Source of the DNA: Candidatus Zambryskibacteria bacterium RIFCSPLOWO2_02_FULL_51_21 | GTDB taxonomy: Bacteria > Patescibacteriota > Minisyncoccia > Phycocordibacterales > Zambryskibacteraceae | Assembly: GCA_001824255.1 (NCBI GenBank) | Contig: MHWQ01000002.1 | Span: 139,548 to 203,547 of the forward strand | Length of the DNA: 64,000 bases | Reading direction: 5' to 3' | In this document: positions 1-64,000 of the stretch, in pieces | Numbering within the stretch: the first letter of the stretch is position 1 | Layout of the letters: every line of letters begins with the position of its first letter | Translations under genes and position numbers: made by a program | Notes under the pieces: generated by a model | Told to the model about the DNA's origin: nothing | The model's database searches: none | Seen by the model: the letters and a program-made list of their open reading frames with translations, nothing else

Positions 1-49
1 AGGAGCTGGGCTATGACAAAACCAGTTCTTAAATGAGAACCTTTCTTGT

Positions 50-325
50 GTGAAAAGAAACATTGATTTTTTAAGCAGTTTATGGTATCATGCGGGCATG
101 GCTAAGAAAATCTCCACCAAAATCATGCCGGATGAAAGGCCGCTTACCAATGCCGAGTTTCTCGAAAGCTATAACAAAAACATGCCCGAAGGCTACCCTC
201 GCGTCACACTTTCCCAGCTTGAGAGATTCAAAGAAGTGCACGCTTCACTCTTTAAGAATAAGGGCGTCTGGACTCTCGACCATCACCGCAAGCGCATGAT
301 CGACTGGCTTCCGCAGAATATTTAA
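50..325 (+). CDS. hypothetical small protein. Likely true start is the ATG at 98 (MAKKISTK...).
   Basis: ORF track. Upstream TTGATT(64-69)-16nt-TATCAT(86-91) promoter-like pair. No recognisable domain. Confidence 0.35.
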   Translation: MKRNIDFLSSLWYHAGMAKKISTKIMPDERPLTNAEFLESYNKNMPEGYPRVTLSQLERFKEVHASLFKNKGVWTLDHHRKRMIDWLPQNI

Positions 326-335
326 GACGCTTATT

Positions 336-917
336 ATGAAAATTTTTATTCTAGCGATAGCGCTGCTTGCGGTTGCGATTCTCGGCGTATTTTTTGCACG
401 CGGACGAGCGATAATAAATTATCCCTCGTCTGGCACGGACATCGTCGCCTTCGGCGATAGTCTTGTGGAGGGAGTGGGTTCTGCGCAAGCTGGGGGATTC
501 GTAAGAATGCTTTCGGAAGATTTGAATATCCCCATCATCAATCTCGGCGTTTCCGGCAATACGACAGCAGATGCTTTGAAGCGAATTAAAGAACTCGACA
601 GATACAAGCCGAAGGTTGTCATGATTCTTCTCGGCGGGAACGACTACTTGCAGAAAGTGCCTAAGGAAGAAACTTTGGCCAATATGAATAAAATTATTGA
701 TGAAGCGCAAAAAAGGGGAGCCGTTGTACTGTTTCTCGGATTGGATAAATCATATGGTTCGCTGGCAAAAGAAACAGGCGCCGCGTATATCCCGGATATT
801 CTTGGCGGCATCTTGGGAAATAAGAATCTGATGTCTGACAGTCTCCACCCGAACGACCTTGGCTACCGGCTTATGGCCGATAGGGTAAAACCCGTTTTGA
901 AAGAGCTTATCGACTAA
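336..917 (+). CDS. SGNH/GDSL-family hydrolase (arylesterase/lipase-like)
   Basis: N-terminal signal/TM. GDSL block 'VAFGDSLVEGVG', 'LLGGNDY' block, C-terminal 'DSLHPN' (Asp-x-x-His catalytic block). Confidence 0.8.
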   Translation: MKIFILAIALLAVAILGVFFARGRAIINYPSSGTDIVAFGDSLVEGVGSAQAGGFVRMLSEDLNIPIINLGVSGNTTADALKRIKELDRYKPKVVMILLGGNDYLQKVPKEETLANMNKIIDEAQKRGAVVLFLGLDKSYGSLAKETGAAYIPDILGGILGNKNLMSDSLHPNDLGYRLMADRVKPVLKELID

Positions 918-933
918 TACGTTTAATACAAAC

Positions 934-1149
934 ATGGCAAAAGCAATTACAACGCTTATAGTGTTGGCAGTTCTTATCGTCGGCGGCATCTGGCTCTACA
1001 ACAGGAACGACAATGTCGCCACAGAGGGCGCTCCGACGGATGAGAACTACACCGGCACCGGCGGCCCGGAAGCGGGTTATGATCCTCTTGACCTTGATAT
1101 GGACGGCGATGTGGACGCAGATGATGCCGCCTACGAAAGCAAGGGATAA
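934..1149 (+). CDS. small membrane-anchored protein with acidic Asp-rich C-terminus
   Basis: One N-terminal TM (ITTLIVLAVLIVGGIWL). C-terminal 'DPLDLDMDGDVDADD' resembles a Ca-binding acidic stretch. Hairpin downstream (~1165-1195). Confidence 0.4.
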   Translation: MAKAITTLIVLAVLIVGGIWLYNRNDNVATEGAPTDENYTGTGGPEAGYDPLDLDMDGDVDADDAAYESKG

Positions 1150-1229
1150 TTATAAATAAAAAGAAAGAGCCGGCGGAGAATCGCGTTTCCGTGGGCTCTT
1201 CTTGCTGGCTCTAAGTTTCTGCGCTCCTG

Positions 1230-1430
1230 TTAGTCGCCGAGGCTGCCAATTTGGCGACTGTAGAAATGATTCCCACGGAATCCTTCTTCTCGGAAGGAGT
1301 GCGGGCTCACGCGCAGAGAGATCTCGGCCTGCTTGATTTCCGGGTGTTTTTCAAGCACATCCCGCAATATCTGCATTGCGGCACCCTCCTGAACAGGCTC
1401 GTCGCTCTCGAGAAAGACCATCATCCTCAT
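1230..1430 (-). CDS. hypothetical small protein (66 aa, MRMMVFLESDEP...)
   Basis: Minus-strand ORF with AAGGAGG RBS 7-8 nt before its ATG (rc of 1431-1450). The overlapping + ORF 1251..1448 has no RBS. Confidence 0.4.
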   Translation of the reverse strand: MRMMVFLESDEPVQEGAAMQILRDVLEKHPEIKQAEISLRVSPHSFREEGFRGNHFYSRQIGSLGD

Positions 1431-1537
1431 TTTGTTGCCTCCTTTTAAAAACATAACATCTGTTGCTTAATAAGTCAATGTAACCTTTTATAAAGAGCGG
1501 GACATATATAGGGTAGAAGGCGTACAATAGTAGTCTT

Positions 1538-2068
1538 ATGAGACTCGAATGGATGGTCAGGGATTGTATTGACGGGAATAAGCAGTGCTTCCGCCTGCTC
1601 TACGACGCCACCAAGGATGGAGTCTTCAGACTCATCCGGGCGAGGGTCGGGAGCCGTGACGAGGCGCTCGATATTCTCCAGGACACCTACCTCGACCTCT
1701 GGAGAGCTTTGAGCGGCGGCAAATTCGTTTATCATTCCGATGGTGAATTTCTGGCCTTTCTCTGTGCCATAGCAAGGAGGAAAACCGCGAGATTCTACCG
1801 CTTCAGACCGGCCAATGTATCTCTCGAAGACATGGAAGATTTGGCGGCGGAATCCCAGGTTGACGAGGCAGAAACCCTGCACGTCTTAAGCTCGCTCAAT
1901 AAACTTCCGTCTCTCGACCGGGAAGTTATGCGGCTCCGGTATTTCGAGGGACTTGAGCTCAAGGAGATTGCCCGCCTTCTAAAAACAGGAGAAGATGCGA
2001 TAAAAACGCGGCATCATCGCGCAATAGCAAAATTGAGAAAATTACTAGGATATGAAAAAGAAAACTGA
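1538..2068 (+). CDS. RNA polymerase ECF-type sigma-70 factor
   Basis: Region 2 'LQDTYLDLWRAL' and region 4 HTH 'LKEIARLLKTGEDAIKTRHHRA'. 176 aa, ends in TGA. Confidence 0.85.
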   Translation: MRLEWMVRDCIDGNKQCFRLLYDATKDGVFRLIRARVGSRDEALDILQDTYLDLWRALSGGKFVYHSDGEFLAFLCAIARRKTARFYRFRPANVSLEDMEDLAAESQVDEAETLHVLSSLNKLPSLDREVMRLRYFEGLELKEIARLLKTGEDAIKTRHHRAIAKLRKLLGYEKEN

Positions 2069-2987
2069 CCAGCTCAAAAGGATTCTAAAGGACCTGAAAT
2101 TCAGGAACCTTTCGCTATCGGAAAGCGATGCCGTCTGGCAGCGAATCTCTTCGCGCATGGAGCCCCAATCGCTCTTCTCTCTGATTGCATTACAAATTAA
2201 TCGAAAAAACATGATTCCATTACTGATAGGTGCGCTAATCTTCGCGAGCGCGGGAGGCACAGTTGCCGCCTCCAATAGCGCAGTCCCGGGCGACGTGCTT
2301 TTCCCGGTCGACCGCGCCGTAGAAAACTTCCGTCTTGCCATCGCCGGCAACGGCAAAGCCAAGCTTGAAGTGAAGTTCGCCGAGGAACGTCTCGATGAAG
2401 TGGATAAACTTATTCTCCGCTCCCGCATAGCGACTGCGGCCACAACAACTGCGACCTCAACCGCTACCTCGACCAGAGCCACCTCAACCTCTCCTTCTAA
2501 GGGTAGAGTGGCTGTCGGCGTGAATGTTGCCATAGAATACTTGAACAATGTCGCGGCTGACCTATCCGCTTCGGGCGAAACCGAAGCAGCCGCGGAAATC
2601 GGAGCCCTTATTGCCCGTCTTGAAACGATGGTCAATGACCCAGACGTGAAAGTCGCTCTCAAACAGAATGGCGACTTCATGCTCAAGATTAAAGGGGATG
2701 TCTCGGCCAGCTCAACCGCCACTTCCTCCGGTAAAATTAAGATAAACACTTCAGGCAACAAAAGCCGAATAGAAGTTAAAGAGGAAGACGGCAAATTCAA
2801 ACTCGAGATCAAGGACAACGGGGAAGTGAAGATTAAGAGCGAAACAGAAGTTGAAATGGAAGATGGTAATGACGACGACAATCGCGGCAAGAAGAATGAT
2901 GACGAAGACGACGACGATGATGACGATGATGACGACAATGCTACTACCAGCACCTCAAGCATTCTCCGCTTGAACCTAAGAAGGTAA
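2052..2987 (+). CDS. putative membrane anti-sigma factor / DUF5667-like protein with poly-Asp tail
   Basis: Overlaps the sigma gene stop (operon). ~55-aa cytosolic N-term, one TM (MIPLLIGALIFASAGG), Thr/Ser/Ala-rich linker, C-terminal 'DDEDDDDDDDDDD'. Confidence 0.5.
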   Translation: MKKKTDQLKRILKDLKFRNLSLSESDAVWQRISSRMEPQSLFSLIALQINRKNMIPLLIGALIFASAGGTVAASNSAVPGDVLFPVDRAVENFRLAIAGNGKAKLEVKFAEERLDEVDKLILRSRIATAATTTATSTATSTRATSTSPSKGRVAVGVNVAIEYLNNVAADLSASGETEAAAEIGALIARLETMVNDPDVKVALKQNGDFMLKIKGDVSASSTATSSGKIKINTSGNKSRIEVKEEDGKFKLEIKDNGEVKIKSETEVEMEDGNDDDNRGKKNDDEDDDDDDDDDDNATTSTSSILRLNLRR

Positions 2988-3050
2988 ACTTAAAAACCCT
3001 GCAACGAAAAACCGCCGCGTCTAGAGGCGGTTTTTCGTTATAATAGGAGT

Positions 3051-3956
3051 ATGAACTGGTTAATACTTCTCATAGCATCGGTTGTAGGGGCTGGAGCTTA
3101 TTTCATTTATGAAAAACCGATAGAAATCCAGGAGCCAATAATCGCGAATCTTCCGCAGGAAACGCAAGAAGAAATTTCGATATCAATGCTGCCGGAGAAG
3201 GTCGAGCAGGGCGACCCGGTGCTGATTACCATAAATGGCACAACGACTGTCGAATCTTTGAAGTTGAACGGCAAGGCATTGAAAACTTTTATGCACAATG
3301 GCAAACTCTCGGCGCTTGTGGGCATCGACCTCCGGAGTTCCTTAGGCTCATTTCCCATGGTATTGACCCTTAAGGACGGCAGAACCGTCTCGGGGAAGTT
3401 CGCTGTAGGCGAAAGGTACATTGCCAAAGCGCCTCTGGGCATACCCGAGAAGCTCGGCGGCGATACGCCGGAAGCCGAGAAAGAACTCATTAGCACTCTG
3501 GTCGAGGAGGGGAAACTTATAAGTGCTGTGCCGACGGCAAATGAGAAGCTCTGGGAAGGAAAATTCCGTCTGCCTATAAATCCGCCAATCGTCATAACCG
3601 ACACCTATGGCTACTCGCGCGTGACGGGCAGTTCGAACATAAGCCACAAAGGTACGGATTTTCGCGCCAAGGTAGGTACGCCTGTCTATGCTATGAATTC
3701 CGGCAAAGTAGTCTTCGCCCGCTTTTTGAGAAATTACGGCCACACCGTCATCATCGACCACGGATTCGGCCTCCATACTATCTACATGCATCTCTCGGAA
3801 ATAAGCGTGCCTTTGAATAAAGAGGTCAAGAAGGGCGAGCTCATAGCCAAGTCGGGCGATACAGGTTACGTTCTCGGCCCGCATCTCCACCTCTCGGTCC
3901 GCATCGGCGGCATATCCATAGACCCCGAGAAATTCCTGGAAATTTTAGGCGAGTAA
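3051..3956 (+). CDS. M23 family metallopeptidase (LytM-type peptidoglycan endopeptidase)
   Basis: N-terminal TM. 'HKGTDFRAKVGTPVYAMNSGKV', 'GHTVIIDHGFGLHTIYMHL', 'GDTGYVLGPHLHLSV' (HxxxD...HxH). Confidence 0.85.
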   Translation: MNWLILLIASVVGAGAYFIYEKPIEIQEPIIANLPQETQEEISISMLPEKVEQGDPVLITINGTTTVESLKLNGKALKTFMHNGKLSALVGIDLRSSLGSFPMVLTLKDGRTVSGKFAVGERYIAKAPLGIPEKLGGDTPEAEKELISTLVEEGKLISAVPTANEKLWEGKFRLPINPPIVITDTYGYSRVTGSSNISHKGTDFRAKVGTPVYAMNSGKVVFARFLRNYGHTVIIDHGFGLHTIYMHLSEISVPLNKEVKKGELIAKSGDTGYVLGPHLHLSVRIGGISIDPEKFLEILGE

Positions 3957-3966
3957 GGGGCAACGG

Positions 3967-4149
3967 CTAAGCCGCTGCCCCCTGTTTCTCTTTATTGCCA
4001 TTGTCGGCCGGTGGTGCCGCGGGCCTCTGCCCGTGTCTCACGGCACGGAAAGCGTCCAAGTGCTTCTGAGCGGTTGCAACCGCTCGCACCAGGTCGCTCT
4101 CGTACTCATTGAGCTGTTCCTCAGTCCAATCGAAGTAGTTGTTTGCCAA
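3967..4149 (-). CDS. hypothetical small protein (60 aa)
   Basis: AGGAGG RBS 5 nt upstream of a TTG start on the minus strand. Lies in a local high-GC patch. No domain recognised. Confidence 0.35.
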   Translation of the reverse strand: MANNYFDWTEEQLNEYESDLVRAVATAQKHLDAFRAVRHGQRPAAPPADNGNKEKQGAAA

Positions 4150-4207
4150 CGCTGCCTCCTGGAAAAGAATAGAACTTGTTCTGGAATTCTATTGTAAAAT
4201 ACTGGCA

Positions 4208-4813
4208 ATGAAGAAGCAAATGGGGATAAGTACCCTCAAAAGGTTCGATACGCCACAGAAGATTCAAAGTTTCCTTAACCGGCTGCCTTTCAACTTCGAG
4301 AAGCACGGTCAGACGCATCGGAGTGTTGCGGAGGCCTTGAAGAGGAAGAAGGCGCATTGCTTTGAGGGGGCGCTCATTGCGGCGGCTGCTTTACAACTCC
4401 AAGGTCGGCCGCCGCTTCTCCTCGACCTGAAGACCGTCCGCCCCGACTTCGACCATGTCGTAGCCCTTTTCAAAGAAGGGAAGTATTGGGGAGCCATTTC
4501 CAAGACTAACCACAACGTTCTCCGATACCGCGACCCAATTTACAGAGATGTCCGGGAACTTGCCATGTCTTACTTCAACGAATATTTCCTGGCCGACGGC
4601 ACGAAAACTTTGAGGAAATATTCAAAACCCTTTGATTTATCAAAATACGGGACCGTCTGGATTGATTCCAAAGAAAATCTCGTTTGGCTTGCCCACAAAC
4701 TCGACAAATCGCCTCACGCAAACATCCTGACGCCCAAACAGGTGAGAAATCTCCGCCCCGCCGACCGGATAGAAGTGAACGCCTCGGGGCTTACGGAGTG
4801 GAAACGGAGATAG
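4208..4813 (+). CDS. transglutaminase-like (papain-fold) putative cysteine peptidase. The ORF track extends to a TTG at 4139.
   Basis: Ordered Cys/His/Asp candidates: 'KKAHCFEGALIAAAAL', 'DFDHVVALFKEGKYWGAIS', 'NHNVLRYRD'. No signal peptide. Confidence 0.45.
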   Translation: MKKQMGISTLKRFDTPQKIQSFLNRLPFNFEKHGQTHRSVAEALKRKKAHCFEGALIAAAALQLQGRPPLLLDLKTVRPDFDHVVALFKEGKYWGAISKTNHNVLRYRDPIYRDVRELAMSYFNEYFLADGTKTLRKYSKPFDLSKYGTVWIDSKENLVWLAHKLDKSPHANILTPKQVRNLRPADRIEVNASGLTEWKRR

Positions 4814-4864
4814 CTTCCTTGACGCAATCATAATTTATGCGCATGATGGCAGACGGAGGGTTCA

Positions 4865-5104
4865 ATGGCGTACTACTTTGTCGCGCAGATTGTAAGGATT
4901 GACGTACCCGACGACCAAGCCGCGGAGGCGGTTGCCAAGGCGCTCGACCGGCATGCGGCGCTCTCAGTTTCTTCGGTCAGCGGTCTCAAGGGCTTCGACC
5001 TGGTGAGCACCGAGGTCGTCGACACGGACGGCTCGACTGTCTCCACGAAGTATCACGATTCAGCGATTGAATCGCCGATAGACACGATGATGGAGTCGCT
5101 CTGA
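4865..5104 (+). CDS. hypothetical small protein (79 aa)
   Basis: GGAGGG RBS 4 nt before the ATG. High-GC patch. Followed by hairpin+T-run at ~5132-5167. Confidence 0.4.
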   Translation: MAYYFVAQIVRIDVPDDQAAEAVAKALDRHAALSVSSVSGLKGFDLVSTEVVDTDGSTVSTKYHDSAIESPIDTMMESL

Positions 5105-5131
5105 AGGGGGTCCAATCGTCCAACGGTTCGC

Positions 5132-5167
5132 AGGGCTTGCCATAGCGGCAAGTCCTTTCGTTTTCTT
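5132..5167 (+). terminator. Rho-independent terminator candidate
   Basis: 'gggcttgcc-atagc-ggcaagtcc' hairpin followed by tttcgttttctt. Confidence 0.5.
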
Positions 5168-5185
5168 GCGTGGTATAATTTTTAC

Positions 5186-5518
5186 ATGTTGCAGTATCAT
5201 CACCCGCACTTGCGCAAACGGGCGTCCGGCCGAGCGCTCCATCCTTTCCCGGCGAGCTCTCGATTTATTCGGATTCTCGACAAGGTGGTTTACGCCGCCG
5301 GTCTCATCGCAATCTTCTCAATGTTCCCGCAGATTAGGGTTATTTTTGTCGAGAAGGACGCCACAGGCCTTGCGCCCATAACCTGGATTACGCTTGCGGT
5401 CCTCAATATCCCCTGGATTATTTACGGCTTCGTCCACAAAGAGAAGCCCATCATTCTTGTTTATATTCTCTGGCTTATCGTCAATACAATCGTTTTTGTT
5501 GGCGCAGTTATTTATTGA
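5186..5518 (+). CDS. SemiSWEET / PQ-loop family sugar transporter (3-TM). True start may be internal.
   Basis: Three TM helices in the last ~85 aa with a 'MFPQIRVIF' PQ motif in TM1. Extended -10 'TGGTATAAT' at ~5163-5173. Confidence 0.55.
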   Translation: MLQYHHPHLRKRASGRALHPFPASSRFIRILDKVVYAAGLIAIFSMFPQIRVIFVEKDATGLAPITWITLAVLNIPWIIYGFVHKEKPIILVYILWLIVNTIVFVGAVIY

Positions 5519-5530
5519 CTAAAGTAAAAT

Positions 5531-5566
5531 GCAAAGGCCCGCCTTGCGGAGGGCCTTTGCGTATTT
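5531..5566. terminator. hairpin terminator between convergent genes
   Basis: 'aaaggcccgccttgcggagggccttt' followed by gcgtattt. Confidence 0.5.
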
Positions 5567-5635
5567 AATGCTACAGCAATCTTCCAACAGGTCAAACGCC
5601 ACCTGTGGATAACTGAAATCTGATGTTGTCAGATT

Positions 5636-7408
5636 TCAGACTCCCAAGATAACCGGAATGACTATCGGCTTCTTGGCTGTTTTTTGGAACAGGAAGCGGG
5701 AAACATCTTCGGAGACGGCGTTTTTGGCCAGGTCGAAGTTGATGGGATTTGAACCCATAGTCGAGGACTCAATCGAGCGGCGGATAATGTTTCTCGCCTC
5801 GCTTAGAAGCTCCTGCGATTCGCGGAGATAGACGAAGCCGCGCGCGATGATGTCAGGCGACTTCTTGAGCCGGCCGTTTCTGGAATTGACGAGAGCGATG
5901 ATGACGAAGATGCCGTCGCCCGCGAGCATCTTCCTGTCGCGGATGACCACTTCGCTGATGTCGCCGATATTCAATCCTTCGACCACCATGTCATCCGACG
6001 GCGCTTTCTCCGGAAGTTTGATGAACTGCTTGCCGCCATCGCGAATCTCGATGATGGAACCGTTGTCCGGGACGATGATGTTCTCGCGCGGGCAGCCGAG
6101 ATTGGCCGCGAGCTCCGCGTGCATCTTGAGGCGGAAATGACTGCCGTGGACGGGCATGAAATATTTATAAGGAATTTGCTTGTGCACCCACTCAAGCTCG
6201 CCCCGCTTGCCGTGGCCCGAGGTGTGCACGTCGGAGTCGAGGTAGGTGATAATCTTCGCGTCATGGCGGAAGAGATTGTCCTTCAGCTTCTCGACGGCGC
6301 GGTCGTTGCCTGGGATGACGGAAGAAGAAAGGATGATGGTATCACTACGCTGCAGCTTCACGTATTTGTGCGTCTTGTTCGCCATTCTCATGAGCGCGGC
6401 AAACTCTTCTCCCTGCGCGCCGGTGGCAATCATCATCACCTTGTTGGGCGGAAGCTTCTCGATTTCTTCGACCGGCACGATGTGCGAGACGTCGACGAGA
6501 TTCAGGTGCTTGATGATGTCGACATTGGTCTTCATGCTCCGGCCCTCGATAACGACCTTCCTGCCGTAGCGCCTGGCGGTGTTCATAAATTCAATAATGC
6601 GCTCGACCTGCGAGGCGAAGGTGGCGATAATGACTCTGCCCGGAGCCTGCCCGACGATAGCGTCGATATTCTTCAGGATGGAAGCTTCAGAAGGCGAGAA
6701 GCCGGGTTTGTCAATGCCCGTCGAATCCATGGTGAAGAGCAAAACGTTTCTATCCTTAAACATTTTGTACTGCTCAACCTCTTTCTCTGCCGGCACGCCG
6801 GCTTCGTTCTCGATGCGCACGTCGCCGGTATTCACGATGTCGCCGTAAGGAGTCTCGATGATGATGCCTGTCGAGTCGGGGATTGAGTGGGTAAGTCCGA
6901 AGAAGCGCACCTTGAGAGTAGGTGTTAAGGGGATTGCCTTGTCGCCCGCTTCCACGATGCGGATGTCGAGAGGCGCGAGCTGAGGGAACTCTTCCTGGCG
7001 CTTGCGGATGAGCAGCGCTCCGAATTCGCGGGTATAGATGGGCGGATTGCCGAGGCGGGTGATGAGGTAGGGGATGCCGCCGATGTGGTCGAGGTGGCCG
7101 TGAGTGATAACGAGGGCGCGGATGCGGTCCTTTCTGTCCTCAAGATATTTGATATTGGGTAGAATGTAGTCGACACCAGGCGTTTCCGGGTCGGTGAACT
7201 GGATGCCGGCATCTACCACGATGATGTCATTGCCGTATTCGATGACGGTCATATTCTTGCCGATTTCCTCAACGCCGCCCAAAGGCACGATGCGTATCGC
7301 GTCGTTAATTGGCGGAATTATGTCGTGGGGCTTCTTCATGGGAATGGGAGAGTTGCTTCTCCTTCTCATGTTTTTCTGGCGAAGGCTATGAGTGAAAGTA
7401 GGGTTCAT
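5636..7408 (-). CDS. rnj: ribonuclease J (metallo-beta-lactamase/beta-CASP RNase)
   Basis: 'ITHGHLDHIGGIPYL' HxHxDH motif, beta-CASP region, ~560 aa core. The N-terminal extension in the ORF track is probably an upstream alternative start (likely MKKPHD). Confidence 0.9.
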   Translation of the reverse strand: MNPTFTHSLRQKNMRRRSNSPIPMKKPHDIIPPINDAIRIVPLGGVEEIGKNMTVIEYGNDIIVVDAGIQFTDPETPGVDYILPNIKYLEDRKDRIRALVITHGHLDHIGGIPYLITRLGNPPIYTREFGALLIRKRQEEFPQLAPLDIRIVEAGDKAIPLTPTLKVRFFGLTHSIPDSTGIIIETPYGDIVNTGDVRIENEAGVPAEKEVEQYKMFKDRNVLLFTMDSTGIDKPGFSPSEASILKNIDAIVGQAPGRVIIATFASQVERIIEFMNTARRYGRKVVIEGRSMKTNVDIIKHLNLVDVSHIVPVEEIEKLPPNKVMMIATGAQGEEFAALMRMANKTHKYVKLQRSDTIILSSSVIPGNDRAVEKLKDNLFRHDAKIITYLDSDVHTSGHGKRGELEWVHKQIPYKYFMPVHGSHFRLKMHAELAANLGCPRENIIVPDNGSIIEIRDGGKQFIKLPEKAPSDDMVVEGLNIGDISEVVIRDRKMLAGDGIFVIIALVNSRNGRLKKSPDIIARGFVYLRESQELLSEARNIIRRSIESSTMGSNPINFDLAKNAVSEDVSRFLFQKTAKKPIVIPVILGV

Positions 7409-7433
7409 AATTTCAATTTAGAATTTTCAATTT

Positions 7434-9191
7434 TCAGTTCAGAAATATTTTCCAGACGCGGTCAGTCTCCATGTACCAGTCTCTTATCCCGAGGAATCTG
7501 TCCTGCGGCGCCGCGAGCGGCCCGAGCGTAACCGATTTCAACTCCTTGGGCACTATGTAAAGGAAACTCGGAGTGTATAGGAAGACCGCGGGGAGGTCGG
7601 CGGCAATCTCTTCCTGGAAGGCCTTGAGGTCGCGTTCGGCCTCGGTTCGGTCGGAAGCGCTTCGCGCTTCCGACAGGTAGCGGTCGGCCTTGGTATTGGC
7701 GTACAAGGCAATGTTTAAACCGGGGTCGTTTCTCTGCGAGGAGTGCCAGAAGGGGTACACGTCGGCGTCGCGGCCAACCACTTCTCCGAAGAGAAGGCCC
7801 TCGAACTGGCGCGGACGGATGACGTTTTGGTTAAGGTCGCCGGTCTCATAGACCAGGACATCGACTTTCGCGCCAAGCTTCTCCCACACGCTTTTAAGCT
7901 CCTCGGCAACCCGCTTCAATTCGGGGGCGTCGCCGGTAGAGATGGAAAACGACAAGGACATGTTACCAGACTTGTTCTTTTTTTCCAACACCCCGGTTTC
8001 AAGGTCGAGAACCCAGCCGGCCGTGGCGAGAATCTGTCTGGCGCGCTCGAATCTTTCCTCGTCGGATTCTCCGTCTTTTCTCCTCGAACTCCAGTCGTAA
8101 ATGCCGGCTGGAATGGGGCCGTCGATGGGTGTGGCAAATCCTTTGAAAATTTCTTCCGAAATTTTCTCTTTCGGCGCAGCCAGGTCGAGAGCGCGGCGCA
8201 CGTCAAGGTCGGAAAGCACCTTCGACTTAGTTTGGTTCCAGAAAACGGCAAAAATTCTGGGCAGGGGCGAACGGACGACCTGGAGCCCGCTCTTGTCGAG
8301 TTTCTCCAGGTTTTCCGGAGAAACGCCGCTCATCGCACTGACCTCTCCGTTGTTATAAGCCTCTATCAGAGTAGCTTCGGAAGGGTAGAAGCGGAAGGCC
8401 AGATTTTTTATATAAGGTTTTTTGTCCGATGAATCGCCGAATGGTTTCAGTTTGTAATAGTCGGGTATGCCACCGCTGTTTCTCTCCACACTTTCGACCT
8501 CGAAAGGACCTGAGCCGACCGGCAGGGTATTGAACTGGCTGAAGGAGAATTCATCATTGGTGACATTGTGCCATATATGTTTAGGCAGGATGCCGACGGT
8601 AAGATTGTAAATAAAGGGCGCGTAAGGGCGCTTTAGCGTGAACTTCACAGTGCGTTCGTCAGTTTTCTCCACCTCTACGTCGTCCCAGTTGCCCCGGCGC
8701 GGACTCTTGATGACAGGGTCGGCGATTTTCATTACAGTGAAGACCACATCGTCGGCGGTAACCTTCGTGCCGTCGTGGAAGCGGGCGTTCTCCTTCAAGA
8801 CTGCGGTGTAAACTCGCTTGTCGGGTGAGACGGCAATACTTTCGGCCAGGTCGTTTGCCACCTGCCCATCGGGAGTCAGGCGCGCGAGACCCGAGTAGAC
8901 GAGGGCAGTCAGATTCTTGTCCGCCTCCGAGAGGGCGAGCACCGGATTGATGAAGCGCGGATTGCCGACCAGGCCTTCGGCCAGAGTACCGCCGCGCACC
9001 GGTACCTCAACCAAGAAGGCCGCACTCACTTTCCAAAGCAGGAAAATTCCGGACAAGACGAAGACGGCCGTGAAGAAAAAGAAGACGGCCTTCTCCGCCA
9101 TAGTGAAGGAGTTCATCGTTCTCGTGATTGGTCTCGCCTTCGGTATATTGAAACGCTTCAGAAGAAGCGCCCTTATTTCTTTGTGTCGCAT
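7434..9191 (-). CDS. ABC transporter substrate-binding protein, family 5 (peptide/nickel type), orphan
   Basis: N-terminal TM/signal. Length and sequence are consistent with OppA/DppA-like SBPs. No permease genes adjacent. Confidence 0.7.
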   Translation of the reverse strand: MRHKEIRALLLKRFNIPKARPITRTMNSFTMAEKAVFFFFTAVFVLSGIFLLWKVSAAFLVEVPVRGGTLAEGLVGNPRFINPVLALSEADKNLTALVYSGLARLTPDGQVANDLAESIAVSPDKRVYTAVLKENARFHDGTKVTADDVVFTVMKIADPVIKSPRRGNWDDVEVEKTDERTVKFTLKRPYAPFIYNLTVGILPKHIWHNVTNDEFSFSQFNTLPVGSGPFEVESVERNSGGIPDYYKLKPFGDSSDKKPYIKNLAFRFYPSEATLIEAYNNGEVSAMSGVSPENLEKLDKSGLQVVRSPLPRIFAVFWNQTKSKVLSDLDVRRALDLAAPKEKISEEIFKGFATPIDGPIPAGIYDWSSRRKDGESDEERFERARQILATAGWVLDLETGVLEKKNKSGNMSLSFSISTGDAPELKRVAEELKSVWEKLGAKVDVLVYETGDLNQNVIRPRQFEGLLFGEVVGRDADVYPFWHSSQRNDPGLNIALYANTKADRYLSEARSASDRTEAERDLKAFQEEIAADLPAVFLYTPSFLYIVPKELKSVTLGPLAAPQDRFLGIRDWYMETDRVWKIFLN

Positions 9192-9196
9192 TTAAG

Positions 9197-9424
9197 TTAA
9201 CGTCCCAGGATAAGCGAAGCGAAGGCGGAGGCGGCGAAAAGGGCGGCAACAAGAATAGTGCCGCGGAAAAGCGTCTTTTCGAATCCGCGCCGCGTGAAGC
9301 GGGTTCCCGAGGCCGAATCAGTGCCGAAGGCGGAGCCGAGGCTTGCCTCGGAGCGCTGGAGCAGGATCATGACGACCAAGAGAATGGATAAGACTACCTG
9401 AATGTAGGGAAGAATCTGAACCAT
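9197..9424 (-). CDS. secG: preprotein translocase subunit SecG
   Basis: 76-aa two-TM protein, 'LLVVMILLQRSEASLGSAFG...TRFTRRGFEKTL' matches the SecG pattern. Start set at the internal Met (MVQILPY). Confidence 0.7.
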   Translation of the reverse strand: MVQILPYIQVVLSILLVVMILLQRSEASLGSAFGTDSASGTRFTRRGFEKTLFRGTILVAALFAASAFASLILGR

Positions 9425-9520
9425 TTCGTACCGCACTATGTTACCCCCATTTTGACTTTTTGGCAATTTGGGTATGATTGAGTGCAGACGCGTTTCCAAA
9501 ATGTTCATAGGAGAGCCATC

Positions 9521-9721
9521 GTGCAGAGAGTCAACAGTCTCCCGAGAGAGGAGCAGTTGCGATTCTACGACAAATACAAGCGATACCGGCGTTTCGGCCT
9601 GTCGCCCAGGCAGGCATTCAGAGCCTCTCTGCGCGCAATCGGCGCAGAGGCCAACCCCGCTGAGGTCAAGCAGAGCGAGCCCGACTCTCTCCGGCGGATT
9701 CTGGATTCGTTCAGCATGTAG
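9521..9721 (+). CDS. hypothetical small basic protein (66 aa, GTG start)
   Basis: AGGAGAG RBS 5 nt before GTG. Strong terminator immediately downstream. Confidence 0.35.
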   Translation: MQRVNSLPREEQLRFYDKYKRYRRFGLSPRQAFRASLRAIGAEANPAEVKQSEPDSLRRILDSFSM

Positions 9722-9757
9722 AAGGGCGGGACGCTAGCGTCCCGCCCTTTCTGTGCT
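9721..9757 (+). terminator. Rho-independent terminator
   Basis: 'gaagggcgggacgctagcgtcccgccctttctgtgcttt' has a perfect 12-bp stem plus T-run. Confidence 0.7.
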
Positions 9758-9770
9758 TTAATATATAGAA

Positions 9771-10382
9771 ATGGATAAAGACAAATTAATAACCGAATTG
9801 CAAGATGAGATTGTCCGGCTCGAGGACAATCTCATCCACGATAACCTGACGGGGCTCAAGACCCGTGCCTTTCTCGAGCATGAGTTAAGCGTTTATCTCG
9901 AGATTATCAAACAATCGAGCAGCGTCGAAACTCAGCGCAGGGAGCGCTTCGGCTTCAAAAATCTTTCACTAATCTTTCTCGATATTGATTTCTTCAAGAA
10001 AGTGAACGACGCGCACGGCCACGACATCGGCGACTTGGTGCTGAAGAGGGTCGCGGAATCCGTCGCTTCAAACGTCCGCACCGGCGACACCGTCGCGCGC
10101 TGGGGCGGGGAAGAGATGGTCGTTTCGCTTCTTGGCGCGAGCGAGAAGGATGCCGTGCTCAAGGCCGAGGAGATAAGGGCTAAGGTCGAAGAGCTCGGGT
10201 TCCCGGAAGCGTCCGGCCTCGAAGTCACAATGAGCGCCGGCGTGGCTTCTTCCGAGAATGGCCTTACCCTCGAGGACTTGGTCAAACGCGCCGATGAGGC
10301 CCTTTATAAAGCCAAGGAAACAGGCAGGAACAAGGTAGTCTCTTATTCCGAGTGCGGTATAATGGAACCCGTAACGTCTTAA
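9771..10382 (+). CDS. GGDEF-domain diguanylate cyclase (coiled-coil N-term)
   Basis: 'LIFLDIDFFKKVNDAHGHDIGDLVL' and 'RWGGEEMVV' (GGEEM variant of GGDEF/GGEEF). Confidence 0.85.
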   Translation: MDKDKLITELQDEIVRLEDNLIHDNLTGLKTRAFLEHELSVYLEIIKQSSSVETQRRERFGFKNLSLIFLDIDFFKKVNDAHGHDIGDLVLKRVAESVASNVRTGDTVARWGGEEMVVSLLGASEKDAVLKAEEIRAKVEELGFPEASGLEVTMSAGVASSENGLTLEDLVKRADEALYKAKETGRNKVVSYSECGIMEPVTS

Positions 10383-10390
10383 ATAAAACA

Positions 10391-10945
10391 ATGAAAAAAG
10401 GATTAATTATCGTTCTAGCAATCGCAGCTGTGCTTCTTATCTGGGTTTTCTCCGGCTACAACGGCCTGGTGAAGTTGAATGAAAATGCTGATGCCCAGTG
10501 GGCCAAAGTCGAGACGCAATATCAGAGGCGCTTCGATTTGATTCCGAACTTGGTCAATTCGGTCAAGGCGGTGCTAACTCAGGAACAGACGGTCTTCGGC
10601 GAGCTTGCAGAGGCCCGCGCCAATTACGCCGGCGCCTCCACTCCGGACCAGAAGGCCGCCGCCGCGAGCCAGGTGGAAACTTCTTTGGGCCGCCTTATTG
10701 CCATCGTCGAGAGTTATCCTCAACTCCAGTCCTCATCCAATGTCCGCGACCTCATGACTCAACTTGAGGGCACGGAGAACAGAGTTTCCGTCGAGCGCAC
10801 CCGCTTCAACGACGAGATTCGCTCCTACAACACCGCCATCAAGACTTTTCCAACGAATATCCTTGCGCTTCTTACCGGCTTCGGCGAAAGGTCTTACTTT
10901 GAGGCTGCTTCCGGCTCAGAGAACGCTCCTCAAGTAAACTTCTAA
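10391..10945 (+). CDS. lemA: LemA family protein
   Basis: N-terminal TM. 'WAKVETQYQRRFDLIPNLV', 'ESYPQLQSSSNVRDLMTQLEGTENRVSVERTRFNDEIRSYNTAIKTFPTNIL'. Confidence 0.85.
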   Translation: MKKGLIIVLAIAAVLLIWVFSGYNGLVKLNENADAQWAKVETQYQRRFDLIPNLVNSVKAVLTQEQTVFGELAEARANYAGASTPDQKAAAASQVETSLGRLIAIVESYPQLQSSSNVRDLMTQLEGTENRVSVERTRFNDEIRSYNTAIKTFPTNILALLTGFGERSYFEAASGSENAPQVNF

Positions 10946-10947
10946 TA

Positions 10948-11607
10948 ATGTTCGGAGTTTTTCTCCTTGCCGCCATAACCCTCGTGCCTTCGGGGCATGT
11001 CAATGATTTCGCCGGCATGATTAGCCCGGCGGCGGTTCAAACGCTGGAAGGGAAACTCGTACAATTTGAGAAAGACACCGGAAACGAAATTGCCGTTGTC
11101 ACTATTCCTTCTCTCGGCTCCGACCAGACGATAGAAACATACGCCGAGGAACTCTTCCGGAAGTGGGGCATCGGCAAGGAGAAGGAGGGTAACGGAGTGT
11201 TGCTTCTGATTTCCAGGGACGACCGCGAAATGCGGATAGAAGTGGGTTACGGCCTCGAGCCGGTGATTACCGATATCGAAAGCGGCCATATCATTTCTGA
11301 CGTTCTTGTGCCGGCATTTCAGGCCGGGAAGTATGACGAAGGTGTCGTGGCCGCCACGCAACGGATTATGGATGACATCGGACGCGGCGGGTCTCCGCCG
11401 GAACGCAAACCTCCGTTTCCCTGGCAAGAGATAATCTATATCATCATCATTCTCACTATTATTTTCATAAACATCAGGCGCAAGCGGCAGGGCAAGAGCG
11501 TTATCCTCCCGATTTTCTTCGGTGGAGGGCGCGGCGGGAAAGGTGGGGGATTCGGCGGCTTCGGGGGCGGTTCTTCCGGCGGTGGCGGTGCAAGCGGGAG
11601 GTGGTAG
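10948..11607 (+). CDS. TPM-domain (YgcG/TLP18.3-like) protein with TM and Gly-rich tail
   Basis: Signal. 'AVVTIPSLG...TIETYAEELFRKWGIGKEKEGNGVLLLISRDDREMRIEVGYGLE', then a TM and a 'GGGRGGKGGGFGGFGGGSSGGGG' tail. The LemA-TPM pairing is a known neighbourhood. Confidence 0.8.
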   Translation: MFGVFLLAAITLVPSGHVNDFAGMISPAAVQTLEGKLVQFEKDTGNEIAVVTIPSLGSDQTIETYAEELFRKWGIGKEKEGNGVLLLISRDDREMRIEVGYGLEPVITDIESGHIISDVLVPAFQAGKYDEGVVAATQRIMDDIGRGGSPPERKPPFPWQEIIYIIIILTIIFINIRRKRQGKSVILPIFFGGGRGGKGGGFGGFGGGSSGGGGASGRW

Positions 11608-11683
11608 TACGTCTATATAAGGTAGGGGTTTTGCGAAAATGCCGGATTATGATAATCTATCATTAATAATTAATAATAAAAAT

Positions 11684-12850
11684 ATGAAAAAAACCGTTTT
11701 TATTATCTCCATCACCCTTATCTTCGGAACCTTCCTCATTTCGGCCAATCGAGCTAATGCGGGTTGGAGCTGGCCGTGGAAAACAAACAACGAGCAGGGT
11801 GTAGAACAGGCGAGAGGGCAAAAAGCCGGTTGGTCTGAGAGGTTTTTTAGCTGGAGAAAGAAGAATAATACTTCGGAGTCAATCGTGAAAAAAGTCACAG
11901 TAATCAGAGAAAATGGCGGCCGGGTCGATTGGCTGGCAGACAAAGATTTGATTGTCTTTGACGCCCCTCATGACGGCGGATTCAGTGACGTGTTCGTAAT
12001 GAACGGCAATGGTTCCGGCGAGAGATGCCTGACTTGCAATCATCCCGCGTTGCCGAACAAGCATATGGGTAATCCCGCCTGGCATCCTTCGGGCGAATAT
12101 GTCGTCTTTCAGGCCGAGAAGAAGGAGCACCCCGACTCTTCCGAGCTGGCAAAACCCGGCCGAGGCACGTATAACGACCTCTGGGTTATCGGCATCAAGG
12201 GCGACAAGGTCTGGAAACTGACTGACCTGCCGTCTCCTCCGGCGACCGGCGTTTTGCATCCTCACTTCTCCCATAACGGCAAGAAACTTTTCTGGGCCCA
12301 GAGAGAGAAGGGCGGCGGGTTATTCGGAGTCTGGTCCTTAAAAGTTGCCGACTTTGATGTTGTCGGCGGCATACCGAGATTGTCGGACATAAAAACATAC
12401 CAACCCGGCAAGACACCGAAATTTTACGAAAGTCATGGCTTTACCAAGAACGACAGAGGGATAATATTCTCCGCCAACTCTGAAGACCAGTCGGAAACCG
12501 GCTTCGACCAGTATGTTATGGACTTGGCGACCGGCAAGCTTACTAATTTGGTCGGTACTCCCAGAATTTGGGACGAACACGGCCAGCTTTCGAACAGTGG
12601 CAGAAAGATTGTTTGGGCTTCCAGCCGCGACCTGACGGTACCGCATCTCGACCTTTGGACAATGAACGACGACGGCTCGGACAAAAAGAGATTGACATAC
12701 TTTAACGACAAGAGCTGGAAATTCTATCTCGGAGTGAACGGCTCGCCAGCGGACAGTTCGTGGGGTCCGGGCGACAAAAAGATGGTCACCTTCGTAATTA
12801 CCGACGATAACCTAAGCTTGGGTAAAATCGTTATTCTTGACTTAAAATAA
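11684..12850 (+). CDS. TolB-like (PD40) beta-propeller repeat protein, secreted
   Basis: Signal peptide, then repeated blocks of the form 'G..i.F.s.r.G...l..m..DGS..k.LT'. Confidence 0.55.
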   Translation: MKKTVFIISITLIFGTFLISANRANAGWSWPWKTNNEQGVEQARGQKAGWSERFFSWRKKNNTSESIVKKVTVIRENGGRVDWLADKDLIVFDAPHDGGFSDVFVMNGNGSGERCLTCNHPALPNKHMGNPAWHPSGEYVVFQAEKKEHPDSSELAKPGRGTYNDLWVIGIKGDKVWKLTDLPSPPATGVLHPHFSHNGKKLFWAQREKGGGLFGVWSLKVADFDVVGGIPRLSDIKTYQPGKTPKFYESHGFTKNDRGIIFSANSEDQSETGFDQYVMDLATGKLTNLVGTPRIWDEHGQLSNSGRKIVWASSRDLTVPHLDLWTMNDDGSDKKRLTYFNDKSWKFYLGVNGSPADSSWGPGDKKMVTFVITDDNLSLGKIVILDLK

Positions 12851-12884
12851 AGTCCGCTATATTTGTGGTATAAATATGTGAATC

Positions 12885-12969
12885 GGAGGGTTCGCATAGT
12901 GGTCGAGTGCGCACGCTTGGAAAGCGTGTATGCCGCAAGGTATCGAGGGTTCGAATCCCTCACCCTCCG
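12885..12969 (+). tRNA. tRNA-Ser (anticodon GGA), no encoded CCA
   Basis: Cloverleaf drawn by hand: acceptor GGAGGGT/ACCCTCC, anticodon stem CACGC/GCGTG with loop ttGGAaa, long variable arm with GCAA loop, T-loop GGTTCGAATCC. Confidence 0.85.
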
Positions 12970-13061
12970 CACCCAGCAGGGATTCGAAGGGAAGCACGTC
13001 ATGCTTCAATTTGTCGTATTGTCAGTTGATTATTTATTGTAGGTATGGCATATTTTAGATT

Positions 13062-14678
13062 ATGAATAAATATAAAAAATTTGCCGCACAGTCAGGCATA
13101 GCGGTGGTTCTGGTTCTGATAGTCAGCTATTTTATTCCCGCTCCGCTTTCCGTGGAGGCGGCCGTGACTAGTGCTAATCACAATATTCTTTTAATAATGT
13201 TGGACGACCTGGGAGAGATTCCTTTCAATGCCTTGATTGATTCCGGACTGGCTCCAAATATAGCCGCCCTGAAAGCTCGCGGCATGACCTTCAATAATTC
13301 TTTCGTCAGTAATGCCAGAGGATGCCCGGATCGCACTACCATGCTCACAGGTCAGTACTACCATAATGGCGGGATGTCCAATGGCAAATGCGGAGTATCG
13401 TTGTTCAATGATTCCTCGACTCTGCCGGTCTGGCTTAAGAATAGAGGTTATGTGACCGGGCTCATAGGCCGCTACACCGACGGTTTGGGATATACCGATA
13501 TCAACAAAGACGGGGTAATCGACGCTGTCGATATCCGCTATGTTCCGCCGGGTTGGAATTGGTGGCAACCCTTGCTGTTTCCTTATACCGCCGGGTATGT
13601 TGCCCCAGGCGGCGTTACCGCTTGGTTTGAAAATGCCAATACTTGCGGTTATTTCCTGATGACTAAGGGAGTCGTCAAAGGCTACGACTGCGTCAACCCC
13701 GCCAATTATCAAAGCGATGTACTAACCAATGAAGCGGCAAGATATCTCCAAGCGCAAGCAAGCAGGCAAAGTCCTTTCTTCCTAGCACTAACTCCAACAG
13801 TGACCCATGTGGAAATTTGGCCAGACAATACGACCATAGACGAATACACAGACGGCTGGAAATGGAAAACGCGTGCGCCGGCAAGATACGCGGGAACTAC
13901 AGATGGTTTCTCCCTCCCTGCTTCGCCGGCTTTTAACGAGTCTGACTCAACTTTCAGTTCTAAACCGGCCTGGATTAGGGTTAGAGAGTTGCTTACAGGC
14001 GAAGATATCACCAACGTAAACACACAGTATCGCTCGGTGCTGGGAGCCTTGCGCGCAATTGATGATATGGTCGGCACTGTAACTGCAACCCTCACATCTT
14101 CCGGACAACTCGATAATACGGTGATTATTCTAACCACAGACAATGGTTGGCTGTACGGCGAACATCGCATGACGTCCAAACTGGTTGCCTTCGAGGAATC
14201 CGCCCGCGTGCCCCTCATCATGGCCGGACCGGGTATTCTGGCAAGCTCGTCTGACGCATTGGTGTTAAACAATGATTTGGCTCCTACTATTGCGGCCTTG
14301 GCCGGCGCGGCAACCGATGGAAAAGAGGATGGAGTTTCCTTGCTGCCGCTTCTGACTAATCCAAACCAGCCCTGGAGAAATAAATTCTTAATAGAAAGCT
14401 GGGCGGTAGCAAATGAGTCCACATCAGGGCCGCTTATCGTCCCCACGTTGAATGCCGTCCGTACCCATAATGAAAAACTAGTCCAGTACGGCGCTTCACA
14501 AGATTTTGCCCAGGAATTTTATCTTCTGCAATCGGACTCGCGCGAATTGGTTAATGAAGCCAATAATACGGACTTGAGCAGTCTGAAAAATCAGTTAACC
14601 AACTATCTGCAGCTTCTTGAGAATTGCGGCAAGGATGTAGGCCAGGTTGCTTGTCAGGAAATCGAATTTTCCCAATAA
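13062..14678 (+). CDS. sulfatase-like hydrolase (alkaline-phosphatase superfamily), secreted
   Basis: Signal/TM. 'NILLIMLDDLG', 'CPDRTTMLTGQY', 'ILTTDNGWLYGEH'. The Cys-x-Pro-x-Arg motif appears one residue short (C-P-D-R). Confidence 0.7.
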   Translation: MNKYKKFAAQSGIAVVLVLIVSYFIPAPLSVEAAVTSANHNILLIMLDDLGEIPFNALIDSGLAPNIAALKARGMTFNNSFVSNARGCPDRTTMLTGQYYHNGGMSNGKCGVSLFNDSSTLPVWLKNRGYVTGLIGRYTDGLGYTDINKDGVIDAVDIRYVPPGWNWWQPLLFPYTAGYVAPGGVTAWFENANTCGYFLMTKGVVKGYDCVNPANYQSDVLTNEAARYLQAQASRQSPFFLALTPTVTHVEIWPDNTTIDEYTDGWKWKTRAPARYAGTTDGFSLPASPAFNESDSTFSSKPAWIRVRELLTGEDITNVNTQYRSVLGALRAIDDMVGTVTATLTSSGQLDNTVIILTTDNGWLYGEHRMTSKLVAFEESARVPLIMAGPGILASSSDALVLNNDLAPTIAALAGAATDGKEDGVSLLPLLTNPNQPWRNKFLIESWAVANESTSGPLIVPTLNAVRTHNEKLVQYGASQDFAQEFYLLQSDSRELVNEANNTDLSSLKNQLTNYLQLLENCGKDVGQVACQEIEFSQ

Positions 14679-14680
14679 AT

Positions 14681-14706
14681 CCGTCTATATAGGCAGACGG
14701 TTCTTA
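14681..14706 (+). terminator. hairpin terminator candidate
   Basis: 'ccgtctatataggcagacgg' + ttctta. Confidence 0.45.
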
Positions 14707-14863
14707 GTGAATTATTCAAGTACAGAAGGAGAAAGTATGCATATGCACATGTTATGAACAGTTTATGCACCTTTGTCAAGTTGACACCCTGACTACCAGG
14801 TATAGGTTGGGGTTACTGTATTGACGGATTAGGGCTTTATTAGTCGAATTAGCCATAAATATA

Positions 14864-16477
14864 ATGAAAAAGTTACTAGTTTTCGGGCTTGTTTTGGGAT
14901 TTGCGGTAGCTGGGACGGCCCAGGCGTCGACTCTGCACGTAGACCCGAGCGGCATCTGGACAGAAGGTGAAGCTACTTCTACTGCCTACACAACCATTCA
15001 GGCGGCAGTGGATGCTGCTGCTCCTGGCGATATGATAAATGTCGCAGTGGGGACATACGCAGAAAGCGTGTTGGTGAATAAGGCGCTAATTCTTAGCGGC
15101 GGAAATGGTACTAAGCCGGTTATTTCCGGTCTTGCTCCCGATAACTATATTGTTAAGGTGACAGGTGCATCTGACGTCACTCTCGATAATCTAGAAATTA
15201 ATGGAGGCGGCATAGCTGCTGGAGACAACACCTTCTCTTACGGAGTTTGGGTAAGTGGTTCAGGAGCAGAAGGTAGTCCTGTCGAAATAAAAAATTCAAT
15301 TGTCAAAAATGTCTGGAACGCTTCGCCGACAGCCGCGATTGACGTTGATTCTACAAGCTACGCGTTAATAAATAACGTAGATGTCTCTGGTTTCCAGAAA
15401 CGAGGAATCCGCTTCACTAATTCAAGCGGAAAAGTTTTTGACGGAGATGTTATGGGAGAAAGCGTCGATGGAACTACCAGGGTACAAAATCTGATTAATC
15501 TCTGGGGCGGTTCGTCTGTCGAAATCTACAACAACACTCTGCATGATGCCAAGAGTTCGGGTGGAACTCCGACTTGGGATTCTCCGGCTATCTTCATCAG
15601 CTCTTATGGAGGCAGTGGAAATTCACAAGCAAATGTTCATGATAACGAGATATACAATGGTGACACGGGCATAGTCGTAACATCAGTATATGCAACGGTA
15701 GATGGTTCCTCGGCGACGGTTACAAACAACAACTTCCACGATCTCAACTGGGGAATTAACTTCGAGACGGAAACTGGTAGTGCAGTTGTTCATGAGAACT
15801 CGTTTACCACGGTAAACAAGGCGGTAAACGCTGAGGGTGACGGTTCTCCTCTCGCCACTCCTCCGGCAACAAACGCCGAGAATAACTGGTGGGGAACGCA
15901 TGCATCTTCGACATTCGCCTCTCAAATCTCCGGTCTTGTTGATTTCGACCCATGGTATGTAGATGCGGCTAAGACTTCTCTCTCTGATATACCGCTCACA
16001 ATTACCTTGAATGGTGACGCGACTACGATGGTTTGGACAGCCAATGGCTTTACTGACCTTGGCGTTACGGCCACAGGCCCCTTGGTTCAAGTCTCCACTT
16101 CCGGTTCTGTTAATGATGATGTCGCTGGCACTTATGTGCTTACCTACACAGCTACGGACGTGTTCGAAAACACGGTTTCTACTACTCGCACGGTTGTCGT
16201 GCAGGCATCTAGCAACGGCGGAGGCGGCAGGAGTTCCGGAGCTGCTTCGTCTCAGGCATTACAAGCCGTCAATAACGCGGGAGTCACTCTTCCTCCTCCG
16301 GCGGCCGGAGTCATAGGACAGGTCCTCGGCGAGACTACGATGAATGTCGCCAACATGACGGTGGCGGAAAGGCAGGCAGCAATCGTTTCCGTAAGGTCTC
16401 AGATTGCCGGTCTCATCCAGCAACTCCTGGGTCTTCTCCAGGCTCAGCTTGCGGCAGCTATTGCGGCAGGGAATTAA
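14864..16477 (+). CDS. large secreted right-handed beta-helix (pectate-lyase-like) repeat protein with Ig-like domain and C-terminal coiled coil
   Basis: Signal peptide. Repeated Asn/Gly-rich rungs ('NNxxhD', 'GIxxxxS'). 'VAGTYVLTYTATDVFENTVSTTRTVVV' is Ig/HYR-like. Ala/Gln/Leu-rich C-terminus. Confidence 0.5.
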   Translation: MKKLLVFGLVLGFAVAGTAQASTLHVDPSGIWTEGEATSTAYTTIQAAVDAAAPGDMINVAVGTYAESVLVNKALILSGGNGTKPVISGLAPDNYIVKVTGASDVTLDNLEINGGGIAAGDNTFSYGVWVSGSGAEGSPVEIKNSIVKNVWNASPTAAIDVDSTSYALINNVDVSGFQKRGIRFTNSSGKVFDGDVMGESVDGTTRVQNLINLWGGSSVEIYNNTLHDAKSSGGTPTWDSPAIFISSYGGSGNSQANVHDNEIYNGDTGIVVTSVYATVDGSSATVTNNNFHDLNWGINFETETGSAVVHENSFTTVNKAVNAEGDGSPLATPPATNAENNWWGTHASSTFASQISGLVDFDPWYVDAAKTSLSDIPLTITLNGDATTMVWTANGFTDLGVTATGPLVQVSTSGSVNDDVAGTYVLTYTATDVFENTVSTTRTVVVQASSNGGGGRSSGAASSQALQAVNNAGVTLPPPAAGVIGQVLGETTMNVANMTVAERQAAIVSVRSQIAGLIQQLLGLLQAQLAAAIAAGN

Positions 16478-16493
16478 TAATACCCAGCCTGGA

Positions 16494-16524
16494 CAAAAAA
16501 CCGCCTTCGGGCGGTTTTTTGTTG
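16494..16524 (+). terminator. Rho-independent terminator
   Basis: 'aaaaaaccgccttcgggcggttttttgtt'. Confidence 0.7.
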
Positions 16525-16549
16525 CGAAAAGGAGTATAGTTACATAGTT

Positions 16550-17971
16550 ATGGCAAAAGCCTTAAAAAGCAATTATGGATTGATCGGCACAGCCGTTTTT
16601 TTACTGTACATAATGCTTTACCATCCTCCCTTGGTCTCAGCTTCACTGCCGATTCCGGTCGAGGGTTGCCCAATGGCGCATTGTGACCCATTTATGAGCG
16701 ACAACAATTTTATGATGCCGCCTCTAGGAAGCAGCATTGGGACTGTTTGGCAAAAAAATTCTATGGGAGGAGAGCAGCAAGGATCCTATTATGGCTTGGG
16801 GTGTTCCAGCAATACCGTGGTCGTGGCCTGCACTTATGGATCACTCAGCCGGCCTGGTCTCGGGCAAAATCTGATAGTTTATGACTTCGACGGCAATGCT
16901 TTGTGGAATTCAGGTCCTGAAAGCAGCCTTAATAACATAGCTTATACGTCTGCCCCTTTGTTCGACGCGGATGGAAATGTCTATGTTGCCGATAATATCC
17001 GTATTGTGAAATATAGCCCCGCCGGGACGGAAATATGGCGAAGTAATTTCCCTTCCCCCTCTGCACCCATTAGTCCTGTTCCTACCGAAAGCGGCTATAT
17101 AATTTTAGGGACTATAAGCGGTTATATCTACGCTTACGATATGAGCGACGGCAGCCTTCTAGGTTCATTATTGCTTAAGGATAATCCTTCGGACAGTTAT
17201 TATTACCAGACCAGAAATACTCCAGCGGTTGTTGGCGATAAAATCTATATTTCAAGCCATAGATCGGATGACTATAAACATGGCGCTCTGTTTGCGCTAA
17301 GACTCGATCCTTCCAATCAGATTAATCCTCTGCAAATTTCCTGGAAATATGATTTTGCAGGTCCGAGCGGGGCCAGTCCCTTGGTTGTGGCCACACCAAC
17401 GGAAACAAAGATTTATTTTGACGGCGACAACATCCAGTTGGATGGTTCGGCTTTAGCGTTAATTTACGGGATATCCGACATTGTTGGCGATTATCCGGAC
17501 ACTTCGTCATTGATTTTTCAAAAAAGGGCTTTCGGGAAACCCGGGAGAATAGTTGCATCGTTTGCCCTAGATCCGCGCGGAGGATTCTGGACTTATGTGG
17601 GCGTGAGTCCCTGGTTGCAATATAGGGATTCCGCTAGCGGCATAGCCGCTGCAAACAACAATATAAATGTCGACGCGTTGATTAATGATCCCGATTATAT
17701 TCACTTGCCCATGTCGGCAATGTCTATCGTCGGCACCCCAACCAATCCGATTATGATTGTATCGGCCATAACGACGGTTGCCGGCGGCAACCAGTATGTA
17801 ATAGCGATTGACCTTGTTTCAAAAACTTTGTTATGGAAAGTTCAGACCAATGGCATAGGAGATACCGAAAATACAGCCGGACAGTTTCCGATTCTTTCAA
17901 AAAATGGCGAGCAGCGCGTGATATTTTCAACTAGAAACTTGGGAGCGCGCGCAATTGGCCTGCTTCCCTAG
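16550..17971 (+). CDS. PQQ-like beta-propeller repeat protein (BamB-like fold), secreted
   Basis: Signal/TM. Repeats such as 'DGNALWNSGPE', 'DGNVYVADNIRIVKYSPAGTEIWRS', 'GYIYAYDMSDGSLL'. Confidence 0.55.
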   Translation: MAKALKSNYGLIGTAVFLLYIMLYHPPLVSASLPIPVEGCPMAHCDPFMSDNNFMMPPLGSSIGTVWQKNSMGGEQQGSYYGLGCSSNTVVVACTYGSLSRPGLGQNLIVYDFDGNALWNSGPESSLNNIAYTSAPLFDADGNVYVADNIRIVKYSPAGTEIWRSNFPSPSAPISPVPTESGYIILGTISGYIYAYDMSDGSLLGSLLLKDNPSDSYYYQTRNTPAVVGDKIYISSHRSDDYKHGALFALRLDPSNQINPLQISWKYDFAGPSGASPLVVATPTETKIYFDGDNIQLDGSALALIYGISDIVGDYPDTSSLIFQKRAFGKPGRIVASFALDPRGGFWTYVGVSPWLQYRDSASGIAAANNNINVDALINDPDYIHLPMSAMSIVGTPTNPIMIVSAITTVAGGNQYVIAIDLVSKTLLWKVQTNGIGDTENTAGQFPILSKNGEQRVIFSTRNLGARAIGLLP

Positions 17972-18102
17972 CGGCGAAAGCATTGCCAGGCGGTAGCGTC
18001 TATGCTATAGTTGACTTATGTAAGGTTCTCGTTGAGAGGTCACTTGAGATGAGATTGTACCGGCACTTACATAGATTTAGAATAATGCCGGCAGTTAAGT
18101 AA

Positions 18103-18390
18103 ATGACAACCAAGTTGTACGTTGGCGGCATTCCTTACACCTCGACTGAAGCTACTCTCGGAGAAGCTTTCTCGAAGGCAGGCAATGTTGTTTCCACCGC
18201 TATTATCATCGATCGCATGACGGGCCGCTCCAAAGGATTCGGCTTCGTCGAAATGGCGAGCGAGGATGAAGCCCAGAAGGCCATTGACATGTTCAACGGC
18301 CAGGACTTCGAAGGCAGGAAGCTCACCGTCAATGTCGCGCGACCGCTCGAGCCTCGAAACGGCAACGGCATGAACCGCCGACCCATGTAA
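18103..18390 (+). CDS. RRM-type RNA-binding protein
   Basis: RNP-2 'KLYVGGIPY' and RNP-1 'KGFGFVEM'. 95 aa. Confidence 0.85.
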   Translation: MTTKLYVGGIPYTSTEATLGEAFSKAGNVVSTAIIIDRMTGRSKGFGFVEMASEDEAQKAIDMFNGQDFEGRKLTVNVARPLEPRNGNGMNRRPM

Positions 18391-18415
18391 TATCGCTTCG
18401 GCGAAATTACTTAGC

Positions 18416-18441
18416 AAAAACTCCCGCAAGGGAGTTTTTGC
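18416..18441 (+). terminator. Rho-independent terminator (GCAA tetraloop)
   Basis: 'caaaaactcccgcaagggagtttttg'. Confidence 0.7.
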
Positions 18442-18454
18442 TATAATTAAATCA

Positions 18455-18871
18455 ATGAGAAAGATTCGGGACGGGTTATTTCTGGCGCTGGGAATTGTGA
18501 TAATTGCTTGGTCATTTTACGCATTTCTCCAAAAGCATGTCCCCCTGCTAAGGGGGACTATAGGGGGTTTGGTATTGGAAATTGCCAACACCGACGCGGA
18601 AAGGACGCAGGGATTATCGGGCAGAGCATCGCTCCCGGCGGGGACGGGACTTCTCTTTGTTTTCGAAAGCCCGGGCAAATATGGCTTCTGGATGAAGGAT
18701 ATGAATTTTCCCATAGACATCGTCTGGCTCGGCGATGGCATGTTGCCCGTCGGCATCGAGAAGAATGTTTCGCCCGACTCCTATCCGCAAGTTTTTTATC
18801 CGCCAGTACCCGTCAGATACGTTCTGGAAGTGAATGCCGGGGAAAGTAGTGTGTTAGAATTGAATCAATAA
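18455..18871 (+). CDS. DUF192 (COG1430) family protein
   Basis: N-terminal TM. 'GLLFVFESPGKYGFWMKDMNFPIDIVWL' is typical of DUF192. Confidence 0.65.
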   Translation: MRKIRDGLFLALGIVIIAWSFYAFLQKHVPLLRGTIGGLVLEIANTDAERTQGLSGRASLPAGTGLLFVFESPGKYGFWMKDMNFPIDIVWLGDGMLPVGIEKNVSPDSYPQVFYPPVPVRYVLEVNAGESSVLELNQ

Positions 18872-18872
18872 A

Positions 18873-19847
18873 ATGAAAAAAGTACGCGTTGCGATAAACG
18901 GCTTCGGCAGAATCGGCAGAGCGTTTTACAAAATCGCTTCGAAGCGACCGGAGATAGAGATTGTGGCGGTCAATGACCTCGGCAGCAAGGACAATCTCGA
19001 GTATCTCCTGAAGCACGATAGCGTTTACGGCACCTGGGATGGAGCGTTCGACGTCAAATTCCTGCAGGAGAAGGAGCCCGCGAAACTGCCCTGGAAAGAT
19101 TTGGATATAGACGTAGTGGTCGAATCCACGGGCTTCTTCACCACATTTGAGAAGGCCAAGGTGCATCTCGACGCTGGCGCCAAGCGAGTGGTCATCACCG
19201 CCCCGACGAGAGACGACGCGGCCGCGACGGTTCTCATGGGAGTAAACGACGAGAAACTTTCTTCCTGCCAGGTTTCCTCGAACGCTTCCTGCACCACCAA
19301 CGCCGCTTCGCCCCTTATTGCCATCCTCGACGAAGCGCTTGGCATTGAGAAAGCGGTCCTCAACACCGCTCACGGCTACACCGCTTCGCAGTCGCTGGTG
19401 GACGGCCCTTCGAGAAAAGGCATGAGAGAGGGGAGAGCGGCGGCCATAAACATCGTGCCATCCTCGACCGGCGCCGCTATAGCGGTGACAAAGGCGTTTA
19501 CTAAGCTCGACGGACTCTTCGACGGCATTTCTATGCGCGTGCCTGTGGCGGCGGGGTCGCTTGTCGATGTCACTTTTATCGCAAAAAGAAATACCAGCGC
19601 GGAAGAAGTGAACGGGATTCTAAAAAAGGCGGCGGAAGACAAGAGATGGCAGGGAATCTTCGCCGTGACGGAAGAAGAATTGGTGTCATCGGACATTCTC
19701 GGCAGCCCTTACGGCTCTATAGCTGACCTTACTCTCACCCGTGTTGTCGGCGGCAATTTGGTAAAAGTGCTCGCCTGGTACGACAACGAGATGGGGTACG
19801 CTTACACGCTCACAGACCATGTTATAAAAGCGGGTTCACATATCTAA
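18873..19847 (+). CDS. gap: glyceraldehyde-3-phosphate dehydrogenase, type I
   Basis: 'VRVAINGFGRIGR' Rossmann start and 'SCTTN' active-site Cys. Confidence 0.95.
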   Translation: MKKVRVAINGFGRIGRAFYKIASKRPEIEIVAVNDLGSKDNLEYLLKHDSVYGTWDGAFDVKFLQEKEPAKLPWKDLDIDVVVESTGFFTTFEKAKVHLDAGAKRVVITAPTRDDAAATVLMGVNDEKLSSCQVSSNASCTTNAASPLIAILDEALGIEKAVLNTAHGYTASQSLVDGPSRKGMREGRAAAINIVPSSTGAAIAVTKAFTKLDGLFDGISMRVPVAAGSLVDVTFIAKRNTSAEEVNGILKKAAEDKRWQGIFAVTEEELVSSDILGSPYGSIADLTLTRVVGGNLVKVLAWYDNEMGYAYTLTDHVIKAGSHI

Positions 19848-19848
19848 T

Positions 19849-20289
19849 ATGAAAATTTTTATCGGCGGAGACCATGCGGGATTCGAACTCAAAGGAAAGG
19901 TTGTTGAATTTCTGAAAAATGCCGGGCACGAGGTGGTGGATAAAGGTCCGCTTTCTTTCGACCCGGCAGACGATTATCCGGATTTTATAAAATCTGTTGC
20001 GGAAGCAGTTGCCCAAGATGCAGGAGCGAAGGGGGTAGTGATAGGGAAGTCAGGTCAAGGCGAAGCCGTGTGCGCCAATAGGGTCAAGGGCGCGCGGGCA
20101 GCTGTTTACTATGGGGGCTCGATGGAAATCGTACGTCTCTCCCGCGAACACAACGACGCCAATATTCTCTCCCTCGGCGCGGGATTCCTTGGCGAGCGGG
20201 AAGCGCTCGAAGCCGTCGAAACCTGGCTTGCCACACCTTTCTCCGGCGAGGAACGCCATACGAGGCGCATCGAGAAATTAGATATTTAA
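19849..20289 (+). CDS. rpiB: ribose-5-phosphate isomerase B
   Basis: 'MKIFIGGDHAGFELKG', 'CANRVKGARAA'. 146 aa RpiB/LacAB family. Confidence 0.9.
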   Translation: MKIFIGGDHAGFELKGKVVEFLKNAGHEVVDKGPLSFDPADDYPDFIKSVAEAVAQDAGAKGVVIGKSGQGEAVCANRVKGARAAVYYGGSMEIVRLSREHNDANILSLGAGFLGEREALEAVETWLATPFSGEERHTRRIEKLDI

Positions 20290-20290
20290 T

Positions 20291-20851
20291 ATGCACGAGA
20301 TTATTCCCGCCATTTTGCCGCATACACAGGAAGAGCTTGAAAAGAGTTTGAGCGAATTGCCGGCTTCCATCACATTCTTCCACATGGACGTGCTTGAGGA
20401 GGACATCTGGACCGACAAGAACACCAGAGATTTCGAAGTGCATCTCATGGTGGAAGAGCCGGAAAAGATTTTGCCAGTCTGGGTTGAGCGGGGAGCCAAG
20501 AGAATCAGCATTCATAAGCCCTCGGCCGCTCTGGCCAAGTACCGGGACAAGGCGGAGATTGGCTATGCCGTGAATATTGATAAGCCGCTCGAAGAATTCA
20601 TGCCATTCTTCGACTTTGTGGACTTCATACACCTCATGTCGATTGATGATATCGGCAAACAAGGCGAGCCCTTGGACGAGAAAATCTTTGATAGAATTAA
20701 ACTCCTGCAGGAGAAATTTCCCGACAAGCCCATCGCCGTCGACGGGGGAGTGAACGTGAATAATTACCAGAAACTTCTGGAAGTCGGCGCCGACCGGCTG
20801 GTGGTGGGCTCGCACTTCAAAGAATTATGGAACTCTCTGACGAAAGAATAA
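20291..20851 (+). CDS. rpe: ribulose-phosphate 3-epimerase (shortened, divergent)
   Basis: Aligns by eye to Rpe: 'IIPAIL'~IAPSIL, 'HMDVLE'~HFDVMD, 'VHLMVEEP'~VHLMVKP, 'IHLMSID'~ILLMSVNPG, 'AVDGGVNVNN'~EVDGGVKVNN. Confidence 0.65.
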   Translation: MHEIIPAILPHTQEELEKSLSELPASITFFHMDVLEEDIWTDKNTRDFEVHLMVEEPEKILPVWVERGAKRISIHKPSAALAKYRDKAEIGYAVNIDKPLEEFMPFFDFVDFIHLMSIDDIGKQGEPLDEKIFDRIKLLQEKFPDKPIAVDGGVNVNNYQKLLEVGADRLVVGSHFKELWNSLTKE

Positions 20852-21693
20852 AAGAATTGGCCGCCAAGGCCAATGACATCCGTGTCTCCCTCATTGAGGC
20901 CTTGGTGAACGCCGGCTCCGGCCACACCGCGGGGCCTCTCGACATGGCGGACATTTTTACCGTCTTATTTTTCCATACTCTCAAACACAAGCCAAAGAAG
21001 CCAGACTGGCCCGAACGCGACCGTTTGGTGCTCTCGAACGGCCACATCTGCCCGGTACTCTACTCCGCCATGGCTCACGCGGGCTACTTCCCACTCGAAG
21101 AGCTCAAAACTTTGCGCAAATTCGGCTCGCGCCTCCAGGGCCATCCGCACAGAGATTTCCTGCCAATGCTCGAGACCAGTTCCGGACCTCTGGGCTCGGG
21201 ACTATCGCAGGCGGTGGGCATGGCTATCGCCGACAAGATGGATTACGGCCTCACCAGTTCGCGCCGCATCTACGCGCTCCTTTCCGACGGAGAACTCGAA
21301 TGCGGCCAGACCTGGGAAGCGGCTATGCTCGCGGGCAAGGAGAAGCTTCACAACCTCACCGCCGTCGTGGACCGGAACAATATCCAGATAGACGGCTACA
21401 CCGAGAACGTCATGCCTTTGGAATCGCTCTCGGATAAGTGGCGGGCCTGGAACTGGCATGTGATTGAGATTGACGGACACAATATCGAGGAAATCGCCGA
21501 CGCCTTCGAGGCGGCGAAGTCCGTCTTCGGCCAGCCGACTGTCATCATCGCTCACACCATTGCCGGCAAGGGGGTGAAAGAATTCGAAAGGGATTACCGC
21601 TGGCACGGCAAACCGCCGAGCCCGGAGGAGGGAAGAGTCGCCCTCCACGAACTCCGCACCCTGGGCGGGAAGATCAGGTCAGAACACCAGTGA
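20827..21693 (+). CDS. tktA: transketolase, N-terminal (TPP-binding) subunit
   Basis: Split transketolase: 'GSGHTAGPLDMADI', 'VLSNGH', 'GPLGSGLSQAVGMA', 'SDGELECGQTWEA'. Confidence 0.9.
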   Translation: MELSDERIKELAAKANDIRVSLIEALVNAGSGHTAGPLDMADIFTVLFFHTLKHKPKKPDWPERDRLVLSNGHICPVLYSAMAHAGYFPLEELKTLRKFGSRLQGHPHRDFLPMLETSSGPLGSGLSQAVGMAIADKMDYGLTSSRRIYALLSDGELECGQTWEAAMLAGKEKLHNLTAVVDRNNIQIDGYTENVMPLESLSDKWRAWNWHVIEIDGHNIEEIADAFEAAKSVFGQPTVIIAHTIAGKGVKEFERDYRWHGKPPSPEEGRVALHELRTLGGKIRSEHQ

Positions 21694-22673
21694 TGCTGAA
21701 CCCCAATTTAAAACTGAATAAAAAGATTTTTGACAAGGATATCGAGCAGATTCCTATTCGAAAGGGATTCGGTCAAGGACTCCTGGCCGCTGGAGAGAAA
21801 GACCCCAGAGTGGTCGTGCTCTGCGCCGACCTTACGGAATCCGCGCAGGCAATCTTTTTCAAAGAGAAGTTTCCGAACCGCTTCGTCGAGTTGGGCGTTG
21901 CGGAGCAGAACATGGCTTCGGTTGCGAGCGGCATGGCGGCTATGGGCAAGATTCCCTTCATCACTTCCTACGCCATGTTCTCTCCGGGCAGGAACTGGGA
22001 ACAGGTTCGCACCACCATCTGCTACAACGACAGACCTGTAAAGATTGCCGGCTCTCACGCGGGCATCTCCGTCGGCCCGGACGGCGGCACGCATCAGGCC
22101 ATCGAGGATATGGCTATTACCAGAGTCCTGCCGCGTATGGTTGTAATCTCGCCCTGTGATGCCATAGAAGCCAGGAAAGCTACGGAAGCCGCGGCAGAGA
22201 CCGACACGCCCGTTTATATACGCCTGGCGCGGGAGAAGACGCCGGTTATGACGACGGACAAAACACCTTTCAAAATTGGCCTTGCTCAAACTGTCTGGCA
22301 GGGTAATAAACCGAAGGTAGGAATTATTGCCACCGGCGCGCTTCTCTATCAGGCCCTTCTCGCCGCAAAAGAATTGAAGGAGAAAAAGATTGAAGTTGAG
22401 GTGATGAATCTCTCGACCATTAAACCGCTTGATAAAAAATCGATTGTCGCTCTCGCCAATAGGGTAGAGGGTATCGTTACAGTTGAAGAACATCAGATAA
22501 ACGGTGGTATGGGTTCGGCAGTCGCCGAATGCCTCGCCGAGCACAGACCGACTCCTATGCGCTTCATAGGCGTCCACGACAAATTCGGCCAGTCCGGCAC
22601 CCCAGACGAGCTTATCAAGCATTACAGCATGGACGCCAAGGCCATCATCGAAGCGGCAAAAGAATTAATTTAA
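21690..22673 (+). CDS. tktB: transketolase, C-terminal (pyrimidine-binding) subunit
   Basis: 4-nt overlap with the upstream subunit. 'RKGFGQGL', 'FVELGVAEQNMASVASGMA', 'GPDGGTHQAIEDMA'. Confidence 0.9.
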   Translation: MMLNPNLKLNKKIFDKDIEQIPIRKGFGQGLLAAGEKDPRVVVLCADLTESAQAIFFKEKFPNRFVELGVAEQNMASVASGMAAMGKIPFITSYAMFSPGRNWEQVRTTICYNDRPVKIAGSHAGISVGPDGGTHQAIEDMAITRVLPRMVVISPCDAIEARKATEAAAETDTPVYIRLAREKTPVMTTDKTPFKIGLAQTVWQGNKPKVGIIATGALLYQALLAAKELKEKKIEVEVMNLSTIKPLDKKSIVALANRVEGIVTVEEHQINGGMGSAVAECLAEHRPTPMRFIGVHDKFGQSGTPDELIKHYSMDAKAIIEAAKELI

Positions 22674-22682
22674 GATATCCCC

Positions 22683-23062
22683 AGGTTCTGCACATTTTCT
22701 CCACAATTAATTATTTGACGCGATTCTGCGTTGGGAATATAAATAACATTAGAGACTGCTCGAAGAAAACAACAGTGATTCCCGAAGACTCCCGCAAGGA
22801 TGAGTCTAAACCTCACAAGAGGGACTAAGGGGGAAGAGCCCAAACCAAGGACCGCAGCACCAACTGCGGACACCAGGGGTCGTAGGAGCGGGCTAGGGTG
22901 CAAAACCCGGCAAGTTACAAACCAGTTCGAAAGCACTGGCTTGCGATCCGCTTCCTGGCTGCGTAAATGCAGCACACCACCTGACCCGTAAGGGCAGGTA
23001 AGGCTAAATCGAGCATCGCTCTGTCCTCAAACGCCACGACTTCAAATCGTGGCGTTCGCTTT
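22683..23062 (+). ncRNA. candidate structured noncoding RNA (family unassigned) ending in an intrinsic terminator
   Basis: 380 nt with only short overlapping ORFs and no RBS. Internal hairpins ('agactcccgcaaggatgagtct'). 3' hairpin 'aacgccacgacttcaaatcgtggcgtt' + cgcttttta. Confidence 0.25.
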
Positions 23063-24046
23063 TTATAAAACTTTTGTTTCGAATTCTGGGGAAGCTGATT
23101 TAAGATATTCCTCGATTTTTTCGCGGGAGAGGAGGCCGCGCTGGGCGCCGAGCTCCTGGCAGACCGACATAGCATTTACCGAAGCCCATTTGAGAGCCGT
23201 GGGGAGATCGTTTCCAAGCGCAAGGGCTGCCACCGTAGTGGACGCAAAGGCGTCTCCGGCGCCGGTCCTGTCATAAGCCGGTTTCTGGTCCGGATAAGCG
23301 GGCTGGAAATACATTTTGCTCCCATCGTAAGCGTACGCGCCTTTCGGCCCAGCGGTAATAACTACAATTTCCGGCCCCAAGTCTCTCATCCTCTTCAAAA
23401 GTTCTTGCGGACCTAGAGTATCGATGCCGAGAATTCTCTCGGCTTCCTCGGTATTACAGAAAAATATTTTCGTCTTTTTATAAATTTCTCCCAGCCCTTC
23501 GGTGCTGAGAGAGATTTGGAAAGTGCCCGGCTGGAAAGCGAGATTAACCTCGAGATTATTCCTGACATAATCGGCAATAGCGCCGTGATAGGCAATAGTG
23601 TCTTCGCCGAGAGAAGAGAGATAGAGCCATTTCGGCTTACCGATATCGGGCAGAATACGCTCATACTCCTGGTGCTTCACCAGAATCGTCCTGTCATGCT
23701 CGTACCAGAGAACATAGTGGTAATTCGACTTTTTGCCGGCGTGGATGGAGACAAATTGCGTATCCACACTTTCGCTTGTAAGGGTCTCGAGACATCGATG
23801 GCCGTAGCTGTCATCGCCCAAGTTCGTGACAAGCGCTGACTTGAGCCCGAGCCGCGCGGCGGCAACGCTTGCGTTGGGAGAGTTGCCCACGGCGCTGATT
23901 TCTTCGACCGATTCGTAAGGAATCTTATCGCCGAAAGCCATGCAAATCTGGCATTTCTCGTCATTCACGTCGCAATGGACGGAGGCATCCTTGAGCTTGA
24001 TGAAGGCGTCGGTCGTGATATCGCCAATCGCTATAAAGTCGTGCAT
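23063..24046 (-). CDS. PfkB-family carbohydrate kinase (ribokinase/fructokinase-like)
   Basis: Start trimmed to 'MHDFIAIGDITTDAF'. C-terminal 'DRTGAGDAFASTTVAALALG' PfkB signature 2. Divergent from fba. Confidence 0.8.
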   Translation of the reverse strand: MHDFIAIGDITTDAFIKLKDASVHCDVNDEKCQICMAFGDKIPYESVEEISAVGNSPNASVAAARLGLKSALVTNLGDDSYGHRCLETLTSESVDTQFVSIHAGKKSNYHYVLWYEHDRTILVKHQEYERILPDIGKPKWLYLSSLGEDTIAYHGAIADYVRNNLEVNLAFQPGTFQISLSTEGLGEIYKKTKIFFCNTEEAERILGIDTLGPQELLKRMRDLGPEIVVITAGPKGAYAYDGSKMYFQPAYPDQKPAYDRTGAGDAFASTTVAALALGNDLPTALKWASVNAMSVCQELGAQRGLLSREKIEEYLKSASPEFETKVL

Positions 24047-24062
24047 TTGATAAAATAATAAC

Positions 24063-24893
24063 ATGAAATCTTTGCAGGAATGCATCACGGAGGCGGAAAA
24101 GAAAGGGGTGGCGATAGGGCACTTCAATATTTCTGATTCAGAAGGTTTTAAAGCGGTGGCAGAAGCTGCGAAGCAGCTTCTAGTTCCCGTCATCATTGGC
24201 GTCTCCGAAGGCGAGAGGGAATTCATAGGCCTCAAAGAAGTAGCGGCGCTCGTCCAGGTGGCGAGAGAAAGCGGCATGGAAATATTTCTCAATGCCGACC
24301 ATCACTACTCGGTCGAGAAGGCGAAGCAGGCGATAGATGCGGGAGTGGATAGTGTCATCATAGACGCCGCTGATAAAACTCTGGAAGAAAATATCGCTGT
24401 TACCCAAGAGATTGTCCAGTACGCGGGCGGACGAGCGTTGGTTGAAGGGGAGGTTGGATTTATAGGTAAATCGTCAAAGATTCTTGAGGAAGTGCCAGAA
24501 GGAATCTCGAAAACTAGTCCAGACGAAGCCGAACTCTTCGTCAAATCCACAGGCATTGACCTACTTGCGCCTGCTGTTGGCAACGTACACGGAATAATAA
24601 AGACCGGGGAACCCAAGCTAGACATTGAGCTTATCAGAGCTATCCGCGAGAAGGTAAGGGTGCCTCTTGTCCTCCACGGCGCTTCCGGTAACTCTGACGA
24701 AGACCTGAAGGCCGCGATAAAAGCGGGCGTGAGTATTATCCACATCAATACAGAGCTTCGGCTCGCCTACAAAGAAGGTATCGAGGAGGGCATCAAATCC
24801 GGCGAAGTGGCACCATACAAGTTTATGAAGGAGGCGGTCGAGAATATGAAGGAAGTGGTGGTGAAGAAGCTCAAACTTTTCAATAATTTATGA
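24063..24893 (+). CDS. fba: class II fructose-bisphosphate aldolase family protein
   Basis: 'GVAIGHFNISD', 'LNADHHYS', 'HGASG' blocks of the class II (Zn) aldolase/TBP aldolase family. Confidence 0.8.
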   Translation: MKSLQECITEAEKKGVAIGHFNISDSEGFKAVAEAAKQLLVPVIIGVSEGEREFIGLKEVAALVQVARESGMEIFLNADHHYSVEKAKQAIDAGVDSVIIDAADKTLEENIAVTQEIVQYAGGRALVEGEVGFIGKSSKILEEVPEGISKTSPDEAELFVKSTGIDLLAPAVGNVHGIIKTGEPKLDIELIRAIREKVRVPLVLHGASGNSDEDLKAAIKAGVSIIHINTELRLAYKEGIEEGIKSGEVAPYKFMKEAVENMKEVVVKKLKLFNNL

Positions 24894-26518
24894 GAAATCT
24901 GGTAGAGGCGTTGATAAAAGAGCTTGGGGGAGAAGTATTCGATGACGCGGAAACGCTTGAGAAGTACAGCCGGGATGCGAGCCTTTTCAAAGTGAAACCG
25001 AGTATCGTCGTTTTCCCGAAAAACGCCGAGGATATAAAAAGACTGGTCCGCTTCGCGCATGACCACAAATCCATTGACCCCGACTTCTCCATCACAGCGC
25101 GGGCGGCCGGCTCAGATATGTCCGGTGGACCGCTCGGAGAGTCTGTCGTCATTGATGTCACGAAACATATGAATAAAATCGGTGATGTCGGGCAGAGAGA
25201 CATAACCGTTGAACCGGGAGTGTTTTACCGGGATTTCGAGAAGAAAACTCTGGCCGGAAACCTGATTCTCCCATGCTATCCGGCTTCGAAGAGTATGTGC
25301 GCGCTTGGGGGCATGATAGGAAACAACTGCGCCGGAGAGAAGACTCTCCGCTATGGCAAGATGGAGGATTATATCGTGGAATCAAAATGGGTCTTCGCCG
25401 ACGGGCAAGAATATGTAATCAAGAAAGGAGTTATAGATAATCCATACAGTCAGCAAATCTTCGATTTGATAAAAAATAATCAAAAAATTATTGAGGAAGC
25501 CAGGCCGCAAGTTTCGAAGAATTCCGCCGGATATTACTTATGGAATGTCTTTGACCTGCCTGCCGGCAGGCAGGCGGCAGAACCAGTTTTCGACCTCAAT
25601 AAACTCTTGGTCGGCTCGCAAGGAACGTTGGGAATTATGACCGAGGCGACTGTACGGCTTGTGCCGGTCGAGAAGGCCTCCAAACTCTTCGTCGTCTTCC
25701 TCCACGACATCTCACCTCTGCCAAGACTCATAAACGCTATTCTTCCGACCAAGCCGGATTCCATCGAATCCTATGACGACGCAACGCTCAAGCTCGCGGC
25801 GCGCTTCTTCCCGCAGATGTTGAAGAGCATGAAGCCGCGCCACTTTCTCTCACTCATGTGGTCCTTCATACCCGAAGCACTCATGATGCTTAGGGGCGGC
25901 ATACCAAAGATGGTAATACTTATCGAGTACTCCGGCGCGACAAAGAGGGAAGTGGACGATAAAATCGAGGGATTGGAAAAACTCATCCGTCCCTTCAAAC
26001 TCGTTTCGAGAAAAACCATTTCCGAAGAAGAATCCGAGAAGTACTGGACGGTGCGGCGGGAGAGCTTCAACCTCCTGCGCAAGCACGTGCATGGCAAGCG
26101 CACCGCGCCCTTCGTCGACGACGTGGTGGTGAAGCCCGAACACATGACGGAATTTCTGCCGAGGATGAAGGCGATTCTCGATGAATATAAAATGACTTAT
26201 ACTATCGCCGGCCATGCGGGCAACGGCAACTTCCACATCATCCCGCTCATGAATATGAAAGACAAAAGGAATGTGGCGATTATCAAAGAGGCGGGGGAGA
26301 GAGTCTACGACCTCGTTCGCGAGTTCAAAGGCTCCATTACCGGCGAGCACAATGACGGCATCGTGAGAACGCCCTACCTCGGCAAGATGTATTCGCCGGA
26401 AATTCTCGAACTTTTCAAACAAGTGAAGCACATTTTCGACCCCCTCAACATCTTCAACCCCGGCAAGAAAGTCGGCGGGACGATAGAATATCTGGAATCC
26501 CATATCGCAATTGAATAA
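24890..26518 (+). CDS. FAD-linked oxidase (GlcD / D-lactate dehydrogenase-like)
   Basis: PCMH-type FAD-binding N-domain ('VVFPKNAEDIKRLVRFA', 'RAAGSDMSGG'). C-terminal FAD-oxidase_C ('GEHNDGIVR'). Confidence 0.8.
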   Translation: MRNLVEALIKELGGEVFDDAETLEKYSRDASLFKVKPSIVVFPKNAEDIKRLVRFAHDHKSIDPDFSITARAAGSDMSGGPLGESVVIDVTKHMNKIGDVGQRDITVEPGVFYRDFEKKTLAGNLILPCYPASKSMCALGGMIGNNCAGEKTLRYGKMEDYIVESKWVFADGQEYVIKKGVIDNPYSQQIFDLIKNNQKIIEEARPQVSKNSAGYYLWNVFDLPAGRQAAEPVFDLNKLLVGSQGTLGIMTEATVRLVPVEKASKLFVVFLHDISPLPRLINAILPTKPDSIESYDDATLKLAARFFPQMLKSMKPRHFLSLMWSFIPEALMMLRGGIPKMVILIEYSGATKREVDDKIEGLEKLIRPFKLVSRKTISEEESEKYWTVRRESFNLLRKHVHGKRTAPFVDDVVVKPEHMTEFLPRMKAILDEYKMTYTIAGHAGNGNFHIIPLMNMKDKRNVAIIKEAGERVYDLVREFKGSITGEHNDGIVRTPYLGKMYSPEILELFKQVKHIFDPLNIFNPGKKVGGTIEYLESHIAIE

Positions 26519-26573
26519 AAGTTGTTAAGCAAAGCCTCTTTTCTTTTGCCTAAACTTGGGTTAAAATGGCTCC

Positions 26574-27269
26574 ATGCTTACTTTGAAGGCAGATATACGG
26601 GATACACATACTGAACCGGAAGAGGTCAGAAAAGCGGGACAAATTCCCGCAGTCTTTTATGGCAAGAAGGAAGCATCCACCCCCATTTCCGTCCCGAAAA
26701 CGGAATTTCTGAAGGTTTGGAAAGAGGCGGGTGAGTCAACAGTCGTTACATTAAACACCCCGGACGGGGTCAAGGAAAGTCTGATTCAGGACGTAGACAT
26801 AGACCCGGTCACGGGCGCACCGCGCCACGCCGATTTCTATGTCTTCGAGAAGGGCCATAAGGTGGAGGTTGAACTGCCGATAGAATTTGCCGGCGTCTCC
26901 GCGGCGGTCAAGGACTTGGGCGGCGTCCTCGTCAAGGTTTTCCATGAATTGAAGGTCGAGGCGCAGCCCAAAGACTTGCCACACTCGATTGAGGCGGATA
27001 TCACTTCACTTGCAAACTTCGGCGACCAGATTCTCGCCAGAGACATCACGCTGCCCAAGGGCGTTGAACTCAGGGTGAATCCGGATGAAGTCATTGCCAC
27101 CGTTTCCGCTCCGCGCGAGGAGAAGGAAGAGGAAGTGGTACCTATCGACCTCGAATCCATCGAAGTTTCTGAAGAAAGAGGCAAGAAAGAGGATTCAGAA
27201 ACGACAGAAGATTCGGAAGCTTCCGTTGTCGCTTCCGAAAACCAACGGACTCAAAAGAAAGGGGAATAA
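26574..27269 (+). CDS. rplY: 50S ribosomal protein L25 (Ctc form, acidic C-terminal tail)
   Basis: 'LKADIRDTHTEPEEVRKAGQIPAVFYGK'. TTGCCT-17-TAAAAT promoter upstream. Confidence 0.85.
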   Translation: MLTLKADIRDTHTEPEEVRKAGQIPAVFYGKKEASTPISVPKTEFLKVWKEAGESTVVTLNTPDGVKESLIQDVDIDPVTGAPRHADFYVFEKGHKVEVELPIEFAGVSAAVKDLGGVLVKVFHELKVEAQPKDLPHSIEADITSLANFGDQILARDITLPKGVELRVNPDEVIATVSAPREEKEEEVVPIDLESIEVSEERGKKEDSETTEDSEASVVASENQRTQKKGE

Positions 27270-27275
27270 TCCCAA

Positions 27276-28631
27276 ATGAAAAAGTTCTTCGTACTTTTCA
27301 TATTAAGTGCTCTTTTCTTGCCGGCTTACGCAACGGCCGCATCTTCCTGCACCTCGGAGACGTCGGGCAAGAGCCGCGCGGACCTCGAGCGCGAACTTGA
27401 GGCCTGCAATCAGGAGATAGCCCAGTGGCAGGAAACTTTGAATAAGACCAAACAGGAGAGTGCCTCCTTCGCGAGAGATGTCGCAGCCCTTACGGCGAAG
27501 ATTAATGCCGCCCAGGCAAGCATCAAGGCGAAGAACATCGCCATTCAGAACCTTTCTAAGGACATTGCCAAGAAACAGTCGCAGATAAACGTCCTGGACA
27601 ACAGAATCGAGCGCGGCCGCGCGGCCATCGCCGACATTTTGAGGAAGACCAACGATATCAATTCCTATTCGCTTGTCGAAGCAATGCTCTCCGACAAGGA
27701 CCTCTCCGAATTCTTTGTGGACATGGACACTTACGCTTCGACGGAGGACGCGTTGACCGGTCTCTTCGCCGAGCTAAGAACAGTGAAAAAGCTTACTGAG
27801 ACCGAGAAAGCTGTCTTGAACAAGAAGAAGGAGCAGGAAGCGGCAAACAGAGCCGCTATGGAAGCGGCAAAGAAAGAGGTTGAAATCGCCCAGAAAGACA
27901 AGAAAACGCTTCTCGCCGTAAGTCAGACCAAGGAGGTCACATACGCGCAAGTGCTCGCCGAAAGACAGGCTAACGCGGCAAGAATCCGGGCCGTACTCTT
28001 CCCGTTGGTTGATGCCGGAGCGATTCCCTTCGGCACGGCGCTCCAATATGCTCAGGCCGCTGGCACCAAAACGGGCGTGCGACCTGCCCTTATTCTCGGC
28101 ATTCTCCAGCAGGAGTCGAATCTGGGAGCCAATGTCGGCCGATGCGTCATTACCGACCTTTCGACCGGTCAAACCAGGAACGTAAACACCGGCTATGTGT
28201 GGCAGAACGGCATTCACCCGACTAGAGACTTGCCGATACTCCAGAGTATTTTGTCCAAGCTCGGACGCGACCCTCTTTCCACAAAGGTTTCTTGCCCGAT
28301 TGCCGGCGTACCAGGCTACGGCGGAGCTATGGGTCCGACGCAATTCATACCTTCAACCTGGAATCTCATAGCATCTAAGGTCGCCACTTACATGGGCAAG
28401 ACCACTCCCGACCCTTGGAATCCGGCCGATGCTATTATGGCGGCGGCCGTGCTTCTCCAGGGTAATGGCGCGGCCGCGGGTGACTACTATTCCGAACGCA
28501 CGGCCTCCTGTAAGTATTACTCGGGCCGGATTTGCGGCACGGCAAGCCACATCATGTCTTACGGCAACCAGGTCATGAACAGGGCGGCGACCATCCAAAC
28601 CACCATGATCGACCCGTTGCAAAACCTCTGA
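27276..28631 (+). CDS. secreted coiled-coil protein with C-terminal MltB-like lytic transglycosylase domain
   Basis: Signal peptide, ~230-aa coiled coil, then 'PALILGILQQESNLG' (catalytic Glu block) and 'YGGAMGPTQFIPSTW'. Confidence 0.65.
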   Translation: MKKFFVLFILSALFLPAYATAASSCTSETSGKSRADLERELEACNQEIAQWQETLNKTKQESASFARDVAALTAKINAAQASIKAKNIAIQNLSKDIAKKQSQINVLDNRIERGRAAIADILRKTNDINSYSLVEAMLSDKDLSEFFVDMDTYASTEDALTGLFAELRTVKKLTETEKAVLNKKKEQEAANRAAMEAAKKEVEIAQKDKKTLLAVSQTKEVTYAQVLAERQANAARIRAVLFPLVDAGAIPFGTALQYAQAAGTKTGVRPALILGILQQESNLGANVGRCVITDLSTGQTRNVNTGYVWQNGIHPTRDLPILQSILSKLGRDPLSTKVSCPIAGVPGYGGAMGPTQFIPSTWNLIASKVATYMGKTTPDPWNPADAIMAAAVLLQGNGAAAGDYYSERTASCKYYSGRICGTASHIMSYGNQVMNRAATIQTTMIDPLQNL

Positions 28632-28652
28632 TTTCTGATATAGTTAGCCGCA

Positions 28653-28922
28653 ATGAAAAAGGAGATACATCCGGACAATTACCGCCCCGTGCTTTTCATA
28701 GACAATTCCGACGGGACGGAATTCATCATCCCTTCGACCGTCAAGACGACCGAAACGGGTAAGTCGAAAAGCGACAAAAAGGAGTACCCCGTCTATCGCG
28801 TGGAAATCTCTTCCGCCACGCATCCTTTCTACACCGGACAGGAGAAGATTCTCGACAGCGCCGGCAGAGTGGAGAAATTCAAGCAGAAGCAAGCGAAAGC
28901 CAAGGCCAAGAAGGCTAAGTAG
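28653..28922 (+). CDS. rpmE: 50S ribosomal protein L31 (type B, no Zn ribbon)
   Basis: 'MKKEIHPDNYRPVLF...STHPFYTG'. Confidence 0.8.
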   Translation: MKKEIHPDNYRPVLFIDNSDGTEFIIPSTVKTTETGKSKSDKKEYPVYRVEISSATHPFYTGQEKILDSAGRVEKFKQKQAKAKAKKAK

Positions 28923-28925
28923 ATT

Positions 28926-29792
28926 TTGGATATTGATTTAGAAAAATATAAGAGCAACCCCAAGACAGCTTATCTGGCAAAGACGTATTTGGAATTGCCG
29001 GACGAGGAATCTAGGAAGATGATTCTTCTGGAAATGGACAGAATTCTCGGAGCGGAAACCGCTGAGAGCGGCGATGAGGAGTTCCCGAACGAAATAATTC
29101 TCGAAGTGCGGGCCGGCGCCGGCGGGGAAGAGGCTCTGCTCTTCGCCAAGGAGCTCGCCTTTATGTATGTCTCCTATGCCTCGAAACAGGGGTGGAAAAC
29201 GGCTCAAATCGACGAGCTCACTTACGAAATACACGGCAAAGACGCCTACAAAAAGCTCCGCTTCGAAACTGGCGTTCACAGAGTCCAACGGGTTCCCGAC
29301 ACCGAGAAGATGGGCCGGGTCCACACCTCAACCGCTTCGGTCGCCATCCTCCCCGTAAGGAAGAAAACGACCATAGAAATCAAACCCACCGACCTCGAGA
29401 TTGAAACTTCGCGCTCCGGCGGCGCCGGCGGACAGAACGTCAACAAAGTGGAGACCGCTGTGCGTATTATCCATAAACCGACGGGCATCGACGTGCGCTC
29501 GACCGCTCAGAGAAGCCAGCTCAAGAACAGGGAAATGGCCATGAGCATTTTGATTGCTAAGCTTGAGAAGAAGAAAGAAGAGGAAGAGGCCGCGAAATAT
29601 GCCGGCGAGCGTAAAGCTCAGATTGGTACCGCCGACCGCTCGGAAAAAATCCGCACCTACAACTTCCTCCAGGACCGCATCACCGACCACCGCATCAGGA
29701 AGGACTGGCACAATATAGAAAAGATAATGGAAGGCGGAATAGGGCCGATTTTAGATGATATGGAGAAGGGCGAAGTTACTCGAGATAAATGA
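28926..29792 (+). CDS. prfA: peptide chain release factor 1 (short N-domain)
   Basis: 'RVQRVPDTE' (PxT region as in RF1 'RVQRVPATE'). '[25 protein letters not shown]' GGQ motif. Confidence 0.75.
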
Positions 29793-30444
29793 GAGAAGAT
29801 AACACGCCAAAAACAGCCATCAGCGCGTAAGGGGCTAGGATATAAGCAATGACATACATCGCCTTTTTGCCAGCAGAAACGGGCCGCAGGAGTAAGTAAG
29901 GGAAGAACCAGAACCCCAGTAGAACAAAGGCTATGGCCGCGAAAGGAACTATGCCGAGGAATATGGCTATCGTGCTCATGAAGAATTTATTGGACGGGGT
30001 AAGAGCGGGATTCGGCCCTAGGAAGACATTCGAGATGTGGCCGATAGGAATCAGCAAAACAATGTAGATAAAGCCCAGTAAAAAAGGATGAGCGATTGCC
30101 AGGAGAACGCCAAGCAGTATTTTCCTTCTGCGGCCACCTCTCGATTCTTCAATTATCGGCTGATTCTGGATAGACGGGGAGGTCAATCCTTGGTCCGGCA
30201 TCCATTTCTTGAGTATGATGTTTAAAATAAATGATACCCCGACAACGAGAATCAAGCCTATAAAAAGAACGGGTATCGCCCCCAGGTCGAGCCCGCCCGA
30301 AAAGATTACCAGAAAGAGAAGGGCGAACGATGGTATGAGAAAGGCGATTGTTTTTCTTTTGTAATTATTTCTAAAAAAATATTTTATGAAGAATGCTAGT
30401 AAAACTAATTGTATAATCGAGGTGATTATTGACGATAAGCTCAT
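29776..30444 (-). CDS. hypothetical polytopic membrane protein (~6 TM)
   Basis: Hydrophobic helices throughout. Divergent from the sigma-54 activator gene. Confidence 0.5.
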
Positions 30445-30541
30445 TTAATAATGATAACTCATTCCTGCCGTATATAGTTGATTTTTCCAAGCACATCTGT
30501 AAGGTAAGGGCAGAACAGTATATTCGGACTGGAGGAGAACC

Positions 30542-31570
30542 ATGTCCCAGAATCAAGCATTGGCACTAGAACCCCAGCCGGCGCATGTCCTCATCGGACA
30601 AAGCGCGCATGCCCAGCGCCTACGCACCTTCGCTTCTCAGGCGGCGCGCGTCCGGCACTCGGTGCTGCTGCTTGGAGAAACGGGAAGCGGCAAGGACCTC
30701 GTGGCGAAAATGATTCACAGTCAGAAAACTCGCTCGGGACAATTCGTCCTAGTGAACTGCGCGGCAATTCCCGAAGCCTTGTTTGAGTCGGAACTTTTCG
30801 GACACGGCAAGGGAGCTTTCACCGGCGCGCAGGAAAGCAAGCCCGGACTCTTCGAGACGGCAGAGCATGGCACGATTTTCCTCAACGAAATCGGCGAGCT
30901 CCCGTCAGCGATGCAAGCGAAGCTTCTGGAAGCGCTCGAGAACGGCAACTATCGTCGGGTGGGCGAGGTTACGGGCAAGACAATCAAAACCCGCATCATC
31001 GCCGCCACCAATGTCAACATCAAGAAAGCCCTGTCGGAGGGCAAGATGCGTTCCGACCTCTATCATCGCATCAATGTTCTCCCGATGACGGTACCGCCAC
31101 TGCGGGAACGCCGCGAGGACATACCCGACCTGGCCAACTACTTTTTGCGCCAGGAGGATGACGCGAAAACGATAGCGCCGGAAACCATGGCCGTGTTCAG
31201 GAAATACGAGTGGCCTGGCAACGTGCGGGAACTCAAGAATACAGTCATCAGAGCCGTCTTCAATTCGAACGGCGAGCCGAGCATCGGACCGGAACATGTC
31301 AGGCCGCATCTCAAAGAAGAACCTCCACAGGGAAACGAGAACTGGGTTCAAAGACTGGTTCCCAATTCCCAAGAGAAATTCCCGACCTTTGGGGCGGTCA
31401 CCCAGGCCGCGGAAAGGGAGTACCTCAAGGAGGTTCTCACTCGAACCGGCGGCAATGTCAAAAAGGCCGCTCAACTGGCCGGAACCTGTTACCGGAAGCT
31501 CCTTCTCGAAGTGCAGAAGCACAATCTGAGAGACTTGGTGAGGGAGCTGAGGAACCCTTATTCCGAGTAA
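30542..31570 (+). CDS. sigma-54-dependent transcriptional activator, AAA+ domain + HTH only (PspF-like, no sensor/receiver domain)
   Basis: Walker A 'GETGSGKDLVAKMIH', 'ESELFGHGKGAFTGA' (GAFTGA loop), Arg finger region. C-terminal HTH 'VKKAAQLAGTCYRKLL'. Confidence 0.8.
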   Translation: MSQNQALALEPQPAHVLIGQSAHAQRLRTFASQAARVRHSVLLLGETGSGKDLVAKMIHSQKTRSGQFVLVNCAAIPEALFESELFGHGKGAFTGAQESKPGLFETAEHGTIFLNEIGELPSAMQAKLLEALENGNYRRVGEVTGKTIKTRIIAATNVNIKKALSEGKMRSDLYHRINVLPMTVPPLRERREDIPDLANYFLRQEDDAKTIAPETMAVFRKYEWPGNVRELKNTVIRAVFNSNGEPSIGPEHVRPHLKEEPPQGNENWVQRLVPNSQEKFPTFGAVTQAAEREYLKEVLTRTGGNVKKAAQLAGTCYRKLLLEVQKHNLRDLVRELRNPYSE

Positions 31571-31577
31571 GTCCCAC

Positions 31578-31612
31578 GCACCCCCAGACGCTACGGCGGC
31601 TGGGGGTGTTCT
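31578..31612 (+). terminator. Rho-independent terminator
   Basis: 'cacccccagacgctacggcggctgggggtg' + ttctatttcc. Confidence 0.6.
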
Positions 31613-31658
31613 ATTTCCTATTGCGCCCCAAGGGCTTTTTTGCTAAAGTACTTGCCTA

Positions 31659-32432
31659 ATGGCAGAGAAATTGGTCGGCAAGGAAGGCGGTGAAAAGAGC
31701 GTTATAGACGCTCTTTTCACCGCTGGAGCCCACTTCGGCTTCGTCAAAGCAAGGCGGCACCCTTCGGCCAAACCCTTCATCTTCGGCAAGAAGAATAATG
31801 TCGAAATTTTTGACCTTGAGAAGACAAGCCGGGAACTCACGAAAGCTTTAGCCTTCGTCGAGTCCAAAGGCAAAGAAGGGGCAGTGGGCATCATCGTCGG
31901 CGGGAAATCCGAGGCCCGGGAAGCGGTCGAGAGAACCGGCAAGGAACTCAATATGCCCTTTGTTGCCGGCAGATGGATTGGCGGCACCATTACGAACTTC
32001 TCCGAAATCAAGAGACGTATTGCCCGGCTTGAGGAGCTCATGGGACAGCGCGAGAGGGGCGAACTCGCCAAGTACACCAAGAAAGAACGCCTGCTCATCG
32101 ACCGCGAGATTGACCGGCTCAATCTCTACTTCTCCGGCCTTTCGACTCTCAAATCTCTGCCAAAATTTTTAATTATCATCGACCCCAAGAAAGAGCACAA
32201 CGCCCTTGCCGAGGCCAAGAAATCGGGAATTCCCGTAGCGGCGCTCGCCGGTTCGGACACCAATCTGCACGAGATAGAATATGCCATCCCGGGCAACGAC
32301 GCTTCGAGACAAACCATTTCTTTTGTACTCGATGAGATGGTAAAATCTTACAGAAAGGGCCTCGCGGAAAAAGCAGCCAAGGAACAAAAAGAACAAAATG
32401 TCGATAACAACGGAACAAATCAAGCAGCTTAG
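31659..32432 (+). CDS. rpsB: 30S ribosomal protein S2
   Basis: 'LFTAGAHFGFVKARRHP', 'PFVAGRWIGGTITNF', 'PVAALAGSDTN'. Confidence 0.9.
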   Translation: MAEKLVGKEGGEKSVIDALFTAGAHFGFVKARRHPSAKPFIFGKKNNVEIFDLEKTSRELTKALAFVESKGKEGAVGIIVGGKSEAREAVERTGKELNMPFVAGRWIGGTITNFSEIKRRIARLEELMGQRERGELAKYTKKERLLIDREIDRLNLYFSGLSTLKSLPKFLIIIDPKKEHNALAEAKKSGIPVAALAGSDTNLHEIEYAIPGNDASRQTISFVLDEMVKSYRKGLAEKAAKEQKEQNVDNNGTNQAA

Positions 32433-32853
32433 AGAGGAAACAGGCCTCTCCATAGCTCAGTGCCGCTTCGCGCTCGAAGAGGCGGACGGAGATAAGGATA
32501 AGGCTATTGCCATCCTCCAGAAGAACGCCACAGGCATCGCCGCCAAGAAGGGCGGCAGAGCACTCGGTGCCGGCTCTGTGGCGGCCTACATTCACACAGG
32601 AGACACCGTAGGAGTCCTTCTCGAGCTTCTCTGTGAGACTGACTTCGTGGCCAAGAACCCGGAGTTCAAGGCCGTAGCCAGGGAAATCGCCATGCATGTG
32701 GCCGCCATGAATCCCTCTACGAACGAGGAACTCCTGGAGCAACCCTTCATCAAAGACCCCTCGAAAACTATCGCCGACCTGGTGAATGGCACGGTGCAGA
32801 AGTTCGGGGAGCGCACCGAGGTCGGCCGCTTCACCAGATTTGCCGTAAAATAA
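32398..32853 (+). CDS. tsf: elongation factor Ts (short 151-aa form)
   Basis: 'ITTEQIKQLREETGLSIAQCRFALEEADGDKDKAIAIL' UBA-like N-term. Immediately after rpsB. Confidence 0.85.
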   Translation: MSITTEQIKQLREETGLSIAQCRFALEEADGDKDKAIAILQKNATGIAAKKGGRALGAGSVAAYIHTGDTVGVLLELLCETDFVAKNPEFKAVAREIAMHVAAMNPSTNEELLEQPFIKDPSKTIADLVNGTVQKFGERTEVGRFTRFAVK

Positions 32854-32854
32854 T

Positions 32855-33316
32855 ATGTATCTTTCTTACGCATTCTTCTTTTCTGGTGCCATCCTGGCTG
32901 TGCTTTTAGTCGCGAAAAGAATTGAGGAGAGGAAAAAGACAAGAGTCTTTCTCCTCAGATTGATATCGAGGGGCGAGGAACACGCGAGGAAACTCCAGCG
33001 CGAAGCGGTCAGGCGTTATTCTCTGAGCAAGGAAGAAATGCATTTTTTCATGGCGAAACAGTTGCCGAGATATTCCAAGAGCTCCTTAAACAAGGCTCTG
33101 GCCCGTTTCGAGGAAAGCATGCAGAAGTATCTCGAGCGCCTGCGCGATTCCAGATTGCTCAAGAAGGACGAGGGTATCTCGGAATTTTTCAAATCAATGG
33201 CGGAGGTGGAGAAGGGCAATGGCCAGATAGACGGGGAAATTTATATGGAAACACCGGTAATAGAATCTAAACCGAAGAGGGTCAGAAGGGCCAAGAAAAT
33301 ACTCGTGCAAGAATAA
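32855..33316 (+). CDS. hypothetical membrane-anchored charged protein
   Basis: One N-terminal TM, then Lys/Glu/Arg-rich predicted helices. No domain recognised. Confidence 0.4.
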   Translation: MYLSYAFFFSGAILAVLLVAKRIEERKKTRVFLLRLISRGEEHARKLQREAVRRYSLSKEEMHFFMAKQLPRYSKSSLNKALARFEESMQKYLERLRDSRLLKKDEGISEFFKSMAEVEKGNGQIDGEIYMETPVIESKPKRVRRAKKILVQE

Positions 33317-33321
33317 TTTTG

Positions 33322-33394
33322 AGCCGCCTCCCGGACTCGGACCGGGGACCTTCGCTTTACAAAAGCGTTGCTCTACCAACTGAGCTAAGGCGGC
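33322..33394 (-). tRNA. tRNA-Thr (anticodon TGT), no encoded CCA
   Basis: Reverse complement folds as GCCGCCT-TA-GCTCAGTTGGTAGAGC-A-ACGCT-tTTGTAa-AGCGa-AGGTC-CCCGGTCCGAGTCCGGG-AGGCGGC-T. Confidence 0.8.
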
Positions 33395-33414
33395 TTGCGC
33401 TGGATTTTAACACA

Positions 33415-34086
33415 CTATCTCGCGGGTGTTGTAGTCGCAGTCTGGAGCTTCTTCAATGCCGGGACGTTCTTCTCAAGCTCTTCGACAGTCTTGAAGCCGT
33501 AATAGGGAACACCGTTGATGATAAGAGCCGGGAGCCGGTCTTTCACTTTGTTTATGGATATAAGAGTCTTGATGGCGCCGAGGTCGTAGTCATAGTCGAA
33601 AGAGTAGACGCGCAGGTCAGGATACTTGTCTCGGAGAGCGGTGAGGACATAGCCCATCTTCTCGCAATCCTCGCAGCGGTCATCTTCGGAAGAGTAGAAG
33701 TAGAGGATGAAGGTGGACTTCACATTGCACTTTAGGGCGAGCTGCTTCATCAGGAGATAATCCTTGATTTCAAGCAGGAAGTAAGAGCGCTTGAGAGAGT
33801 CGACATCCGCGTCGTTGAAACCCTTCTGGTCCTCGGCGTAGGAGAGACGCTCGCCCAGAGGTCCAAGCTCCTTCGAGAGGAAACCGGGGCCGATGTCGCG
33901 GCAGGAAGTTTCTGCCAATAGCGAGAACTGGGTCTCAGAGGAGAGGATGTCGAGAGCCACCCGGTTCTCGATGTCGCGGACGTCTTCGAGCTTCTTGCCG
34001 GTGAGGATGTTGCTGGCGAAAATAGCGGTGCCAAATATCGCCGCGGTAATAATAAACGCCACCAAGTATTTCTTCGAATCAATCAT
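33415..34086 (-). CDS. thioredoxin-fold protein with CxxC (DsbA/glutaredoxin-like), membrane-anchored
   Basis: N-terminal TM. 'SSEDDRCEDCEKMGYVL' CxxC in a thioredoxin-like context. Confidence 0.5.
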   Translation of the reverse strand: MIDSKKYLVAFIITAAIFGTAIFASNILTGKKLEDVRDIENRVALDILSSETQFSLLAETSCRDIGPGFLSKELGPLGERLSYAEDQKGFNDADVDSLKRSYFLLEIKDYLLMKQLALKCNVKSTFILYFYSSEDDRCEDCEKMGYVLTALRDKYPDLRVYSFDYDYDLGAIKTLISINKVKDRLPALIINGVPYYGFKTVEELEKNVPALKKLQTATTTPAR

Positions 34087-34089
34087 TAT

Positions 34090-35379
34090 TTAGCGCCAGC
34101 TTACCTTTCTCTTGAATGCCGTGTCAAATAGGGCCTTGATGAGCCAGAGGGGAACCAGAAAGGTGTAGAGGAAGAGGTAGTAGAAGATGCCTCTGTGGAG
34201 CTTGAACTTGCCGTCGGCAAGCTTGAGCGAGAGATAAAGTATGAAAAGGGTTAGGCCCACGGCGGTGATGACGATGATGGGCAGAATGCCGGTGTTGAGG
34301 AAGTACCAGTCGAAGGAAGGCCAGTGAAGCTTGCCGGCAAAACCCACGGCCCGGAAGCGGGTTGCGAGATTCAAACCTTTTTCGACGAAGCCTGTCAGCA
34401 CATTGCCTACCATGATGAGGGAAGTGAAGAGGGAAAGCGTGGCGATAGGCATGATAAACATTCCGAAGTGTCCATATTGTCTGTTGAAGAAAAGGGTTTT
34501 GTAATCGATGGCATTGTTGAGGAAGCCGTATGACCAGCGGGCTCTCTGCTTCACCAGACCCTTGAGAGTTGCCGGAGCGACGGTATAGACGTGCGCGCCG
34601 TGAGAGTTGACGATTTTGTAATGATTCTTTTGCATCCTCATGGCCATCTCCATGTCCTCGGTCATATGGGCGTGTTTGTAAGGACCAAGGTCTCTGAACA
34701 CTTGCGCGCGGAAGATGGAGAAAGGACCCGGAGTAACATAGAGCGCGCCGAGAGAGGAGAGCATGCGGCGCAGGAATATAGACCAACTGTATTCCGTCTT
34801 CTGGATATGCTGGAGAATATTTTTAGGTTCATGAACTTTGATAGAAGGGGTGACGGCCATGACTTTCGGGTCATCGAAGTAGGGAATAATTTTCTTCAAC
34901 GCGAGTGGAGTGACAAAGGAGTCCGCGTCGAGGCAGCCAACAAGTTCCGTCTCAACCTTTTCGAGAGCGAGATTCACAGCTGTGTGCTTGCCGCCGTTCT
35001 TCTTGTCGATAACACTTATTCGGGAGTTCGTTTTGAAACTATTCAGCACTTTGAGCGTGCTGTCGGTCGAACCGTCGTTCACAAGGATGAGCGAGAGTTT
35101 GTCTTCCGGATAGTCCAAAGCAAGAATAGACTCTATAGTCGCGGCGACAGTCGCTTCTTCGTTGAAACAGGGGACGATGACCGTGGTAGTTGGGAAGTTG
35201 GCGATACCCTTAAGGCTGCGCTCATCCTCAAGCTTAATCTCGCCCCTGACCTCAAGGTAGGTAATAAGCAGAAACACCTCGAAGAAGAGGGATATGAAGA
35301 GGGAACAGTATAAAATGATGGCCTGAACGTCTGCCATTGCGATAAAGTTCACTATACCATAGCATATAGACGATGTCAC
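34090..35379 (-). CDS. family 2 glycosyltransferase, processive membrane synthase type (PNAG/cellulose/chitin-synthase-like)
   Basis: 'VIVPCFNEEATV...LILVNDGSTD' DxD region, 'QRARWSYG' (QxxRW-like). Multiple C-terminal TM helices. Confidence 0.8.
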   Translation of the reverse strand: MTSSICYGIVNFIAMADVQAIILYCSLFISLFFEVFLLITYLEVRGEIKLEDERSLKGIANFPTTTVIVPCFNEEATVAATIESILALDYPEDKLSLILVNDGSTDSTLKVLNSFKTNSRISVIDKKNGGKHTAVNLALEKVETELVGCLDADSFVTPLALKKIIPYFDDPKVMAVTPSIKVHEPKNILQHIQKTEYSWSIFLRRMLSSLGALYVTPGPFSIFRAQVFRDLGPYKHAHMTEDMEMAMRMQKNHYKIVNSHGAHVYTVAPATLKGLVKQRARWSYGFLNNAIDYKTLFFNRQYGHFGMFIMPIATLSLFTSLIMVGNVLTGFVEKGLNLATRFRAVGFAGKLHWPSFDWYFLNTGILPIIVITAVGLTLFILYLSLKLADGKFKLHRGIFYYLFLYTFLVPLWLIKALFDTAFKRKVSWR

Positions 35380-36521
35380 AAAACATAGTCATACAGAGCG
35401 AGGACGAGCAGCGGCTCAAAGCGGAGCTCGAGAAGCGACACGACGCAGAGGCGGAGCGCATGAAGCGACTTTTGAATACGCCGGATCTGTCGCGCACTCC
35501 CGGCAGCCCGATTTATGAAATAGTCCGGAAAGTTATTGAGATTCCTGATTTCAATGGCTTCGACATAATACAAGTGCCTGAGATAGTACCGGCGGACATT
35601 AGCTTCGACCTCTTCGATTTCCCGGCTGACCATCCTGCCAGATCAAGGTCGGATACGTATTACGCTGATGACAAGAACATCCTGCGCACCCACACGACCG
35701 TGATGTGGTACTACTACTTGCAAAATGAGGATGTAAAAAAACGCATGGCAAACGGCGAGCCTGTGGGCTGCTTCTGCTTTGGCAAGGTTTACAGGAAAGA
35801 TGAGATCGATAGGAAACACATGAATATCTTCCACCAGATAGACGGCTGGTACTTGGCGCCGAAAGATAAAAGGCTCCTAGGCGCGGAAGATTTGGAGAAT
35901 GCTTTAAGAGCCATCGCTCGAGAGGTATTCGGTCCTGAAGCTAATATCAAAATTTTTGAAGATACATTCCCTTATACCGACCCATCACGACAAATGGAAA
36001 TTGAGAAAGATGGCTCATGGCTAGAAGTATTGGGAAGTGGGGTGGTGAAAGGCAGTGTTTTGGAGAAATTCGGTGTCGACTCGAGCAAATGGAATGGTTG
36101 GGCCTTCGGCCCCGGTATTGAACGTCTGGCCATGGCAGCATTAGATGTGCCTGACATGAGGCTTTTCTGGTCCAAAGATCCGAGAGTAGTAAGCCAGCTT
36201 AAACTGGGTAATAAGTATAAAGAGGTTTCCAAATATCCTCCCGTTGTTCGCGACATCTCATTTGTTGTTACGCAAAATTTCATCGCCAATGATTATTTTG
36301 AAATGGTCCGTGAAGTCGGCGGAGCAATGATTGAACATGTCGAGCTTTTGGATAAATACGAGAACACCGAGAAATTTGGTGCTGGGAAGTTGAGCTACAC
36401 CTATCGCATCACTTATCGCCACTTAGAACGCACTCTGACGAATGAGGAAGTAAACAAGGTCCACGCCGATCTGGAGGCCCGTACGGAGGCTGATTTCGGA
36501 GCATCAATTCGCCGAGATTAG
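35373..36521 (+). CDS. pheS: phenylalanine--tRNA ligase, single-chain type: PheS catalytic core fused to a C-terminal FDX-ACB-like anticodon-binding domain
   Basis: Class II motifs 'PADHPARSRSDTYY', 'GCFCFGKVYRKDEIDRKHMNIFHQIDGW', 'GPGIERLAMA'. Then a ~95-aa tail 'SKYPPVVRDISFVV...KLSYTYRITYRHLERTLTNEEVNKV'. No pheT adjacent. Confidence 0.75.
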   Translation: MSQNIVIQSEDEQRLKAELEKRHDAEAERMKRLLNTPDLSRTPGSPIYEIVRKVIEIPDFNGFDIIQVPEIVPADISFDLFDFPADHPARSRSDTYYADDKNILRTHTTVMWYYYLQNEDVKKRMANGEPVGCFCFGKVYRKDEIDRKHMNIFHQIDGWYLAPKDKRLLGAEDLENALRAIAREVFGPEANIKIFEDTFPYTDPSRQMEIEKDGSWLEVLGSGVVKGSVLEKFGVDSSKWNGWAFGPGIERLAMAALDVPDMRLFWSKDPRVVSQLKLGNKYKEVSKYPPVVRDISFVVTQNFIANDYFEMVREVGGAMIEHVELLDKYENTEKFGAGKLSYTYRITYRHLERTLTNEEVNKVHADLEARTEADFGASIRRD

Positions 36522-36578
36522 CAATCCCCAAATCGCTTTCTTTTAAGCCGTAATTGTGATAAAATAGGGGGTACAAAT

Positions 36579-38534
36579 ATGGCAGAAAAGAAGGCTAATT
36601 ACAGCGCTGAATCTATCACTGTTTTGGAGGGTCTTGAACCTGTCAGGAAGAGACCTGGCATGTACATCGGCACGACTGGACCGGACGGTCTCCACCACCT
36701 GGTTACCGAGATTTTCGACAACTCCAGGGACGAGGCCATGGGCGGCTTCGCCAATGATATTGAGGTGGCGCTTCTGCCCGGCAACCGCGTGCGAGTGGTA
36801 GACAATGGCCGAGGCATCCCGGTTGATATTCATAAACAGACGAAAGTTTCCGCGCTCGAAACAATCATGACCACTCTCCATGCCGGAGGCAAATTCGGCG
36901 GCGAAGGATACAAGGTTTCCGGCGGTCTCCATGGTGTCGGCGCTTCGGTAGTAAACGCCCTTTCTGTTTATTGCCGAGCGGAGGTGCACAAAGACGGAGG
37001 CATTTATATGCAGGAGTACAGCAAGGGTAAGAGGAAAGCCGCGGTAAAGAAAATTGGACCGTCGAAGCAGACCGGCACCATCATCACTTTCCAGCCGGAC
37101 CCGGAAATATTCCCCAACACTGACTTCGACTTCGACCAGATAGTCACTCACATGCGCCAGCAAGCGTATTTGGTGAAGGGCTTGCGCATCAGTATTCTTG
37201 ATGCGCGAGAAGCCAACAAAATTGATGATTCCGGAATCTTTTACATCCGCGAGCTGGGCCTCAACACTCCGTCCATGTCGTTTTATTTCGAGGGGGGGCT
37301 GGTCTCGCTTGTGCGTTTCGAGAATGAGCACCTGAAGCCGATGCATAGGAATATTTTCTACGTCGAGAAGATGGCTAACGGCAACGACTACGAGACAGTC
37401 GAGGTGGCGCTCCAGTACGTCGAAGATATTTCTTCGCGCCTTCTGCCTTTTGCAAACAATATCTACACTGCCGAGGGTGGCACACATGTCACCGGCTTCA
37501 AGACGGCCTTGACGCGAACCATCAACTCCTACGCCAGGAAAAACAACCTCGTAAGCGAGAAGGAAGACAACTTCACCGGCGACGACGTCTTCGAAGGACT
37601 CACGGCGGTGCTTTCGGTCAAGCTGCGGGAAATCCAGTTCGAAGGCCAGACCAAGGGCAAGCTCGGCTCTGTCGAGGCCCAAGCCATGGTCACGACCGTC
37701 TTCGGCGAGGCCTTCGGCCAGTTCCTCGAGGAGAATCCGGACGACGCCAAGGCCATTATCCAGAAGGTGGTGCTGGCTCTTAAAGCCCGTAAAGCGGCCA
37801 AGGCGGCCAAGGACTCGGTCCTGCGCAAAGGCGCCTTGGAGGGCATGACGCTCCCGGGCAAGCTTGCCGACTGCCAGAGTCGCTCGGCCGAGGAGTCGGA
37901 GCTATTCATTGTCGAGGGAGATTCCGCCGGCGGCACGGCCAAGATGGGCAGGGACAGGCGCATCCAGGCGATTCTTCCTCTGCGGGGAAAAATTTTGAAT
38001 ATAGAACGAGCTCGTCTCGACCGTATGCTCGCCAGCGAACAAATCAAGAACCTGGTCGTCGCTCTCGGCACGGCGATAGGGGACACATTCGATATTTCGA
38101 AGCTCCGTTATCACAAGATTATTATCGCGACCGATGCCGACGTGGACGGCGCGCATATTCGCACCCTTCTCCTTACTCTGCTTTACCGCTTCTTCCGCCC
38201 GCTTATCGACGCAGGGCATGTTTACATCGCTCAGCCGCCGCTTTATAAAATCAAGAAGGGCAAGGAAGTCCACTACGTGTACTCCGAAGCGGAGAAGAAC
38301 AGAATCACTGACGAGAACACCGGCGATATCCAGCGCTACAAAGGTCTCGGAGAAATGAATTCCGACGAACTCTGGGAAACCACCATGGACCCGGCCAAAA
38401 GGATTTTGAAACTCGTCAAGGTTGAGGACGCCCGCGAAGCCGACCGCATCTTCGACATCCTCATGGGTAGCGACGTCCCGTCCCGAAAATCTTTCATACA
38501 ATCGAATGCCAAAAAAGCCGTTTTGGATATCTAA
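36579..38534 (+). CDS. gyrB: DNA gyrase subunit B (type IIA topoisomerase ATPase subunit)
   Basis: 'LEGLEPVRKRPGMYIGTTG', GHKL ATPase, Toprim 'EGDSAGG', 'PLRGKILN'. 651 aa. Confidence 0.85.
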   Translation: MAEKKANYSAESITVLEGLEPVRKRPGMYIGTTGPDGLHHLVTEIFDNSRDEAMGGFANDIEVALLPGNRVRVVDNGRGIPVDIHKQTKVSALETIMTTLHAGGKFGGEGYKVSGGLHGVGASVVNALSVYCRAEVHKDGGIYMQEYSKGKRKAAVKKIGPSKQTGTIITFQPDPEIFPNTDFDFDQIVTHMRQQAYLVKGLRISILDAREANKIDDSGIFYIRELGLNTPSMSFYFEGGLVSLVRFENEHLKPMHRNIFYVEKMANGNDYETVEVALQYVEDISSRLLPFANNIYTAEGGTHVTGFKTALTRTINSYARKNNLVSEKEDNFTGDDVFEGLTAVLSVKLREIQFEGQTKGKLGSVEAQAMVTTVFGEAFGQFLEENPDDAKAIIQKVVLALKARKAAKAAKDSVLRKGALEGMTLPGKLADCQSRSAEESELFIVEGDSAGGTAKMGRDRRIQAILPLRGKILNIERARLDRMLASEQIKNLVVALGTAIGDTFDISKLRYHKIIIATDADVDGAHIRTLLLTLLYRFFRPLIDAGHVYIAQPPLYKIKKGKEVHYVYSEAEKNRITDENTGDIQRYKGLGEMNSDELWETTMDPAKRILKLVKVEDAREADRIFDILMGSDVPSRKSFIQSNAKKAVLDI

Positions 38535-38611
38535 AGTTGTGCTTGACAATGGGGTTATAATCTGTTTTACTTAATGCAGACAGCCAATTTGGCTAATTCA
38601 AGGAGTAGCCA

Positions 38612-39316
38612 GTGAGAAACGATGTCGTTGCCCGCTTTACGTTCTTGGTCTTATCGGTACTCCTCCTCATCTCGCTCTTCGGCCGATGCGCGCACGCGCA
38701 GGCAGCGAGTGAGAAGGGCTACAGGATTTCCGCAATCTCGTCCGGCTCTGGGGAAAGCCCGATTACCTCGGGCATCTTCGCCACCATGCAGCTCAAGAAC
38801 AGCGGCTGTGGCTTCATCGAGGTAACGGCCCAGGAGACACAGGCGTGGCTCATGCACGGCTGCGACAAGGACTTCGGCCCCGTGCGTACCAACCTGTACT
38901 GGTCGGTTGGCCACCAGGGAGGCGCTCCGTGGGTCGGACCGTACCTCGCCGCGACCATTCCATTCGCCAAAGTCGGCGGGCACGAAATCTCCCTCACGGG
39001 ACTCGCCTGGCCAGGATTCTTCCTGGGACGGGAACCGAGTAGCCGAAGGACGGAAAACGACGGGGTCCAAAACCATGAAGCGCTGCTCGCCGGCTGGTTC
39101 GAGCTCCTTTCGCTAAATGTGGGGCGAGTGTCATTCACCGCCTCGCATCTGAACTACCTCGACACCCCGAATGAGTATCTCTACGGTGTCGAGTACACCA
39201 AGAAACTCGTCGAGAATGTCGACGCGAAGGGGAGCGTCAACTGGTACCAAGCCAAGAAGCCGGAAGATAGGCGCTTCATGTACTTCATCGGCGCCACCTG
39301 GCGGCCGAAGAAATAG
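38612..39316 (+). CDS. hypothetical secreted protein (high-GC islet)
   Basis: Signal peptide 'FLVLSVLLLISLFGRCAHAQA'. Local GC ~60% gives shadow ORFs in all frames. No domain recognised. Confidence 0.4.
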   Translation: MRNDVVARFTFLVLSVLLLISLFGRCAHAQAASEKGYRISAISSGSGESPITSGIFATMQLKNSGCGFIEVTAQETQAWLMHGCDKDFGPVRTNLYWSVGHQGGAPWVGPYLAATIPFAKVGGHEISLTGLAWPGFFLGREPSSRRTENDGVQNHEALLAGWFELLSLNVGRVSFTASHLNYLDTPNEYLYGVEYTKKLVENVDAKGSVNWYQAKKPEDRRFMYFIGATWRPKK

Positions 39317-39431
39317 CAAGTTCGCTCGCGCCGCGGGGACCATCTGGTCTCCCGCGGCGTTTTTGTTTACTTGACTATTCTGTTTCAGAAATGCATAGTA
39401 CAGGAAGACGTTCACCCGGCATTTAGGCCTT

Positions 39432-40025
39432 GTGCCTGGAGAAAAAGCCATGTTCAACTTTCTCAGGACCTTCGTCGTCAGCGCATTCGTTTTCGCTTTC
39501 GGGCTCATGGCGAGCATGAAGCTCTTCGGAGTCGAACTGCCGTCTGACCCAGACGTCGTGTTCCTCTGCATCATGCTCGTAGTGGGACTGGTCGCCAGTC
39601 TCGTGGAGACCCTGCTCTCGCAGCGACGCAAGCTCCGACAACTCGACGCGGCGCTGTGGCTCTTCTGGCAAGTGGGAGAGAGAAAGGAAATGCAAGATCG
39701 TCTCGATGCTTTGCTGGAATCGCGTGCGTCCGGGATCCAGGAGGCGGAAGCGTACTTGAACACCTTGTATCTTGAGGGAGTGAAGGGCGCCCCTCATCTA
39801 GCGCTCTTCAATTCAAGCAATGTGAGGAAGACCCATCGAGATGAAGAGTGTGGGCGGAAAGATAATATCAGATTCGCGGAAAACGCCTTCTTCTCGCTCT
39901 ACGACCATGCCGTGGCGGCGAGGAAGGAACTCCCAGGCCTGAAACTCAAGGATCGCTTCTGGAAGCTCTACCTGAAGCAGCCGGAGAACCCCGCCGAACC
40001 GGAAAAAACCGGCACGGCGGACTGA
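39432..40025 (+). CDS. hypothetical 2-TM membrane protein (high-GC islet)
   Basis: Two N-terminal TM helices, then a charged soluble domain. Terminator follows. Confidence 0.4.
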   Translation: MPGEKAMFNFLRTFVVSAFVFAFGLMASMKLFGVELPSDPDVVFLCIMLVVGLVASLVETLLSQRRKLRQLDAALWLFWQVGERKEMQDRLDALLESRASGIQEAEAYLNTLYLEGVKGAPHLALFNSSNVRKTHRDEECGRKDNIRFAENAFFSLYDHAVAARKELPGLKLKDRFWKLYLKQPENPAEPEKTGTAD

Positions 40026-40044
40026 ATCGCCGCCTAGCGACGGC

Positions 40045-40075
40045 CTAAAGACTGGCGGACCCTTGCGGGTCCGCC
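40045..40075 (+). terminator. Rho-independent terminator
   Basis: 'ggcggacccttgcgggtccgcc' + ttttcactt. Confidence 0.65.
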
Positions 40076-40186
40076 TTTTCACTTATCCACAGTTTGAAGG
40101 GAAAAGGAGGGTATTGCGTCTAGTATTGTGGCGATGGGTGGGATAGAATGTTAAGGGGTGGGAAAAAGTGGTATTATGAAAAAAAT

Positions 40187-40582
40187 ATGTTTATTGGCGA
40201 ATACACCCATAATCTCGACGAGAAGAATCGTTTCTCTCTTCCAGCGAGACTCCGAAAAGCTCTCGGCAGGAAAGTCGTTGTTACTCGAGGCAAAGATCAT
40301 TGCCTTTTTCTCTATCCCAGCGGGACCTGGCTTCAAATCTCACAAGAGGTTAAGAAGTTAGGCCACGTGGAAGCGGACCCGCGCTTCGCCAGGTTCACCT
40401 TCGCCGGCGCGGCCGAGATTGAGATTGACTCCTTGGGCAGGATTCTAATCCCCGAATTCTTGCGGGAATTCGCTGAGCTCGCAAACTCGATTGTCATCAC
40501 CGGAGTCCACGATAGAGTGGAAATTTGGAATGACAAGAAGTGGGCCGCTTACAGAAAGAAGCTTGAATCGGAATATGCATAA
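40187..40582 (+). CDS. mraZ: transcriptional regulator MraZ
   Basis: 'MFIGEYTHNLDEKNRFSLPARLRKALG' plus a second SpoVT/AbrB-like repeat 'DSLGRILIPEFLRE'. Confidence 0.85.
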   Translation: MFIGEYTHNLDEKNRFSLPARLRKALGRKVVVTRGKDHCLFLYPSGTWLQISQEVKKLGHVEADPRFARFTFAGAAEIEIDSLGRILIPEFLREFAELANSIVITGVHDRVEIWNDKKWAAYRKKLESEYA

Positions 40583-41384
40583 GCCGGTCCTTTTGCGGGA
40601 AGTCATAAGCAATCTGAATTTGAAGGATGGGGAAGTGTTTGTGGACGCGACATACGGAGCCGGCGGTCATACAAAAGAGGTTCTGAAGAGATTCCCGGGA
40701 GTGAAAGCCATAAGCATTGACCAGGACCCGGAAACTCACGCCGATATCACCGGCAATTTCCGGGACTTGGACAAGCTTATCGGCGACACAAGACCGGATG
40801 CCATCCTTCTCGACATCGGCCTCTCGAGCGACCAGCTAGAAAATTCCGGCCTGCCTGCCGGTAGGCAGGGCAGGGGATTCTCTTTCCAGAGAGACGAGCC
40901 GCTCGATATGCGGATGTCGGGGAAAGGAATTACGGCCGCCGAAATCCTCAACTCCTGGGACGAGCCAGCCATTGAGCTCATCCTCCGGGGATTCGGCGAA
41001 GAGCGATTCTCAAGATTAATCGCGAAGAGAATTGTCGAGAGAAGACAAACGAAGCCGTTCAAAACCACTTTCGACTTAGTAGATGTGATAGGTGGTAAGC
41101 GAAGCAAGATTCATCCGGCCACCCGCACTTTCCAGGCCTTGCGCATCGCCACGAACGAAGAACTCGCGGCTCTCGAAGAAGGTCTGGAGAAGGCATGGCA
41201 AGTCTTGAAGCCGGGCGGCAGGATTCTGGTCATAAGCTTCCACAGCTTGGAAGACAGGATAGTGAAGAACTTCGCGAAGAGGGTAATGGGCAAAGCAAGG
41301 AAACCCATTACTCCTTCCGACGAAGAAATTGGCGAGAACCCGAGGTCGAGAAGCGCCAAATTAAGAATCATCGAAAAACCATGA
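40575..41384 (+). CDS. rsmH: 16S rRNA (cytosine1402-N4)-methyltransferase RsmH
   Basis: 'MHKPVLLREVISNL', 'DATYGAGGHT', 'GGRILVISFHSLEDRIVK'. Confidence 0.9.
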   Translation: MHKPVLLREVISNLNLKDGEVFVDATYGAGGHTKEVLKRFPGVKAISIDQDPETHADITGNFRDLDKLIGDTRPDAILLDIGLSSDQLENSGLPAGRQGRGFSFQRDEPLDMRMSGKGITAAEILNSWDEPAIELILRGFGEERFSRLIAKRIVERRQTKPFKTTFDLVDVIGGKRSKIHPATRTFQALRIATNEELAALEEGLEKAWQVLKPGGRILVISFHSLEDRIVKNFAKRVMGKARKPITPSDEEIGENPRSRSAKLRIIEKP

Positions 41385-41761
41385 TAAAAAAATTCAGGAT
41401 AAGCGACGAACAGCTTGCTCTGCCGTTCAGAGAAAGGCCCGCAAGGGTTCTCTCTCTCCGGAGAGTCAGTTACGAAGACCGCCAGAGGACCTTCTGGGTG
41501 CTGGCGGGCATTTCCATATTTTCCCTTTTCATCTATTTTTACGCCGTAAACGCTATCGCCAGGAACACCGCCTTGAGGAGCAATCTGGAAGCCCATCTCT
41601 CCGACGCCGGTTCCCGCATCGGAGCTTTGGAATTCTCATATATCGAGCTGCGAAACGGCATTACGAAAGAAAAAGCGGGCGAACTCGGCTTTTCTGAGGT
41701 AAAATCTCCTCTATACGTCTCAAGAAATGCCGCTGCCGCCCTTACTTTCCATTCAGAATAG
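41381..41761 (+). CDS. ftsL: FtsL-like cell-division protein (single TM + coiled coil)
   Basis: Position between rsmH and ftsI. One TM 'FWVLAGISIFSLFIYFYAV', then helix. Confidence 0.5.
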   Translation: MIKKFRISDEQLALPFRERPARVLSLRRVSYEDRQRTFWVLAGISIFSLFIYFYAVNAIARNTALRSNLEAHLSDAGSRIGALEFSYIELRNGITKEKAGELGFSEVKSPLYVSRNAAAALTFHSE

Positions 41762-43496
41762 GTTACGCTTCCTCTCCCTTCTCATACTTCTTTTCGCGCT
41801 GTTCCTTATTGCGAAGCTTTATGCCGTGCAGATTATTTCCGGAGAAGACTTCGAGCTCAAGGCGGAGCACCAGTACGTGGCGGGGGTGAATTATTTCGAC
41901 CGGGGCTCGATTTTCTTCTCCACCAGGGACGGGTCGCTCGTGCCGGCGGCGACGGTCAAGCTCGGCTTCATCCTCCACATCAATCCCGGCATATTAATCG
42001 AGTACGGAGCGGTAGAGAGCACCTACGAGAAATTGAACGCCATCGTCCCCCTCGACAAAGCGGATTATCTCGCCAAGGCGGGGAGGACCAGCGACCCGTA
42101 CGAAGAGCTCAAGAGGCGCCTCGGGGAAGATGAGGCGAGACAAATCCAGGCCTTGAAGATTCCCGGCGTGGCCGTCACGCGCGAGAGATGGCGCGTTTAT
42201 CCCGGAGAGACCATGGCCGCCCACGCGGTGGGACTTATCGGCTACGGTCCGACGGGAAGCGAGATTGCAGGCCGCTATGGACTCGAACGCAAGTACGAAG
42301 ACGTCCTCGGCAGGAAGGGCGACGATGTCTTCGTCAATTTCTTCGCGGAAATATTTTCCAATATCAAGGATAAGGCCTTGGGTGACGGTGCGCTCGACGG
42401 CGACATCGTCACGACCATCGAGCCCTCGGTCGAGGCCTTCCTCGAAAGCGAGATTAAGAAGGTGAACGACCAGTACTTATCAGAATTTACCGGCGGCATC
42501 GTCATCGACCCCACGACGGGCGAGATTGCCGCCATGGCGCTGACGCCGACTTTCGACCCTAACTCTCCGCAAGAAGCGGAAAGTTCAAATATTTTTTCTA
42601 ATAAACTTATCGAAGACCGCTATGAAATGGGCTCGATTATAAAGGCCATGACCATGGCCTCCGCCCTTGATGCCAAAGCGGTAACGGCCAAGACCGCTTA
42701 CAACGACCCGGGCTGCATGACTTTGAATACTAAGACTTTCTGCAACTACGACCTGCGCTCTCACGGTACCAGCGTCACCATGCAGCAGGTGCTCGATCAA
42801 TCGCTCAACACCGGCGCCGCCTTCGCCGCGCTCCGGATGGGCCCGAAAAAGTTTGACGAATACATGCTCCGCTTCGGCCTGGGGGACCTCACGGGCATAG
42901 ATTTGCCGAATGAGGGCAATTCGCTCGTTTCCAATTTGAAGACCAATAGGGAACTCGAGGCCGCCCAGGCCTCCTTCGGCCAAGGCATCGCGCTCACCCC
43001 TATAACGACCGTACGGGCCATGTCGGCCTTGGCGAACGGCGGTACGCTTATTACACCCCATTTGGTCAAGGAGATACGCTATAAAATAGGACCAAATAAA
43101 ACACTTAGTTATCCGGCAGCCGGAGAAGGGGAGAGGGTCATAAGCCCGGAAGCATCGGCCGAGATTTCGAGGATGCTGACGGAAGTTGTGGATACATCTC
43201 TGCGCTACGGTCAGATGAAGATTCAGAACTACTCAATCGCCGCGAAGACCGGCACGGCGCAAATCGCAAATCCGGCCGGCGGCGGCTATTACCAGGACCG
43301 GTTCCTCCACTCCTTCTTCGGCTACTTCCCGTCCTACGACCCGGAGTTCCTGGTCTTCCTCTTCACTTATTATCCGAAAGAAGTGCAGTTTGCTTCCGAG
43401 ACCCTGACCGACTCCTTCTTCAACATCACCAAGTTCCTCATAAATTATTACGAAATCCCGCCGGATAGAGAATCTTCTCCCCAGGCCTCAATTTGA
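41727..43496 (+). CDS. ftsI: penicillin-binding protein 2 / FtsI (peptidoglycan D,D-transpeptidase)
   Basis: N-terminal TM and dimerisation domain. 'GSIIKAM' (SxxK), 'SLN', 'KTGTA'. Confidence 0.85.
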   Translation: MPLPPLLSIQNRLRFLSLLILLFALFLIAKLYAVQIISGEDFELKAEHQYVAGVNYFDRGSIFFSTRDGSLVPAATVKLGFILHINPGILIEYGAVESTYEKLNAIVPLDKADYLAKAGRTSDPYEELKRRLGEDEARQIQALKIPGVAVTRERWRVYPGETMAAHAVGLIGYGPTGSEIAGRYGLERKYEDVLGRKGDDVFVNFFAEIFSNIKDKALGDGALDGDIVTTIEPSVEAFLESEIKKVNDQYLSEFTGGIVIDPTTGEIAAMALTPTFDPNSPQEAESSNIFSNKLIEDRYEMGSIIKAMTMASALDAKAVTAKTAYNDPGCMTLNTKTFCNYDLRSHGTSVTMQQVLDQSLNTGAAFAALRMGPKKFDEYMLRFGLGDLTGIDLPNEGNSLVSNLKTNRELEAAQASFGQGIALTPITTVRAMSALANGGTLITPHLVKEIRYKIGPNKTLSYPAAGEGERVISPEASAEISRMLTEVVDTSLRYGQMKIQNYSIAAKTGTAQIANPAGGGYYQDRFLHSFFGYFPSYDPEFLVFLFTYYPKEVQFASETLTDSFFNITKFLINYYEIPPDRESSPQASI

Positions 43497-43518
43497 CATC
43501 ATACCCCCAGGGGGTATA

Positions 43519-43800
43519 TTGGAAAGCATGCATAAGCATATTGAGAGAGAAAGGGCCGTAAGGCGCCTGCGCCGGGCGGCGGGGCAGATTCGCGGTTTGG
43601 AGAGGATGGTCGAGGAAGGGAAGTATTGCATTGATATAATTAACCAGTCCTTGGCGGTCAAGGGCGCTCTTTCCGCGTTTGAGAGCGACATCCTCGAAAA
43701 CCATTTGAAGACTCACGTCGCCGAACAAGTAAGGAGAGGCGAGAAAAACAAGGTGGCGAAAGAAATTCTCTCAATTTACAAAGTATCCATAGGCAAATAA
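43519..43800 (+). CDS. csoR: CsoR/RcnR-family metal-sensing transcriptional repressor
   Basis: 'RLRRAAGQIRGLERMVEEGKYCIDIINQSLAVKGAL...ENHLKTHV' four-helix DUF156 pattern with Cys/His/His ligands. Confidence 0.75.
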   Translation: MESMHKHIERERAVRRLRRAAGQIRGLERMVEEGKYCIDIINQSLAVKGALSAFESDILENHLKTHVAEQVRRGEKNKVAKEILSIYKVSIGK

Positions 43801-43804
43801 TCTT

Positions 43805-45874
43805 ATGCACAATCACGACTGCTGCCACGGGAATCATGAGACCCATCACAAGCACGAGGAGGGTACTTTCTATACCTGCCCGATGCATCCGGAAATTCTC
43901 CAGGACCGCCCCGGCATGTGCCCAGAGTGCGGCATGAATCTGGTGCCGGTAAAGAAAAAACATGATTCGCACGACCACGACAAACATGCGGGCCACTCGA
44001 CCGCCATGTTTTTGCGCAAATTTTGGGTAAGTCTTATCCTAACTATTCCCGTCATTCTCTACGCCGATGCTGTCGCAATAATTTTCAAGTGGACTCCGCC
44101 GGCCTTCCCCGGCTCCCGTTATTTGAGCTTCGTACTAGGTTCAATTGTCTTCTTTTACGGCGGCTGGGTCTTCCTTGCTTCGGCAAAGAGGGAAGTGGAG
44201 GCGCGTCTGCCCGGTATGATGACGCTTATCGCCCTGGCAATTTCGGCGGCCTATCTCTGGAGCGTTTACGCGGTCTTCGCGGGCGAGGAAGCTCTCTTCT
44301 GGGAACTGACTACTCTTATTACCATCATGCTTTTGGGCCACTGGCTTGAGATGCGCGCGGTCTCCGGCGCGCAAGGAGCCCTGAAAGAGCTTTCGAAGCT
44401 TCTGCCTGACATGGCAGAAGTGATTCGTGGCGGCAAAACGGAAACAATTCCGCTTGCCGAACTCCGCGAAAGTGACATTGTCTTCGTCCGTCCGGGAGCA
44501 AAGATTCCCGCCGACGGTGTCATTATGGAAGGGGAAACCGAGGTCAATGAATCCATGGTTACGGGCGAATCCAAACCCGTGGGGAAAAAAGAGAATGACG
44601 CCGTCATCGCCGGCACCATCAACGGCGACGGTTCTCTCAAAATCAAGGTAACGCAGATCGGCGAACACACTTTCCTAGCGGGTGTCATGCGCCTGGTGGC
44701 TGAGGCGCAGGCCTCCAAATCCCGGCTTCAAATCCTCTCGGACCGCGCCGCGCTCTACCTTACTTTCGTCGCGGTCATAGGCGGAGCCGCGACGCTTGTT
44801 GCCTGGCTTCTTGCCGGAGCTGAAGTGAGTTTCGCCGTAGCCCGACTTGTCGCTGTCCTCGTCATTGCCTGCCCGCACGCGCTCGGTCTCGCCGTGCCTC
44901 TTATCGCCTCGATTTCCACGACCAAGGCGGCGCAGAACGGCTTCCTCGTCAAACAACGCCTCTCGCTTGAGGCGGCGCGTTCCGTCGATACGGTTCTCTT
45001 TGACAAAACCGGAACCTTGACCAAGGGGGAGTTCGGGGTAGTTTCCGCGAGTTCCGACGAAGCATTGGCCCTGGCCGCGTCAGTCGATTCGCATTCCGAG
45101 CATCCTGTTGCCAAGGGTATCGTGAGAGAGGCAATAAAGCGCGGCCTTGAGTTGAAAGAAGTAAAGAATTTCAAGCGCATCAAAGGCGTCGGTTCCGAAG
45201 CAGAACTTGTGGATATAGGTTCTGCAAGTTTAAGTGTAAAGAAAATTTTCGTCGGCCACCGGGGCGAAGACGGCATAGTGGTAGAAGTGGATGGCAAAAA
45301 AATCGGCGACATCAAGCTTGCGGATGAAATCAGGCCCGAAGCGCGCGAAGCAATCGCCGCACTGAAGAAAATGAACATCAAGGTAGCAATGATTACCGGC
45401 GACTCGGAAGAAGTGGCCGCCTCTGTCGCCAAAGAACTTGGGATAGACGAATACTTCGCCAGAGTGATGCCGGGGGAGAAATCCGAGAAAATAAAAATTC
45501 TTCAATCGAAAGGACAGAAGGTCGCCATGGTCGGCGACGGCATCAATGACGCCCCGGCGCTTACCCGAGCCGACCTGGGACTCGCGATTGGCGCCGGCAC
45601 CAACGTCGCCATAGAATCTGCCGGCATAATTCTCGTGAGGAACGACCCCCGCGATATTGCAAAAGTGATTAACCTTTCGCGCCTGACTTACACCAAGATG
45701 ATTCAGAATCTCTTCTGGGCAACGGGCTACAACGTGGTAGCCATGCCCTTGGCGGCCGGAGTGCTTTACTCCAAAGGCATTGTGCTTGAACCGGCGGTGG
45801 CGGCGGTGCTTATGTCCGCGAGCACCTTCATCGTAGCCATCAATGCCATGCTGTTAAGAGGAAGGAAAATATGA
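43805..45874 (+). CDS. copB: copper-translocating P1B-type ATPase, CopB-like (CPH motif, His-rich N-terminus)
   Basis: N-term 'MHNHDCCHGNHETHHKHEEG...TCPMHPEI...CPECGM...HDSHDHDKHAGH'. TM 'IACPHALGLA' (CPH). 'DKTGTLT', 'GDGINDAP'. Confidence 0.9.
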   Translation: MHNHDCCHGNHETHHKHEEGTFYTCPMHPEILQDRPGMCPECGMNLVPVKKKHDSHDHDKHAGHSTAMFLRKFWVSLILTIPVILYADAVAIIFKWTPPAFPGSRYLSFVLGSIVFFYGGWVFLASAKREVEARLPGMMTLIALAISAAYLWSVYAVFAGEEALFWELTTLITIMLLGHWLEMRAVSGAQGALKELSKLLPDMAEVIRGGKTETIPLAELRESDIVFVRPGAKIPADGVIMEGETEVNESMVTGESKPVGKKENDAVIAGTINGDGSLKIKVTQIGEHTFLAGVMRLVAEAQASKSRLQILSDRAALYLTFVAVIGGAATLVAWLLAGAEVSFAVARLVAVLVIACPHALGLAVPLIASISTTKAAQNGFLVKQRLSLEAARSVDTVLFDKTGTLTKGEFGVVSASSDEALALAASVDSHSEHPVAKGIVREAIKRGLELKEVKNFKRIKGVGSEAELVDIGSASLSVKKIFVGHRGEDGIVVEVDGKKIGDIKLADEIRPEAREAIAALKKMNIKVAMITGDSEEVAASVAKELGIDEYFARVMPGEKSEKIKILQSKGQKVAMVGDGINDAPALTRADLGLAIGAGTNVAIESAGIILVRNDPRDIAKVINLSRLTYTKMIQNLFWATGYNVVAMPLAAGVLYSKGIVLEPAVAAVLMSASTFIVAINAMLLRGRKI

Positions 45875-45879
45875 TATAA

Positions 45880-46272
45880 TTGATATTAATCATGAAATCC
45901 GCGCTCTCATTGCTCATAGCCGTAAGCTTCGCCGGAGTAGCCCTCCTGGGCTTCGCCATGGTAAACCACAGCGCGAGCCACGCCAATCCGGATTGCTTTG
46001 TCGCTACCTTCGCAAACAGCGCTACCTGCCCGGATACTTTGATAAACTTCGTCAATTACCACGCTTCGGCTCTGCAGAGTCTGTCGCAAGCACTTCTCGC
46101 TGTGGGATTGCTTATCGCCGGCATTATCCTTCTCCCGGCCTTTTTCAAATTAATTGCGGCGAATTTCCTTATACCACTCGAGCGGCGGCGAGAACTCTCT
46201 TTTGCCACAGCCATTAGCGGAAGAAAAATTACCCGCTGGCTCGCGCTATTTGAAAACTCTCCCTCTTTCTAG
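45880..46272 (+). CDS. hypothetical membrane protein with His/Cys cluster
   Basis: TM, then 'NHSASHANPDCFVATFANSATCPD', then a second TM. Sits in the copper island. Confidence 0.4.
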   Translation: MILIMKSALSLLIAVSFAGVALLGFAMVNHSASHANPDCFVATFANSATCPDTLINFVNYHASALQSLSQALLAVGLLIAGIILLPAFFKLIAANFLIPLERRRELSFATAISGRKITRWLALFENSPSF

Positions 46273-46304
46273 TTAGTTTGCCTTACCAGAACTAACTAAA
46301 ATAA

Positions 46305-46802
46305 ATGAAAAAAGAATTATTGGTGGGTGTATTGGGCTTAGTGCTCGTGCTCGTGGCTTCTGTCTGGTTCTTCAGGCCGGGGCCGGAAACAATCGCTACT
46401 ACAAACTCAAGCGTGAGCTCGCTTTCGGCTTCGGAAATTTCGTACGACTTCGGCAGAATCAGTATGAAGAACGGAGTGGTGGAGAAAACGTTTACGGTGA
46501 CCAATACAAGCTCCGAAGACGTTCTCATCGAGAAGATAACTACTTCCTGCATGTGCACTACAGCATTCATTACTCGCGCGAGCGGAGAAGAGAAGGGTCC
46601 TTACGGTATGGTAGGCCACGGCGCTTCGGTGCCCAAAGCCAATGAGACCATCAAGGCGGGCGAGACCAGAACGGTGCGCGTAGTCTTCGACCCCAACGCT
46701 CACGGTCCAGCGGGCGTAGGCCTTATAGAAAGGCTCGTCATGCTTGAGGACAGCTACGGCGACCGCCTCGACCTCTCTATCAGCGTCACAGTCACTCCCT
46801 AA
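46305..46802 (+). CDS. DUF1573-like secreted Ig-fold protein (CxC motif)
   Basis: Signal/TM. 'VEKTFTVTNTSSEDVLIEKITTSCMCTT...VRVVFDPNAHG'. DUF1573 commonly neighbours CcdA/DsbD. Confidence 0.5.
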   Translation: MKKELLVGVLGLVLVLVASVWFFRPGPETIATTNSSVSSLSASEISYDFGRISMKNGVVEKTFTVTNTSSEDVLIEKITTSCMCTTAFITRASGEEKGPYGMVGHGASVPKANETIKAGETRTVRVVFDPNAHGPAGVGLIERLVMLEDSYGDRLDLSISVTVTP

Positions 46803-46803
46803 C

Positions 46804-47583
46804 ATGAAGAGAACAATTATTCTCATTGTCATAGCCGCTCTCGCGGTGGCTGGCATTGCCTTCCTCAAGCAATCAGACATCGTCGCGAGCATTATCTGGA
46901 ACGCGAGCTCCGAAGGCTCGTGGCTCTTGCCACTTGTCCTCATGGCGGCGATTCTCGATAGCGTGCATCCGTGTTCCTTCTCGATTCTCCTCATTACCAT
47001 CGCCTTCCTCTTCGGACTCCAGTTCTCGAGGAAGAGAATTCTCCAGATTGGCGGCACGTATGTCCTCGGAATCTTCGCGGCTTACTTCGCCATAGGCATA
47101 GGCGCTCTGAAGGTGCTTCATCTCTTCAACACGCCACACTTCATGGGGAAATTAGGAGCAGTACTCCTAATTTCATTCGGCATCATTAATCTTATCAACC
47201 GTTTCTTCCCGGCCTTCCCATTGAAGCTAAAGATGCCTTCGGTCTCCCACAAATGGATGGCGCCTCTCATGGAGAAGGCGAGCATTCCGGCCGCCTTCGG
47301 CCTGGGTCTTCTTGTCGGCATCTGCCAGTTCCCGTGCATGGGCGGACCGTACCTCATGGTAATCGGTCTGCTTAAAGACCAGTTGACCTACTTCTCGGGT
47401 CTTGGTTATCTCCTGCTATATAACCTGATTCTCATCGTGCCGCTTGTCGTCGTGCTTTGGCTCGCTTCCGGGAAACAGGTGGTTGAGAAAATGGATGAGT
47501 GGAAGAGGACAAACATGGCAAGCGTGCGCCTCTGGGCGGGCATCGCCATGGTAATTCTCGGTCTCTTAATTCTAGTAATCTAG
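46804..47583 (+). CDS. ccdA: CcdA/DsbD-type transmembrane thiol-disulfide electron transporter
   Basis: Multi-TM. Cys in TM1 ('DSVHPCSFSILL') and TM4 ('GICQFPCMGGPY'). Confidence 0.7.
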   Translation: MKRTIILIVIAALAVAGIAFLKQSDIVASIIWNASSEGSWLLPLVLMAAILDSVHPCSFSILLITIAFLFGLQFSRKRILQIGGTYVLGIFAAYFAIGIGALKVLHLFNTPHFMGKLGAVLLISFGIINLINRFFPAFPLKLKMPSVSHKWMAPLMEKASIPAAFGLGLLVGICQFPCMGGPYLMVIGLLKDQLTYFSGLGYLLLYNLILIVPLVVVLWLASGKQVVEKMDEWKRTNMASVRLWAGIAMVILGLLILVI

Positions 47584-47587
47584 CAAC

Positions 47588-47746
47588 ATGGCTAAAATAA
47601 AATTAGGCGACCTTATCGCCAGAATCACCAAGTTCCTCCACATCCCTCATTGCGACAACTGCGAGAAGCGGCGTGTCGTCTTGAACGAAGTCGGCGAGGT
47701 GGGAATCAAAGAAACATTGAAAAGACTAAAGCACTGCTGCGACTAG
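47588..47746 (+). CDS. small Cys-rich peptide (52 aa: ...HIPHCDNCEKRR...KHCCD)
   Basis: ORF begins 4 nt after the ccdA stop. Contains HCxxC and a C-terminal HCC. Confidence 0.3.
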   Translation: MAKIKLGDLIARITKFLHIPHCDNCEKRRVVLNEVGEVGIKETLKRLKHCCD

Positions 47747-47770
47747 TTCGACTAGCTCACCATAAATAAC

Positions 47771-48496
47771 ATGGAAACAGAGAACAATAAATTTCTTCTG
47801 CCCGGCGCCATAGTGGTAGCCGGCATCATCGTCGCTCTGGGCCTTGTCCTCGACGTGGACGAGCCAAGGACGCCCATTGCTGCGCAAGGGAAGCCGGTCG
47901 AAACGGAAGGCTTGACCCTGCCTGTAACCTGGGGCGACTTGGGCAGGCAAATGGTCGCAAACGGCACCATAGACCCGGAGAAGCTCCAGTACGCTTACGA
48001 ATTCGACAATAAAGAATTGGAGATTACGAGAGAAAATGCCGGAAGATTGCTCAACGTCCTGTGGGCTCTGGGCCTCTCGAGCAAGAACGAGATTCTCGAG
48101 CAGGGGGAGATGACCGACCCGCGCTTCGGCGGAGTAGAGAACTTTGCTTCGACCGCCGGCTGGACCGCGGCCAGAGGCTCCGCCATGAGCCACTACAGCA
48201 TGCACCGCTATTTCGAACTGGATTCGGAACAGCAGAACAGGGTGGACAGGGTCTCAAGAGACATCTACCGGCCGTGCTGCAGCAACTCCGCGCACTTCCC
48301 GGACTGCAATCACGGCATGGCCATGCTCGGGCTCCTGGAACTTCTGGCAAGCCAGGGGGCAGGGGAGGAGGAGATGCGAAACGCGGCTCTAGCCGTCAAT
48401 TCTTACTGGTTCCCGTCCCGAAGTAGCCCCGGAGGGTGCTCGATAGAGAGTGGCGCAACGCCAGCTCCTACGAAACAGAGCGGTTGCGGGTTATAA
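47771..48496 (+). CDS. membrane-anchored Cys/His-rich protein (candidate metal-binding)
   Basis: N-terminal TM, then an extracytoplasmic domain containing 'YRPCCSNSAHFPDCNHGMAM'. High-GC patch. Confidence 0.45.
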   Translation: METENNKFLLPGAIVVAGIIVALGLVLDVDEPRTPIAAQGKPVETEGLTLPVTWGDLGRQMVANGTIDPEKLQYAYEFDNKELEITRENAGRLLNVLWALGLSSKNEILEQGEMTDPRFGGVENFASTAGWTAARGSAMSHYSMHRYFELDSEQQNRVDRVSRDIYRPCCSNSAHFPDCNHGMAMLGLLELLASQGAGEEEMRNAALAVNSYWFPSRSSPGGCSIESGATPAPTKQSGCGL

Positions 48497-48526
48497 TTGA
48501 GACATTACAAAGTTAACTTCAAAAAC

Positions 48527-48661
48527 ATGATGGGATATGGATTCGGTTATCAGGGCATGATGAGCGGCGGGGCGGGTATCTTCATGAGCGTTATATGGCT
48601 CGTGTTTATAATCGACCTCGTCCTCCTCGGTGTCTGGCTCTGGAAGCAGATAAATAAATAA
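48527..48661 (+). CDS. small hydrophobic peptide (44 aa, 1 TM)
   Basis: MMGYGFGYQGMMSGGAGIFMSVIWLVFIIDLVLLGVWLWKQINK. Ends 18 nt before tRNA-Glu. Confidence 0.25.
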   Translation: MMGYGFGYQGMMSGGAGIFMSVIWLVFIIDLVLLGVWLWKQINK

Positions 48662-48679
48662 GTTAAAGTAGTCGGGTTA

Positions 48680-48751
48680 GGCCCTATCGTCTATCGGCTA
48701 GGACACAGCCTTCTCAAGGCTGGAAGCAGGGTTCGACTCCCTGTAGGGTCA
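48680..48751 (+). tRNA. tRNA-Glu (anticodon CTC), no encoded CCA
   Basis: GGCCCTA-TC-GTCT-ATCGGCTA-GGAC-A-CAGCC-tTCTCaa-GGCTG-GAAG-CAGGG-TTCGACT-CCCTG-TAGGGTC-A. Confidence 0.85.
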
Positions 48752-48766
48752 TAAAACGGCGCATGA

Positions 48767-48790
48767 GAAACGAGCCCTGCGGCTCGTTTT
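48767..48790 (+). terminator. hairpin terminator after tRNA-Glu
   Basis: 'aaacgagccctgcggctcgtttt'. Confidence 0.55.
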
Positions 48791-48865
48791 GCCGCACCAG
48801 TTCTTCAAGTTCTTCAGAAGGCCCCGCTCCGGCGCGGACCTTTTTGTTTTCATTAATCCAAAAAC

Positions 48866-49855
48866 TTAATCCCTCCTGCTCACACCGCGCTCTTTCTTAA
48901 GGAGTTTGATATCGTCGTAAAGGGTGGCCTGATTCCCGCCTCTCTTCTTCGAGTGATATAAGGCCACATCGACGTGATGGAGGAGGTCTCCGGGCCTTTT
49001 CCCGTCGCGGGGATAAGCGGCTACGCCTATGCTCACGGATGTTTTTATTCTCTTTTTGCCCACCCTCAAGACCGGCTTGAAAATTTTTATTATTTTCTTG
49101 GCGAAGTGCTCTATATCCTGCATCTTCTTGAAGCTTCTGAGCAGGATGACGAACTCGTCTCCTCCGAGTCTTGCCACCACGTCAGATAATCTGACATTCT
49201 TCGTCAGCCGGGCGGATATCTCGATCAATATCAGATCCCCGACACGATGCCCCTCCTCGTCGTTGATAAGCTTGAAGTTGTTGAAATCCAGGAAAAAAAT
49301 GGCGAGAAGGTAATTCTTCTTCTCGTCGTGAATGGAGTTGACCAGATACTCTTCGAAAAAGGCCCTGTTCGGCAATCCCGTCAGATAATCGTGGGTGGAG
49401 AGATGGAGAACGGTTTTTTGCAGATGTTTCTGGTCCGTGATATCACGCATTATTTTAGAGTAGCCGTGGTGCGCGTTGGTTTTGTCCAGAGTGGAGGTCA
49501 GGACGCCGGTGCTCCAGAAACGGGTGCCATTCTTCCTCCGGTATTCTCTCTCGTCAAGGTGCCGACCTTTCTTGAGGGCGCGCCCCAAGTCCGCTTTCGG
49601 CAATCCGTCCTTGCCGTCTTTAGATACGAATAACGCGGAGAAATTTCTCCCGATGATTTCACTCCGGCGATAGCCGAATAGCTTCCTGGCGCCCTGGTCC
49701 CAGCTGGTGATACGCCCCCTCTTGTCTAGCATGAAAATGGCGTAATCCTTGATGTTTTCGACCAGGGAACGGTAGCTCTGCTCTATGGCGTGGTCCACCC
49801 GGCGGCGGTTATGAGAGACCTTCATATACATATGACTATACACCCTTCTTGACAC
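48866..49855 (-). CDS. PAS-domain sensor diguanylate cyclase (PAS + GGDEF)
   Basis: PAS 'ITSWDQGARKLFGYRRSEIIGRNFSALF'. 'RLGGDEFVIL' GGDEF. Confidence 0.85.
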   Translation of the reverse strand: MSRRVYSHMYMKVSHNRRRVDHAIEQSYRSLVENIKDYAIFMLDKRGRITSWDQGARKLFGYRRSEIIGRNFSALFVSKDGKDGLPKADLGRALKKGRHLDEREYRRKNGTRFWSTGVLTSTLDKTNAHHGYSKIMRDITDQKHLQKTVLHLSTHDYLTGLPNRAFFEEYLVNSIHDEKKNYLLAIFFLDFNNFKLINDEEGHRVGDLILIEISARLTKNVRLSDVVARLGGDEFVILLRSFKKMQDIEHFAKKIIKIFKPVLRVGKKRIKTSVSIGVAAYPRDGKRPGDLLHHVDVALYHSKKRGGNQATLYDDIKLLKKERGVSRRD

Positions 49856-49928
49856 CCCTGCCTTAACTTGGCCACAACACCCGCGTAGGAGGTTCAGGGG
49901 GCTTTTTGTATGCTATATTTATCAGCCA

Positions 49929-50180
49929 ATGAATTTCCAAGGAAAAGTCTTCGCCGTCGTAAGGAAAATTCCGAAAGGGAAAGTTCTGACGTACAAAGAA
50001 GTAGCAAAGAGGGCAGGGAAGCCCAAGGCCTATCGGGCGGTAGGGACTATCTTGAATAAGAATTTCAATAAACAGATTCCTTGCCACCGCGTTATCCGCT
50101 CAGACGGAAAAGCCGGCGGTTATAATCTGGGTAGCAAGCTCAAAGAGCGAATCCTGAAGAACGAAGGCTTTAGGATTTAA
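49929..50180 (+). CDS. MGMT-family DNA-binding domain protein (Ogt C-terminal domain only)
   Basis: 'IPKGKVLTYKEVAKRAG...AVGTILNKN...IPCHRVIRSDG' (PCHRV motif). 83 aa. Confidence 0.75.
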   Translation: MNFQGKVFAVVRKIPKGKVLTYKEVAKRAGKPKAYRAVGTILNKNFNKQIPCHRVIRSDGKAGGYNLGSKLKERILKNEGFRI

Positions 50181-50201
50181 GATTTGTGATTTAGGATTTT
50201 A

Positions 50202-52499
50202 TCACGCTGTTGCTTCGACTGGCACGAAGTCCGTCTCGCACACGCCGCCCGCGCAAGCAAGCTCCTTGGCGCCGTTTGTCATATCTTCCTGCTCATAGGC
50301 CACGAGTTTCGAGAAATCGAGGTGTCCGAGCTCCTTCAAGCGCCTTTCGTACTCCTCTTTCGTTATCTCTTCGTACGGCGCGAGCTGATAGACGTGATTG
50401 TTCCTGGGAAGGAAGGAGAGACCGCCGACGATATCCCAGTTTTTGTAAACGAAGTTTGCCACCGATATCCATTCGTCATCGCCGATATAAATGGTGACCG
50501 AAGGATTGTGTTCGGTGAAATGAACCTTGAGCCTCTTCCACTCCTCAAGCATCTCAAGCGCCGTTACGTCCTTGTTGACGAGCGCGCCCTCGGGAGCCTT
50601 GCAGGGGAATTCCATGACCATGGTCGCCGCGTTCGAGGTCGAATAGCCGACTTCGGGGAAGACCGGCACGCCCTGGTTCCTGGCAAGCTTCAATAGAGGG
50701 TCATTGGCGGAGATGCGCACCCGGCGGATGTAGTAGTGCGAGTACCAAGTGTGCATGCCGGAGCCCACGCCCAAGAGCTGGCCGGAGTTGCCATGGGGCT
50801 TCACGCAAGTGATGGCAGTCGATTCGTTCTTGCCGAAGCGCTTGGCGTATTTCTTGTTCGTCTTCATCGATTCTTCGCGTAAAATTTGCAAATTCTTGTC
50901 GTTCCTCACGAGCTTGTTGTCGTAATAGCCGGTGATGGAGACGCCGAGCAATTGTTCCTTCTCGCAATTCTTCTTCCACTCTTTCGAGAGATAGCCGAAG
51001 TCGGTAAGCGTCGCCTGGTAAGTGCCTAGAAGCGTTGCCAGGCGCATCTTCCTCTTCAAATTTTCCATATCATCTCCCGGCCGCACCACAATCGAGGTGA
51101 GATTGCAGAATTGCTTCGACTGGAGGTAAATCTCGCCGCAAGGATTGACTCCCGGCTGCTTGGCTTTCTTCAAAACATCCCAGCGCCTCTTGGGCACCTG
51201 GGCCGACAAGCTCCCGCGGTTAAATATTCCTCGCTCGCCGGAATGCGAAGTGACGAGTGCCGTCCACTCCTGCATGAATTCTTCGGCCGTCGGCTTGGCC
51301 TCGTAGACCGCGGAATTGTTTGCCATCGAGCGCTGGCCCTCCGTCTGCCAGAAGGCGCCCTTCTTGGCATCGCGGACTTCGGTATCATCGAGAGAGGAGA
51401 GTGAGATGAGGGCCGAGCGGCGCACGCCTCCGGCAACGACAATAAGCCCTATCTGGCAAATGATGTCGTGCAGGTCGAGAGTAGAGAGGCGGCGGCCCTG
51501 CTTGGCAAGCATCTTCCTCCTGGTAAATTGCATAAGCTCCTGAAGAGGGGCCGGGCCAGAAGCGCGGCCGCCCATGGTGGCAAGTTTGGCTCCAGCGGGG
51601 CGGATGAGGGAGTAGTCGAGCTCAACGTCCTTGCCCTTCTCCCAGGCGGTGCAGGCCGCCACATACGCGTTGCACCAGCCCTCCTTGCTGTCCTCAATAG
51701 TAATCTTCGGCGCCATCTGGCCCGTCTGCTTCTGAATCTGGGGGAACTTGCCCACGTTCTCAGGCTCGACGGAGAAACCGCATCCGGCTCCGCACATCGA
51801 GACATACATTATTTCGGAGAGGTCGCGCCAAGAAGTGGGCGCGATGTAAGCGCAATTATAAGCGGTGACATTTGAAGCGTCGGCCGCTTTGCCCGCCGAC
51901 CACAGGAGGCGCATGGAAGGGCAAATGTCCTGGACTAATATTGCCTCACGCACTTCCGAGTATTCGCTTGAGGTCAGGGCGTCTCCCATTTTTCCCTTCA
52001 TGTATTCCATGAAGCGGTCTATCGCCTCAATCCAAGTCTCGCGTCGGCCCAGCTCCGGCCTCCATTTCGAATAGAACTGGTAGAAAATAAATTCCTGATA
52101 CGGAGTTTTGAAGTACTTGCTACTATCGGCAATCTTGTCCTTGACCTCTTGGGGGATAAGAGCGGTATGCTCCCTCGCCTTGGTGCGCTCGGCGCGGTAG
52201 AGAATATAGGCCTTGGCCGTCGCCGTAAGCTTCTGGAGCATGAGCTCCATCTCCACTAGGTCCTGGATGCCCTCAACCGTAGGGACAAACTTCTTGTCGA
52301 ATGAGCGGCGCAAAGAAAGTTTTCTCACCACCGATTCGGTAATCTTCTCCGCCACTCCGGGACGATATTCCTTGGCTTCCTGCAGAGCCTTAGTAACAGC
52401 GTGAGTGATTTTATCCGGATTGAAAGGGACTGTCGAACCGTCGCGTTTAATGATATTCGAGAGTCGAGAAGGGCGAGTGGCTGGAGCTTTTTTGGGCAT
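50202..52499 (-). CDS. nrdJ: class II (adenosylcobalamin-type) ribonucleotide reductase with N-terminal ATP-cone
   Basis: ATP cone 'IIKRDGSTVPFNPDKITHAVTKAL'. Active-site 'VNPCGEIYLQSKQFCNLTS'. No glycyl-radical tail. Start set at MPKKAP. Confidence 0.75.
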   Translation of the reverse strand: MPKKAPATRPSRLSNIIKRDGSTVPFNPDKITHAVTKALQEAKEYRPGVAEKITESVVRKLSLRRSFDKKFVPTVEGIQDLVEMELMLQKLTATAKAYILYRAERTKAREHTALIPQEVKDKIADSSKYFKTPYQEFIFYQFYSKWRPELGRRETWIEAIDRFMEYMKGKMGDALTSSEYSEVREAILVQDICPSMRLLWSAGKAADASNVTAYNCAYIAPTSWRDLSEIMYVSMCGAGCGFSVEPENVGKFPQIQKQTGQMAPKITIEDSKEGWCNAYVAACTAWEKGKDVELDYSLIRPAGAKLATMGGRASGPAPLQELMQFTRRKMLAKQGRRLSTLDLHDIICQIGLIVVAGGVRRSALISLSSLDDTEVRDAKKGAFWQTEGQRSMANNSAVYEAKPTAEEFMQEWTALVTSHSGERGIFNRGSLSAQVPKRRWDVLKKAKQPGVNPCGEIYLQSKQFCNLTSIVVRPGDDMENLKRKMRLATLLGTYQATLTDFGYLSKEWKKNCEKEQLLGVSITGYYDNKLVRNDKNLQILREESMKTNKKYAKRFGKNESTAITCVKPHGNSGQLLGVGSGMHTWYSHYYIRRVRISANDPLLKLARNQGVPVFPEVGYSTSNAATMVMEFPCKAPEGALVNKDVTALEMLEEWKRLKVHFTEHNPSVTIYIGDDEWISVANFVYKNWDIVGGLSFLPRNNHVYQLAPYEEITKEEYERRLKELGHLDFSKLVAYEQEDMTNGAKELACAGGVCETDFVPVEATA

Positions 52500-52634
52500 T
52501 TTTGGCAGGTTAGTAAACGTTAATAAACCTAAATTTTTAATGTCATTACATTTTAATACAATCGCAATCAAAAAAACTGGGGATATGTATTGACAAAGGG
52601 GCAGGCTTGTATGCGCCTGCCCCTTGGATGAATT

Positions 52635-52841
52635 CTACTGACCTTCGGCTTCGTTTTTCTGGCCCTCGCGCCAGTTGTCGAGCGGTGTGAGCTCCTTCAC
52701 AGGCACTGCAACGGGCATGATGCCGGCGGGACGACCCGTGTTTGGCTTCGGTGCCAGTCTTCCCGTGCTCCTGAAACGACGAGTGCTACGCCTTGAATAG
52801 ATGCGGCGGTCATGTCTGCACGAACCCGGGAGCATACACAT
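52635..52841 (-). CDS. small Arg-rich protein (68 aa), paralogue of the next ORF
   Basis: GGAGGT RBS 7 nt before the ATG. Followed by hairpin 'aaggggcaggc...gcctgcccctt' (52598-52627). Confidence 0.3.
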   Translation of the reverse strand: MCMLPGSCRHDRRIYSRRSTRRFRSTGRLAPKPNTGRPAGIMPVAVPVKELTPLDNWREGQKNEAEGQ

Positions 52842-52989
52842 ACGGGAAACCTCCGGTGTGAGTGAGAACAACAACGAGACTTCTGGCTCAATCTTCTTAC
52901 AAGCCCGATAGGAAATCAATGACAAACAGGGGATAGAAGAAGGGCAGACCTGTCGGTCTGCCCTTTATGAACACGAGTATGAATACGAA

Positions 52990-53136
52990 CTACCTGTCCT
53001 GCCAGTGCGGCGGGTCGGGTTTGACACCCGATGCTTTCATCTTCTTGGCCAGCGTCGACAGGTTCGATACCGGCTTTCTCGGACGGCGGCCCTTCCGGCC
53101 GCGAATGCAGCCGAGATGAACTCTTCGTCTCGTCAT
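52990..53136 (-). CDS. small Arg-rich protein (48 aa)
   Basis: GGAGGT RBS 5 nt before the ATG. C-terminus 'KPDPPHWQDR' echoes 'TPLDNWREGQ' of the ORF at 52635..52841. Followed by hairpin 'aagggcagacc...ggtctgccctt' (52937-52963). Confidence 0.3.
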   Translation of the reverse strand: MTRRRVHLGCIRGRKGRRPRKPVSNLSTLAKKMKASGVKPDPPHWQDR

Positions 53137-53162
53137 GAGAACCTCCACTATTTATCTTAGCA

Positions 53163-53615
53163 TTATCCTAGGAGTTTGTCAACGGCGGCTTTGACCACCA
53201 TGCCGTCAGCCTTGCCTTTGAGTTCTTTCATGACAGACCCCATGAATTGATTCTTCTTCTCTTTCTCCGGCTTTTCGGCTTCGAATTTGGTTCTAACATA
53301 CGCTTCCACTTCTTCCGCAGACATCTGGGTGGGGAGGTACGCTTCGAGCACGGCCATCTCGGCCTTCTCGGCATCGACGAGGTCCTTTCTGCCGCCTTTT
53401 TCAAACTGCTCTATAGAATCCTTCCTCTGTTTGACTCCTCGGGAAATTACCGCGAGTGCATCTTCGTCGGAGAGCTCTTCGTCGGGCTTCCTCTTCTTCG
53501 CCACAAGCTCGTTAGTGAAGGCGGCCATGAGCCCGCGGATAACGGACAGCTTCACAGCTTCCTTAGCTTTCATAGCTTCAATCATTTGAGCTTTTATATC
53601 GGTTTGGAGTGACAT
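53163..53615 (-). CDS. GatB/YqeY domain protein
   Basis: 150 aa, 'IKAQMIEAMKAKEAVKLSVIRGLMAAF...DALAVISRGVKQRKDSIEQFEKGGRKDLVDAEKAEMAVLEAYLP'. Confidence 0.8.
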   Translation of the reverse strand: MSLQTDIKAQMIEAMKAKEAVKLSVIRGLMAAFTNELVAKKRKPDEELSDEDALAVISRGVKQRKDSIEQFEKGGRKDLVDAEKAEMAVLEAYLPTQMSAEEVEAYVRTKFEAEKPEKEKKNQFMGSVMKELKGKADGMVVKAAVDKLLG

Positions 53616-54598
53616 GTTATAATTCTTTTATGGATTGGACACTCATTATCCTTGTTGCGCTCCTCATAGTCAACGCCTGGCTTGTATTGAAGCTTACCGG
53701 ACAGAAGAAAGAGGAGCCGAGGTCGGACGGCATGCTCCTCCTCCAGAACCAGATGCAGGGCCTGAACAAGAGTATTAATGACAGCATCCGCGATATCGTC
53801 AAGGAGGTTACCCGCGTCTCCGAAACAGGGAGGCAGATGATAGGCTTCACGGACCAGCTCCAGAATCTCCAGGATATTTTGAAGAATCCGAAACAGCGCG
53901 GCGTCTTGGGTGAATATTACCTCGAAACCTTGCTGAAGAACGTCCTGCCGCCGGGAAGCTACCAGATGCAGTATCCTTTCCCGGACGGCACCATCGTGGA
54001 CGCAGTTATCTTTGTCAAAGACAGGATAGTGCCGATTGACTCCAAATTTTCGCTCGAAAATTATAACCGCCTGGCGGGAGAGAAAGACCCAGGTGAAAAA
54101 ACCCGTCTGGAGAAGCTCTTCGAAAACGACCTCAAACTCCGGATTATCGAGACGAGCAAATATATCCGCCCGCAGGACAAGACCATGGACTTCGCCTTCA
54201 TGTTCATCCCGCACGAAGCCATTTATTACGACCTTGTCTCCGGCACCGTGGGCGCTTCGGAGGAGAATCTTATCCAGCGCGCCGCCGGGAAGTACAAGGT
54301 CATTGCCGTAAGTCCGACATCGCTTTTCGCCTACCTTCAGACCGTTCTTGAGGGCCTTAAAGGCATGCAGATCGAGGAGAGCATCAAGGAGGTTATGAAG
54401 AACGTGGTGGGCCTGCAGAAACACCTCATTTCCTACCAGGAATACCACGATAAGATCGGCAACGCCTTGGGCACCGTGGTCAACCACTATAACAGTTCCC
54501 ACAAAGAATTCAGGAAGATAGACAAGGATATACTGAAAATCACGGGCTCGAGCATGGATATAGAAACATTGACTTTGGACAAACCATCAGTAGAATAA
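53609..54598 (+). CDS. rmuC: DNA recombination protein RmuC
   Basis: N-terminal TM, long coiled coil, 'DAVIFVKDRIVPIDSKF', 'FAFMFIPHEAIY'. Confidence 0.85.
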   Translation: MTCYNSFMDWTLIILVALLIVNAWLVLKLTGQKKEEPRSDGMLLLQNQMQGLNKSINDSIRDIVKEVTRVSETGRQMIGFTDQLQNLQDILKNPKQRGVLGEYYLETLLKNVLPPGSYQMQYPFPDGTIVDAVIFVKDRIVPIDSKFSLENYNRLAGEKDPGEKTRLEKLFENDLKLRIIETSKYIRPQDKTMDFAFMFIPHEAIYYDLVSGTVGASEENLIQRAAGKYKVIAVSPTSLFAYLQTVLEGLKGMQIEESIKEVMKNVVGLQKHLISYQEYHDKIGNALGTVVNHYNSSHKEFRKIDKDILKITGSSMDIETLTLDKPSVE

Positions 54599-54605
54599 AG
54601 CCCCT

Positions 54606-54926
54606 ATGGAATACGCCGTTTTCGCCACAGGAGGCAAGCAATACAGGGTCAAGGCGGGGGATAAGGTAAGAGTAGAGAAACTCCCCGGCGACCACAAAGA
54701 AGGAGACGCCCTCGTCTTCGACAGCGTGCTTATGATGGACGACGGGGCTTCTAAAGTCTCTTTGGGCAATCCATTTATCAAAGGTTCGAAGGTTTCCGCC
54801 ACTTTGAGCAAAATCGCCAGGCACAAGACCATCGACGTTATCAAATACAAGCAGAAGTCGAGATATTTCAAAAAGTACGGCCACCGCCAGCCTTATTTCG
54901 AGGTCAAAATCGATTCGATAAAATAA
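54606..54926 (+). CDS. rplU: 50S ribosomal protein L21
   Basis: 'MEYAVFATGGKQYRVKAGDKVRVEKL'. Confidence 0.9.
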   Translation: MEYAVFATGGKQYRVKAGDKVRVEKLPGDHKEGDALVFDSVLMMDDGASKVSLGNPFIKGSKVSATLSKIARHKTIDVIKYKQKSRYFKKYGHRQPYFEVKIDSIK

Positions 54927-55529
54927 TTACTTCGTCCGGTGGAGAAATGCATTCTTGAGGGTCTCCGGGTCTGCGTATTCGAGCTCGGCGCCGGTTGAGA
55001 GGCCACGTCCAAGTTCAGAAGTTTGAAGTTTAAAGTTTTTAAGTTTTTCTTTAAGAAATTCGGCCGTATGTTCGCCGTCCTGGTTCGCATTCATGGCGAG
55101 AATCACTTCTTTGATATTTTTATCTTCTTTTATTCGAGCCTCGAGCTTCGAAATTCGGATTTTCTTTTCCGGTTCTTTATCAAGTATGGGCACCACGCCA
55201 CCGAGAATAAAATATTGGCCCTTATAGCTCCCGCTTTTCTCCACCGCTTCGAGGTCAATGTCTCGGGGCACGACCATTAAGAGGGAGTTATCGCGCGTGT
55301 CGTCAGAGCAAATACTGCAGATACTAGTTTTATGACCATTTTTAGCGAAGAACCTTTGGCACTCCTTACATTGCACGATTTCTTTCTTCAAATTCTCTAT
55401 GGCCTGCGCTAATTCGCCGGAATAATTGCCGCCCCGGGCGAGGAGGTAATACACAAACCTCTTGGCCTGCCGCGGTCCGATACCCGGAAATAACCTGAAG
55501 AGTTCCGTGAGTTTGTCTATCGAATTCAT
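54927..55529 (-). CDS. recR: recombination protein RecR
   Basis: HhH 'LFPGIGPRQAKRFVYYL'. Zn finger 'CKECQRFFAKNGHKTSICSICSD'. Toprim. Confidence 0.9.
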   Translation of the reverse strand: MNSIDKLTELFRLFPGIGPRQAKRFVYYLLARGGNYSGELAQAIENLKKEIVQCKECQRFFAKNGHKTSICSICSDDTRDNSLLMVVPRDIDLEAVEKSGSYKGQYFILGGVVPILDKEPEKKIRISKLEARIKEDKNIKEVILAMNANQDGEHTAEFLKEKLKNFKLQTSELGRGLSTGAELEYADPETLKNAFLHRTK

Positions 55530-55532
55530 CCG

Positions 55533-57038
55533 CTAGAAGTTTTTAAAGTCTTCCTCCGCCTTGCCGTAGTTCGAGTAATCAATTTCAACAAAGGTGTTGA
55601 AGCGGCTGTGGAAGTCGAGCACCGCCGTGCCCAGAGGGCCGTTCCTGTGCTTGGCGATGATAAGTTCGCGGCGCTGGACCTCCTTCATCCTGCCGTTCTC
55701 GTCGCGGAGGTCCTCTTCGTTACTGTGTATGAAAATAACGCAGTCGGCATCCTGCTCGAGCGAACCGGAATCCCTAAGGTCTGATAATTTGGGCTTGCCG
55801 CCGCGCGTCTCAATGGCACGGGAGAGTTGAGAGAGAGCGATGACGGGTATGTCGAGCTCGCGGGCGAGGTGCTTCAACGAGCGGGAAATCTCGGTGACCT
55901 GCTGAACCATGGAGTCATTGGTGCGGGCACTCGAGGGCGCCATGAGCTGGAGATAGTCGACGATAAGGAGCTTCAGACCCTTCTCAATCTTCAGTTTCCT
56001 CGCGGCGCTCCTCATCTTCATGATGGTGTTGCCCGGCTGGTCGTCGATGTAGATGGGAGTGCGGGAGAGGTCGTCCAAGGCGTCCCTGATATTCTTGAAG
56101 ACGTCTTCGCGCCAGGTGCCGGTCTGGGTACGGATGCCCTTCCTGATGATGGAGGCGTCGGTCTTCGACTGGGCGGCGACAATCCTGTCAACCAGCTGGT
56201 CGGCGCTCATCTCGAGAGAGAAGATGCCGACCGGCGTCTGATGCTCGGAGGCCGTGCGGCGGGCGATGTCGAGGGCGAGCGCGGTCTTGCCGACGGAAGG
56301 ACGGGCCGCCAATATGATGAGGTCGGACTTCTGGAAGCCGCCGAGGATGTCGTCGAGTGCTTTGAAACCCGTCGGCACGCCGCGGAGTTCGTGCTCCGCG
56401 CTCGAGAGCTTCTCGAATCTTTCAAACGCTTCGGCCAGAAGGGGAGTAAGGTCGCGGAAGCGAGCTGACCCGGCGAAGTGCTGAGTGATGTCAAAAATTT
56501 TCTTCTCCGCCTGGTCGAGAATTTCTTCCAGCTCGCCTGCTTCGTTGAAGCCGAGATGCGAGAGATGCTCGGAGGCCTCAATGAGCTGTCTCATCATGTG
56601 CTTCTTCATTACAATCTCGGCGTAGTGCTTGACGTTGGCCGAAGACGGGACTGTCCCCGCCAGTTCCGTCAGGTAGCTCGTGCCGCCAAGGCGCTCAAGC
56701 TCACCCTTCTCCTTAAGCCGCGACGAAAGCGAGAGGATGTCGATGGGCGAGTGCTTGCCGAAGAGTTCGAGCATCGCCTCGAAAATAGTTCTGTGCTTCT
56801 CGAAATAGAAGGAAGCGGGAACGACTATGTCAAGAATTTCATAAATAGCATCCGGACGGAGCATGATGCTTCCGAGAAGCGCCATCTCCGCTTCGGCCGA
56901 ATGCGGCGGGATGCGAAGGCCGGCGTTGGTGAGAGGACTTTGTCCCGAGATTTGCATACGCGAATTATAGCGAATCCAATCGAATGATACGAATAGGCAA
57001 GATGGGGAAGAATGTGGTAATAAGCTGGGGATTGACAA
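55533..57038 (-). CDS. dnaB: replicative DNA helicase DnaB (start probably internal, MQISGQS)
   Basis: N-domain. Walker A 'ILAARPSVGKTALALDIA'. 'SLEMSADQLV', 'VIALSQLSR'. Confidence 0.9.
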   Translation of the reverse strand: MSIPSLLPHSSPSCLFVSFDWIRYNSRMQISGQSPLTNAGLRIPPHSAEAEMALLGSIMLRPDAIYEILDIVVPASFYFEKHRTIFEAMLELFGKHSPIDILSLSSRLKEKGELERLGGTSYLTELAGTVPSSANVKHYAEIVMKKHMMRQLIEASEHLSHLGFNEAGELEEILDQAEKKIFDITQHFAGSARFRDLTPLLAEAFERFEKLSSAEHELRGVPTGFKALDDILGGFQKSDLIILAARPSVGKTALALDIARRTASEHQTPVGIFSLEMSADQLVDRIVAAQSKTDASIIRKGIRTQTGTWREDVFKNIRDALDDLSRTPIYIDDQPGNTIMKMRSAARKLKIEKGLKLLIVDYLQLMAPSSARTNDSMVQQVTEISRSLKHLARELDIPVIALSQLSRAIETRGGKPKLSDLRDSGSLEQDADCVIFIHSNEEDLRDENGRMKEVQRRELIIAKHRNGPLGTAVLDFHSRFNTFVEIDYSNYGKAEEDFKNF

Positions 57039-57098
57039 AATATAGATTTGGGTGTATTATATATGTAGACGCTTATGGCTCTAGGGAGGAGCCCAAAC

Positions 57099-57308
57099 AT
57101 GTCAGGTGCAAAGCCGCAAGACTTTATCAGATGCGAGAGGGACAGAAACCTCTACACCAAACTCGAGAATGTCCTGAGCCTCATCGAGGGCGTTCCGATG
57201 GAACGCCTCGTCGACAGCCGGGACAAGCACCGGCTGGCGCAGGCTGGCGTGGAGCTCAAAAAGGCGCTCCATGAACTCTCGCACAACGGTCACCAGAACG
57301 GCCGCTAG
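57099..57308 (+). CDS. hypothetical small protein (69 aa)
   Basis: GGGAGGAG RBS 7 nt before the ATG. No domain recognised. Confidence 0.35.
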   Translation: MSGAKPQDFIRCERDRNLYTKLENVLSLIEGVPMERLVDSRDKHRLAQAGVELKKALHELSHNGHQNGR

Positions 57309-57317
57309 GAGGGCTCG

Positions 57318-57461
57318 TGAAAATTCAAGTTGACGAACTCACGTATGAGTATCCCACGGACCGAAAGCCAGTGGTCGTGGGAGAGAAGCGACACACAGCT
57401 CTCATCCGCGGGAGCGCCGGCCGCAAGCGACCGAAGCCCCGCAAGAAGCCGGGAAAGAAGT
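57318..57461 (+). CDS. hypothetical small protein with Lys/Arg-rich tail (47 aa, GTG start)
   Basis: GGAGGG RBS 5 nt before GTG. '...GRKRPKPRKKPGKK'. Strong terminator follows. Confidence 0.35.
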
Positions 57462-57475
57462 AATCCTCGCGCACT

Positions 57476-57512
57476 CGCCGCGCCACTACCAAGTGGCGCG
57501 GTTTTCCGTTTT
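57476..57512 (+). terminator. Rho-independent terminator
   Basis: 'ccgcgccactaccaagtggcgcgg' + ttttccgtttta. Confidence 0.7.
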
Positions 57513-58698
57513 ATAGACCCAAACCCAGCACTTTGTCGAAATCGCGGAGCGTGACTAATTTGTCGTTATTGGCTACATCCTTATCCTTCACCAGAGTCCA
57601 AAGGACGGCGAGTGCCTGCGCGGTGTTCAAATCATTTTCAAGCTTCTCCGTGAACTTGGCTTTGTAAGCTTCGTCAACTTTTCCACCTTCGTCTAATCTT
57701 TCGACAACTTTCTTCAATTTATCAAACGCGTTCTGCGCCGCGGTCAAAGCATCCCAAGAGAAGGTCACCGGCGTGCGATAGTGCGCGAGAAGCAGGAAAT
57801 AGCGATAGGCAAGCGGGCTGAAACCAGCTTGAACCAAATCACGGATAGTGATTTGGTTTCCCTCAGACTTCGCCATCTTGCCCTCCGGCACGTTCACGAA
57901 TTCATTGTGTAGCCAGTAATGGGCGAGTTCGCAGGAGCAGGCGTTCTCGGACTGCGCAATCTCGTTGTTGTGATGTATGGGAGCAAGGTCTATGCCGCCG
58001 GTATGGATGTCGAAGGTTTCGCCCAGATACTTCACCGACATAGCCGAGCACTCTATGTGCCAGCCCGGAAAACCCTGGCCCCATGGGCTAGGGAAGCCGA
58101 AATTCTCGTTAAACTTCCAAAGTGCGAAGTCTCTGGAATTTCTTTTCTCGGAATTCTCCACCCTCGATTCCGTATCCTTGCCCAGCTTGCCCAATCTCCC
58201 GTATTCCGGGTCCTTTGATGTGTCAAAATAAATGCCGTCAGATGTCTTGTAAGTAAATCTTTTTTCTTCAAGAACCTTTATAAGCTCAATTTGCTCGACA
58301 ATGTGCTCGGAGGCCTTGGGCAGAACGTCCGGAGTTTTGATATTTAATTCGGCTATATCTTCTTTGAATTTTTCCGTATAAAATTCTCCGAGCTCCTTCA
58401 TGCTCTGCATAGAAATTTCTTTGCCCTCGCGCTTCAGCCCACGGATGATTTTGTCCTCGCCCTCGTCATTATTACCGCCGATGCCGACATCGGTGATGTT
58501 CATGACTTGCTTCACTTCGAATCCTTCGTATTCGAAAACACGGCGCAAAATATCGGCTAGGAGGAAAGAGCGCAGATTGCCGATATGGACATAGTCGTAC
58601 ACCGTCGGACCGCAGTGGTACATGCGCACTTTGCCTGGGTCTATTGGACGGAATTCCTCGGTCCTATCCGTCAAAGTATTGTGAAGCTTTATCGCCAT
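57511..58698 (-). CDS. cysS: cysteine--tRNA ligase (compact 395-aa form)
   Basis: 'MYHCGPTVYDYVHIGNLRS' (HIGH). 'KMAKSEGN' (KMSKS). Confidence 0.9.
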   Translation of the reverse strand: MAIKLHNTLTDRTEEFRPIDPGKVRMYHCGPTVYDYVHIGNLRSFLLADILRRVFEYEGFEVKQVMNITDVGIGGNNDEGEDKIIRGLKREGKEISMQSMKELGEFYTEKFKEDIAELNIKTPDVLPKASEHIVEQIELIKVLEEKRFTYKTSDGIYFDTSKDPEYGRLGKLGKDTESRVENSEKRNSRDFALWKFNENFGFPSPWGQGFPGWHIECSAMSVKYLGETFDIHTGGIDLAPIHHNNEIAQSENACSCELAHYWLHNEFVNVPEGKMAKSEGNQITIRDLVQAGFSPLAYRYFLLLAHYRTPVTFSWDALTAAQNAFDKLKKVVERLDEGGKVDEAYKAKFTEKLENDLNTAQALAVLWTLVKDKDVANNDKLVTLRDFDKVLGLGL

Positions 58699-58726
58699 AG
58701 GAACATTATATGTTAAAATACTGCGA

Positions 58727-59944
58727 ATGGAATTCCTGAGAAAACACGCCGCTATCCTCGCCCTCGGCGCCGTTATCGCCGTCGCTTTTTATTCCGCGGG
58801 CTACCGCGCGGGGGAGAACAGGATTTCCGGCGCGGTGGCGAATATAGAAAATGCGCAGCCGGCTGAAATCAATAACATTGACTTCAGCCCGTTCTGGAAG
58901 GCCTGGAACACCATTAACGAGAAATACGTTCCGGCGAGCACCACGGGCAAGGCGATAAGCGACAAGGATAAACTCTACGGCGCCATCGGCGGCCTTGCCG
59001 CTTCGCTCAAAGACCCTTACACCGTTTTCTTCCCGCCGGTCGAGTCGGAGCTCTTCCAGTCCGATATCCGCGGCAATTTCGAAGGCGTGGGCATGGAGGT
59101 GCTCGCCCAGGAGGGAGCCATCACCGTCATTGCACCTCTCAAGGACAGTCCGGCTATGCGCGCCGGCATGCTTGCTGGCGACAGGATTATCAAGATTGAC
59201 GGCAAGGAGACCTCCGGCATGACGACGGAGGATGCAGTACAGCTTATCCGCGGCCCTGGCGGCACTGCGGTTACGGTGACGGTCTTCAGGCAGGGAGTGA
59301 AGCAGCCCTTCGACGTGCAGCTCGTCCGGGATGTCATCAATATTCCCGTCATCAATACCAGCGCGTTTCCCGGAGGAGTCTTCGTCATCGAGCTTTACAG
59401 CTTCTCGGAACAGTCTCCGGCGCTCTTCCGCCAGGCTCTCCGCGAATTCGTCATGTCCGGAGACAAGAAGCTCATCCTTGACCTGCGCGGCAACCCGGGC
59501 GGCTATCTCGAGGCGGCTATAGACATGGCGAGCTGGTTTCTGCCTTCTAGCAAAGTGGTGGTGCGGGAAGACTTCGGCGGGCGGCAGCCGGAACGCTCTT
59601 ACAGAAGCAGGGGATATGATATTTTCAAAGATAATCTCAAATTCGTCATTCTCATAGACAAGGGTTCCGCTTCCGCTTCGGAAATTCTCGCGGGTGCCTT
59701 GAAGGAGCATGGCAAGGCGGTACTGGTGGGGGAGACGACCTTCGGCAAGGGTTCGGTGCAGGAGCTTGTCGACATCACTTCCGACACTTCGCTCAAGGTG
59801 ACGGTGGCCAGGTGGCTGACGCCCAACGGCCTTTCAATATCGGAGAAGGGAATAGAGCCGGATTACAAAGTGGTTCGCACTCCAGCCGACGCACAGGCAG
59901 GCCGCGACCCGCAGATGGACAAGGCGTTGGAAATTTTGAAATAA
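58727..59944 (+). CDS. ctpA: S41-family carboxyl-terminal processing protease with PDZ domain
   Basis: Signal/TM. PDZ 'GDRIIKIDGKETSGMT'. 'LRGNPGGYL', 'LIDKGSASASEILAGAL' (Ser/Lys dyad region). Confidence 0.85.
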   Translation: MEFLRKHAAILALGAVIAVAFYSAGYRAGENRISGAVANIENAQPAEINNIDFSPFWKAWNTINEKYVPASTTGKAISDKDKLYGAIGGLAASLKDPYTVFFPPVESELFQSDIRGNFEGVGMEVLAQEGAITVIAPLKDSPAMRAGMLAGDRIIKIDGKETSGMTTEDAVQLIRGPGGTAVTVTVFRQGVKQPFDVQLVRDVINIPVINTSAFPGGVFVIELYSFSEQSPALFRQALREFVMSGDKKLILDLRGNPGGYLEAAIDMASWFLPSSKVVVREDFGGRQPERSYRSRGYDIFKDNLKFVILIDKGSASASEILAGALKEHGKAVLVGETTFGKGSVQELVDITSDTSLKVTVARWLTPNGLSISEKGIEPDYKVVRTPADAQAGRDPQMDKALEILK

Positions 59945-59998
59945 AATACTTAGCCCGGCTCCGACATAAGTCGGAGCCGGGCATTTTGTCGCGAAGAA

Positions 59999-60376
59999 CT
60001 AGAAACCCGGGCCGTCGCCGTATCCGTGAGAAAGAATGTGCGACACGGTATTGAGCTCAGCCACGACCTCGTCCCTCACCCGTAACTGGTCCTCGAGCCA
60101 GTCGATGTAGCCGTCCTCGGTGAACGGTTCTTTGACGCCTTCGAGGAACACAGCCATCCTGCACGTTGGGACGTATGGCCTGAGCGCGTTGTTCAAGGGT
60201 CCAACTGCCGCCCGCGCCTCGGCGTGAGTGGCAACATCCTGATGGAGATGGAGGAAGTGACGTCTCCCGTCCAAGCCCATCAACTCCACTGGCAACCCGA
60301 TTTTGGTTGACACCATGAGCATCAACCATTTGAGCCTGGCCTCTTCCTCATGGCCGATAATCACACCAGCTTTCAT
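59999..60376 (-). CDS. hypothetical protein (125 aa)
   Basis: ORF only. His/Glu-containing, no motif I can assign. Confidence 0.35.
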   Translation of the reverse strand: MKAGVIIGHEEEARLKWLMLMVSTKIGLPVELMGLDGRRHFLHLHQDVATHAEARAAVGPLNNALRPYVPTCRMAVFLEGVKEPFTEDGYIDWLEDQLRVRDEVVAELNTVSHILSHGYGDGPGF

Positions 60377-60425
60377 AGAACCTCCGCTAGCTAAAATATG
60401 CGAGTTTGATTAATATGTCAATTAT

Positions 60426-60692
60426 ATGAAAGTAATATTCCTGCAGGATGTGAAAGGTAAGGGGAGGAAGTTTGAGGAGAAGCAGGTTCCCGACGGCTAC
60501 GCGCAGAACTTCCTCCTGCCCAACAATCTCGCCATAGTGGCAGACAAAGCCGGCCTCGCCAGAGCAAAGCAGGTGAGAGAAGCTAGTGAAGCTAACAAAG
60601 CTAAAGAAGCTACGAAGCTAGCCGAGAAAGAAGCCGAGCGCAAGAAGAAGCACGAGGCGCTGGAGAAGTTTAGGAACTCACAACACTCATAA
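60426..60692 (+). CDS. rplI: 50S ribosomal protein L9, N-terminal domain only (88 aa)
   Basis: '[41 protein letters not shown]' matches the L9 N-domain. Only the helical linker follows, no C-domain. Confidence 0.7.
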
Positions 60693-60960
60693 CCTTCTTT
60701 TTCATAATCGAGTTGTCGAAGTGGATTTTGCGCTTGTAGGAGATGGCGACCTTGCCGTCAACTGCCGCGAAGAGGGTGTGGTCCTTGCCCATGAGCACGT
60801 TCTTGCCCGGCAGGACATCGGTGCCGCGCTGGCGCACGAGAACGTAGCCCTTCTTGGCGAAGGAGCCGGGAGTGGCCTTGATTCCCAGATATTTCGGATT
60901 GGAATCTCGGCCGTTTTTAGTTGTACCCGCGGACTTTTTATGTGCCATAATTAAGCTCAA
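60670..60960 (-). CDS. rpmA: 50S ribosomal protein L27
   Basis: '[24 protein letters not shown]...VRQRGT...GKDHTLFA'. Confidence 0.85.
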
Positions 60961-61337
60961 TGAGTGTAACAGAAGAGGTCACTTTTGACAATAGCGGCCG
61001 TATAGAACGCTTTCCTTGGGCCAGGAAGTTCTACCTCTCGGCTGTCATAATGTTGGTGGCTCTATTCTCTTTTGCTCTGGGCAAGCTCTCAGCTGGGGAT
61101 AATAGGGGAGAAGCAGTCAGGATTGAGTACGACCCCAACCTTTCTGCCGCCTCGGCAATAACCGCCGTCTCAACCTCCAAAACCTCGGTCGTGGCCTCCA
61201 AAAACGGCAAGAAATACCATTATCCGAGCTGCCCGGGAGCCAAACAGATTGCCGAAGCCAACAAAATAGTCTTCGCCTCGGCCGAAGCCGCCGAAGCTTC
61301 CGGATATACCCTCGCTAGTAACTGTACTAAGCCATAA
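60960..61337 (+). CDS. membrane-anchored protein with C-terminal Cys module (YHYPxCxG...GYxxxxxC)
   Basis: One TM, Ser/Thr/Ala-rich linker, then '[40 protein letters not shown]'. Confidence 0.45.
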
Positions 61338-61387
61338 AATATGGCTTAACAGAGCCACTCGGTAAACAATAGACCACATTTATTGCT

Positions 61388-61420
61388 TGACAGCAAGGTT
61401 GAGGTGTGATAGCATATTAG
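61388..61420 (+). promoter_or_regulatory. sigma-70-like promoter (TTGACA ... TGtGATAGCAT extended -10) preceding a ~120-nt leader
   Basis: 'ttgacagcaaggttgaggtgtgatagcat'. Confidence 0.45.
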
Positions 61421-61540
61421 TAAGTCAGCGAGAGCTGGCTTTTCGCTTGAAAGAGACCCCTCACGGGGATACGGAAACGGCATTCAAGATTACCAATTTA
61501 TCCCACTGTTATTCTTCAAATTACTACCATCAGTCTTCTC

Positions 61541-62002
61541 ATGAGTCTCTCTTCCGGTGCCTTGGCCGTATTGCCGGCGATTACATCTCCGGTGACCATT
61601 ACCGACAACAAGGAGGGGGAACTCAAGCAGATCTCTATTGAAGTAAGGTCAGAAGACTACGGACCGCTTACCGACCCGAAGAATGTCGAGAAATTCCTTA
61701 AAGATTACTTCTCGGACACTCCGATTCTCGCGAAAATCGGCAAGTGCGAATCCAGGAACAGACACTTCAACTCCCGGGGAGAAGTTCTCCGCGGCGAGAA
61801 GAACACCTACGATAGAGGGGTAATGCAAATTAACCTTCTCTATCACGAGAAGGATGCCGAAAAGCTTGGTCTCAACCTACACAACATTGACGATAACGTG
61901 GCTTACGCCAAGTATCTCTATGAGAAGCAGGGTGCCAAGCCGTGGATGTCCTCCTCGGCCTGCTGGTCCAAGTTCGCTCCCAACGAAATCGCTAAGAAAT
62001 AA
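61541..62002 (+). CDS. Rpf-like 'transglycosylase-like' domain protein
   Basis: 'KIGKCESRNRHFNSRGE...RGVMQINLLYHEKDAEKLG...AYAKYLYEKQGAKPW' resembles the CESgg...G.mQI... pattern of Rpf/transglycosylase-like domains. Confidence 0.55.
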   Translation: MSLSSGALAVLPAITSPVTITDNKEGELKQISIEVRSEDYGPLTDPKNVEKFLKDYFSDTPILAKIGKCESRNRHFNSRGEVLRGEKNTYDRGVMQINLLYHEKDAEKLGLNLHNIDDNVAYAKYLYEKQGAKPWMSSSACWSKFAPNEIAKK

Positions 62003-62103
62003 TCAAATATGATTAAGCAAAAGCCGCCCAACCGGGCGGCTTTTGCTTTGGTTGACGACCTCGTATCAATATTGTAGGGTAGGGGAGGAAATGGAGGGCA
62101 GAT

Positions 62104-62472
62104 ATGCCAGTAGTGAATATTCGGTACCGTAGCGCTCACATCGCCGAAAACGAGATCGTGCAGCTTTCCTACAAGCTGCCTGGGATCGTCGCGGAAGCGC
62201 TCACATGCGATGAGCCTGGAGGAGAGCTTCTCCCAAGCGAGGTGGCGATTTACCCTACGCGCTTCTCCGAGCTTGACCGCTCGGCATACGGGCTCGAAAT
62301 CACTATCGAGCTCAACCAGTACGAGAGCAGGCTCGCCAACCTCGACCAACGCGCTCACCACATCGCGTACAACATCCGTAAACTCTTCAATGACATCTAC
62401 GGCGGCCGCGCCGTGAGGCCCAAAGCCTGGGTCTGGGTGCGAGTCTGCCCGGGCGAGTGGGTCGAGATCTGA
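62104..62472 (+). CDS. tautomerase-superfamily protein (N-terminal Pro-1)
   Basis: Starts 'MPVVNIRY' after a GGAGGG RBS. Beta-alpha-beta start typical of 4-OT/MIF-like tautomerases. High-GC patch. Confidence 0.45.
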   Translation: MPVVNIRYRSAHIAENEIVQLSYKLPGIVAEALTCDEPGGELLPSEVAIYPTRFSELDRSAYGLEITIELNQYESRLANLDQRAHHIAYNIRKLFNDIYGGRAVRPKAWVWVRVCPGEWVEI

Positions 62473-62490
62473 ACCGCCGCACACGAGAAC

Positions 62491-62527
62491 GCCGCACCGG
62501 TTCTCGGTGCGGCGGCTTTTTGTTTTA
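62491..62527 (+). terminator. Rho-independent terminator
   Basis: 'gccgcaccggttctcggtgcggcggc' + tttttgtttta. Confidence 0.7.
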
Positions 62528-62681
62528 TGCAAAAAAGCCCGCGGAGTACATCTGGGCTTTGCGTACAAGAGCTCGAAAGCTCCCCAGATCCGGCGGGCAG
62601 TCAACCTCGTCCACCCCGATCTATCTACGGGGAAGTGGGGCTTGACCAGTCTGACCCACTGGTAATTTTATTATAACATAC

Positions 62682-63647
62682 CTAGTCCTTCAGCGGATGG
62701 AAATCGTGGTGGGTCTTTTCGGCGTACTTGTCGGAGGCGTGGACGTAGCGAGTGGTAGTGTCTAGAGACTCGTGGCCGAGGAGGATTTGGATGGCGGCGG
62801 GGTTCGCGCCTGACTCGGCCAGGTATGTGGCGAAGCCGTGGCGTAGGGAGTGAGCCGAGGTGGGGACGTTGATGCCGAGAAGTTCGCGGTACTTTTTTAT
62901 TTTCATTTGCAAATAATTTGGGGAAATATGTTTTGCTTTGTCTCCGGAATTACGCCCGCCGGCAGGGAAGAGGTAAGGCAGGTCATCCGTGCGCTCTTTG
63001 AGATAATTGTCTATATGCTTCTTGGCCCTGTCGGTAAGGTAGATGAAGCGCTGTTTCTTGCCCTTGCCTTGGATGAAGATGCGCCCGCTCTTGTCGAGCT
63101 GGCTTATTTTGAGCGAAATGAGTTCTGAAATACGCATCCCGGAAGCGAATAACGTCTCGAGCGCGGCGCGATTGCGCAGGGCGACGAGTTTATCTTCTTC
63201 AAACTTCATCGGACACTCGATAAGTTGCGTGAGCTCTTTGAGTTCCGCCACTTGTTTATGCTTCTTGCCCATGCGGAGAAGCTTTACCGAGCCGGAAACG
63301 ATCGGCGTGGGCTCATCCATATCGACCAAGTAGCTCAAATAGCGTCTCAGAGTCGTCAGCGTGCGATTGATGGAGTTTGAGGAGAGGTCAGCTTTAGCTT
63401 TTTCTCCCGAGGCGGTCAGCCGGTCACGGGAATTGAGATAGGCCTTGAAGAGCTCGATAGTGCGCTTTTCGACCTTCTCAAACGGTATTTTGACCTCATG
63501 CTTCAAGAAGAGGGAGAAGACCTCCAAATCAATTTGATAATTGTAAATAGTTTCTTTGGAATAATTATTCGCTTTGATGGAAATCATGAAGTCGTCGAAG
63601 AGGGGGAGGGTGGCGGAAGCGACATCTAGTATCTTTTTCTGGGTCAT
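62682..63647 (-). CDS. tyrosine-type site-specific recombinase (XerC/D- or phage-integrase-like)
   Basis: SAM-like N-domain. C-terminal 'AHSLRHGFATYLAESGANPAAIQILLGHESLDTTTRYVHA' (R..HxxR...Y catalytic residues). Confidence 0.85.
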   Translation of the reverse strand: MTQKKILDVASATLPLFDDFMISIKANNYSKETIYNYQIDLEVFSLFLKHEVKIPFEKVEKRTIELFKAYLNSRDRLTASGEKAKADLSSNSINRTLTTLRRYLSYLVDMDEPTPIVSGSVKLLRMGKKHKQVAELKELTQLIECPMKFEEDKLVALRNRAALETLFASGMRISELISLKISQLDKSGRIFIQGKGKKQRFIYLTDRAKKHIDNYLKERTDDLPYLFPAGGRNSGDKAKHISPNYLQMKIKKYRELLGINVPTSAHSLRHGFATYLAESGANPAAIQILLGHESLDTTTRYVHASDKYAEKTHHDFHPLKD

Positions 63648-63662
63648 ATTGTATATAGATAG

Positions 63663-63690
63663 ACTGAGTATAATATCTCTAATACTCAGT
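63663..63690. promoter_or_regulatory. perfect 9-bp inverted repeat (actgagtat-N10-atactcagt) overlapping a TATAAT box upstream of the recombinase
   Basis: Read directly in the sequence. AT-rich 63650-63840. Confidence 0.4.
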
Positions 63691-63952
63691 TATAGTATAG
63701 CGAAGGTCTCTTGACAGGCAAACTCTTAACTGTGGATAAGTTTCTTTCTTTGCTCTATTCCCCACTAATCATGTCTCAAAAATTTCTCAAAATTTTTCTG
63801 TGACAAAAATATTTTTCTTTAATTAAAACGGGCCCCGACCTCAGTCGTCGGAGCCCTCTCCCCTATTGAGCGATGGGGGATTGATTTTCTTTGATATTTC
63901 TATTAAGGTAGCCCCAGAATCGTACACCCAAAAGCTAACTAAGGAGAGTGAG

Positions 63953-64000
63953 ATGGAGCGTAATTTTCGTCAGTTACTCGAAGAGCGTTGGTCCGAGGGC
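63953..64000 (+). CDS. 5' end of a CDS (MERNFRQLLEERWSEG...), truncated by the window
   Basis: AAGGAGAG RBS 6 nt before the ATG. Confidence 0.2.
   Translation, partial: MERNFRQLLEERWSEG

Follow-up and report, generated by a model that had tools for sequence, protein, structure and literature searches.

A lineage-specific insertion in a Candidatus Zambryskibacteria genome carries a trimmed, remodelled derivative of 23S rRNA domain I and may encode a decoy RNA

Decoy RNAs such as 6S RNA (an open-promoter mimic), CsrB/RsmZ and GlmY sequester proteins. Known mimics of rRNA are 30-150 nt long and lie in the 5' leader of the r-protein operon that they regulate, and most of them are convergent look-alikes. 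In such autoregulatory leaders (L1, L10, L20, S8), the RNA mimics an rRNA binding site (reviewed in PMC10931766). The locus described here carries a trimmed derivative of the domain I core of 23S rRNA, corresponding to E. coli nt ~215-433 (E. coli 23S positions are given in rrlH coordinates), and it lies outside any rRNA operon, flanked by tktC and pfkB. In our literature search we met no description of an RNA of ~275 nt that is encoded separately, is bounded by a terminator, descends visibly from a whole 23S sub-domain and was remodelled to fold alone.

Within the stretch of DNA analysed here (64,000 nt of Candidatus Zambryskibacteria bacterium RIFCSPLOWO2_02_FULL_51_21, hereafter the window), tktC and the convergent pfkB are separated by a gap of 389 nt (22674-23062), the tktC stop codon ending at 22673 and the pfkB stop codon occupying 23063-23065. 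The locus is laid out as follows.

21693-22673, plus strand: tktC, transketolase C-terminal subunit, 326 aa, the upstream flank (true start at the ATG at 21693)
22674-23067, plus strand: lineage-specific insertion of ~393 nt (right edge ambiguous by 2 nt in an A-run)
23063-24046, minus strand: pfkB, PfkB-family kinase, 327 aa, the downstream, convergent flank

An initial annotation had described an ORF-free gap of 380 nt at this position, with stable hairpins and a plus-strand terminator followed by a T-run at its end. The gap is slightly longer and indeed holds no credible ORF, both quoted hairpins are present (AGACUCCCGCAAGGAUGAGUCU at 22786-22807 and AACGCCACGACUUCAAAUCGUGGCGUU at 23030-23056), and the terminator was recovered at -15.6 kcal/mol (z -5.6). 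The accompanying statement that spacers in this window are typically under 100 nt was given a rough check, in which the larger apparent spacers inspected turned out to hold small genes. The TktC of the window is the deposited protein OHA92050.1. Gene callers placed no gene in the gap in seven of seven independent assemblies of the same strain, a 101-aa minus-strand ORF had no match among 1.84 billion representative proteins, and the longest plus-strand frame had no words in common with 5.8 billion proteins; a tblastx comparison with the ORFs that occupy the same junction in two other lineages (L006 and L007) also returned nothing. A decayed protein gene can thus be dismissed, as neither the protein searches nor tblastx showed similarity in the frames tested, and the gap element is probably RNA-level rather than protein-coding. 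Since the gap sequence is 100% identical across the seven assemblies, with no polymorphism within the species, it is not an assembly artefact. Compared with dinucleotide shuffles, the whole gap folds with a z of -5.3 on the plus strand and -5.1 on the minus strand, and its AT skew of +0.32 to +0.37 makes it A-rich on the plus strand.

Comparison of the junction with that of other lineages identified the gap as an insertion. In four relatives (L001, L005, L105 and L106), tkt and pfkB overlap by 9 nt and the junction reads ...GAATTAATTTAA|AACTTTTGTTT..., and the insert of the window sits exactly between these two halves, supplying the stop codon of pfkB, from which the terminal Asn of the relatives is missing. 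The closest relative sampled (L001), with a TktC 93% identical and flanking genes at ~84% DNA identity, has no insert, and the element was absent at the junction from all six further lineages compared (covering the four relatives above together with L006, L007, L104, L120 and L121). Other sequences were found at the same junction in the latter five, namely an IS200/IS605-type Y1 transposase element in L120 and L121, a 124-aa ORF in L104, and ORFs of 164 aa and 270 aa in L006 and L007. Given these unrelated insertions at one point in several lineages, the junction is an insertion hot spot. No terminator was found at the tkt/pfkB junction of the relatives, where one is present only with the insert. 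The initial annotation recognised the structured gap and had named lack of conservation of the spacer in relatives as evidence against its candidate RNA; the spacer is missing in the closest relatives, which speaks against a conserved housekeeping RNA, and this absence was overlooked there together with the origin from 23S domain I.

Inspection of the ends of the insert revealed no inverted terminal repeats. A 14-nt direct repeat (22668, 23098) was considered as a target-site duplication and rejected, its right copy lying within partly conserved pfkB coding sequence. An IS200/IS605 element or a non-autonomous derivative of one was also rejected, as the insert holds no ORF with homologues and has a near-terminal hairpin at its right end only, with no hairpin at its left end matching the right-end one; the insert has no similarity to the IS200/IS605 element of L120. 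No second copy of the insert was found within the window, blastn against phages and plasmids gave no match, and in viral sequences its 19-20-mers returned nothing while gapped patterns with insert-specific spacing gave random matches only. A 19-mer search of metagenomes, excluding true 23S, returned three random matches, and this is a weak negative, as the source strain also went unrecovered. Any function of the element is either dispensable or very recent at this locus, as shown by the relatives without the insert. Because remodelling needs time, yet relatives this close in their flanking genes (~84% identical DNA) lack the element, it was probably shaped at a different site (another locus, genome or mobile element) and reached the hot spot recently. 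Such an origin predicts that there are homologues.

RNase P, 6S, tmRNA and SRP RNA had all been considered as possible identities. RNase P RNA is marked by the conserved halves of the P4 pseudoknot (GAGGAAAGUCC ... ACAGAA..CGGCUUA). We searched Rfam with the whole window at gathering thresholds and then, under lax filters and a cut-off of E<=10, with sub-windows of 751 nt and 291 nt. None of these families was found at either level and ARAGORN found no tmRNA; across the whole window, Rfam at gathering thresholds and ARAGORN each reported three tRNAs only, and the matches in the gap at E<=10 were chance ones, to a Tetrahymena snoRNA and to lin-4. RNase P RNA (RF00010/RF00011) was rejected for want of an Rfam match and because the P4-like pairing is only 4 bp (AGCC/GGCU) and is the H14 pairing of 23S rRNA. 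SRP RNA, marked by its domain IV motif, and 6S RNA, a rod with a central bubble, were also unmatched in Rfam, and the fold predicted here is a multi-branched junction rather than a rod; tmRNA, which combines a tRNA-like domain with a tag-peptide frame, was dismissed after ARAGORN and Rfam searches without a match in the gap. What stands of the initial proposal is an ORF-free, strongly folded plus-strand element with its own terminator; every specific identity offered for it falls.

The rRNA ancestry was revealed by a 17-mer, GGGGGAAGAGCCCAAAC (22829-22845), that matches 23S genes. A scan of one genome per species gave 86 matches, ~55 of them within 23S genes and always in the context ...GAGAUUCCCuuAGUAGCGGCGAGCGAA|GGGGGAAGAGCCCAAACC...GGGGUUGUAGGAC (also GCGAGCGAA|GGGGGAAGAGCCCAAACC), the rest being random, with no second stand-alone copy among the genomes scanned. 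The surrounding 23-nt block, AAGGGGGAAGAGCCCAAACCAAG (22827-22849), occurs unchanged in the 23S rRNA of some bacteria, the exact match being to that of L020. None of the ~55 rRNA matches of the 17-mer comes from Patescibacteria, which speaks weakly against recent copying from the 23S rRNA of the host itself.

Further blocks were sought with PSSMs built from 39 distinct 23S sequences, with the 17-mer left out, and scanned on both strands of the window. Block B2 (AGGAAAAGAAATCAAAAGAGATTCCC) had its best site at 22758, ranking 1st of 127,950 window positions, block B6 (GGGGTTGTAGGA) at 22876 (2nd of 127,978), and block B13 (CCAAGGCTAAATA) at 22997 (1st of 127,974). The three sites lie on one strand (plus), within <=250 nt, in rRNA order and flanking the 17-mer, a placement whose probability by chance we estimate ourselves at ~1e-8. 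A left half-profile (nhmmer), also without the 17-mer, had its best match in the window at 22763-22784. An earlier profile with E = 3e-5 was biased, having been built from sequences picked by the 17-mer of the window, and was replaced by the half-profiles and block PSSMs. Among the 23S blocks of nt ~190-435, four are retained (B2, the 17-mer, B6 and B13) and six are gone, namely the 5' part of H11, CCUGAGUAC and the loops of H13, H19, H21 and H22. The Rfam LSU model (RF02541) left the insert unmatched even at E<=10 with the 291-nt query, compared with 326 bits for a genuine 431-nt 23S piece used as a control, and nhmmer found nothing significant in the window, whether the query was E. coli 23S or the Rfam consensus. 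With standard homology tools below significance, the rRNA assignment rests on the block and structure analysis, and the retained blocks indicate descent from 23S rRNA rather than membership of the LSU rRNA family. No other rRNA-like sequence was found within the 64-kb window. Taken alone, the statement that this is a remodelled insertion derived from rRNA is very probably correct.

The predicted RNA was mapped by helix against the Rfam LSU consensus structure taken from the genuine 23S piece; the helix numbers (H11-H22) follow the standard nomenclature. Its parts are listed below.

22750-23023, plus strand: predicted RNA body, P1 to P1, 274 nt (MFE -104.1 kcal/mol, z -4.4)
22750-22754 (UAGAG) and 22757-22763 (UGCUCGA), plus strand: P1 5' strand, pairing with 23019-23023 and 23009-23015
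22758-22783, plus strand: J11/12, H12 and H13 5' strand, corresponding to E. coli 23S nt ~213-238
22779-22835, plus strand: H13 equivalent, UUCCC (22779-22783) pairing with GGGAA (22831-22835)
22827-22849, plus strand: the 23-nt block AAGGGGGAAGAGCCCAAACCAAG, with the H13 3' strand, the H14 5' strand AGCC (22837-22840) and the CAAA junction
22852-22869, plus strand: H15-equivalent hairpin CCGCAG-CACCAA-CUGCGG, at the 23S site of a variable hairpin between AAACC and GGGGUUGUAGGA
22876-22891, plus strand: block GGGGUCGUAGGA and H16 5' strand, assigned by PSSM and canonical pairing
22895-22909, plus strand: H20-like hairpin A-GGG-UGCAAAA-CCC-G (compare E. coli 324-340, AGGGUGACAGCCCCGUA)
22910-22944, plus strand: extra hairpin GCAAG-UUACAAA-CCAGU-UCGAAAGC-ACUGG-CUUGC, in place of the deleted H18/H19 arm
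22958-22998, plus strand: short H21-like (22958-22973) and H22-like (22980-22998, GUAA loop) hairpins
22997-23010, plus strand: block GGUAAGGCUAAAUC with the H14 3' strand GGCU (23002-23005), assigned by PSSM

Identity to 23S rRNA is centred on the junction strands, and the helices differ in sequence yet still pair. H12 consists of CA (22770-22771) and UG (22776-22777), the GGA GCGG of H16 (22885-22891) pairs with CCGC-U-UCC (22948-22955), and the long-range H14 joins AGCC (22837-22840) to GGCU (23002-23005), the latter within AAGGCUAAAU at 23000-23009, which is E. coli 422-431. Forcing H14 costs 0.9 kcal/mol relative to the MFE structure, and a 23S-like model in which all pairs are canonical reaches -88.5 kcal/mol bare and -100.8 kcal/mol when completed with local pairs, against the MFE of -104.1 kcal/mol. 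The arms of the junction have been rebuilt. The universal H13 loop AGUAGCGGCGAGCGAA is swapped for a pair of perfect hairpins, one at 22786-22807 with a GCAA loop and one at 22811-22822 with an ACAA loop, and the PSSM of this loop (block B4) has no match in the insert, nor does that of the H19 loop block, CUGGAAAGG. The conserved 23S loops ACGUGAA (H21) and GACCAC (H22) are absent from the insert. In the H20-like hairpin, the stem and closing bases are retained and the loop is altered; with an ungapped match of 11/17 and a poor PSSM rank, this assignment is less certain. The H11 pairing is lost, the region of its 5' strand now lying under a promoter-like motif. P1, in turn, is a new helix without counterpart in 23S rRNA, an end-joining stem of 5+7 bp (12 bp) at -15.4 kcal/mol that only 10 of 5000 shuffles equalled (p ~0.002). 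From P1 to P1 the z of -4.4 compares with -1.2 to -4.6 for the same region of ten genuine 23S rRNAs; the element is therefore folded at least as well as functional rRNA. Helices that remain paired though diverged, together with deletions sealed by tetraloop hairpins, point to divergence under structural constraint rather than neutral decay. An ordinary working LSU rRNA cannot have been the donor, since conservation of the H13 loop is part of the bacterial LSU consensus in Rfam. The only 23S helices reported missing in CPR bacteria are H9, H63, H78 and H98 (PMC9297842).

Candidate transcription signals lie on either side of the predicted RNA body.

22715-22743, plus strand: promoter-like site, TTGACG (22715-22720) and TATAAA (22738-22743) with a 17-nt spacer, A/T-rich upstream at 22705-22714
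23030-23056, plus strand: intrinsic terminator with the 10-bp stem AACGCCACGACUUCAAAUCGUGGCGUU and a T-run at 23060-23064 that overlaps the pfkB stop codon

The promoter-like site was read by eye, a consensus scan that demanded T at position 6 of the -10 element having left it unlisted, and its -10 hexamer (TATAAA) is without the canonical final T. This makes 22715-22743 a weak candidate for a sigma-70-like promoter, in a group whose promoter rules may differ. The motif is 7 nt upstream of P1 and the terminator 7 nt downstream of it. The terminator stem is followed by CGCUUUUUAU and folded better than all of 200 shuffles; with no T-run on the minus strand, it ends plus-strand transcripts only. 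No terminator was found between the tktC stop codon and the element. The element was oriented on the basis of its terminator, its promoter-like site, its GNRA loops (GCAA, GUAA) and its A-richness, all of which point to the plus strand.

We tentatively favour, with a probability of roughly 45%, the reading that the element gives rise to a self-folding RNA of the domain I core that acts as a mimic or decoy for a junction-binding protein. Transcription would start at the element's own promoter, continue into it from the tkt operon (given that no terminator separates it from tktC), or both, yielding a stable RNA predicted at ~275-315 nt. This RNA would fold autonomously into the multi-helix junction shape of domain I and would be unable to enter the ribosome, because the strands and loops that link the block to the rest of 23S rRNA are gone and its ends pair together. 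It may then bind, and thereby titrate or buffer, the protein that normally recognises the domain I junction, whether this is a ribosomal protein or a factor for assembly or modification. We consider a decoy the simplest function because what has been kept is precisely the conserved junction of an rRNA sub-domain. In the ribosome, uL24 clamps H18-H20, H7 and H2-4/24 (PMC12274283). Both uL24 and uL4 would be unlikely partners, since the H18-H19 platform is deleted in the element. The case for a decoy comes from one species, the searches described above having found no homologue in another genome.

The main rival reading, which we judge less likely, is that the insert is a non-functional relic. 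A piece of the organism's own or foreign 23S rDNA would have been pasted into a permissive convergent junction, either through illegitimate recombination or carried in by a mobile element as passenger DNA, a scenario that fits the four relatives with an intact junction lacking the element, the unrelated insertions taken by the same junction in other lineages, and the fact that limited viral, phage and plasmid, genome and metagenome searches turned up no homologue. Neutral decay, however, should erode single strands and helices alike, whereas here the junction strands are near-identical to 23S rRNA and the helices are perfectly paired, stable hairpins seal the deleted arms, a new stem (P1, p ~0.002) joins the ends, and the fold z at least matches that of real rRNA. 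The insert brought a terminator and a promoter-like site with it, and purging of 393 bases without use would be expected in a streamlined genome. The missing universal H13 loop also implies a donor that was no working LSU rRNA of known kind. A further reading, which we regard as improbable, is that of a generic 3' UTR module that ends and stabilises the mRNA of the tkt (pentose-phosphate) operon and uncouples it from the convergent pfkB, its rRNA ancestry being incidental. Operon transcripts must run into the element, there being no terminator before it, and a terminator could be of benefit at a junction where the relatives have overlapping convergent genes without one; a 27-nt hairpin and T-run would nonetheless suffice for this, leaving ~275 nt of rRNA-like architecture, the kept junction sequences and the closing stem unexplained.

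Retention of a contiguous structural block of domain I with its core sequences might also suggest a true ribosome component, either an alternative domain I or one part of a split 23S rRNA with a gene of its own. This we consider highly improbable, as the ends pair with each other instead of with further parts of an rRNA, the links to H2-H10 (the 5' strand of H11 and the strand that follows AAGGCUAAAUAC) are lost, and relatives with flanking genes ~84% identical in DNA do without the element. Also missing are the H13 loop, which is universally conserved, and H18-H19, the platform of uL4 and uL24 (PMC12274283). We give equally little credence to a protein-coding gene in decay or to a diverged form of one of the housekeeping RNAs (RNase P, 6S, tmRNA, SRP RNA). 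The size of ~300 nt, the closing stem and the GNRA loops are superficially like those of RNase P RNA, against which stand the lack of any Rfam match at E<=10 or ARAGORN hit, the identity of the P4-like halves with the 4-bp H14 strands of 23S rRNA, and an absence from close relatives that would be unexpected for such an RNA at a fixed locus; a decayed gene is contradicted by the lack of protein similarity in the frames tested.

The element is unusual and worth experimental follow-up. If expressed and functional, as the decoy reading proposes, it would mean that rRNA genes can give rise to new trans-acting RNAs, would provide studies of folding and assembly with a minimal domain I junction of natural origin, and might reveal how ribosome biogenesis is tuned in ultra-small bacteria with few assembly factors. 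If it is a relic, it carries a caution, namely that rRNA-derived sequence can wholly escape Rfam-based annotation. A broader proposition, speculative and on present evidence unlikely as a whole, is that miniaturised rRNA domains are encoded by free-standing genes in some Patescibacteria or in their mobile elements, this locus being the first recognised member, and that such trimmed RNAs of 23S descent, folding autonomously, serve ribosomal proteins or assembly factors in trans as sponges or chaperones.

Set beside the 23S domain I core (H12-H22, RF02541), the element has the same order of helices, the same H14 pairing, and the H13 and H20 stems, and its junction strands are near-identical (AGAAA.CAA.AG.GAUUCCC, GGGGGAAGAGCCCAAACC, GGGGU.GUAGGA and AAGGCUAAAU). 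Unlike domain I, it is ~275 nt long and is not part of an rrn operon, its H18/H19 arm is deleted, its H11 pairing is lost, a new stem closes it, its H13, H21 and H22 loops are replaced, and it falls below every Rfam threshold. With rRNA pseudogenes it shares a derivation from rRNA, a position outside any rRNA operon and a lineage-specific distribution. Such pseudogenes would be expected to be plain decaying copies, in contrast to the remodelled loops, sealed deletions, closing stem, terminator and rRNA-level folding seen here.

The proposed titration of a protein by a stand-alone structured RNA that imitates a nucleic-acid target would be analogous to the action of 6S, CsrB/RsmZ and GlmY, to which the element has no relation in sequence or structure, the imitated target being rRNA. 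As in the r-protein leaders, an extra-ribosomal RNA copies an rRNA structure, presumably for recognition by the same protein, and the resemblance to an rRNA protein-binding site that defines an rRNA mimic takes the form of a helix-by-helix match to the H12-H22 junction. Unlike every characterised rRNA mimic, it has no r-protein gene nearby, its neighbours being sugar-phosphate enzymes; and unlike the r-protein leaders, it is 275 nt long, evidently descends from rRNA itself, and is followed by a terminator and a convergent gene.

The convergent junction between the transketolase C-terminal subunit gene (tktC) and the PfkB-family kinase gene (pfkB) is an insertion hot spot among Zambryskibacteria-like genomes. 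In the window it carries the 23S domain I-derived insert, and the same junction is occupied by other DNA in several relatives' loci, as listed here.

Occupants of the tktC/pfkB junction
window 22668-22673 / 23067-23075: junction halves AATTAATTTAA / AACTTTTG, flanking the insertion point
L120 3610-4510: IS200/IS605-type Y1 transposase element at the junction; L121 also has the element
L104 3994-4520: unrelated small ORF at the identical junction point
L006 4983-5477: unrelated small ORF at the identical junction point
L007 4983-5795: unrelated small ORF at the identical junction point

The right end of the IS200/IS605-type element in L120 and L121 likewise reads ...ATTTAA. At the end of pfkB in the window (23063-23071), the insert provides the stop codon, such that the kinase ends in ...KVL* as opposed to the ...KVLN* of relatives, whose stop lies within tktC; the T-run of the intrinsic terminator shares bases with this window stop codon. 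Separately, one assembly of the same strain (L008) displays a ~23-nt deletion within pfkB (L008 ~5171-5182, window ~23863-23897), where the gene call is 292 aa long and has no Pfam hit. The difference may be a genuine polymorphism or a variant of that assembly.

The insert, along with 30 nt of pfkB, is enclosed by an imperfect direct repeat of 14 nt (window 22668-22681 and 23098-23111, ATTTAAGATATCCC / ATTTAAGATATTCC). The right copy of the repeat encodes EEYLK within pfkB and is conserved in part among relatives, so the repeat may stem from chance or microhomology instead of target-site duplication.

Upstream, the mechanical ORF of TktC starts at GTG 21690, whereas the recorded protein begins at ATG 21693, as do those of all relatives (326 aa); an exact protein look-up matched the ATG form and returned no match to the longer GTG form. 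An HD-domain (YfbR-like) gene sits between the two transketolase subunit genes in the closest relative sampled (L001, 2915-3520), as well as in loci L002 and L003, and is absent from the window.

Elsewhere in the window, a second ~390-nt stretch without a convincing ORF (1150-1537) separates a 71-aa ORF from a sigma-70-family gene (1538-2068), and Rfam at gathering thresholds gave no match within it. Translations inspected by eye also point to the following genes.

Division-cluster region
40148-40582: MraZ-like ORF, overlapping the next
40491-41384: RsmH-like methyltransferase ORF
between the RsmH-like ORF and the next gene: small ORF
41727-43496: penicillin-binding-protein-like gene

By the same reading, the start of this putative division cluster (40148-41761) would be of the standard type.

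What the first reader, a model, noticed from the sequence alone, without database searches (positions are those of the whole stretch)
35373..36521. Single-chain (mitochondrial-type) PheRS: PheS catalytic core fused to an FDX-ACB-like anticodon-binding domain, with no pheT nearby
Bacterial PheRS is normally an alpha2beta2 enzyme encoded by adjacent pheS and pheT. Here the class II core (HPAR block, FRxE/FHQ.EG block, GxGxERL block) is followed by a ~95-aa C-terminal module (SKYPPVVRDISFVV ... KLSYTYRITYRHLERTLTNEEVNKV). That module matches the ferredoxin-fold anticodon-binding domain normally found at the C-terminus of PheT and of monomeric mitochondrial PheRS. The next gene is gyrB, not pheT. 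If no pheT exists elsewhere in the genome, this organism uses a monomeric PheRS. That would raise questions about editing (no B3/B4 domain) and tRNA-Phe recognition.
Basis: partly seen in the sequence, partly recalled or inferred. Interest (0 to 1): 0.55.

Follow-up and report, generated by a model that had tools for sequence, protein, structure and literature searches.

The report
Single-chain PheRS replacing bacterial pheS-pheT
This candidate-phyla-radiation bacterium carries a one-gene, mitochondria-style phenylalanyl-tRNA synthetase at the chromosomal spot where close relatives keep the usual two-gene enzyme, so the textbook two-subunit bacterial design appears to have been swapped out, more than once, in this group.

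Summary
ORF 35373-36521 (+, 382 aa) is a PheS class II core (residues 45-275) fused to an FDX-ACB domain (286-380). Its model superposes over the full length on human mitochondrial PheRS. The source is a Ca. Zambryskibacteria (Paceibacteria/CPR) genome. No PheT (B1-B7) or second PheS exists in the window or in 10 kb beyond each end (84 kb in total).

The main new evidence is positional. In Patescibacteria, and in Chloroflexota, pheS-pheT lie downstream of rpsB-tsf-tRNA-Thr and, in Paceibacteria, upstream of gyrB. The window has the single-chain gene in that slot. Of 104 tsf-anchored loci, 22 carry pheS-pheT, 8 carry the single-chain gene, and none carries both. Collinear sister genomes differ only in which type fills the slot.

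In the trees all fused proteins form one clade apart from canonical PheS. The Patescibacteria clade is distinct from the eukaryote/virus/Bacteroidota-SrmL clade.

The gene is most likely the organism's only PheRS and lacks an editing domain. Genome-wide absence of pheT is inferred, not shown. I found no published description of a bacterial housekeeping single-chain PheRS. I rate it a new variant of a known kind.

The parts
35373..36521 (+). Single-chain PheRS gene (382 aa)
   Evidence: ORF. Two Pfam domains. AF2 model with pLDDT 91.4. Full-length fold match to human mt-PheRS 3cmq. Identical protein on contigs up to 464 kb and in GCA_001824075.1.
35373..35504 (+). Short N-terminal helical extension (residues 1-44), replacing the long coiled coil of classical PheS
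   Evidence: Helices 10-21 and 25-35 in the model. Conserved in the family (D24, R29, L34 invariant). E. coli PheS aligns only from its residue 59.
35505..36197 (+). Class II catalytic core, tRNA-synt_2d (residues 45-275), with motifs 1-3 and the Phe pocket
   Evidence: Pfam E 9.5e-53. H87/R90, R141, H154/Q155, F199/T202/S205, A244, G246/G248/E250/R251 are invariant in the bacterial single-chain clade. T202 and A244 correspond to E. coli T251 and A294.
36228..36512 (+). FDX-ACB anticodon-binding domain (residues 286-380), homologous to domain B8 of PheT
   Evidence: Pfam E 1.5e-23. Aligns to PheT residues ~500-602 of Patescibacteria and 684-794 of E. coli. Beta-alpha-beta-beta-alpha fold in the model.
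36579..38534 (+). gyrB, the conserved downstream neighbour (57-bp gap, no terminator-like site between)
   Evidence: Pfam. PheRS-gyrB adjacency in L009, L010, L011, L027. No terminator found.
31659..32853 (+). rpsB (31659-32432) and tsf (32398-32853), the upstream anchor of the conserved PheRS slot
   Evidence: Pfam. tsf-anchored loci carry pheS-pheT or the single-chain gene downstream.
33321..33394 (-). tRNA-Thr(UGU), a synteny marker that follows tsf in nearly all Patescibacteria loci; inverted here
   Evidence: ARAGORN. Alignment shows it is the same gene on the opposite strand.
33415..35379 (-). Two opposite-strand genes lying between the anchor and the PheRS gene: a 223-aa protein with no family match and a family-2 glycosyltransferase
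   Evidence: Also present in L009 and L017. Not part of the enzyme; listed as slot content.

Best explanation
The gene encodes the organism's housekeeping phenylalanyl-tRNA synthetase, in a single-chain form. One polypeptide carries the PheS-type class II catalytic core and, on a short linker, the ferredoxin-fold anticodon-binding domain that is otherwise the last domain of PheT.

By analogy with human and yeast mitochondrial PheRS (inference from established structures 3CMQ and 3TUP), it would activate Phe in a pocket closed by T202 and A244. It would swing the FDX-ACB domain from a closed to an open position to read the GAA anticodon together with the acceptor end, and it would charge tRNA-Phe without any post-transfer editing, because the B3/B4 editing domain is absent.

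In this lineage it has displaced the ancestral two-gene (alpha-beta)2 enzyme in situ. It sits in the rpsB-tsf-tRNA-Thr ... [PheRS] ... gyrB slot that holds pheS-pheT in sister Paceibacteria.

Shown here: architecture, predicted fold, conserved catalytic residues, positional equivalence, mutual exclusivity at the slot, housekeeping-level conservation, and separate-clade phylogeny. Inferred: enzymatic activity, monomeric state, lack of editing in vivo, and absence of pheT from the rest of the genome.
For: 1. Architecture and fold.

2. Residues: all class II motif residues and the two Phe-pocket determinants are invariant in 17 of 17 members of the bacterial clade.

3. No PheT or second PheS: none in the 64-kb window, none in a further 10 kb each side, and none in about 90 kb of other carrier loci. 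With native Patescibacteria PheT probes the only similarity is the B8 tail.

4. Positional equivalence: tsf followed by pheS-pheT is found in 19 loci that appear to be Patescibacteria and 3 Chloroflexota loci, so it is ancestral. The single-chain gene lies downstream of tsf in 8 loci. None has both.

5. Collinear sister genomes differ only in the slot content: L027 and L051 have S2-Tsf-hyp-...-single-chain-GyrB, and L015 has S2-Tsf-hyp-...-PheS-PheT-GyrB. Their GyrB proteins are 77-79% identical, and the clade has bootstrap 100 on S2+Tsf.

6. A complete 866-gene list of a Paceibacteria genome with pheS/pheT (Ca. Yanofskyibacterium PMX_810_sub) contains no single-chain gene: PF01409, PF03147 and PF03483 occur once each.

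7. Constraint: the gene is as conserved as S2, EF-Ts and RF1 between the same genomes (55-56% against 44-56% in L017 and L027).

8. Abundance: more than 6,700 homologues, and the top 120 all have the same two domains at 65-76% identity.

9. Literature: human mt-PheRS charges bacterial tRNA-Phe transcripts (PMC9976931), and monomer-type PheRS has displaced alpha-beta PheRS in diatom plastids (PMC4494062). A single chain can therefore do the job.
Against: - Only about 84 kb of a genome of unknown size was examined, so a relocated pheS-pheT cannot be excluded.
- Bacteroidota SrmL proteins have the same architecture and the same catalytic residues, yet NCBI's curators name them 'mystery ligase', which implies to me a protein additional to canonical PheRS. 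I did not test that. Architecture and residues therefore do not prove housekeeping function.
- The protein scores below the curated cut-offs of all three NCBIfam PheRS-type models.
- Trees are neighbour-joining on 216-219 columns with 40-100 bootstraps, not maximum likelihood.
- 19 tsf loci with at least 5 kb of downstream sequence carry neither PheRS type there, so the synteny is common but not universal.
- The more distant carriers L010 and L011 have no tsf nearby.
- There is no biochemical or expression evidence.
Confidence: 0.8

Rival explanations
1. It is an accessory paralogue of unknown function, comparable to the Bacteroidota 'PheS-related mystery ligase' SrmL. On this reading it coexists with a normal pheS-pheT located elsewhere in the genome.
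For: The best NCBIfam hit is the SrmL model (244.5 bits). SrmL has the same two domains and the same catalytic residues and occurs in cultured Bacteroidota with 6-7 Mb genomes. The Oligoflexia homologue sits among unrelated metabolic genes. The rest of this genome was not seen.
Against: The score is below the SrmL cut-off of 300 for all 42 family members tested. The Patescibacteria clade never joins SrmL in the tree (bootstrap 0 for the two together; SrmL joins the eukaryote/virus clade at 98). The gene occupies the pheS-pheT slot and is mutually exclusive with pheS-pheT there (22: 8: 0). It is conserved like core translation genes. A complete alpha-beta Paceibacteria genome lacks it.
Confidence: 0.1
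2. It is a recent local fusion. A deletion running from the 3' end of pheS to the start of PheT domain B8 in this lineage would have created the gene from the resident pheS-pheT pair.
For: pheS and pheT are adjacent or overlapping in the relatives, so one in-frame deletion would give exactly this architecture. The gene lies in the ancestral slot.
Against: The core is only 28-32% identical to canonical Patescibacteria PheS, against 34-39% to eukaryotic mt-PheRS and 44% to the Oligoflexia protein. The canonical-versus-fused split has bootstrap 100, with all Patescibacteria PheS on the canonical side. Fused proteins from bacteria, eukaryotes and viruses share derived states (W243, H154) that are rare or absent in canonical PheS. 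An ancient single fusion followed by spread is not excluded. A recent local one is.
Confidence: 0.04
3. It is a eukaryotic (organellar) or viral gene that reached the assembly by contamination, or by very recent transfer from a host.
For: The closest solved structure is human mt-PheRS. Related genes occur on eukaryotic and on huge-phage or giant-virus-like contigs.
Against: The identical gene lies in the same bacterial housekeeping context (rpsB, tsf, gyrB, mraZ, PBP) on at least 23 contigs from independent assemblies, up to 464 kb long. GC content is uniform across the region. The clade is separate from the eukaryote/virus clade at bootstrap 100. The family is conserved across many Paceibacteria lineages.
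Confidence: 0.02

Closest known systems
Mitochondrial/organellar monomeric PheRS (human FARS2, yeast MSF1; NCBIfam TIGR00469; PDB 3CMQ, 3TUP)
   Same: Same two-domain chain: PheS core plus C-terminal FDX-ACB. No B3/B4 editing domain and no long N-terminal coiled coil. Full-length sequence match (E 3e-60) and fold match to the closed form (TM 0.77-0.78). Shared derived residues W243 and H154.
   Different: Encoded in a bacterial chromosome among housekeeping genes, with no targeting peptide. It lacks the insertion that splits the match to the human enzyme into two stretches. It scores 231 against the cut-off of 258. It forms a separate clade at bootstrap 100. It has clade-specific states: T109, E144, Y201, Y342 and R293 in all 14 Patescibacteria members compared, and D157 in 10 of 14.
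PheS-related mystery ligase SrmL (NCBIfam NF051887) of Bacteroidota
   Same: A bacterial protein of about 344 aa with the same PF01409+PF03147 architecture and the same catalytic and pocket residues. It is the top-scoring NCBIfam model for the window protein.
   Different: SrmL occurs in large-genome cultured Bacteroidota, and its name implies it is additional to canonical PheRS (not tested here). It groups with eukaryotic and viral sequences (bootstrap 98), not with the Patescibacteria clade. Core identity to the window is 37-41%. The window family fails the cut-off of 300 and sits in the pheS-pheT slot.
Canonical bacterial (alpha-beta)2 PheRS, pheS + pheT (TIGR00468 / TIGR00472), including the reduced Patescibacteria version
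   Same: Homologous catalytic core (31% to E. coli PheS) and homologous anticodon-binding domain (PheT B8). Same chromosomal slot in Paceibacteria.
   Different: One gene of 1.15 kb instead of two totalling about 2.6 kb in Patescibacteria. It has none of PheT domains B1-B7, so no editing site and no alpha-beta interface partner. It lies on the other side of a bootstrap-100 split.
Displacement of plastid alpha-beta PheRS by monomer-type PheRS in diatoms and cryptophytes (PMC4494062)
   Same: A two-subunit PheRS is replaced by a single-chain one, more than once independently, in reduced genetic systems.
   Different: That case works by retargeting a nuclear-encoded protein into an organelle. Here a gene is exchanged at a fixed locus of a bacterial chromosome.

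Membership tests
Class II aaRS, PheRS-type catalytic core (Pfam PF01409 tRNA-synt_2d) | Match above the Pfam gathering score; class II motifs 1, 2 and 3 with their invariant Arg residues | tested here: met
   179.6 bits against cut-off 19.8. HPAR (R90), R141 and GxGxER (R251) are invariant.
Class II aaRS, PheRS-type catalytic core (Pfam PF01409 tRNA-synt_2d) | Phe-pocket determinants equivalent to E. coli PheS T251 and A294 | tested here: met
   T202 and A244 are invariant in 17 of 17 members of the bacterial clade. The E. coli residues' role is from my own knowledge of the PheS specificity mutants.
FDX-ACB anticodon-binding domain (Pfam PF03147) | Full-length match above the gathering score; ferredoxin-like fold at the C-terminus | tested here: met
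   83.4 bits against 31.1, model positions 1-94 of 94. Strand-helix-strand-strand-helix pattern in the model.
Monomeric organellar-type PheRS (architecture and mode of action) | Single polypeptide of core plus FDX-ACB, with no B3/B4 editing domain | tested here: met
   Only two domains are found. No B3_4, B5 or CLM hit in the protein or in 84 kb around it.
Monomeric organellar-type PheRS (architecture and mode of action) | Overall fold and domain packing as in human mt-PheRS | tested here: met
   Foldseek TM 0.77-0.78 and rmsd 3.3-3.6 A over 388 columns to 3cmq, 5mgh and 8p8x (closed form). TM 0.58 to the open tRNA complex 3tup.
Monomeric organellar-type PheRS (architecture and mode of action) | Monomeric state, and Phe-tRNA-Phe synthesis without editing | not testable with these tools
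   Needs purified protein.
NCBIfam TIGR00469 pheS_mito (equivalog) | Whole-protein score of at least 258.35 | tested here: not met
   231.2 bits. The nearest 50%-cluster representative, P0121, just passes at 264.3.
NCBIfam TIGR00469 pheS_mito (equivalog) | Phylogenetic placement inside the eukaryotic organellar clade | tested here: not met
   Separate bacterial clade at bootstrap 100. The eukaryote+virus+SrmL clade has bootstrap 98.
NCBIfam NF051887 SrmL (equivalog) | Whole-protein score of at least 300 | tested here: not met
   244.5 bits. The best of 42 family members reaches E 1.2e-76, still below the cut-off.
NCBIfam NF051887 SrmL (equivalog) | Coexistence with canonical pheS/pheT in the same genome | tested here: inconclusive
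   None in 84 kb, and mutually exclusive with pheS-pheT at the conserved slot.
Canonical bacterial PheRS alpha subunit (TIGR00468 pheS) | Score of at least 237.45 | tested here: not met
   153.1 bits.
Canonical bacterial PheRS alpha subunit (TIGR00468 pheS) | Partner pheT gene adjacent | tested here: not met
   The next gene is gyrB, and no PheT domains are nearby. The protein lies on the fused side of a bootstrap-100 split.

The most novel reading that the evidence does not exclude
Fused single-chain PheRS may be an old prokaryotic invention rather than a eukaryotic one. On this reading it behaves as a self-contained, transferable module. Within Paceibacteria it has displaced the editing-competent two-gene enzyme at one fixed chromosomal slot several times, with different sublineages of the module landing in sister genomes. 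A large share of CPR bacteria would then translate Phe codons with no PheRS editing. Related branches of the same family were picked up by huge phages, giant viruses, Bacteroidota (SrmL) and the ancestor of mitochondria-bearing cells, so the mitochondrial enzyme would be a recruit from this bacterial or viral pool.
Probability: 0.35. Interest if true: 0.75.

Novelty: new variant of a known kind. Interest (0 to 1): 0.62.

Why it matters
Bacterial PheRS is the textbook heterotetrameric aaRS, an antibiotic target, and a model for editing. pheS and pheT are also used as universal bacterial marker genes (from my own knowledge, both are in GTDB's bac120 set).

If a large part of Paceibacteria runs on a single-chain, editing-less enzyme, four things follow:
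- pheT-based completeness and phylogeny markers are systematically missing for these genomes, and the real PheRS is labelled 'hypothetical protein' by NCBI.
- These cells must either tolerate Tyr or meta-Tyr misacylation or prevent it some other way. That can be tested directly with a 382-aa protein that should be easy to express.
- The locus offers natural isogenic-like pairs (L015 against L051 and L027) for studying in-situ displacement of an essential two-gene enzyme by a one-gene analogue.
- The origin of mitochondrial PheRS, so far treated as an organellar peculiarity, can be addressed with three prokaryotic or viral sister groups.

Tried and rejected
1. A whole-genome search for pheT in this organism is not possible with these tools. 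Genome scans return only loci around a match, and the window's own genome did not appear among the species representatives.

2. Eight literature searches for a bacterial or CPR monomeric PheRS were run. The only CPR statement found is that many CPR PheRS-beta lack domain B2 (PMC5370408). One search was poorly targeted and wasted.

3. Per-genome KO tables in two other Parcubacteria papers had no PheRS entries. The Kuroda table is truncated for the Minisyncoccus bins.

4. rplT as a synteny anchor failed, because there is no L20 gene in the window.

5. The 789-aa ORF at 50202-52571 as a possible PheT was rejected. It is a ribonucleotide reductase.

6. Active-site residues as a discriminator between a 'true PheRS' and an 'SrmL-like paralogue' were rejected, because SrmL keeps them all.

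7. Homology of the window's 153-aa gene after tsf with the small gene after tsf in L015, L027 and L051 is not detectable. Only L039 matches, so it is not used as a synteny marker.

8. Names attached to Patescibacteria PheT hits include no Zambryski-, Taylor-, Vogel- or Liptonbacteria, but about 20 of 120 hits carry a name at all. This is weak evidence only.

9. The promoter and terminator scan around the gene gave nothing above the chance expectation.
Full report
**Observation.** The ORF is real and sits at the stated coordinates: 35373..36521, + strand, ATG start, 382 aa. Pfam places a PheRS-type class II core at residues 45-275 (E 9.5e-53) and a complete FDX-ACB domain at 286-380 (E 1.5e-23). 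The core is 31% identical to E. coli PheS over 282 residues. The tail aligns to residues 684-794 of E. coli PheT, which is domain B8. The downstream gene is gyrB, and the upstream neighbour on the other strand is a family-2 glycosyltransferase. Six-frame searches of the whole window with E. coli and with native Patescibacteria PheS and PheT find only this gene. The only PheT-like signal is its own tail. A 789-aa ORF of PheT size at 50202-52571 is a class II ribonucleotide reductase.

**Source and family.** The identical protein is annotated 'hypothetical protein' in Candidatus Zambryskibacteria RIFCSPLOWO2_02_FULL (GCA_001824075.1). It lies in the same context on at least 23 contigs from independent assemblies, up to 464 kb long. 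More than 6,700 homologues were found. The best 120 all have the same two domains, are 365-417 aa long, and are 65-76% identical. Where named, they come from Parcubacteria/Paceibacteria lineages (Zambryski-, Yanofsky-, Vogel- and Liptonbacteria). An alignment of 42 members has 71% mean column identity.

No curated NCBIfam model claims the family. It scores 244.5 on SrmL (cut-off 300), 231.2 on mitochondrial PheRS (cut-off 258.35) and 153.1 on PheS (cut-off 237.45). That explains the 'hypothetical' label.

**Structure.** An AlphaFold2 model built on the family alignment is confident (pLDDT 91.4, pTM 0.87). Foldseek puts human mitochondrial PheRS first, over the full length (TM 0.77-0.78, 388 columns, closed form 3CMQ and its mutants). 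Bacterial PheS chains match only the core. Sequence search of the PDB agrees: mt-PheRS at E 3e-60, the best bacterial PheS at 1.9e-36, and PheT C-termini at 1e-7.

**Is it the PheRS or an extra ligase?** Direct inspection of the rest of the genome was not possible, so I looked for positional evidence. Published gene tables give the complete 866-gene list of a Paceibacteria genome, Ca. Yanofskyibacterium PMX_810_sub. It has one canonical pheS, one pheT and no fused gene. Its gene order reads rpmE, rpsB, tsf, two small genes, pheS, pheT. The window reads rpmE, prfA, two genes, rpsB, tsf, a small gene, tRNA-Thr, two opposite-strand genes, the single-chain gene, gyrB.

I used EF-Ts as an anchor to collect 24 loci from species-representative genomes and 80 from metagenomes. 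Each was classified by what lies within 10 kb downstream of tsf:

| Content downstream of tsf | Loci |
|---|---|
| Canonical pheS followed by pheT | 22 (3 Chloroflexota; the other 19 have the short PheS typical of Patescibacteria) |
| Single-chain gene, no pheT | 8 (7 distinct organisms) |
| Both | 0 |
| Neither in the fetched stretch | 74 (many on short contigs; 19 have at least 5 kb downstream) |

A tRNA-Thr(UGU) gene follows tsf in almost all Patescibacteria loci of both kinds. The window has the same tRNA gene, inverted. Because the tsf-pheS-pheT linkage is shared with Chloroflexota, the two-gene enzyme is the ancestral occupant of the slot.

**The clearest case.** Three loci form a clade with bootstrap 100 on S2+EF-Ts, and their GyrB proteins are 77-79% identical.

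| Locus | Gene order |
|---|---|
| L027 (Taylorbacteria) | S2, EF-Ts, small gene, single-chain PheRS, GyrB, 156-aa gene |
| L051 | Same frame, with three inserted genes before its single-chain PheRS |
| L015 | Same frame, with PheS and PheT in place of the single-chain gene |

On the S2+EF-Ts tree, monophyly of all carriers has 0% support, and L051 pairs with the alpha-beta genome L015 at 81%. The single-chain proteins of L027 and L051 are only 45% identical. L051's protein groups with an Oligoflexia protein at bootstrap 100. The type of PheRS in this slot has therefore changed more than once, using different sublineages of the fused gene.

In more distant carriers (L010, L011) the tsf linkage is lost, but adjacency to gyrB remains. 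Extending the window's organism by 10 kb on each side adds GluRS and CysRS but no PheS or PheT domain. Between the same genome pairs the gene is as conserved as S2, EF-Ts and RF1.

**Origin.** Neighbour-joining trees of the core (216-219 columns, 40-100 bootstraps) separate canonical PheS from all fused proteins at bootstrap 100. The canonical side includes E. coli, Chloroflexota and all 12 Patescibacteria PheS sequences. Within the fused group, a bacterial clade (Paceibacteria, the Oligoflexia MAG, P0123 and P0129) has bootstrap 100. The window core is 28-32% identical to Patescibacteria PheS, 34-39% to eukaryotic mt-PheRS and 44% to the Oligoflexia protein. A recent local pheS-pheT fusion is therefore rejected. 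An ancient single fusion, which one in-frame deletion across adjacent pheS-pheT would produce, remains the simplest origin for the whole fused family. Shared derived residues (W243, H154) fit that reading.

**Other fused proteins.** The exhaustive representative search finds only 228 clusters at E<=1e-30. Most full-length ones pass the mitochondrial model's cut-off. They come from three kinds of source:
- Eukaryotes: a fern, a choanoflagellate, Vitrella, and a contig with eukaryotic genes.
- 160-340 kb contigs with phage-type genes and a contig that looks like a giant virus. A 635-kb GenBank phage record also matches across both domains.
- Bacteroidota. These are NCBI's 'PheS-related mystery ligase SrmL', in Adhaeribacter, Sphingobacterium, Chryseobacterium and Myroides.

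SrmL keeps every catalytic and pocket residue and groups with the eukaryote/virus clade (bootstrap 98). It is 43-56% identical to a choanoflagellate mt-PheRS core but only 37-41% identical to the window. Residues alone therefore cannot prove a housekeeping role. The window family is neither SrmL nor mitochondrial PheRS in the membership sense.

**Mechanism.** Shown: two-domain chain, predicted closed-form packing, intact class II motifs, and the Phe-pocket residues T202 and A244. Inferred from human and yeast mt-PheRS: Phe activation and transfer by one chain, a hinge movement of FDX-ACB to reach the anticodon, a reduced identity set (anticodon plus acceptor end; PMC9976931), and no editing because B3/B4 is absent. 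The 57-bp gap to gyrB with no terminator-like site suggests co-transcription, but this is weak evidence.

**Novelty.** Ten literature-search slots were available and eight were used. They returned only organellar uses of 'monomeric PheRS' and nothing on CPR bacteria beyond the loss of domain B2 in their PheT. The domain architecture is visible in databases, and NCBI curators have flagged the Bacteroidota relatives as a mystery. What appears undescribed is a large bacterial clade in which the single-chain enzyme is the positional, and most likely functional, replacement of pheS-pheT. I rate it a new variant of a known kind. My confidence that it is this organism's sole PheRS is 0.8.

Noticed in passing
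L036 8001-9047 (340-kb contig); L037 8001-9065 (160-kb contig); L118 7001-8074; GenBank LR745206.1 613872-614768: Short (348-357 aa) single-chain PheRS genes lie on very large contigs dominated by ORFs with no family match, plus phage or giant-virus type genes (PhageMetallopep, PcfJ, SNF2, dCMP deaminase, IF-1; Kelch, PTH2, NAD-ligase). A 635-kb 'uncultured phage' record also matches residues 65-364. Large viruses seem to carry the one-gene PheRS.
   Followed up: partly
proteins P0425, P0438, P0444, P0446; tree: NCBI's 'PheS-related mystery ligase SrmL' of Bacteroidota groups with eukaryotic mitochondrial PheRS and viral sequences (bootstrap 98; 43-56% core identity to a choanoflagellate enzyme). 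It keeps all PheRS catalytic residues. It may be the closest bacterial relative of the mitochondrial enzyme. Its genomic context was not examined.
   Followed up: partly
proteins P0295-P0303 and about 40 others: Many Patescibacteria PheT proteins (739-825 aa) carry an inserted NlpC/P60 peptidase domain (PF00877). NCBI labels them 'PheRS beta subunit-related protein'. A cell-wall hydrolase domain inside an aaRS subunit is odd.
   Followed up: no
L026 10001-15373; L029 1755-8367; L032; Patescibacteria loci L014-L064: The tsf, pheS, pheT gene order is shared by Chloroflexota (Anaerolineae) and Patescibacteria. This is a conserved linkage between two groups that some phylogenies place as relatives.
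   Followed up: partly
window 33321-33394 (-): tRNA-Thr(UGU) follows tsf on the same strand in nearly every Patescibacteria locus examined. In the window the same gene is inverted, which indicates a small local rearrangement next to the PheRS slot.
   Followed up: yes
L014-L064 canonical loci: Canonical Patescibacteria PheS is only 231-277 aa, with no N-terminal coiled-coil domain, and PheT is 600-654 aa. Even the alpha-beta enzyme is strongly reduced in this group. This agrees with the remark in PMC5370408 that domain B2 is often missing.
   Followed up: partly
L008 10001-11245 (Oligoflexia MAG GCA_019694465.1); L051 11386-12609: A 414-aa single-chain PheRS in an Oligoflexia MAG sits among unrelated metabolic genes. 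It is the sister (bootstrap 100) of the gene in Patescibacteria locus L051, which suggests transfer between phyla or a binning error.
   Followed up: partly
window 30542-31570 (+): A 342-aa sigma-54-activator-type AAA+ protein (PF00158) lies between prfA and rpsB. Together with PAS-GGDEF proteins at 48866-49855 and just upstream of the window, this is more regulatory machinery than I would expect in a CPR genome.
   Followed up: no
window 50202-52571 (-): A class II (B12-dependent) ribonucleotide reductase with an N-terminal ATP-cone. The barrel-domain Pfam matches are weak (E about 1e-4), so it is a divergent member.
   Followed up: no
The EF-Ts peptide pattern taken from the window did not retrieve the window's own genome from the species-representative collection. 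The nearest hit was Zambryskibacteria RIFCSPHIGHO2_01_FULL_46_25 at 83% identity. This organism is apparently not a representative genome there.
   Followed up: no

Follow-up and report, generated by a model that had tools for sequence, protein, structure and literature searches.

Two open reading frames, here called ORF A and ORF B, lie on the + strand between gyrB and mraZ in a 64-kb stretch of DNA (the whole of which is referred to as the window) that belongs to a Candidatus Zambryskibacteria genome (Parcubacteria, within the CPR). Their features are collected in Table 1. The neighbours are all housekeeping genes, namely gyrB, mraZ, rsmH and a PBP gene (the first two identified by Pfam). 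A preliminary description had regarded the interval as a GC-rich islet with two envelope proteins of unrecognisable domain content. The latter point was confirmed, as neither protein matched a family in Pfam, NCBIfam, PHROGs or PADLOC. Database hits of the two proteins to YrvL/DUF5418 (E 0.08-0.2), mL40 (E 0.018) and thiolase (E 0.22) were rejected as noise.

Table 1. Features of the gyrB-mraZ interval, in positions of the window
Feature	Position	Strand	Description
gyrB	36579-38534		ORF call and Pfam
-35-like box (TTGACA)	38543..38548	+	right after the gyrB stop codon, 5' of ORF A
ORF A ribosome-binding site (AAGGAG)	38600..38605	+	read from sequence, 6 nt before GTG 38612
ORF A	38612-39316	+	234 aa, GTG start
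ORF A putative signal peptide	38612..38698	+	aa 1-29, MRNDVVARFTFLVLSVLLLISLFGRCAHA/Q; n/h/c layout
Mature ORF A	38699..39316 (incl. stop codon)	+	predicted 12-stranded antiparallel beta-barrel, KdgM/NanC-like fold
ORF A intrinsic terminator	39328..39369	+	imperfect 14-bp GC-rich stem, then UUUUUGUUU
ORF B promoter-like site (TTGACT-17-CATAGT)	39371..39399	+	consensus scan, 9/12; consensus match alone
ORF B ribosome-binding site (GGAG)	39438..39441	+	read from sequence, 8 nt before ATG 39450
ORF B	39450..40025	+	orphan; 191 aa from ATG 39450, 197 aa from GTG 39432
ORF B intrinsic terminator	40054..40082	+	scan; 9-bp stem with 8 GC pairs, then T-tract
mraZ	40148-40582		ORF call and Pfam

ORF A is a real gene for a signal-peptide protein, as had been proposed. 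Its N-terminus consists of a basic n-region, a hydrophobic h-region and an A-x-A motif (AHA/Q), a call made from this layout and not by a dedicated predictor. The Gln following A-x-A is more than 90% conserved across the ORF A family, and AF2 places the signal peptide as a single N-terminal helix outside the barrel described below. Cleavage would take place at A-x-A/Q. The TTGACA box upstream of ORF A is a putative promoter element. Its TGACA is invariant in five aligned relatives, and the version in the related locus L001 reads TTGACA-18-TATAAT. The window also contains a perfect TATAAT at 38556-38561, which at a distance of only 7 nt from TTGACA is a doubtful -10 partner. ORF A may also be co-transcribed with gyrB, because the gap between the two genes has no terminator. 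The AGGAG of the ribosome-binding site is kept in L005, L006 and L001. A strong terminator had been reported at the end of the interval, behind ORF B, and it is real (dG -26.4 kcal/mol, z -3.3); a stronger one that had escaped attention lies 3' of ORF A (dG -35.6 kcal/mol, z -7.0), and none of 200 shuffled sequences folded as stably. Because of the latter terminator, ORF A and ORF B are two separate transcription units.

The rise in GC content is real but modest. The GC content of 38600-40080 is 58.1%, compared with 52.2% for the whole window, which places the interval in the top 0.1% of 1.48-kb windows. It was overstated as about 60% throughout, since about 62% is reached only in 38600-39200 and the remainder is at 54-57%; likewise gyrB, which had been put at 47-52%, has a GC content of 54.6% overall and a 400-nt peak of 62.3% inside it. 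A further 62% peak is located at 44.6-45.0 kb. Shadow ORFs are indeed present in several frames, and only two + strand frames carry a coding signal. The coding LLR per codon is 0.275 for ORF A and 0.235 for ORF B (native range 0.14-0.53), versus -1.02 to +0.10 for the other frames and shadow ORFs. The suspected compositional shift is therefore not seen in codon usage, which is host-like in both genes. ORF A ranks at the top of 60 ORFs in GC (0.599) and GC3 (0.779), about 2.2 and 2.0 SD over the mean, which is roughly the expected maximum among 60 values. Of its GC excess, amino-acid composition contributes +2.8 points (z 1.2) and codon choice +4.5 points (z 1.75, the same as for the RNase J gene), neither share being exceptional. 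A composition rich in Gly and Trp and poor in Ile, Lys and Asp, together with G/C-ending codons, accounts for the raised GC in the gene family. High GC3 as a mark of high expression was considered and found unsupported, the high-GC3 set being mixed (RNase J, DnaB, transketolase, EF-Ts, RNR and an S41 peptidase).

The locus is conserved in six relatives (L001, L002, L004, L005/L006, L009 and L010), four of which have gyrB upstream. The order gyrB-ORF A-mraZ was found in L001 (50% identity), L004 and L005/L006 (70%), and a homologue of ORF A is also located immediately 5' of mraZ-rsmH-PBP in L002, L009 and L010, with identity down to 33%. The homologue is single copy at every locus, and no paralogue was found in the window or in 14 related loci. 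In all 14 of these loci the GC content of the homologue exceeds that of its own locus, by +0.016 to +0.20, with locus GC ranging from 26 to 58%. Because the excess appears at any local GC, it belongs to the ORF A gene family as such. A local GC peak can thus be a lasting feature of a family of genes and need not indicate transfer. ORF A is best explained as a vertically inherited gene anchored just upstream of the mraZ-led division and cell-wall cluster.

ORF B differs from ORF A in its distribution. It had been described as a two-transmembrane protein of 197 aa; the ORF and the two hydrophobic segments are real, but the length is more likely 191 aa, since the GGAG site favours ATG 39450 over GTG 39432 as the start. 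The hydrophobic segments (about aa 6-24 and 36-54 in the 197-aa numbering) are followed by SQRRKLRQ and by a C-terminal domain of about 130 aa, basic and helical, which is probably cytoplasmic. The sole database match of ORF B was to itself. It had no Pfam, NCBIfam, PHROGs or PADLOC family and no PDB match, and tblastn gave no match in the 14 related loci, including the same slot of the closest relative. ORFs occupying this slot in L004 (85 aa) and L006 (93 aa) are unrelated to ORF B. A 192-aa beta-rich ORF in the slot of L010 was considered as a member of the ORF A family, but it aligns via the signal peptide alone. The spacer between ORF A and mraZ differs in length and content among the relatives. 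The composition of ORF B is not foreign, as judged from its coding LLR and GC z-scores. It is possible that ORF B is of recent origin, by acquisition or by de novo birth.

These observations bear on the proposal that the interval is a 1.5-kb horizontally acquired islet in which two foreign envelope genes were put between gyrB and mraZ. The place of the interval as the most GC-rich 1.48-kb segment of the 64 kb, the top GC of ORF A among the 60 ORFs, the lack of ORF B in every examined relative and the variable ORF A-mraZ spacer would be in keeping with such an event. However, ORF A is syntenic in six relatives, the GC excess is common to its homologues in all 14 loci, the codon statistics are native and the z-scores are about 2 or less. 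The hallmarks of an island are also absent: no tRNA target, integrase or meaningful flanking repeats were found, only short imperfect repeats of chance size, and the closest tRNAs are at 33.3 kb and 48.7 kb. For ORF A, acquisition is refuted, since the same gene stands at the same locus in relatives, the very finding that the preliminary description had named as speaking against it; ORF B alone was found in no relative. An insertion, if any, is limited at most to ORF B alone, and an islet carrying both genes is very improbable.

A Ca. Zambryskibacteria MAG encodes a hypothetical protein with 100% identity to the ORF A product. The ORF A family comprises 92 representatives at E<=1e-3 among 1.84 billion (39 at E<=1e-30), nearly all of about 200 aa, and the named members all belong to the Patescibacteria (Zambryski-, Komeili-, Nomura- and Parcubacteria, Paceibacterota). 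A scan of a genome collection with alignment A1 found five loci with a family member. No Pfam family matched any of 65 members, and ORF A had no sequence match in PDB. The loop E-P...N-D-G-x-x-N-P-E is conserved and peculiar to the family. Conserved partner genes were searched for around distant members, and none were found. The giant proteins P0082 and P0104, despite ten profile matches, were rejected as false positives because they are Calx-beta repeat proteins. By these searches, the ORF A family is an undescribed one, so far found only in Patescibacteria. We found no earlier description of beta-barrels, porins or KdgM in CPR, Patescibacteria or Parcubacteria in the published literature.

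Two AF2 runs gave the same 12 strands for ORF A. The alignments were shallow (11 and 40 sequences), and pLDDT increased from 81 to 90 once a distant subfamily, independent and with 15-20% identity, was added. All five models agreed at a pLDDT of 88-90, with a pTM of 0.77 and a poorly defined loop at 138-157. The connections at even positions are only 2-4 residues long, and the long loops, including 139-157 and 214-220, occur at odd ones only, as in outer-membrane proteins. Across 65 sequences, 46 alternating strand positions are 85% aliphatic or aromatic and 1.9% charged, whereas the 51 positions in between are 17% charged, 40% polar and 15% Gly. Conserved aromatics stand near the strand ends (W79, W107, W133, Y177, F182, W211, Y224 and W230), and the putative lumen face has mixed charges (R38, E48, K62, E70, R92, E125, E194, K198, D204 and K206). 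The hydrophobic face probably points outwards, because a 12-stranded barrel without a plug cannot hold a packed hydrophobic interior, an argument from geometry and not from coordinates. Most of the family lacks the canonical C-terminal aromatic beta-signal, since its sequences close with G-A-T-W-x-P-x-K (YFIGATWRPKK in the window); most members have G-x-T-W and then 3-4 polar or basic residues, and a terminal F or Y occurs in a few distant members only. ORF A is confidently predicted to be a porin-like beta-barrel of 12 strands and represents a new family restricted to Patescibacteria. The earlier suggestion of candidate novel envelope factors is supported in this sense, and AF2 and the family profile give it a sharper form for ORF A.

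The reading that we favour, with a probability of about 55%, is that the interval contains two independent native monocistronic genes and that ORF A specifies a small exported barrel acting as a passive channel in an outer hydrophobic layer. The product would be exported by Sec and lose its 29-aa signal peptide. The mature protein would form a small 12-stranded amphipathic barrel of KdgM/NanC architecture, with a hydrophobic exterior and aromatic rims, a polar interior rich in Gly, Ser and Thr, short turns on one side and the conserved 20-residue loop on the opposite side. This barrel would be a water-filled channel in a hydrophobic layer outside the bacterium's own cytoplasmic membrane, maybe a lipid-poor, protein-rich sheath like the Thermotoga toga, and it is plausibly small enough for BAM-independent insertion. 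The gene structures, conservation, synteny, composition, predicted fold and amphipathic pattern are observed; cleavage of the signal peptide, the orientation of the two faces, membrane insertion, location and channel activity are inferences. ORF B would be a lineage-specific orphan in the variable spacer, encoding an N-in/C-in two-helix inner-membrane protein.

However, CPR are described as monoderm, and cryo-TEM of ultrasmall cells from groundwater revealed a periodic surface layer and no outer membrane (PMC7906910); periodicities of 3.2-3.8 nm and 10 nm are given for CPR surface layers (PMC7906910). CPR also lack PilQ and TonB-ExbBD (PMC6744442), and the literature reports them to be devoid of outer-membrane machinery and puts them inside a monoderm clade; the ORF A barrel therefore has no known compartment. 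No Pfam match to Omp85/Bac_surface_Ag was obtained among 35 ORFs scanned within the 64-kb window. The one related name, a PQQ_2 ('BamB') beta-propeller at 16550-17971, might have hinted at BAM machinery but was rejected as a generic propeller match. In L010, the ORF at 8628-9635 is a further candidate beta-barrel. It also counts against a channel that the fold is a prediction, that the canonical beta-signal is mostly missing and that no conserved partner genes hint at a function.

Other explanations place the barrel elsewhere or dispute that it is one. It is conceivable, though unlikely, that an epibiont secretes ORF A into the outer membrane or another lipid layer of its host and causes nutrients to leak at the contact zone. 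Effectors directed against varied hosts tend to be patchily distributed, to occur in several copies and to evolve fast. ORF A, on the other hand, behaves as a housekeeping envelope gene, single copy and stable beside the dcw cluster to about 33% identity, with no link to secretion systems or mobile elements and no dedicated delivery system apparent. Somewhat less likely again is a barrel that is exported but soluble or wall-associated, in which the hydrophobic face lines a cavity, for example to carry lipids that the cell takes from its host. The dyad hydrophobic/polar pattern alone cannot tell which face is outward, an outer membrane is not known in CPR, and these bacteria cannot make fatty acids and must obtain lipids (PMC7906910). 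There is also a small chance that the closed barrel is an over-interpretation by AlphaFold of an exported beta-rich sandwich or an oligomerising open sheet. The shallow alignments, the pTM value and the ill-defined loop leave room for this. The concordance of the five models and the gain in confidence on adding the independent subfamily argue against an artefact, as do the twelve regular hairpins and the strict dyad periodicity kept over 65 sequences.

A broader conclusion, which we draw tentatively and hold at less than even odds, is that Parcubacteria, and perhaps Patescibacteria more widely, encode lineage-specific, genuine transmembrane beta-barrel porins beside the division and wall cluster. 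If this is true, there would be either an unrecognised hydrophobic outer layer or BAM-independent porins that the cells plant in the membranes of their hosts. The layer, in the former case, could be a lipid-poor sheath of barrels resembling the toga, possibly the 3-4 nm periodic 'surface layer' of cryo-TEM. In both cases the ORF A family would be outer-membrane biology either left over or reinvented in the textbook clade of outer-membrane loss. The debate on whether the first bacteria had one or two membranes leans on CPR as a large monoderm clade without outer-membrane markers. A conserved, single-copy, porin-shaped exported family, so far CPR-only, is at odds with the monoderm picture. ORF A may be used as a testable handle on the architecture of the CPR envelope and on solute exchange between epibiont and host; as a small protein without partners, it lends itself well to synthesis, refolding and bilayer assays.

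The KdgM/NanC porins (PF06178; PDB 4pr7, 4fqe, 2wjr, 2wjq and 8xua) are small monomeric outer-membrane porins whose fold the ORF A model shares, namely an antiparallel 12-stranded barrel of about 200 aa without a plug domain. A sequence relationship is undetectable, and identity in the structural alignments is 6-11%. No member of the family (65 sequences) matched KdgM or any other outer-membrane-protein family at E<=0.1, ORF A had no Pfam family at E<=1, and it had no sequence match to 4pr7 or 2wjr at E<=10. KdgM/NanC reside in diderm outer membranes and end in a C-terminal aromatic residue, whereas the phylum of ORF A is regarded as lacking an outer membrane and its family ends in W-x-P-x-K. 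Acidic oligosaccharides pass through the KdgM/NanC channels, whose lumen bears basic tracks and which are co-regulated with sugar-acid catabolism; ORF A adjoins gyrB and the dcw cluster, with no sugar-acid catabolism genes nearby. Other 12-stranded outer-membrane barrels, such as FapF, the autotransporter beta-domains (BrkA, NalP and Hbp), intimin, LpxR and the COG4313 channel, bear a passenger, a plug helix or an enzymatic site, or sit in secretion operons, unlike the bare and partnerless ORF A.

Among the general features of outer-membrane barrels, ORF A lacks the aromatic C-terminal beta-signal but shows a Sec signal peptide, the dyad repeat, an even number of strands and loop asymmetry in sequence and model. 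The Thermotoga toga (Omp-beta and putative OMPs), a mostly proteinaceous outer sheath with only small patches of lipid, likewise consists of Sec-exported barrels that bear hydrophobic belts; its lineage belongs to the Terrabacteria and lacks LPS (PMC10160955). Thermotogae, however, have BamA, SLH-domain Omp-alpha anchors and trimeric barrels in a 9.8-nm lattice (PMC10160955), none of which are known for CPR. By analogy, and with no claim of homology, the toga may indicate the kind of layer in which a CPR barrel could be housed. De novo designed 12-stranded transmembrane barrels (PDB 9fdg), although artificial, indicate that barrels of this small size can be stable by themselves.

ORF A, predicted to encode an exported porin-like beta-barrel, and ORF B, which encodes an orphan protein, lie between gyrB and mraZ as the preliminary description had reported. 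ORF A is a native, conserved and separately terminated gene with a signal-peptide-like N-terminus, and is 100% identical to A3D49_02995, a "hypothetical protein" of a Candidatus Zambryskibacteria MAG, which places the window in a Parcubacteria (CPR/Patescibacteria) chromosome. It starts at a GTG located 6 nt 3' of AAGGAG, and its N-terminus resembles the signal peptide ascribed to it, with MRNDVVAR, a hydrophobic core and AHA|Q. ORF B can start at 39432, at 39450 or at the later ATG of its 169-aa database version, which would drop the first helix; the ATG at 39450, 8 nt 3' of GGAG, is the likeliest. Its two hydrophobic segments were also found, followed by SQRRKLRQ. The strong terminator at the end of this stretch was confirmed. 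A stronger one (dG -35.6 kcal/mol, z -7) lies 3' of ORF A, with a promoter-like site (TTGACT-17-CATAGT) directly behind it, and therefore the stretch comprises two transcription units. A TTGACA box right after the gyrB stop codon is kept in five relatives, and in the related locus L001 it reads TTGACA-18-TATAAT, with the canonical 18-nt spacing. Directly 3' of gyrB, the window has TTGACA and TATAAT, both perfect, with just 7 nt between them; the relatives keep this TTGACA and not the position of the TATAAT.

Features of the window discussed in the text
Feature	Position	Strand
Beta-propeller protein, PD40/TolB-type repeat	11639-12850	+
Beta-propeller protein, PQQ_2 match	16550-17971	+
Sigma-54-type AAA+ activator	30542-31570	+
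Membrane-anchored ORF	33415-34086	-
pheS-like gene, single-chain	35373-36521	+
gyrB	36579-38534	+
TTGACA/TATAAT pair	38543-38561	
ORF A	38612-39316	+
Terminator 3' of ORF A	39328-39369	
ORF B	39432 or 39450 to 40025	+
Terminator at end of stretch	40054-40082	
mraZ	40148-40582	+
rsmH	40491-41384	+
Short ORF, FtsL-sized	between rsmH and PBP gene	+
PBP/FtsI-type transpeptidase gene	41727-43496	+
Copper-type (heavy-metal) P-type ATPase gene, HMBD domain	43805-45874	+
Membrane-anchored ORF	47771-48496	+

The pheS-like gene carries a C-terminally fused FDX-ACB (anticodon-binding) domain, as do its counterparts in L001 (3596-4759) and L005 (191-1354); single-chain PheRS of the mitochondrial type is built in this way. 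In the distant Parcubacteria locus L013, pheS and pheT are separate, the usual arrangement. The dcw cluster of many bacteria carries on at the position taken here by the P-type ATPase gene, immediately 3' of the PBP gene. The sigma-54-type activator (342 aa; Sigma54_activat and HTH_8, without an N-terminal receiver or sensor domain) is unusual for a small CPR genome. A membrane anchor at the N-terminus also marks two more ORFs of 220-240 aa, neither of which matched Pfam; the one on the forward strand has 58.7% GC and a Cys-rich C-terminus.

For a codon log-likelihood model, 18 window genes served as the training set. Of these, 16 had Pfam matches, and the identities of rsmH and the PBP gene came from ORF order and relatives. 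ORF A and ORF B scored 0.275 and 0.235 per codon, compared with 0.14-0.53 for native genes, while the remaining frames and shadow ORFs all scored between -1.02 and +0.10. Thus, the shadow ORFs are by-products of composition and the codons of both genes are native. The rise in GC is present, since 38600-40080 has 58.1% against 52.2% for the window (top 0.1% for that length), but a level of about 62% is confined to 38600-39200. The gyrB gene, previously put at 47-52%, has 54.6% and its own peak of 62.3%, and a further 62% peak lies at 44.6-45.0 kb. Although ORF A tops the 60 ORFs in GC (0.599) and GC3 (0.779), these values are just 2.2 and 2.0 SD above the means. Its excess has an amino-acid part of +2.8 points (z 1.2; Gly and Trp up, Ile, Lys and Asp down) and a codon-choice part of +4.5 points (z 1.75), the latter seen equally in the RNase J gene. 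On both measures, ORF B exceeds the mean by about 1 SD. The compositional shift is real but ordinary.

The GC rise had been taken as a sign that the whole 1.5 kb was horizontally acquired. The order gyrB-ORF A homologue-mraZ recurs in L001, L004 and L005/L006 (homologue identities across syntenic loci, 33-70%), and in L002, L009 and L010 the homologue is immediately 5' of mraZ-rsmH-PBP. The L003 member (40% identity) and a distant subfamily (L012-L014) occupy other places, as lone genes amid housekeeping genes. In 14 of 14 related loci, spanning 26-58% GC, the homologue exceeds the remainder of its locus in GC (+0.016 to +0.20). The bias is thus inherited within the family, and the transfer argument falls away for ORF A, which relatives carry at the same locus. 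No tRNA, integrase or meaningful flanking repeats were found around the stretch. Acquisition of the 1.5 kb as a unit is very improbable, and horizontal transfer is refuted for ORF A and unproven for ORF B.

ORF B looks like a genuine gene, with a native codon signal, RBS, promoter-like site and terminator. No homologue was found in the related loci or, apart from a shorter call of ORF B itself, among 5.8 billion clustered proteins, and the gene may be young and specific to its lineage. By the positive-inside rule, its two helices would form an N-in/C-in hairpin, and the basic, helical tail of about 130 aa would be cytoplasmic. Relatives differ in the spacer that separates ORF A from mraZ (184-288 nt in L001, L002 and L009), and those of L004 and L006 hold small, unrelated ORFs. 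In L010, a distant relative, the slot is occupied by an exported, beta-rich ORF of alternating sequence (8628-9635, +; 192 aa; signal peptide MRRISMCLALLCVLASNVHAQ). It has no Pfam match, aligns with the ORF A family only in the signal peptide, and may represent another barrel family in Paceibacterota.

A first search round yielded eleven close homologues of ORF A, and the family profile had 92 matches at E<=1e-3 (39 at E<=1e-30) among 1.84 billion representatives. Members are nearly always 190-230 aa, and all of those named by organism are Patescibacteria. No member matched a Pfam family, and the profile matched nothing in the PDB by sequence. Ten matches to profile positions 20-77 (E 5e-7) in the metagenomic Calx-beta repeat giants P0082 (1179 aa) and P0104 (4462 aa) were rejected as a false positive, so a length or coverage filter is advisable when this profile is used.

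AlphaFold2 gave a pLDDT of 81 with 11 sequences, and of 90.2 (pTM 0.77) with 40 that included the distant subfamily, at 15-20% identity. The two runs agreed in topology, with the signal peptide as an N-terminal helix and hairpins formed by 12 antiparallel strands. Membrane barrels made up essentially all of the top 60 structural matches, and Foldseek also ranked NanC and KdgM first (probability 1.0). Across 65 sequences, one strand face (46 alternating positions) is 1.9% charged and 85% aliphatic or aromatic, and the opposite face (51 intervening positions) is 17% charged, 40% polar and 15% Gly; aromatic residues near the strand ends are conserved. The only long connections in the model, 139-157 and 214-220, are odd-numbered, which fits the rule for outer-membrane proteins provided that the N-terminus faces the cell. 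The most conserved motif, E-P...N-D-G-x-x-N-P-E, is within the 139-157 loop, and a classical C-terminal aromatic signal is mostly absent. ORF A is thus predicted with high confidence to be a 12-stranded barrel of KdgM/NanC geometry with a strict amphipathic dyad. That the barrel is an artefact of prediction is quite improbable.

The protein would be exported by Sec and cleaved between AHA and Q. Its hydrophobic face probably points outward, because a 12-stranded barrel without a plug has no means of packing a hydrophobic interior; it would then insert in a hydrophobic layer and might act as a passive channel. The difficulty is where it resides, since CPR bacteria are described as monoderm. Cryo-TEM of CPR cells revealed a periodic surface layer, with spacings of 3.2-3.8 nm and 10 nm, and no outer membrane (PMC7906910), and CPR lack PilQ and TonB-ExbBD (PMC6744442). 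We consider a porin directed at a host cell unlikely, and a soluble barrel that carries lipid a little less likely again. Our preferred location is the outer layer of the bacterium itself, because the gene is single-copy, keeps a stable position by the envelope/division cluster and is conserved over lineages that probably differ in their hosts. In the toga of Thermotoga, a beta-barrel sheath, lipid occurs in small patches only (PMC10160955), so an outer layer that holds barrels need not resemble a classical outer membrane. Of two beta-propeller proteins in the window, one matches PQQ_2 (E 4e-9), a Pfam family that takes its name from BamB, and the other has a PD40/TolB-type repeat; both matches are generic for propellers and are no evidence of outer-membrane machinery.

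In full-text literature on beta-barrels, porins or KdgM in CPR, Patescibacteria or Parcubacteria, we found no earlier description of such a protein. The suggestion of novel envelope factors holds, with fold, location and function all predicted, and ORF A is of more interest than was proposed. It appears to represent a sequence family that is new, with a predicted fold of known type, in an unexpected cellular setting. ORF A resembles the small porins KdgM and NanC at least in predicted shape. By sequence, it is outside their family, because the profile test failed, and it is further set apart from them by its C-terminus, the conserved loop, the genomic context and, most of all, the phylum in which it occurs.
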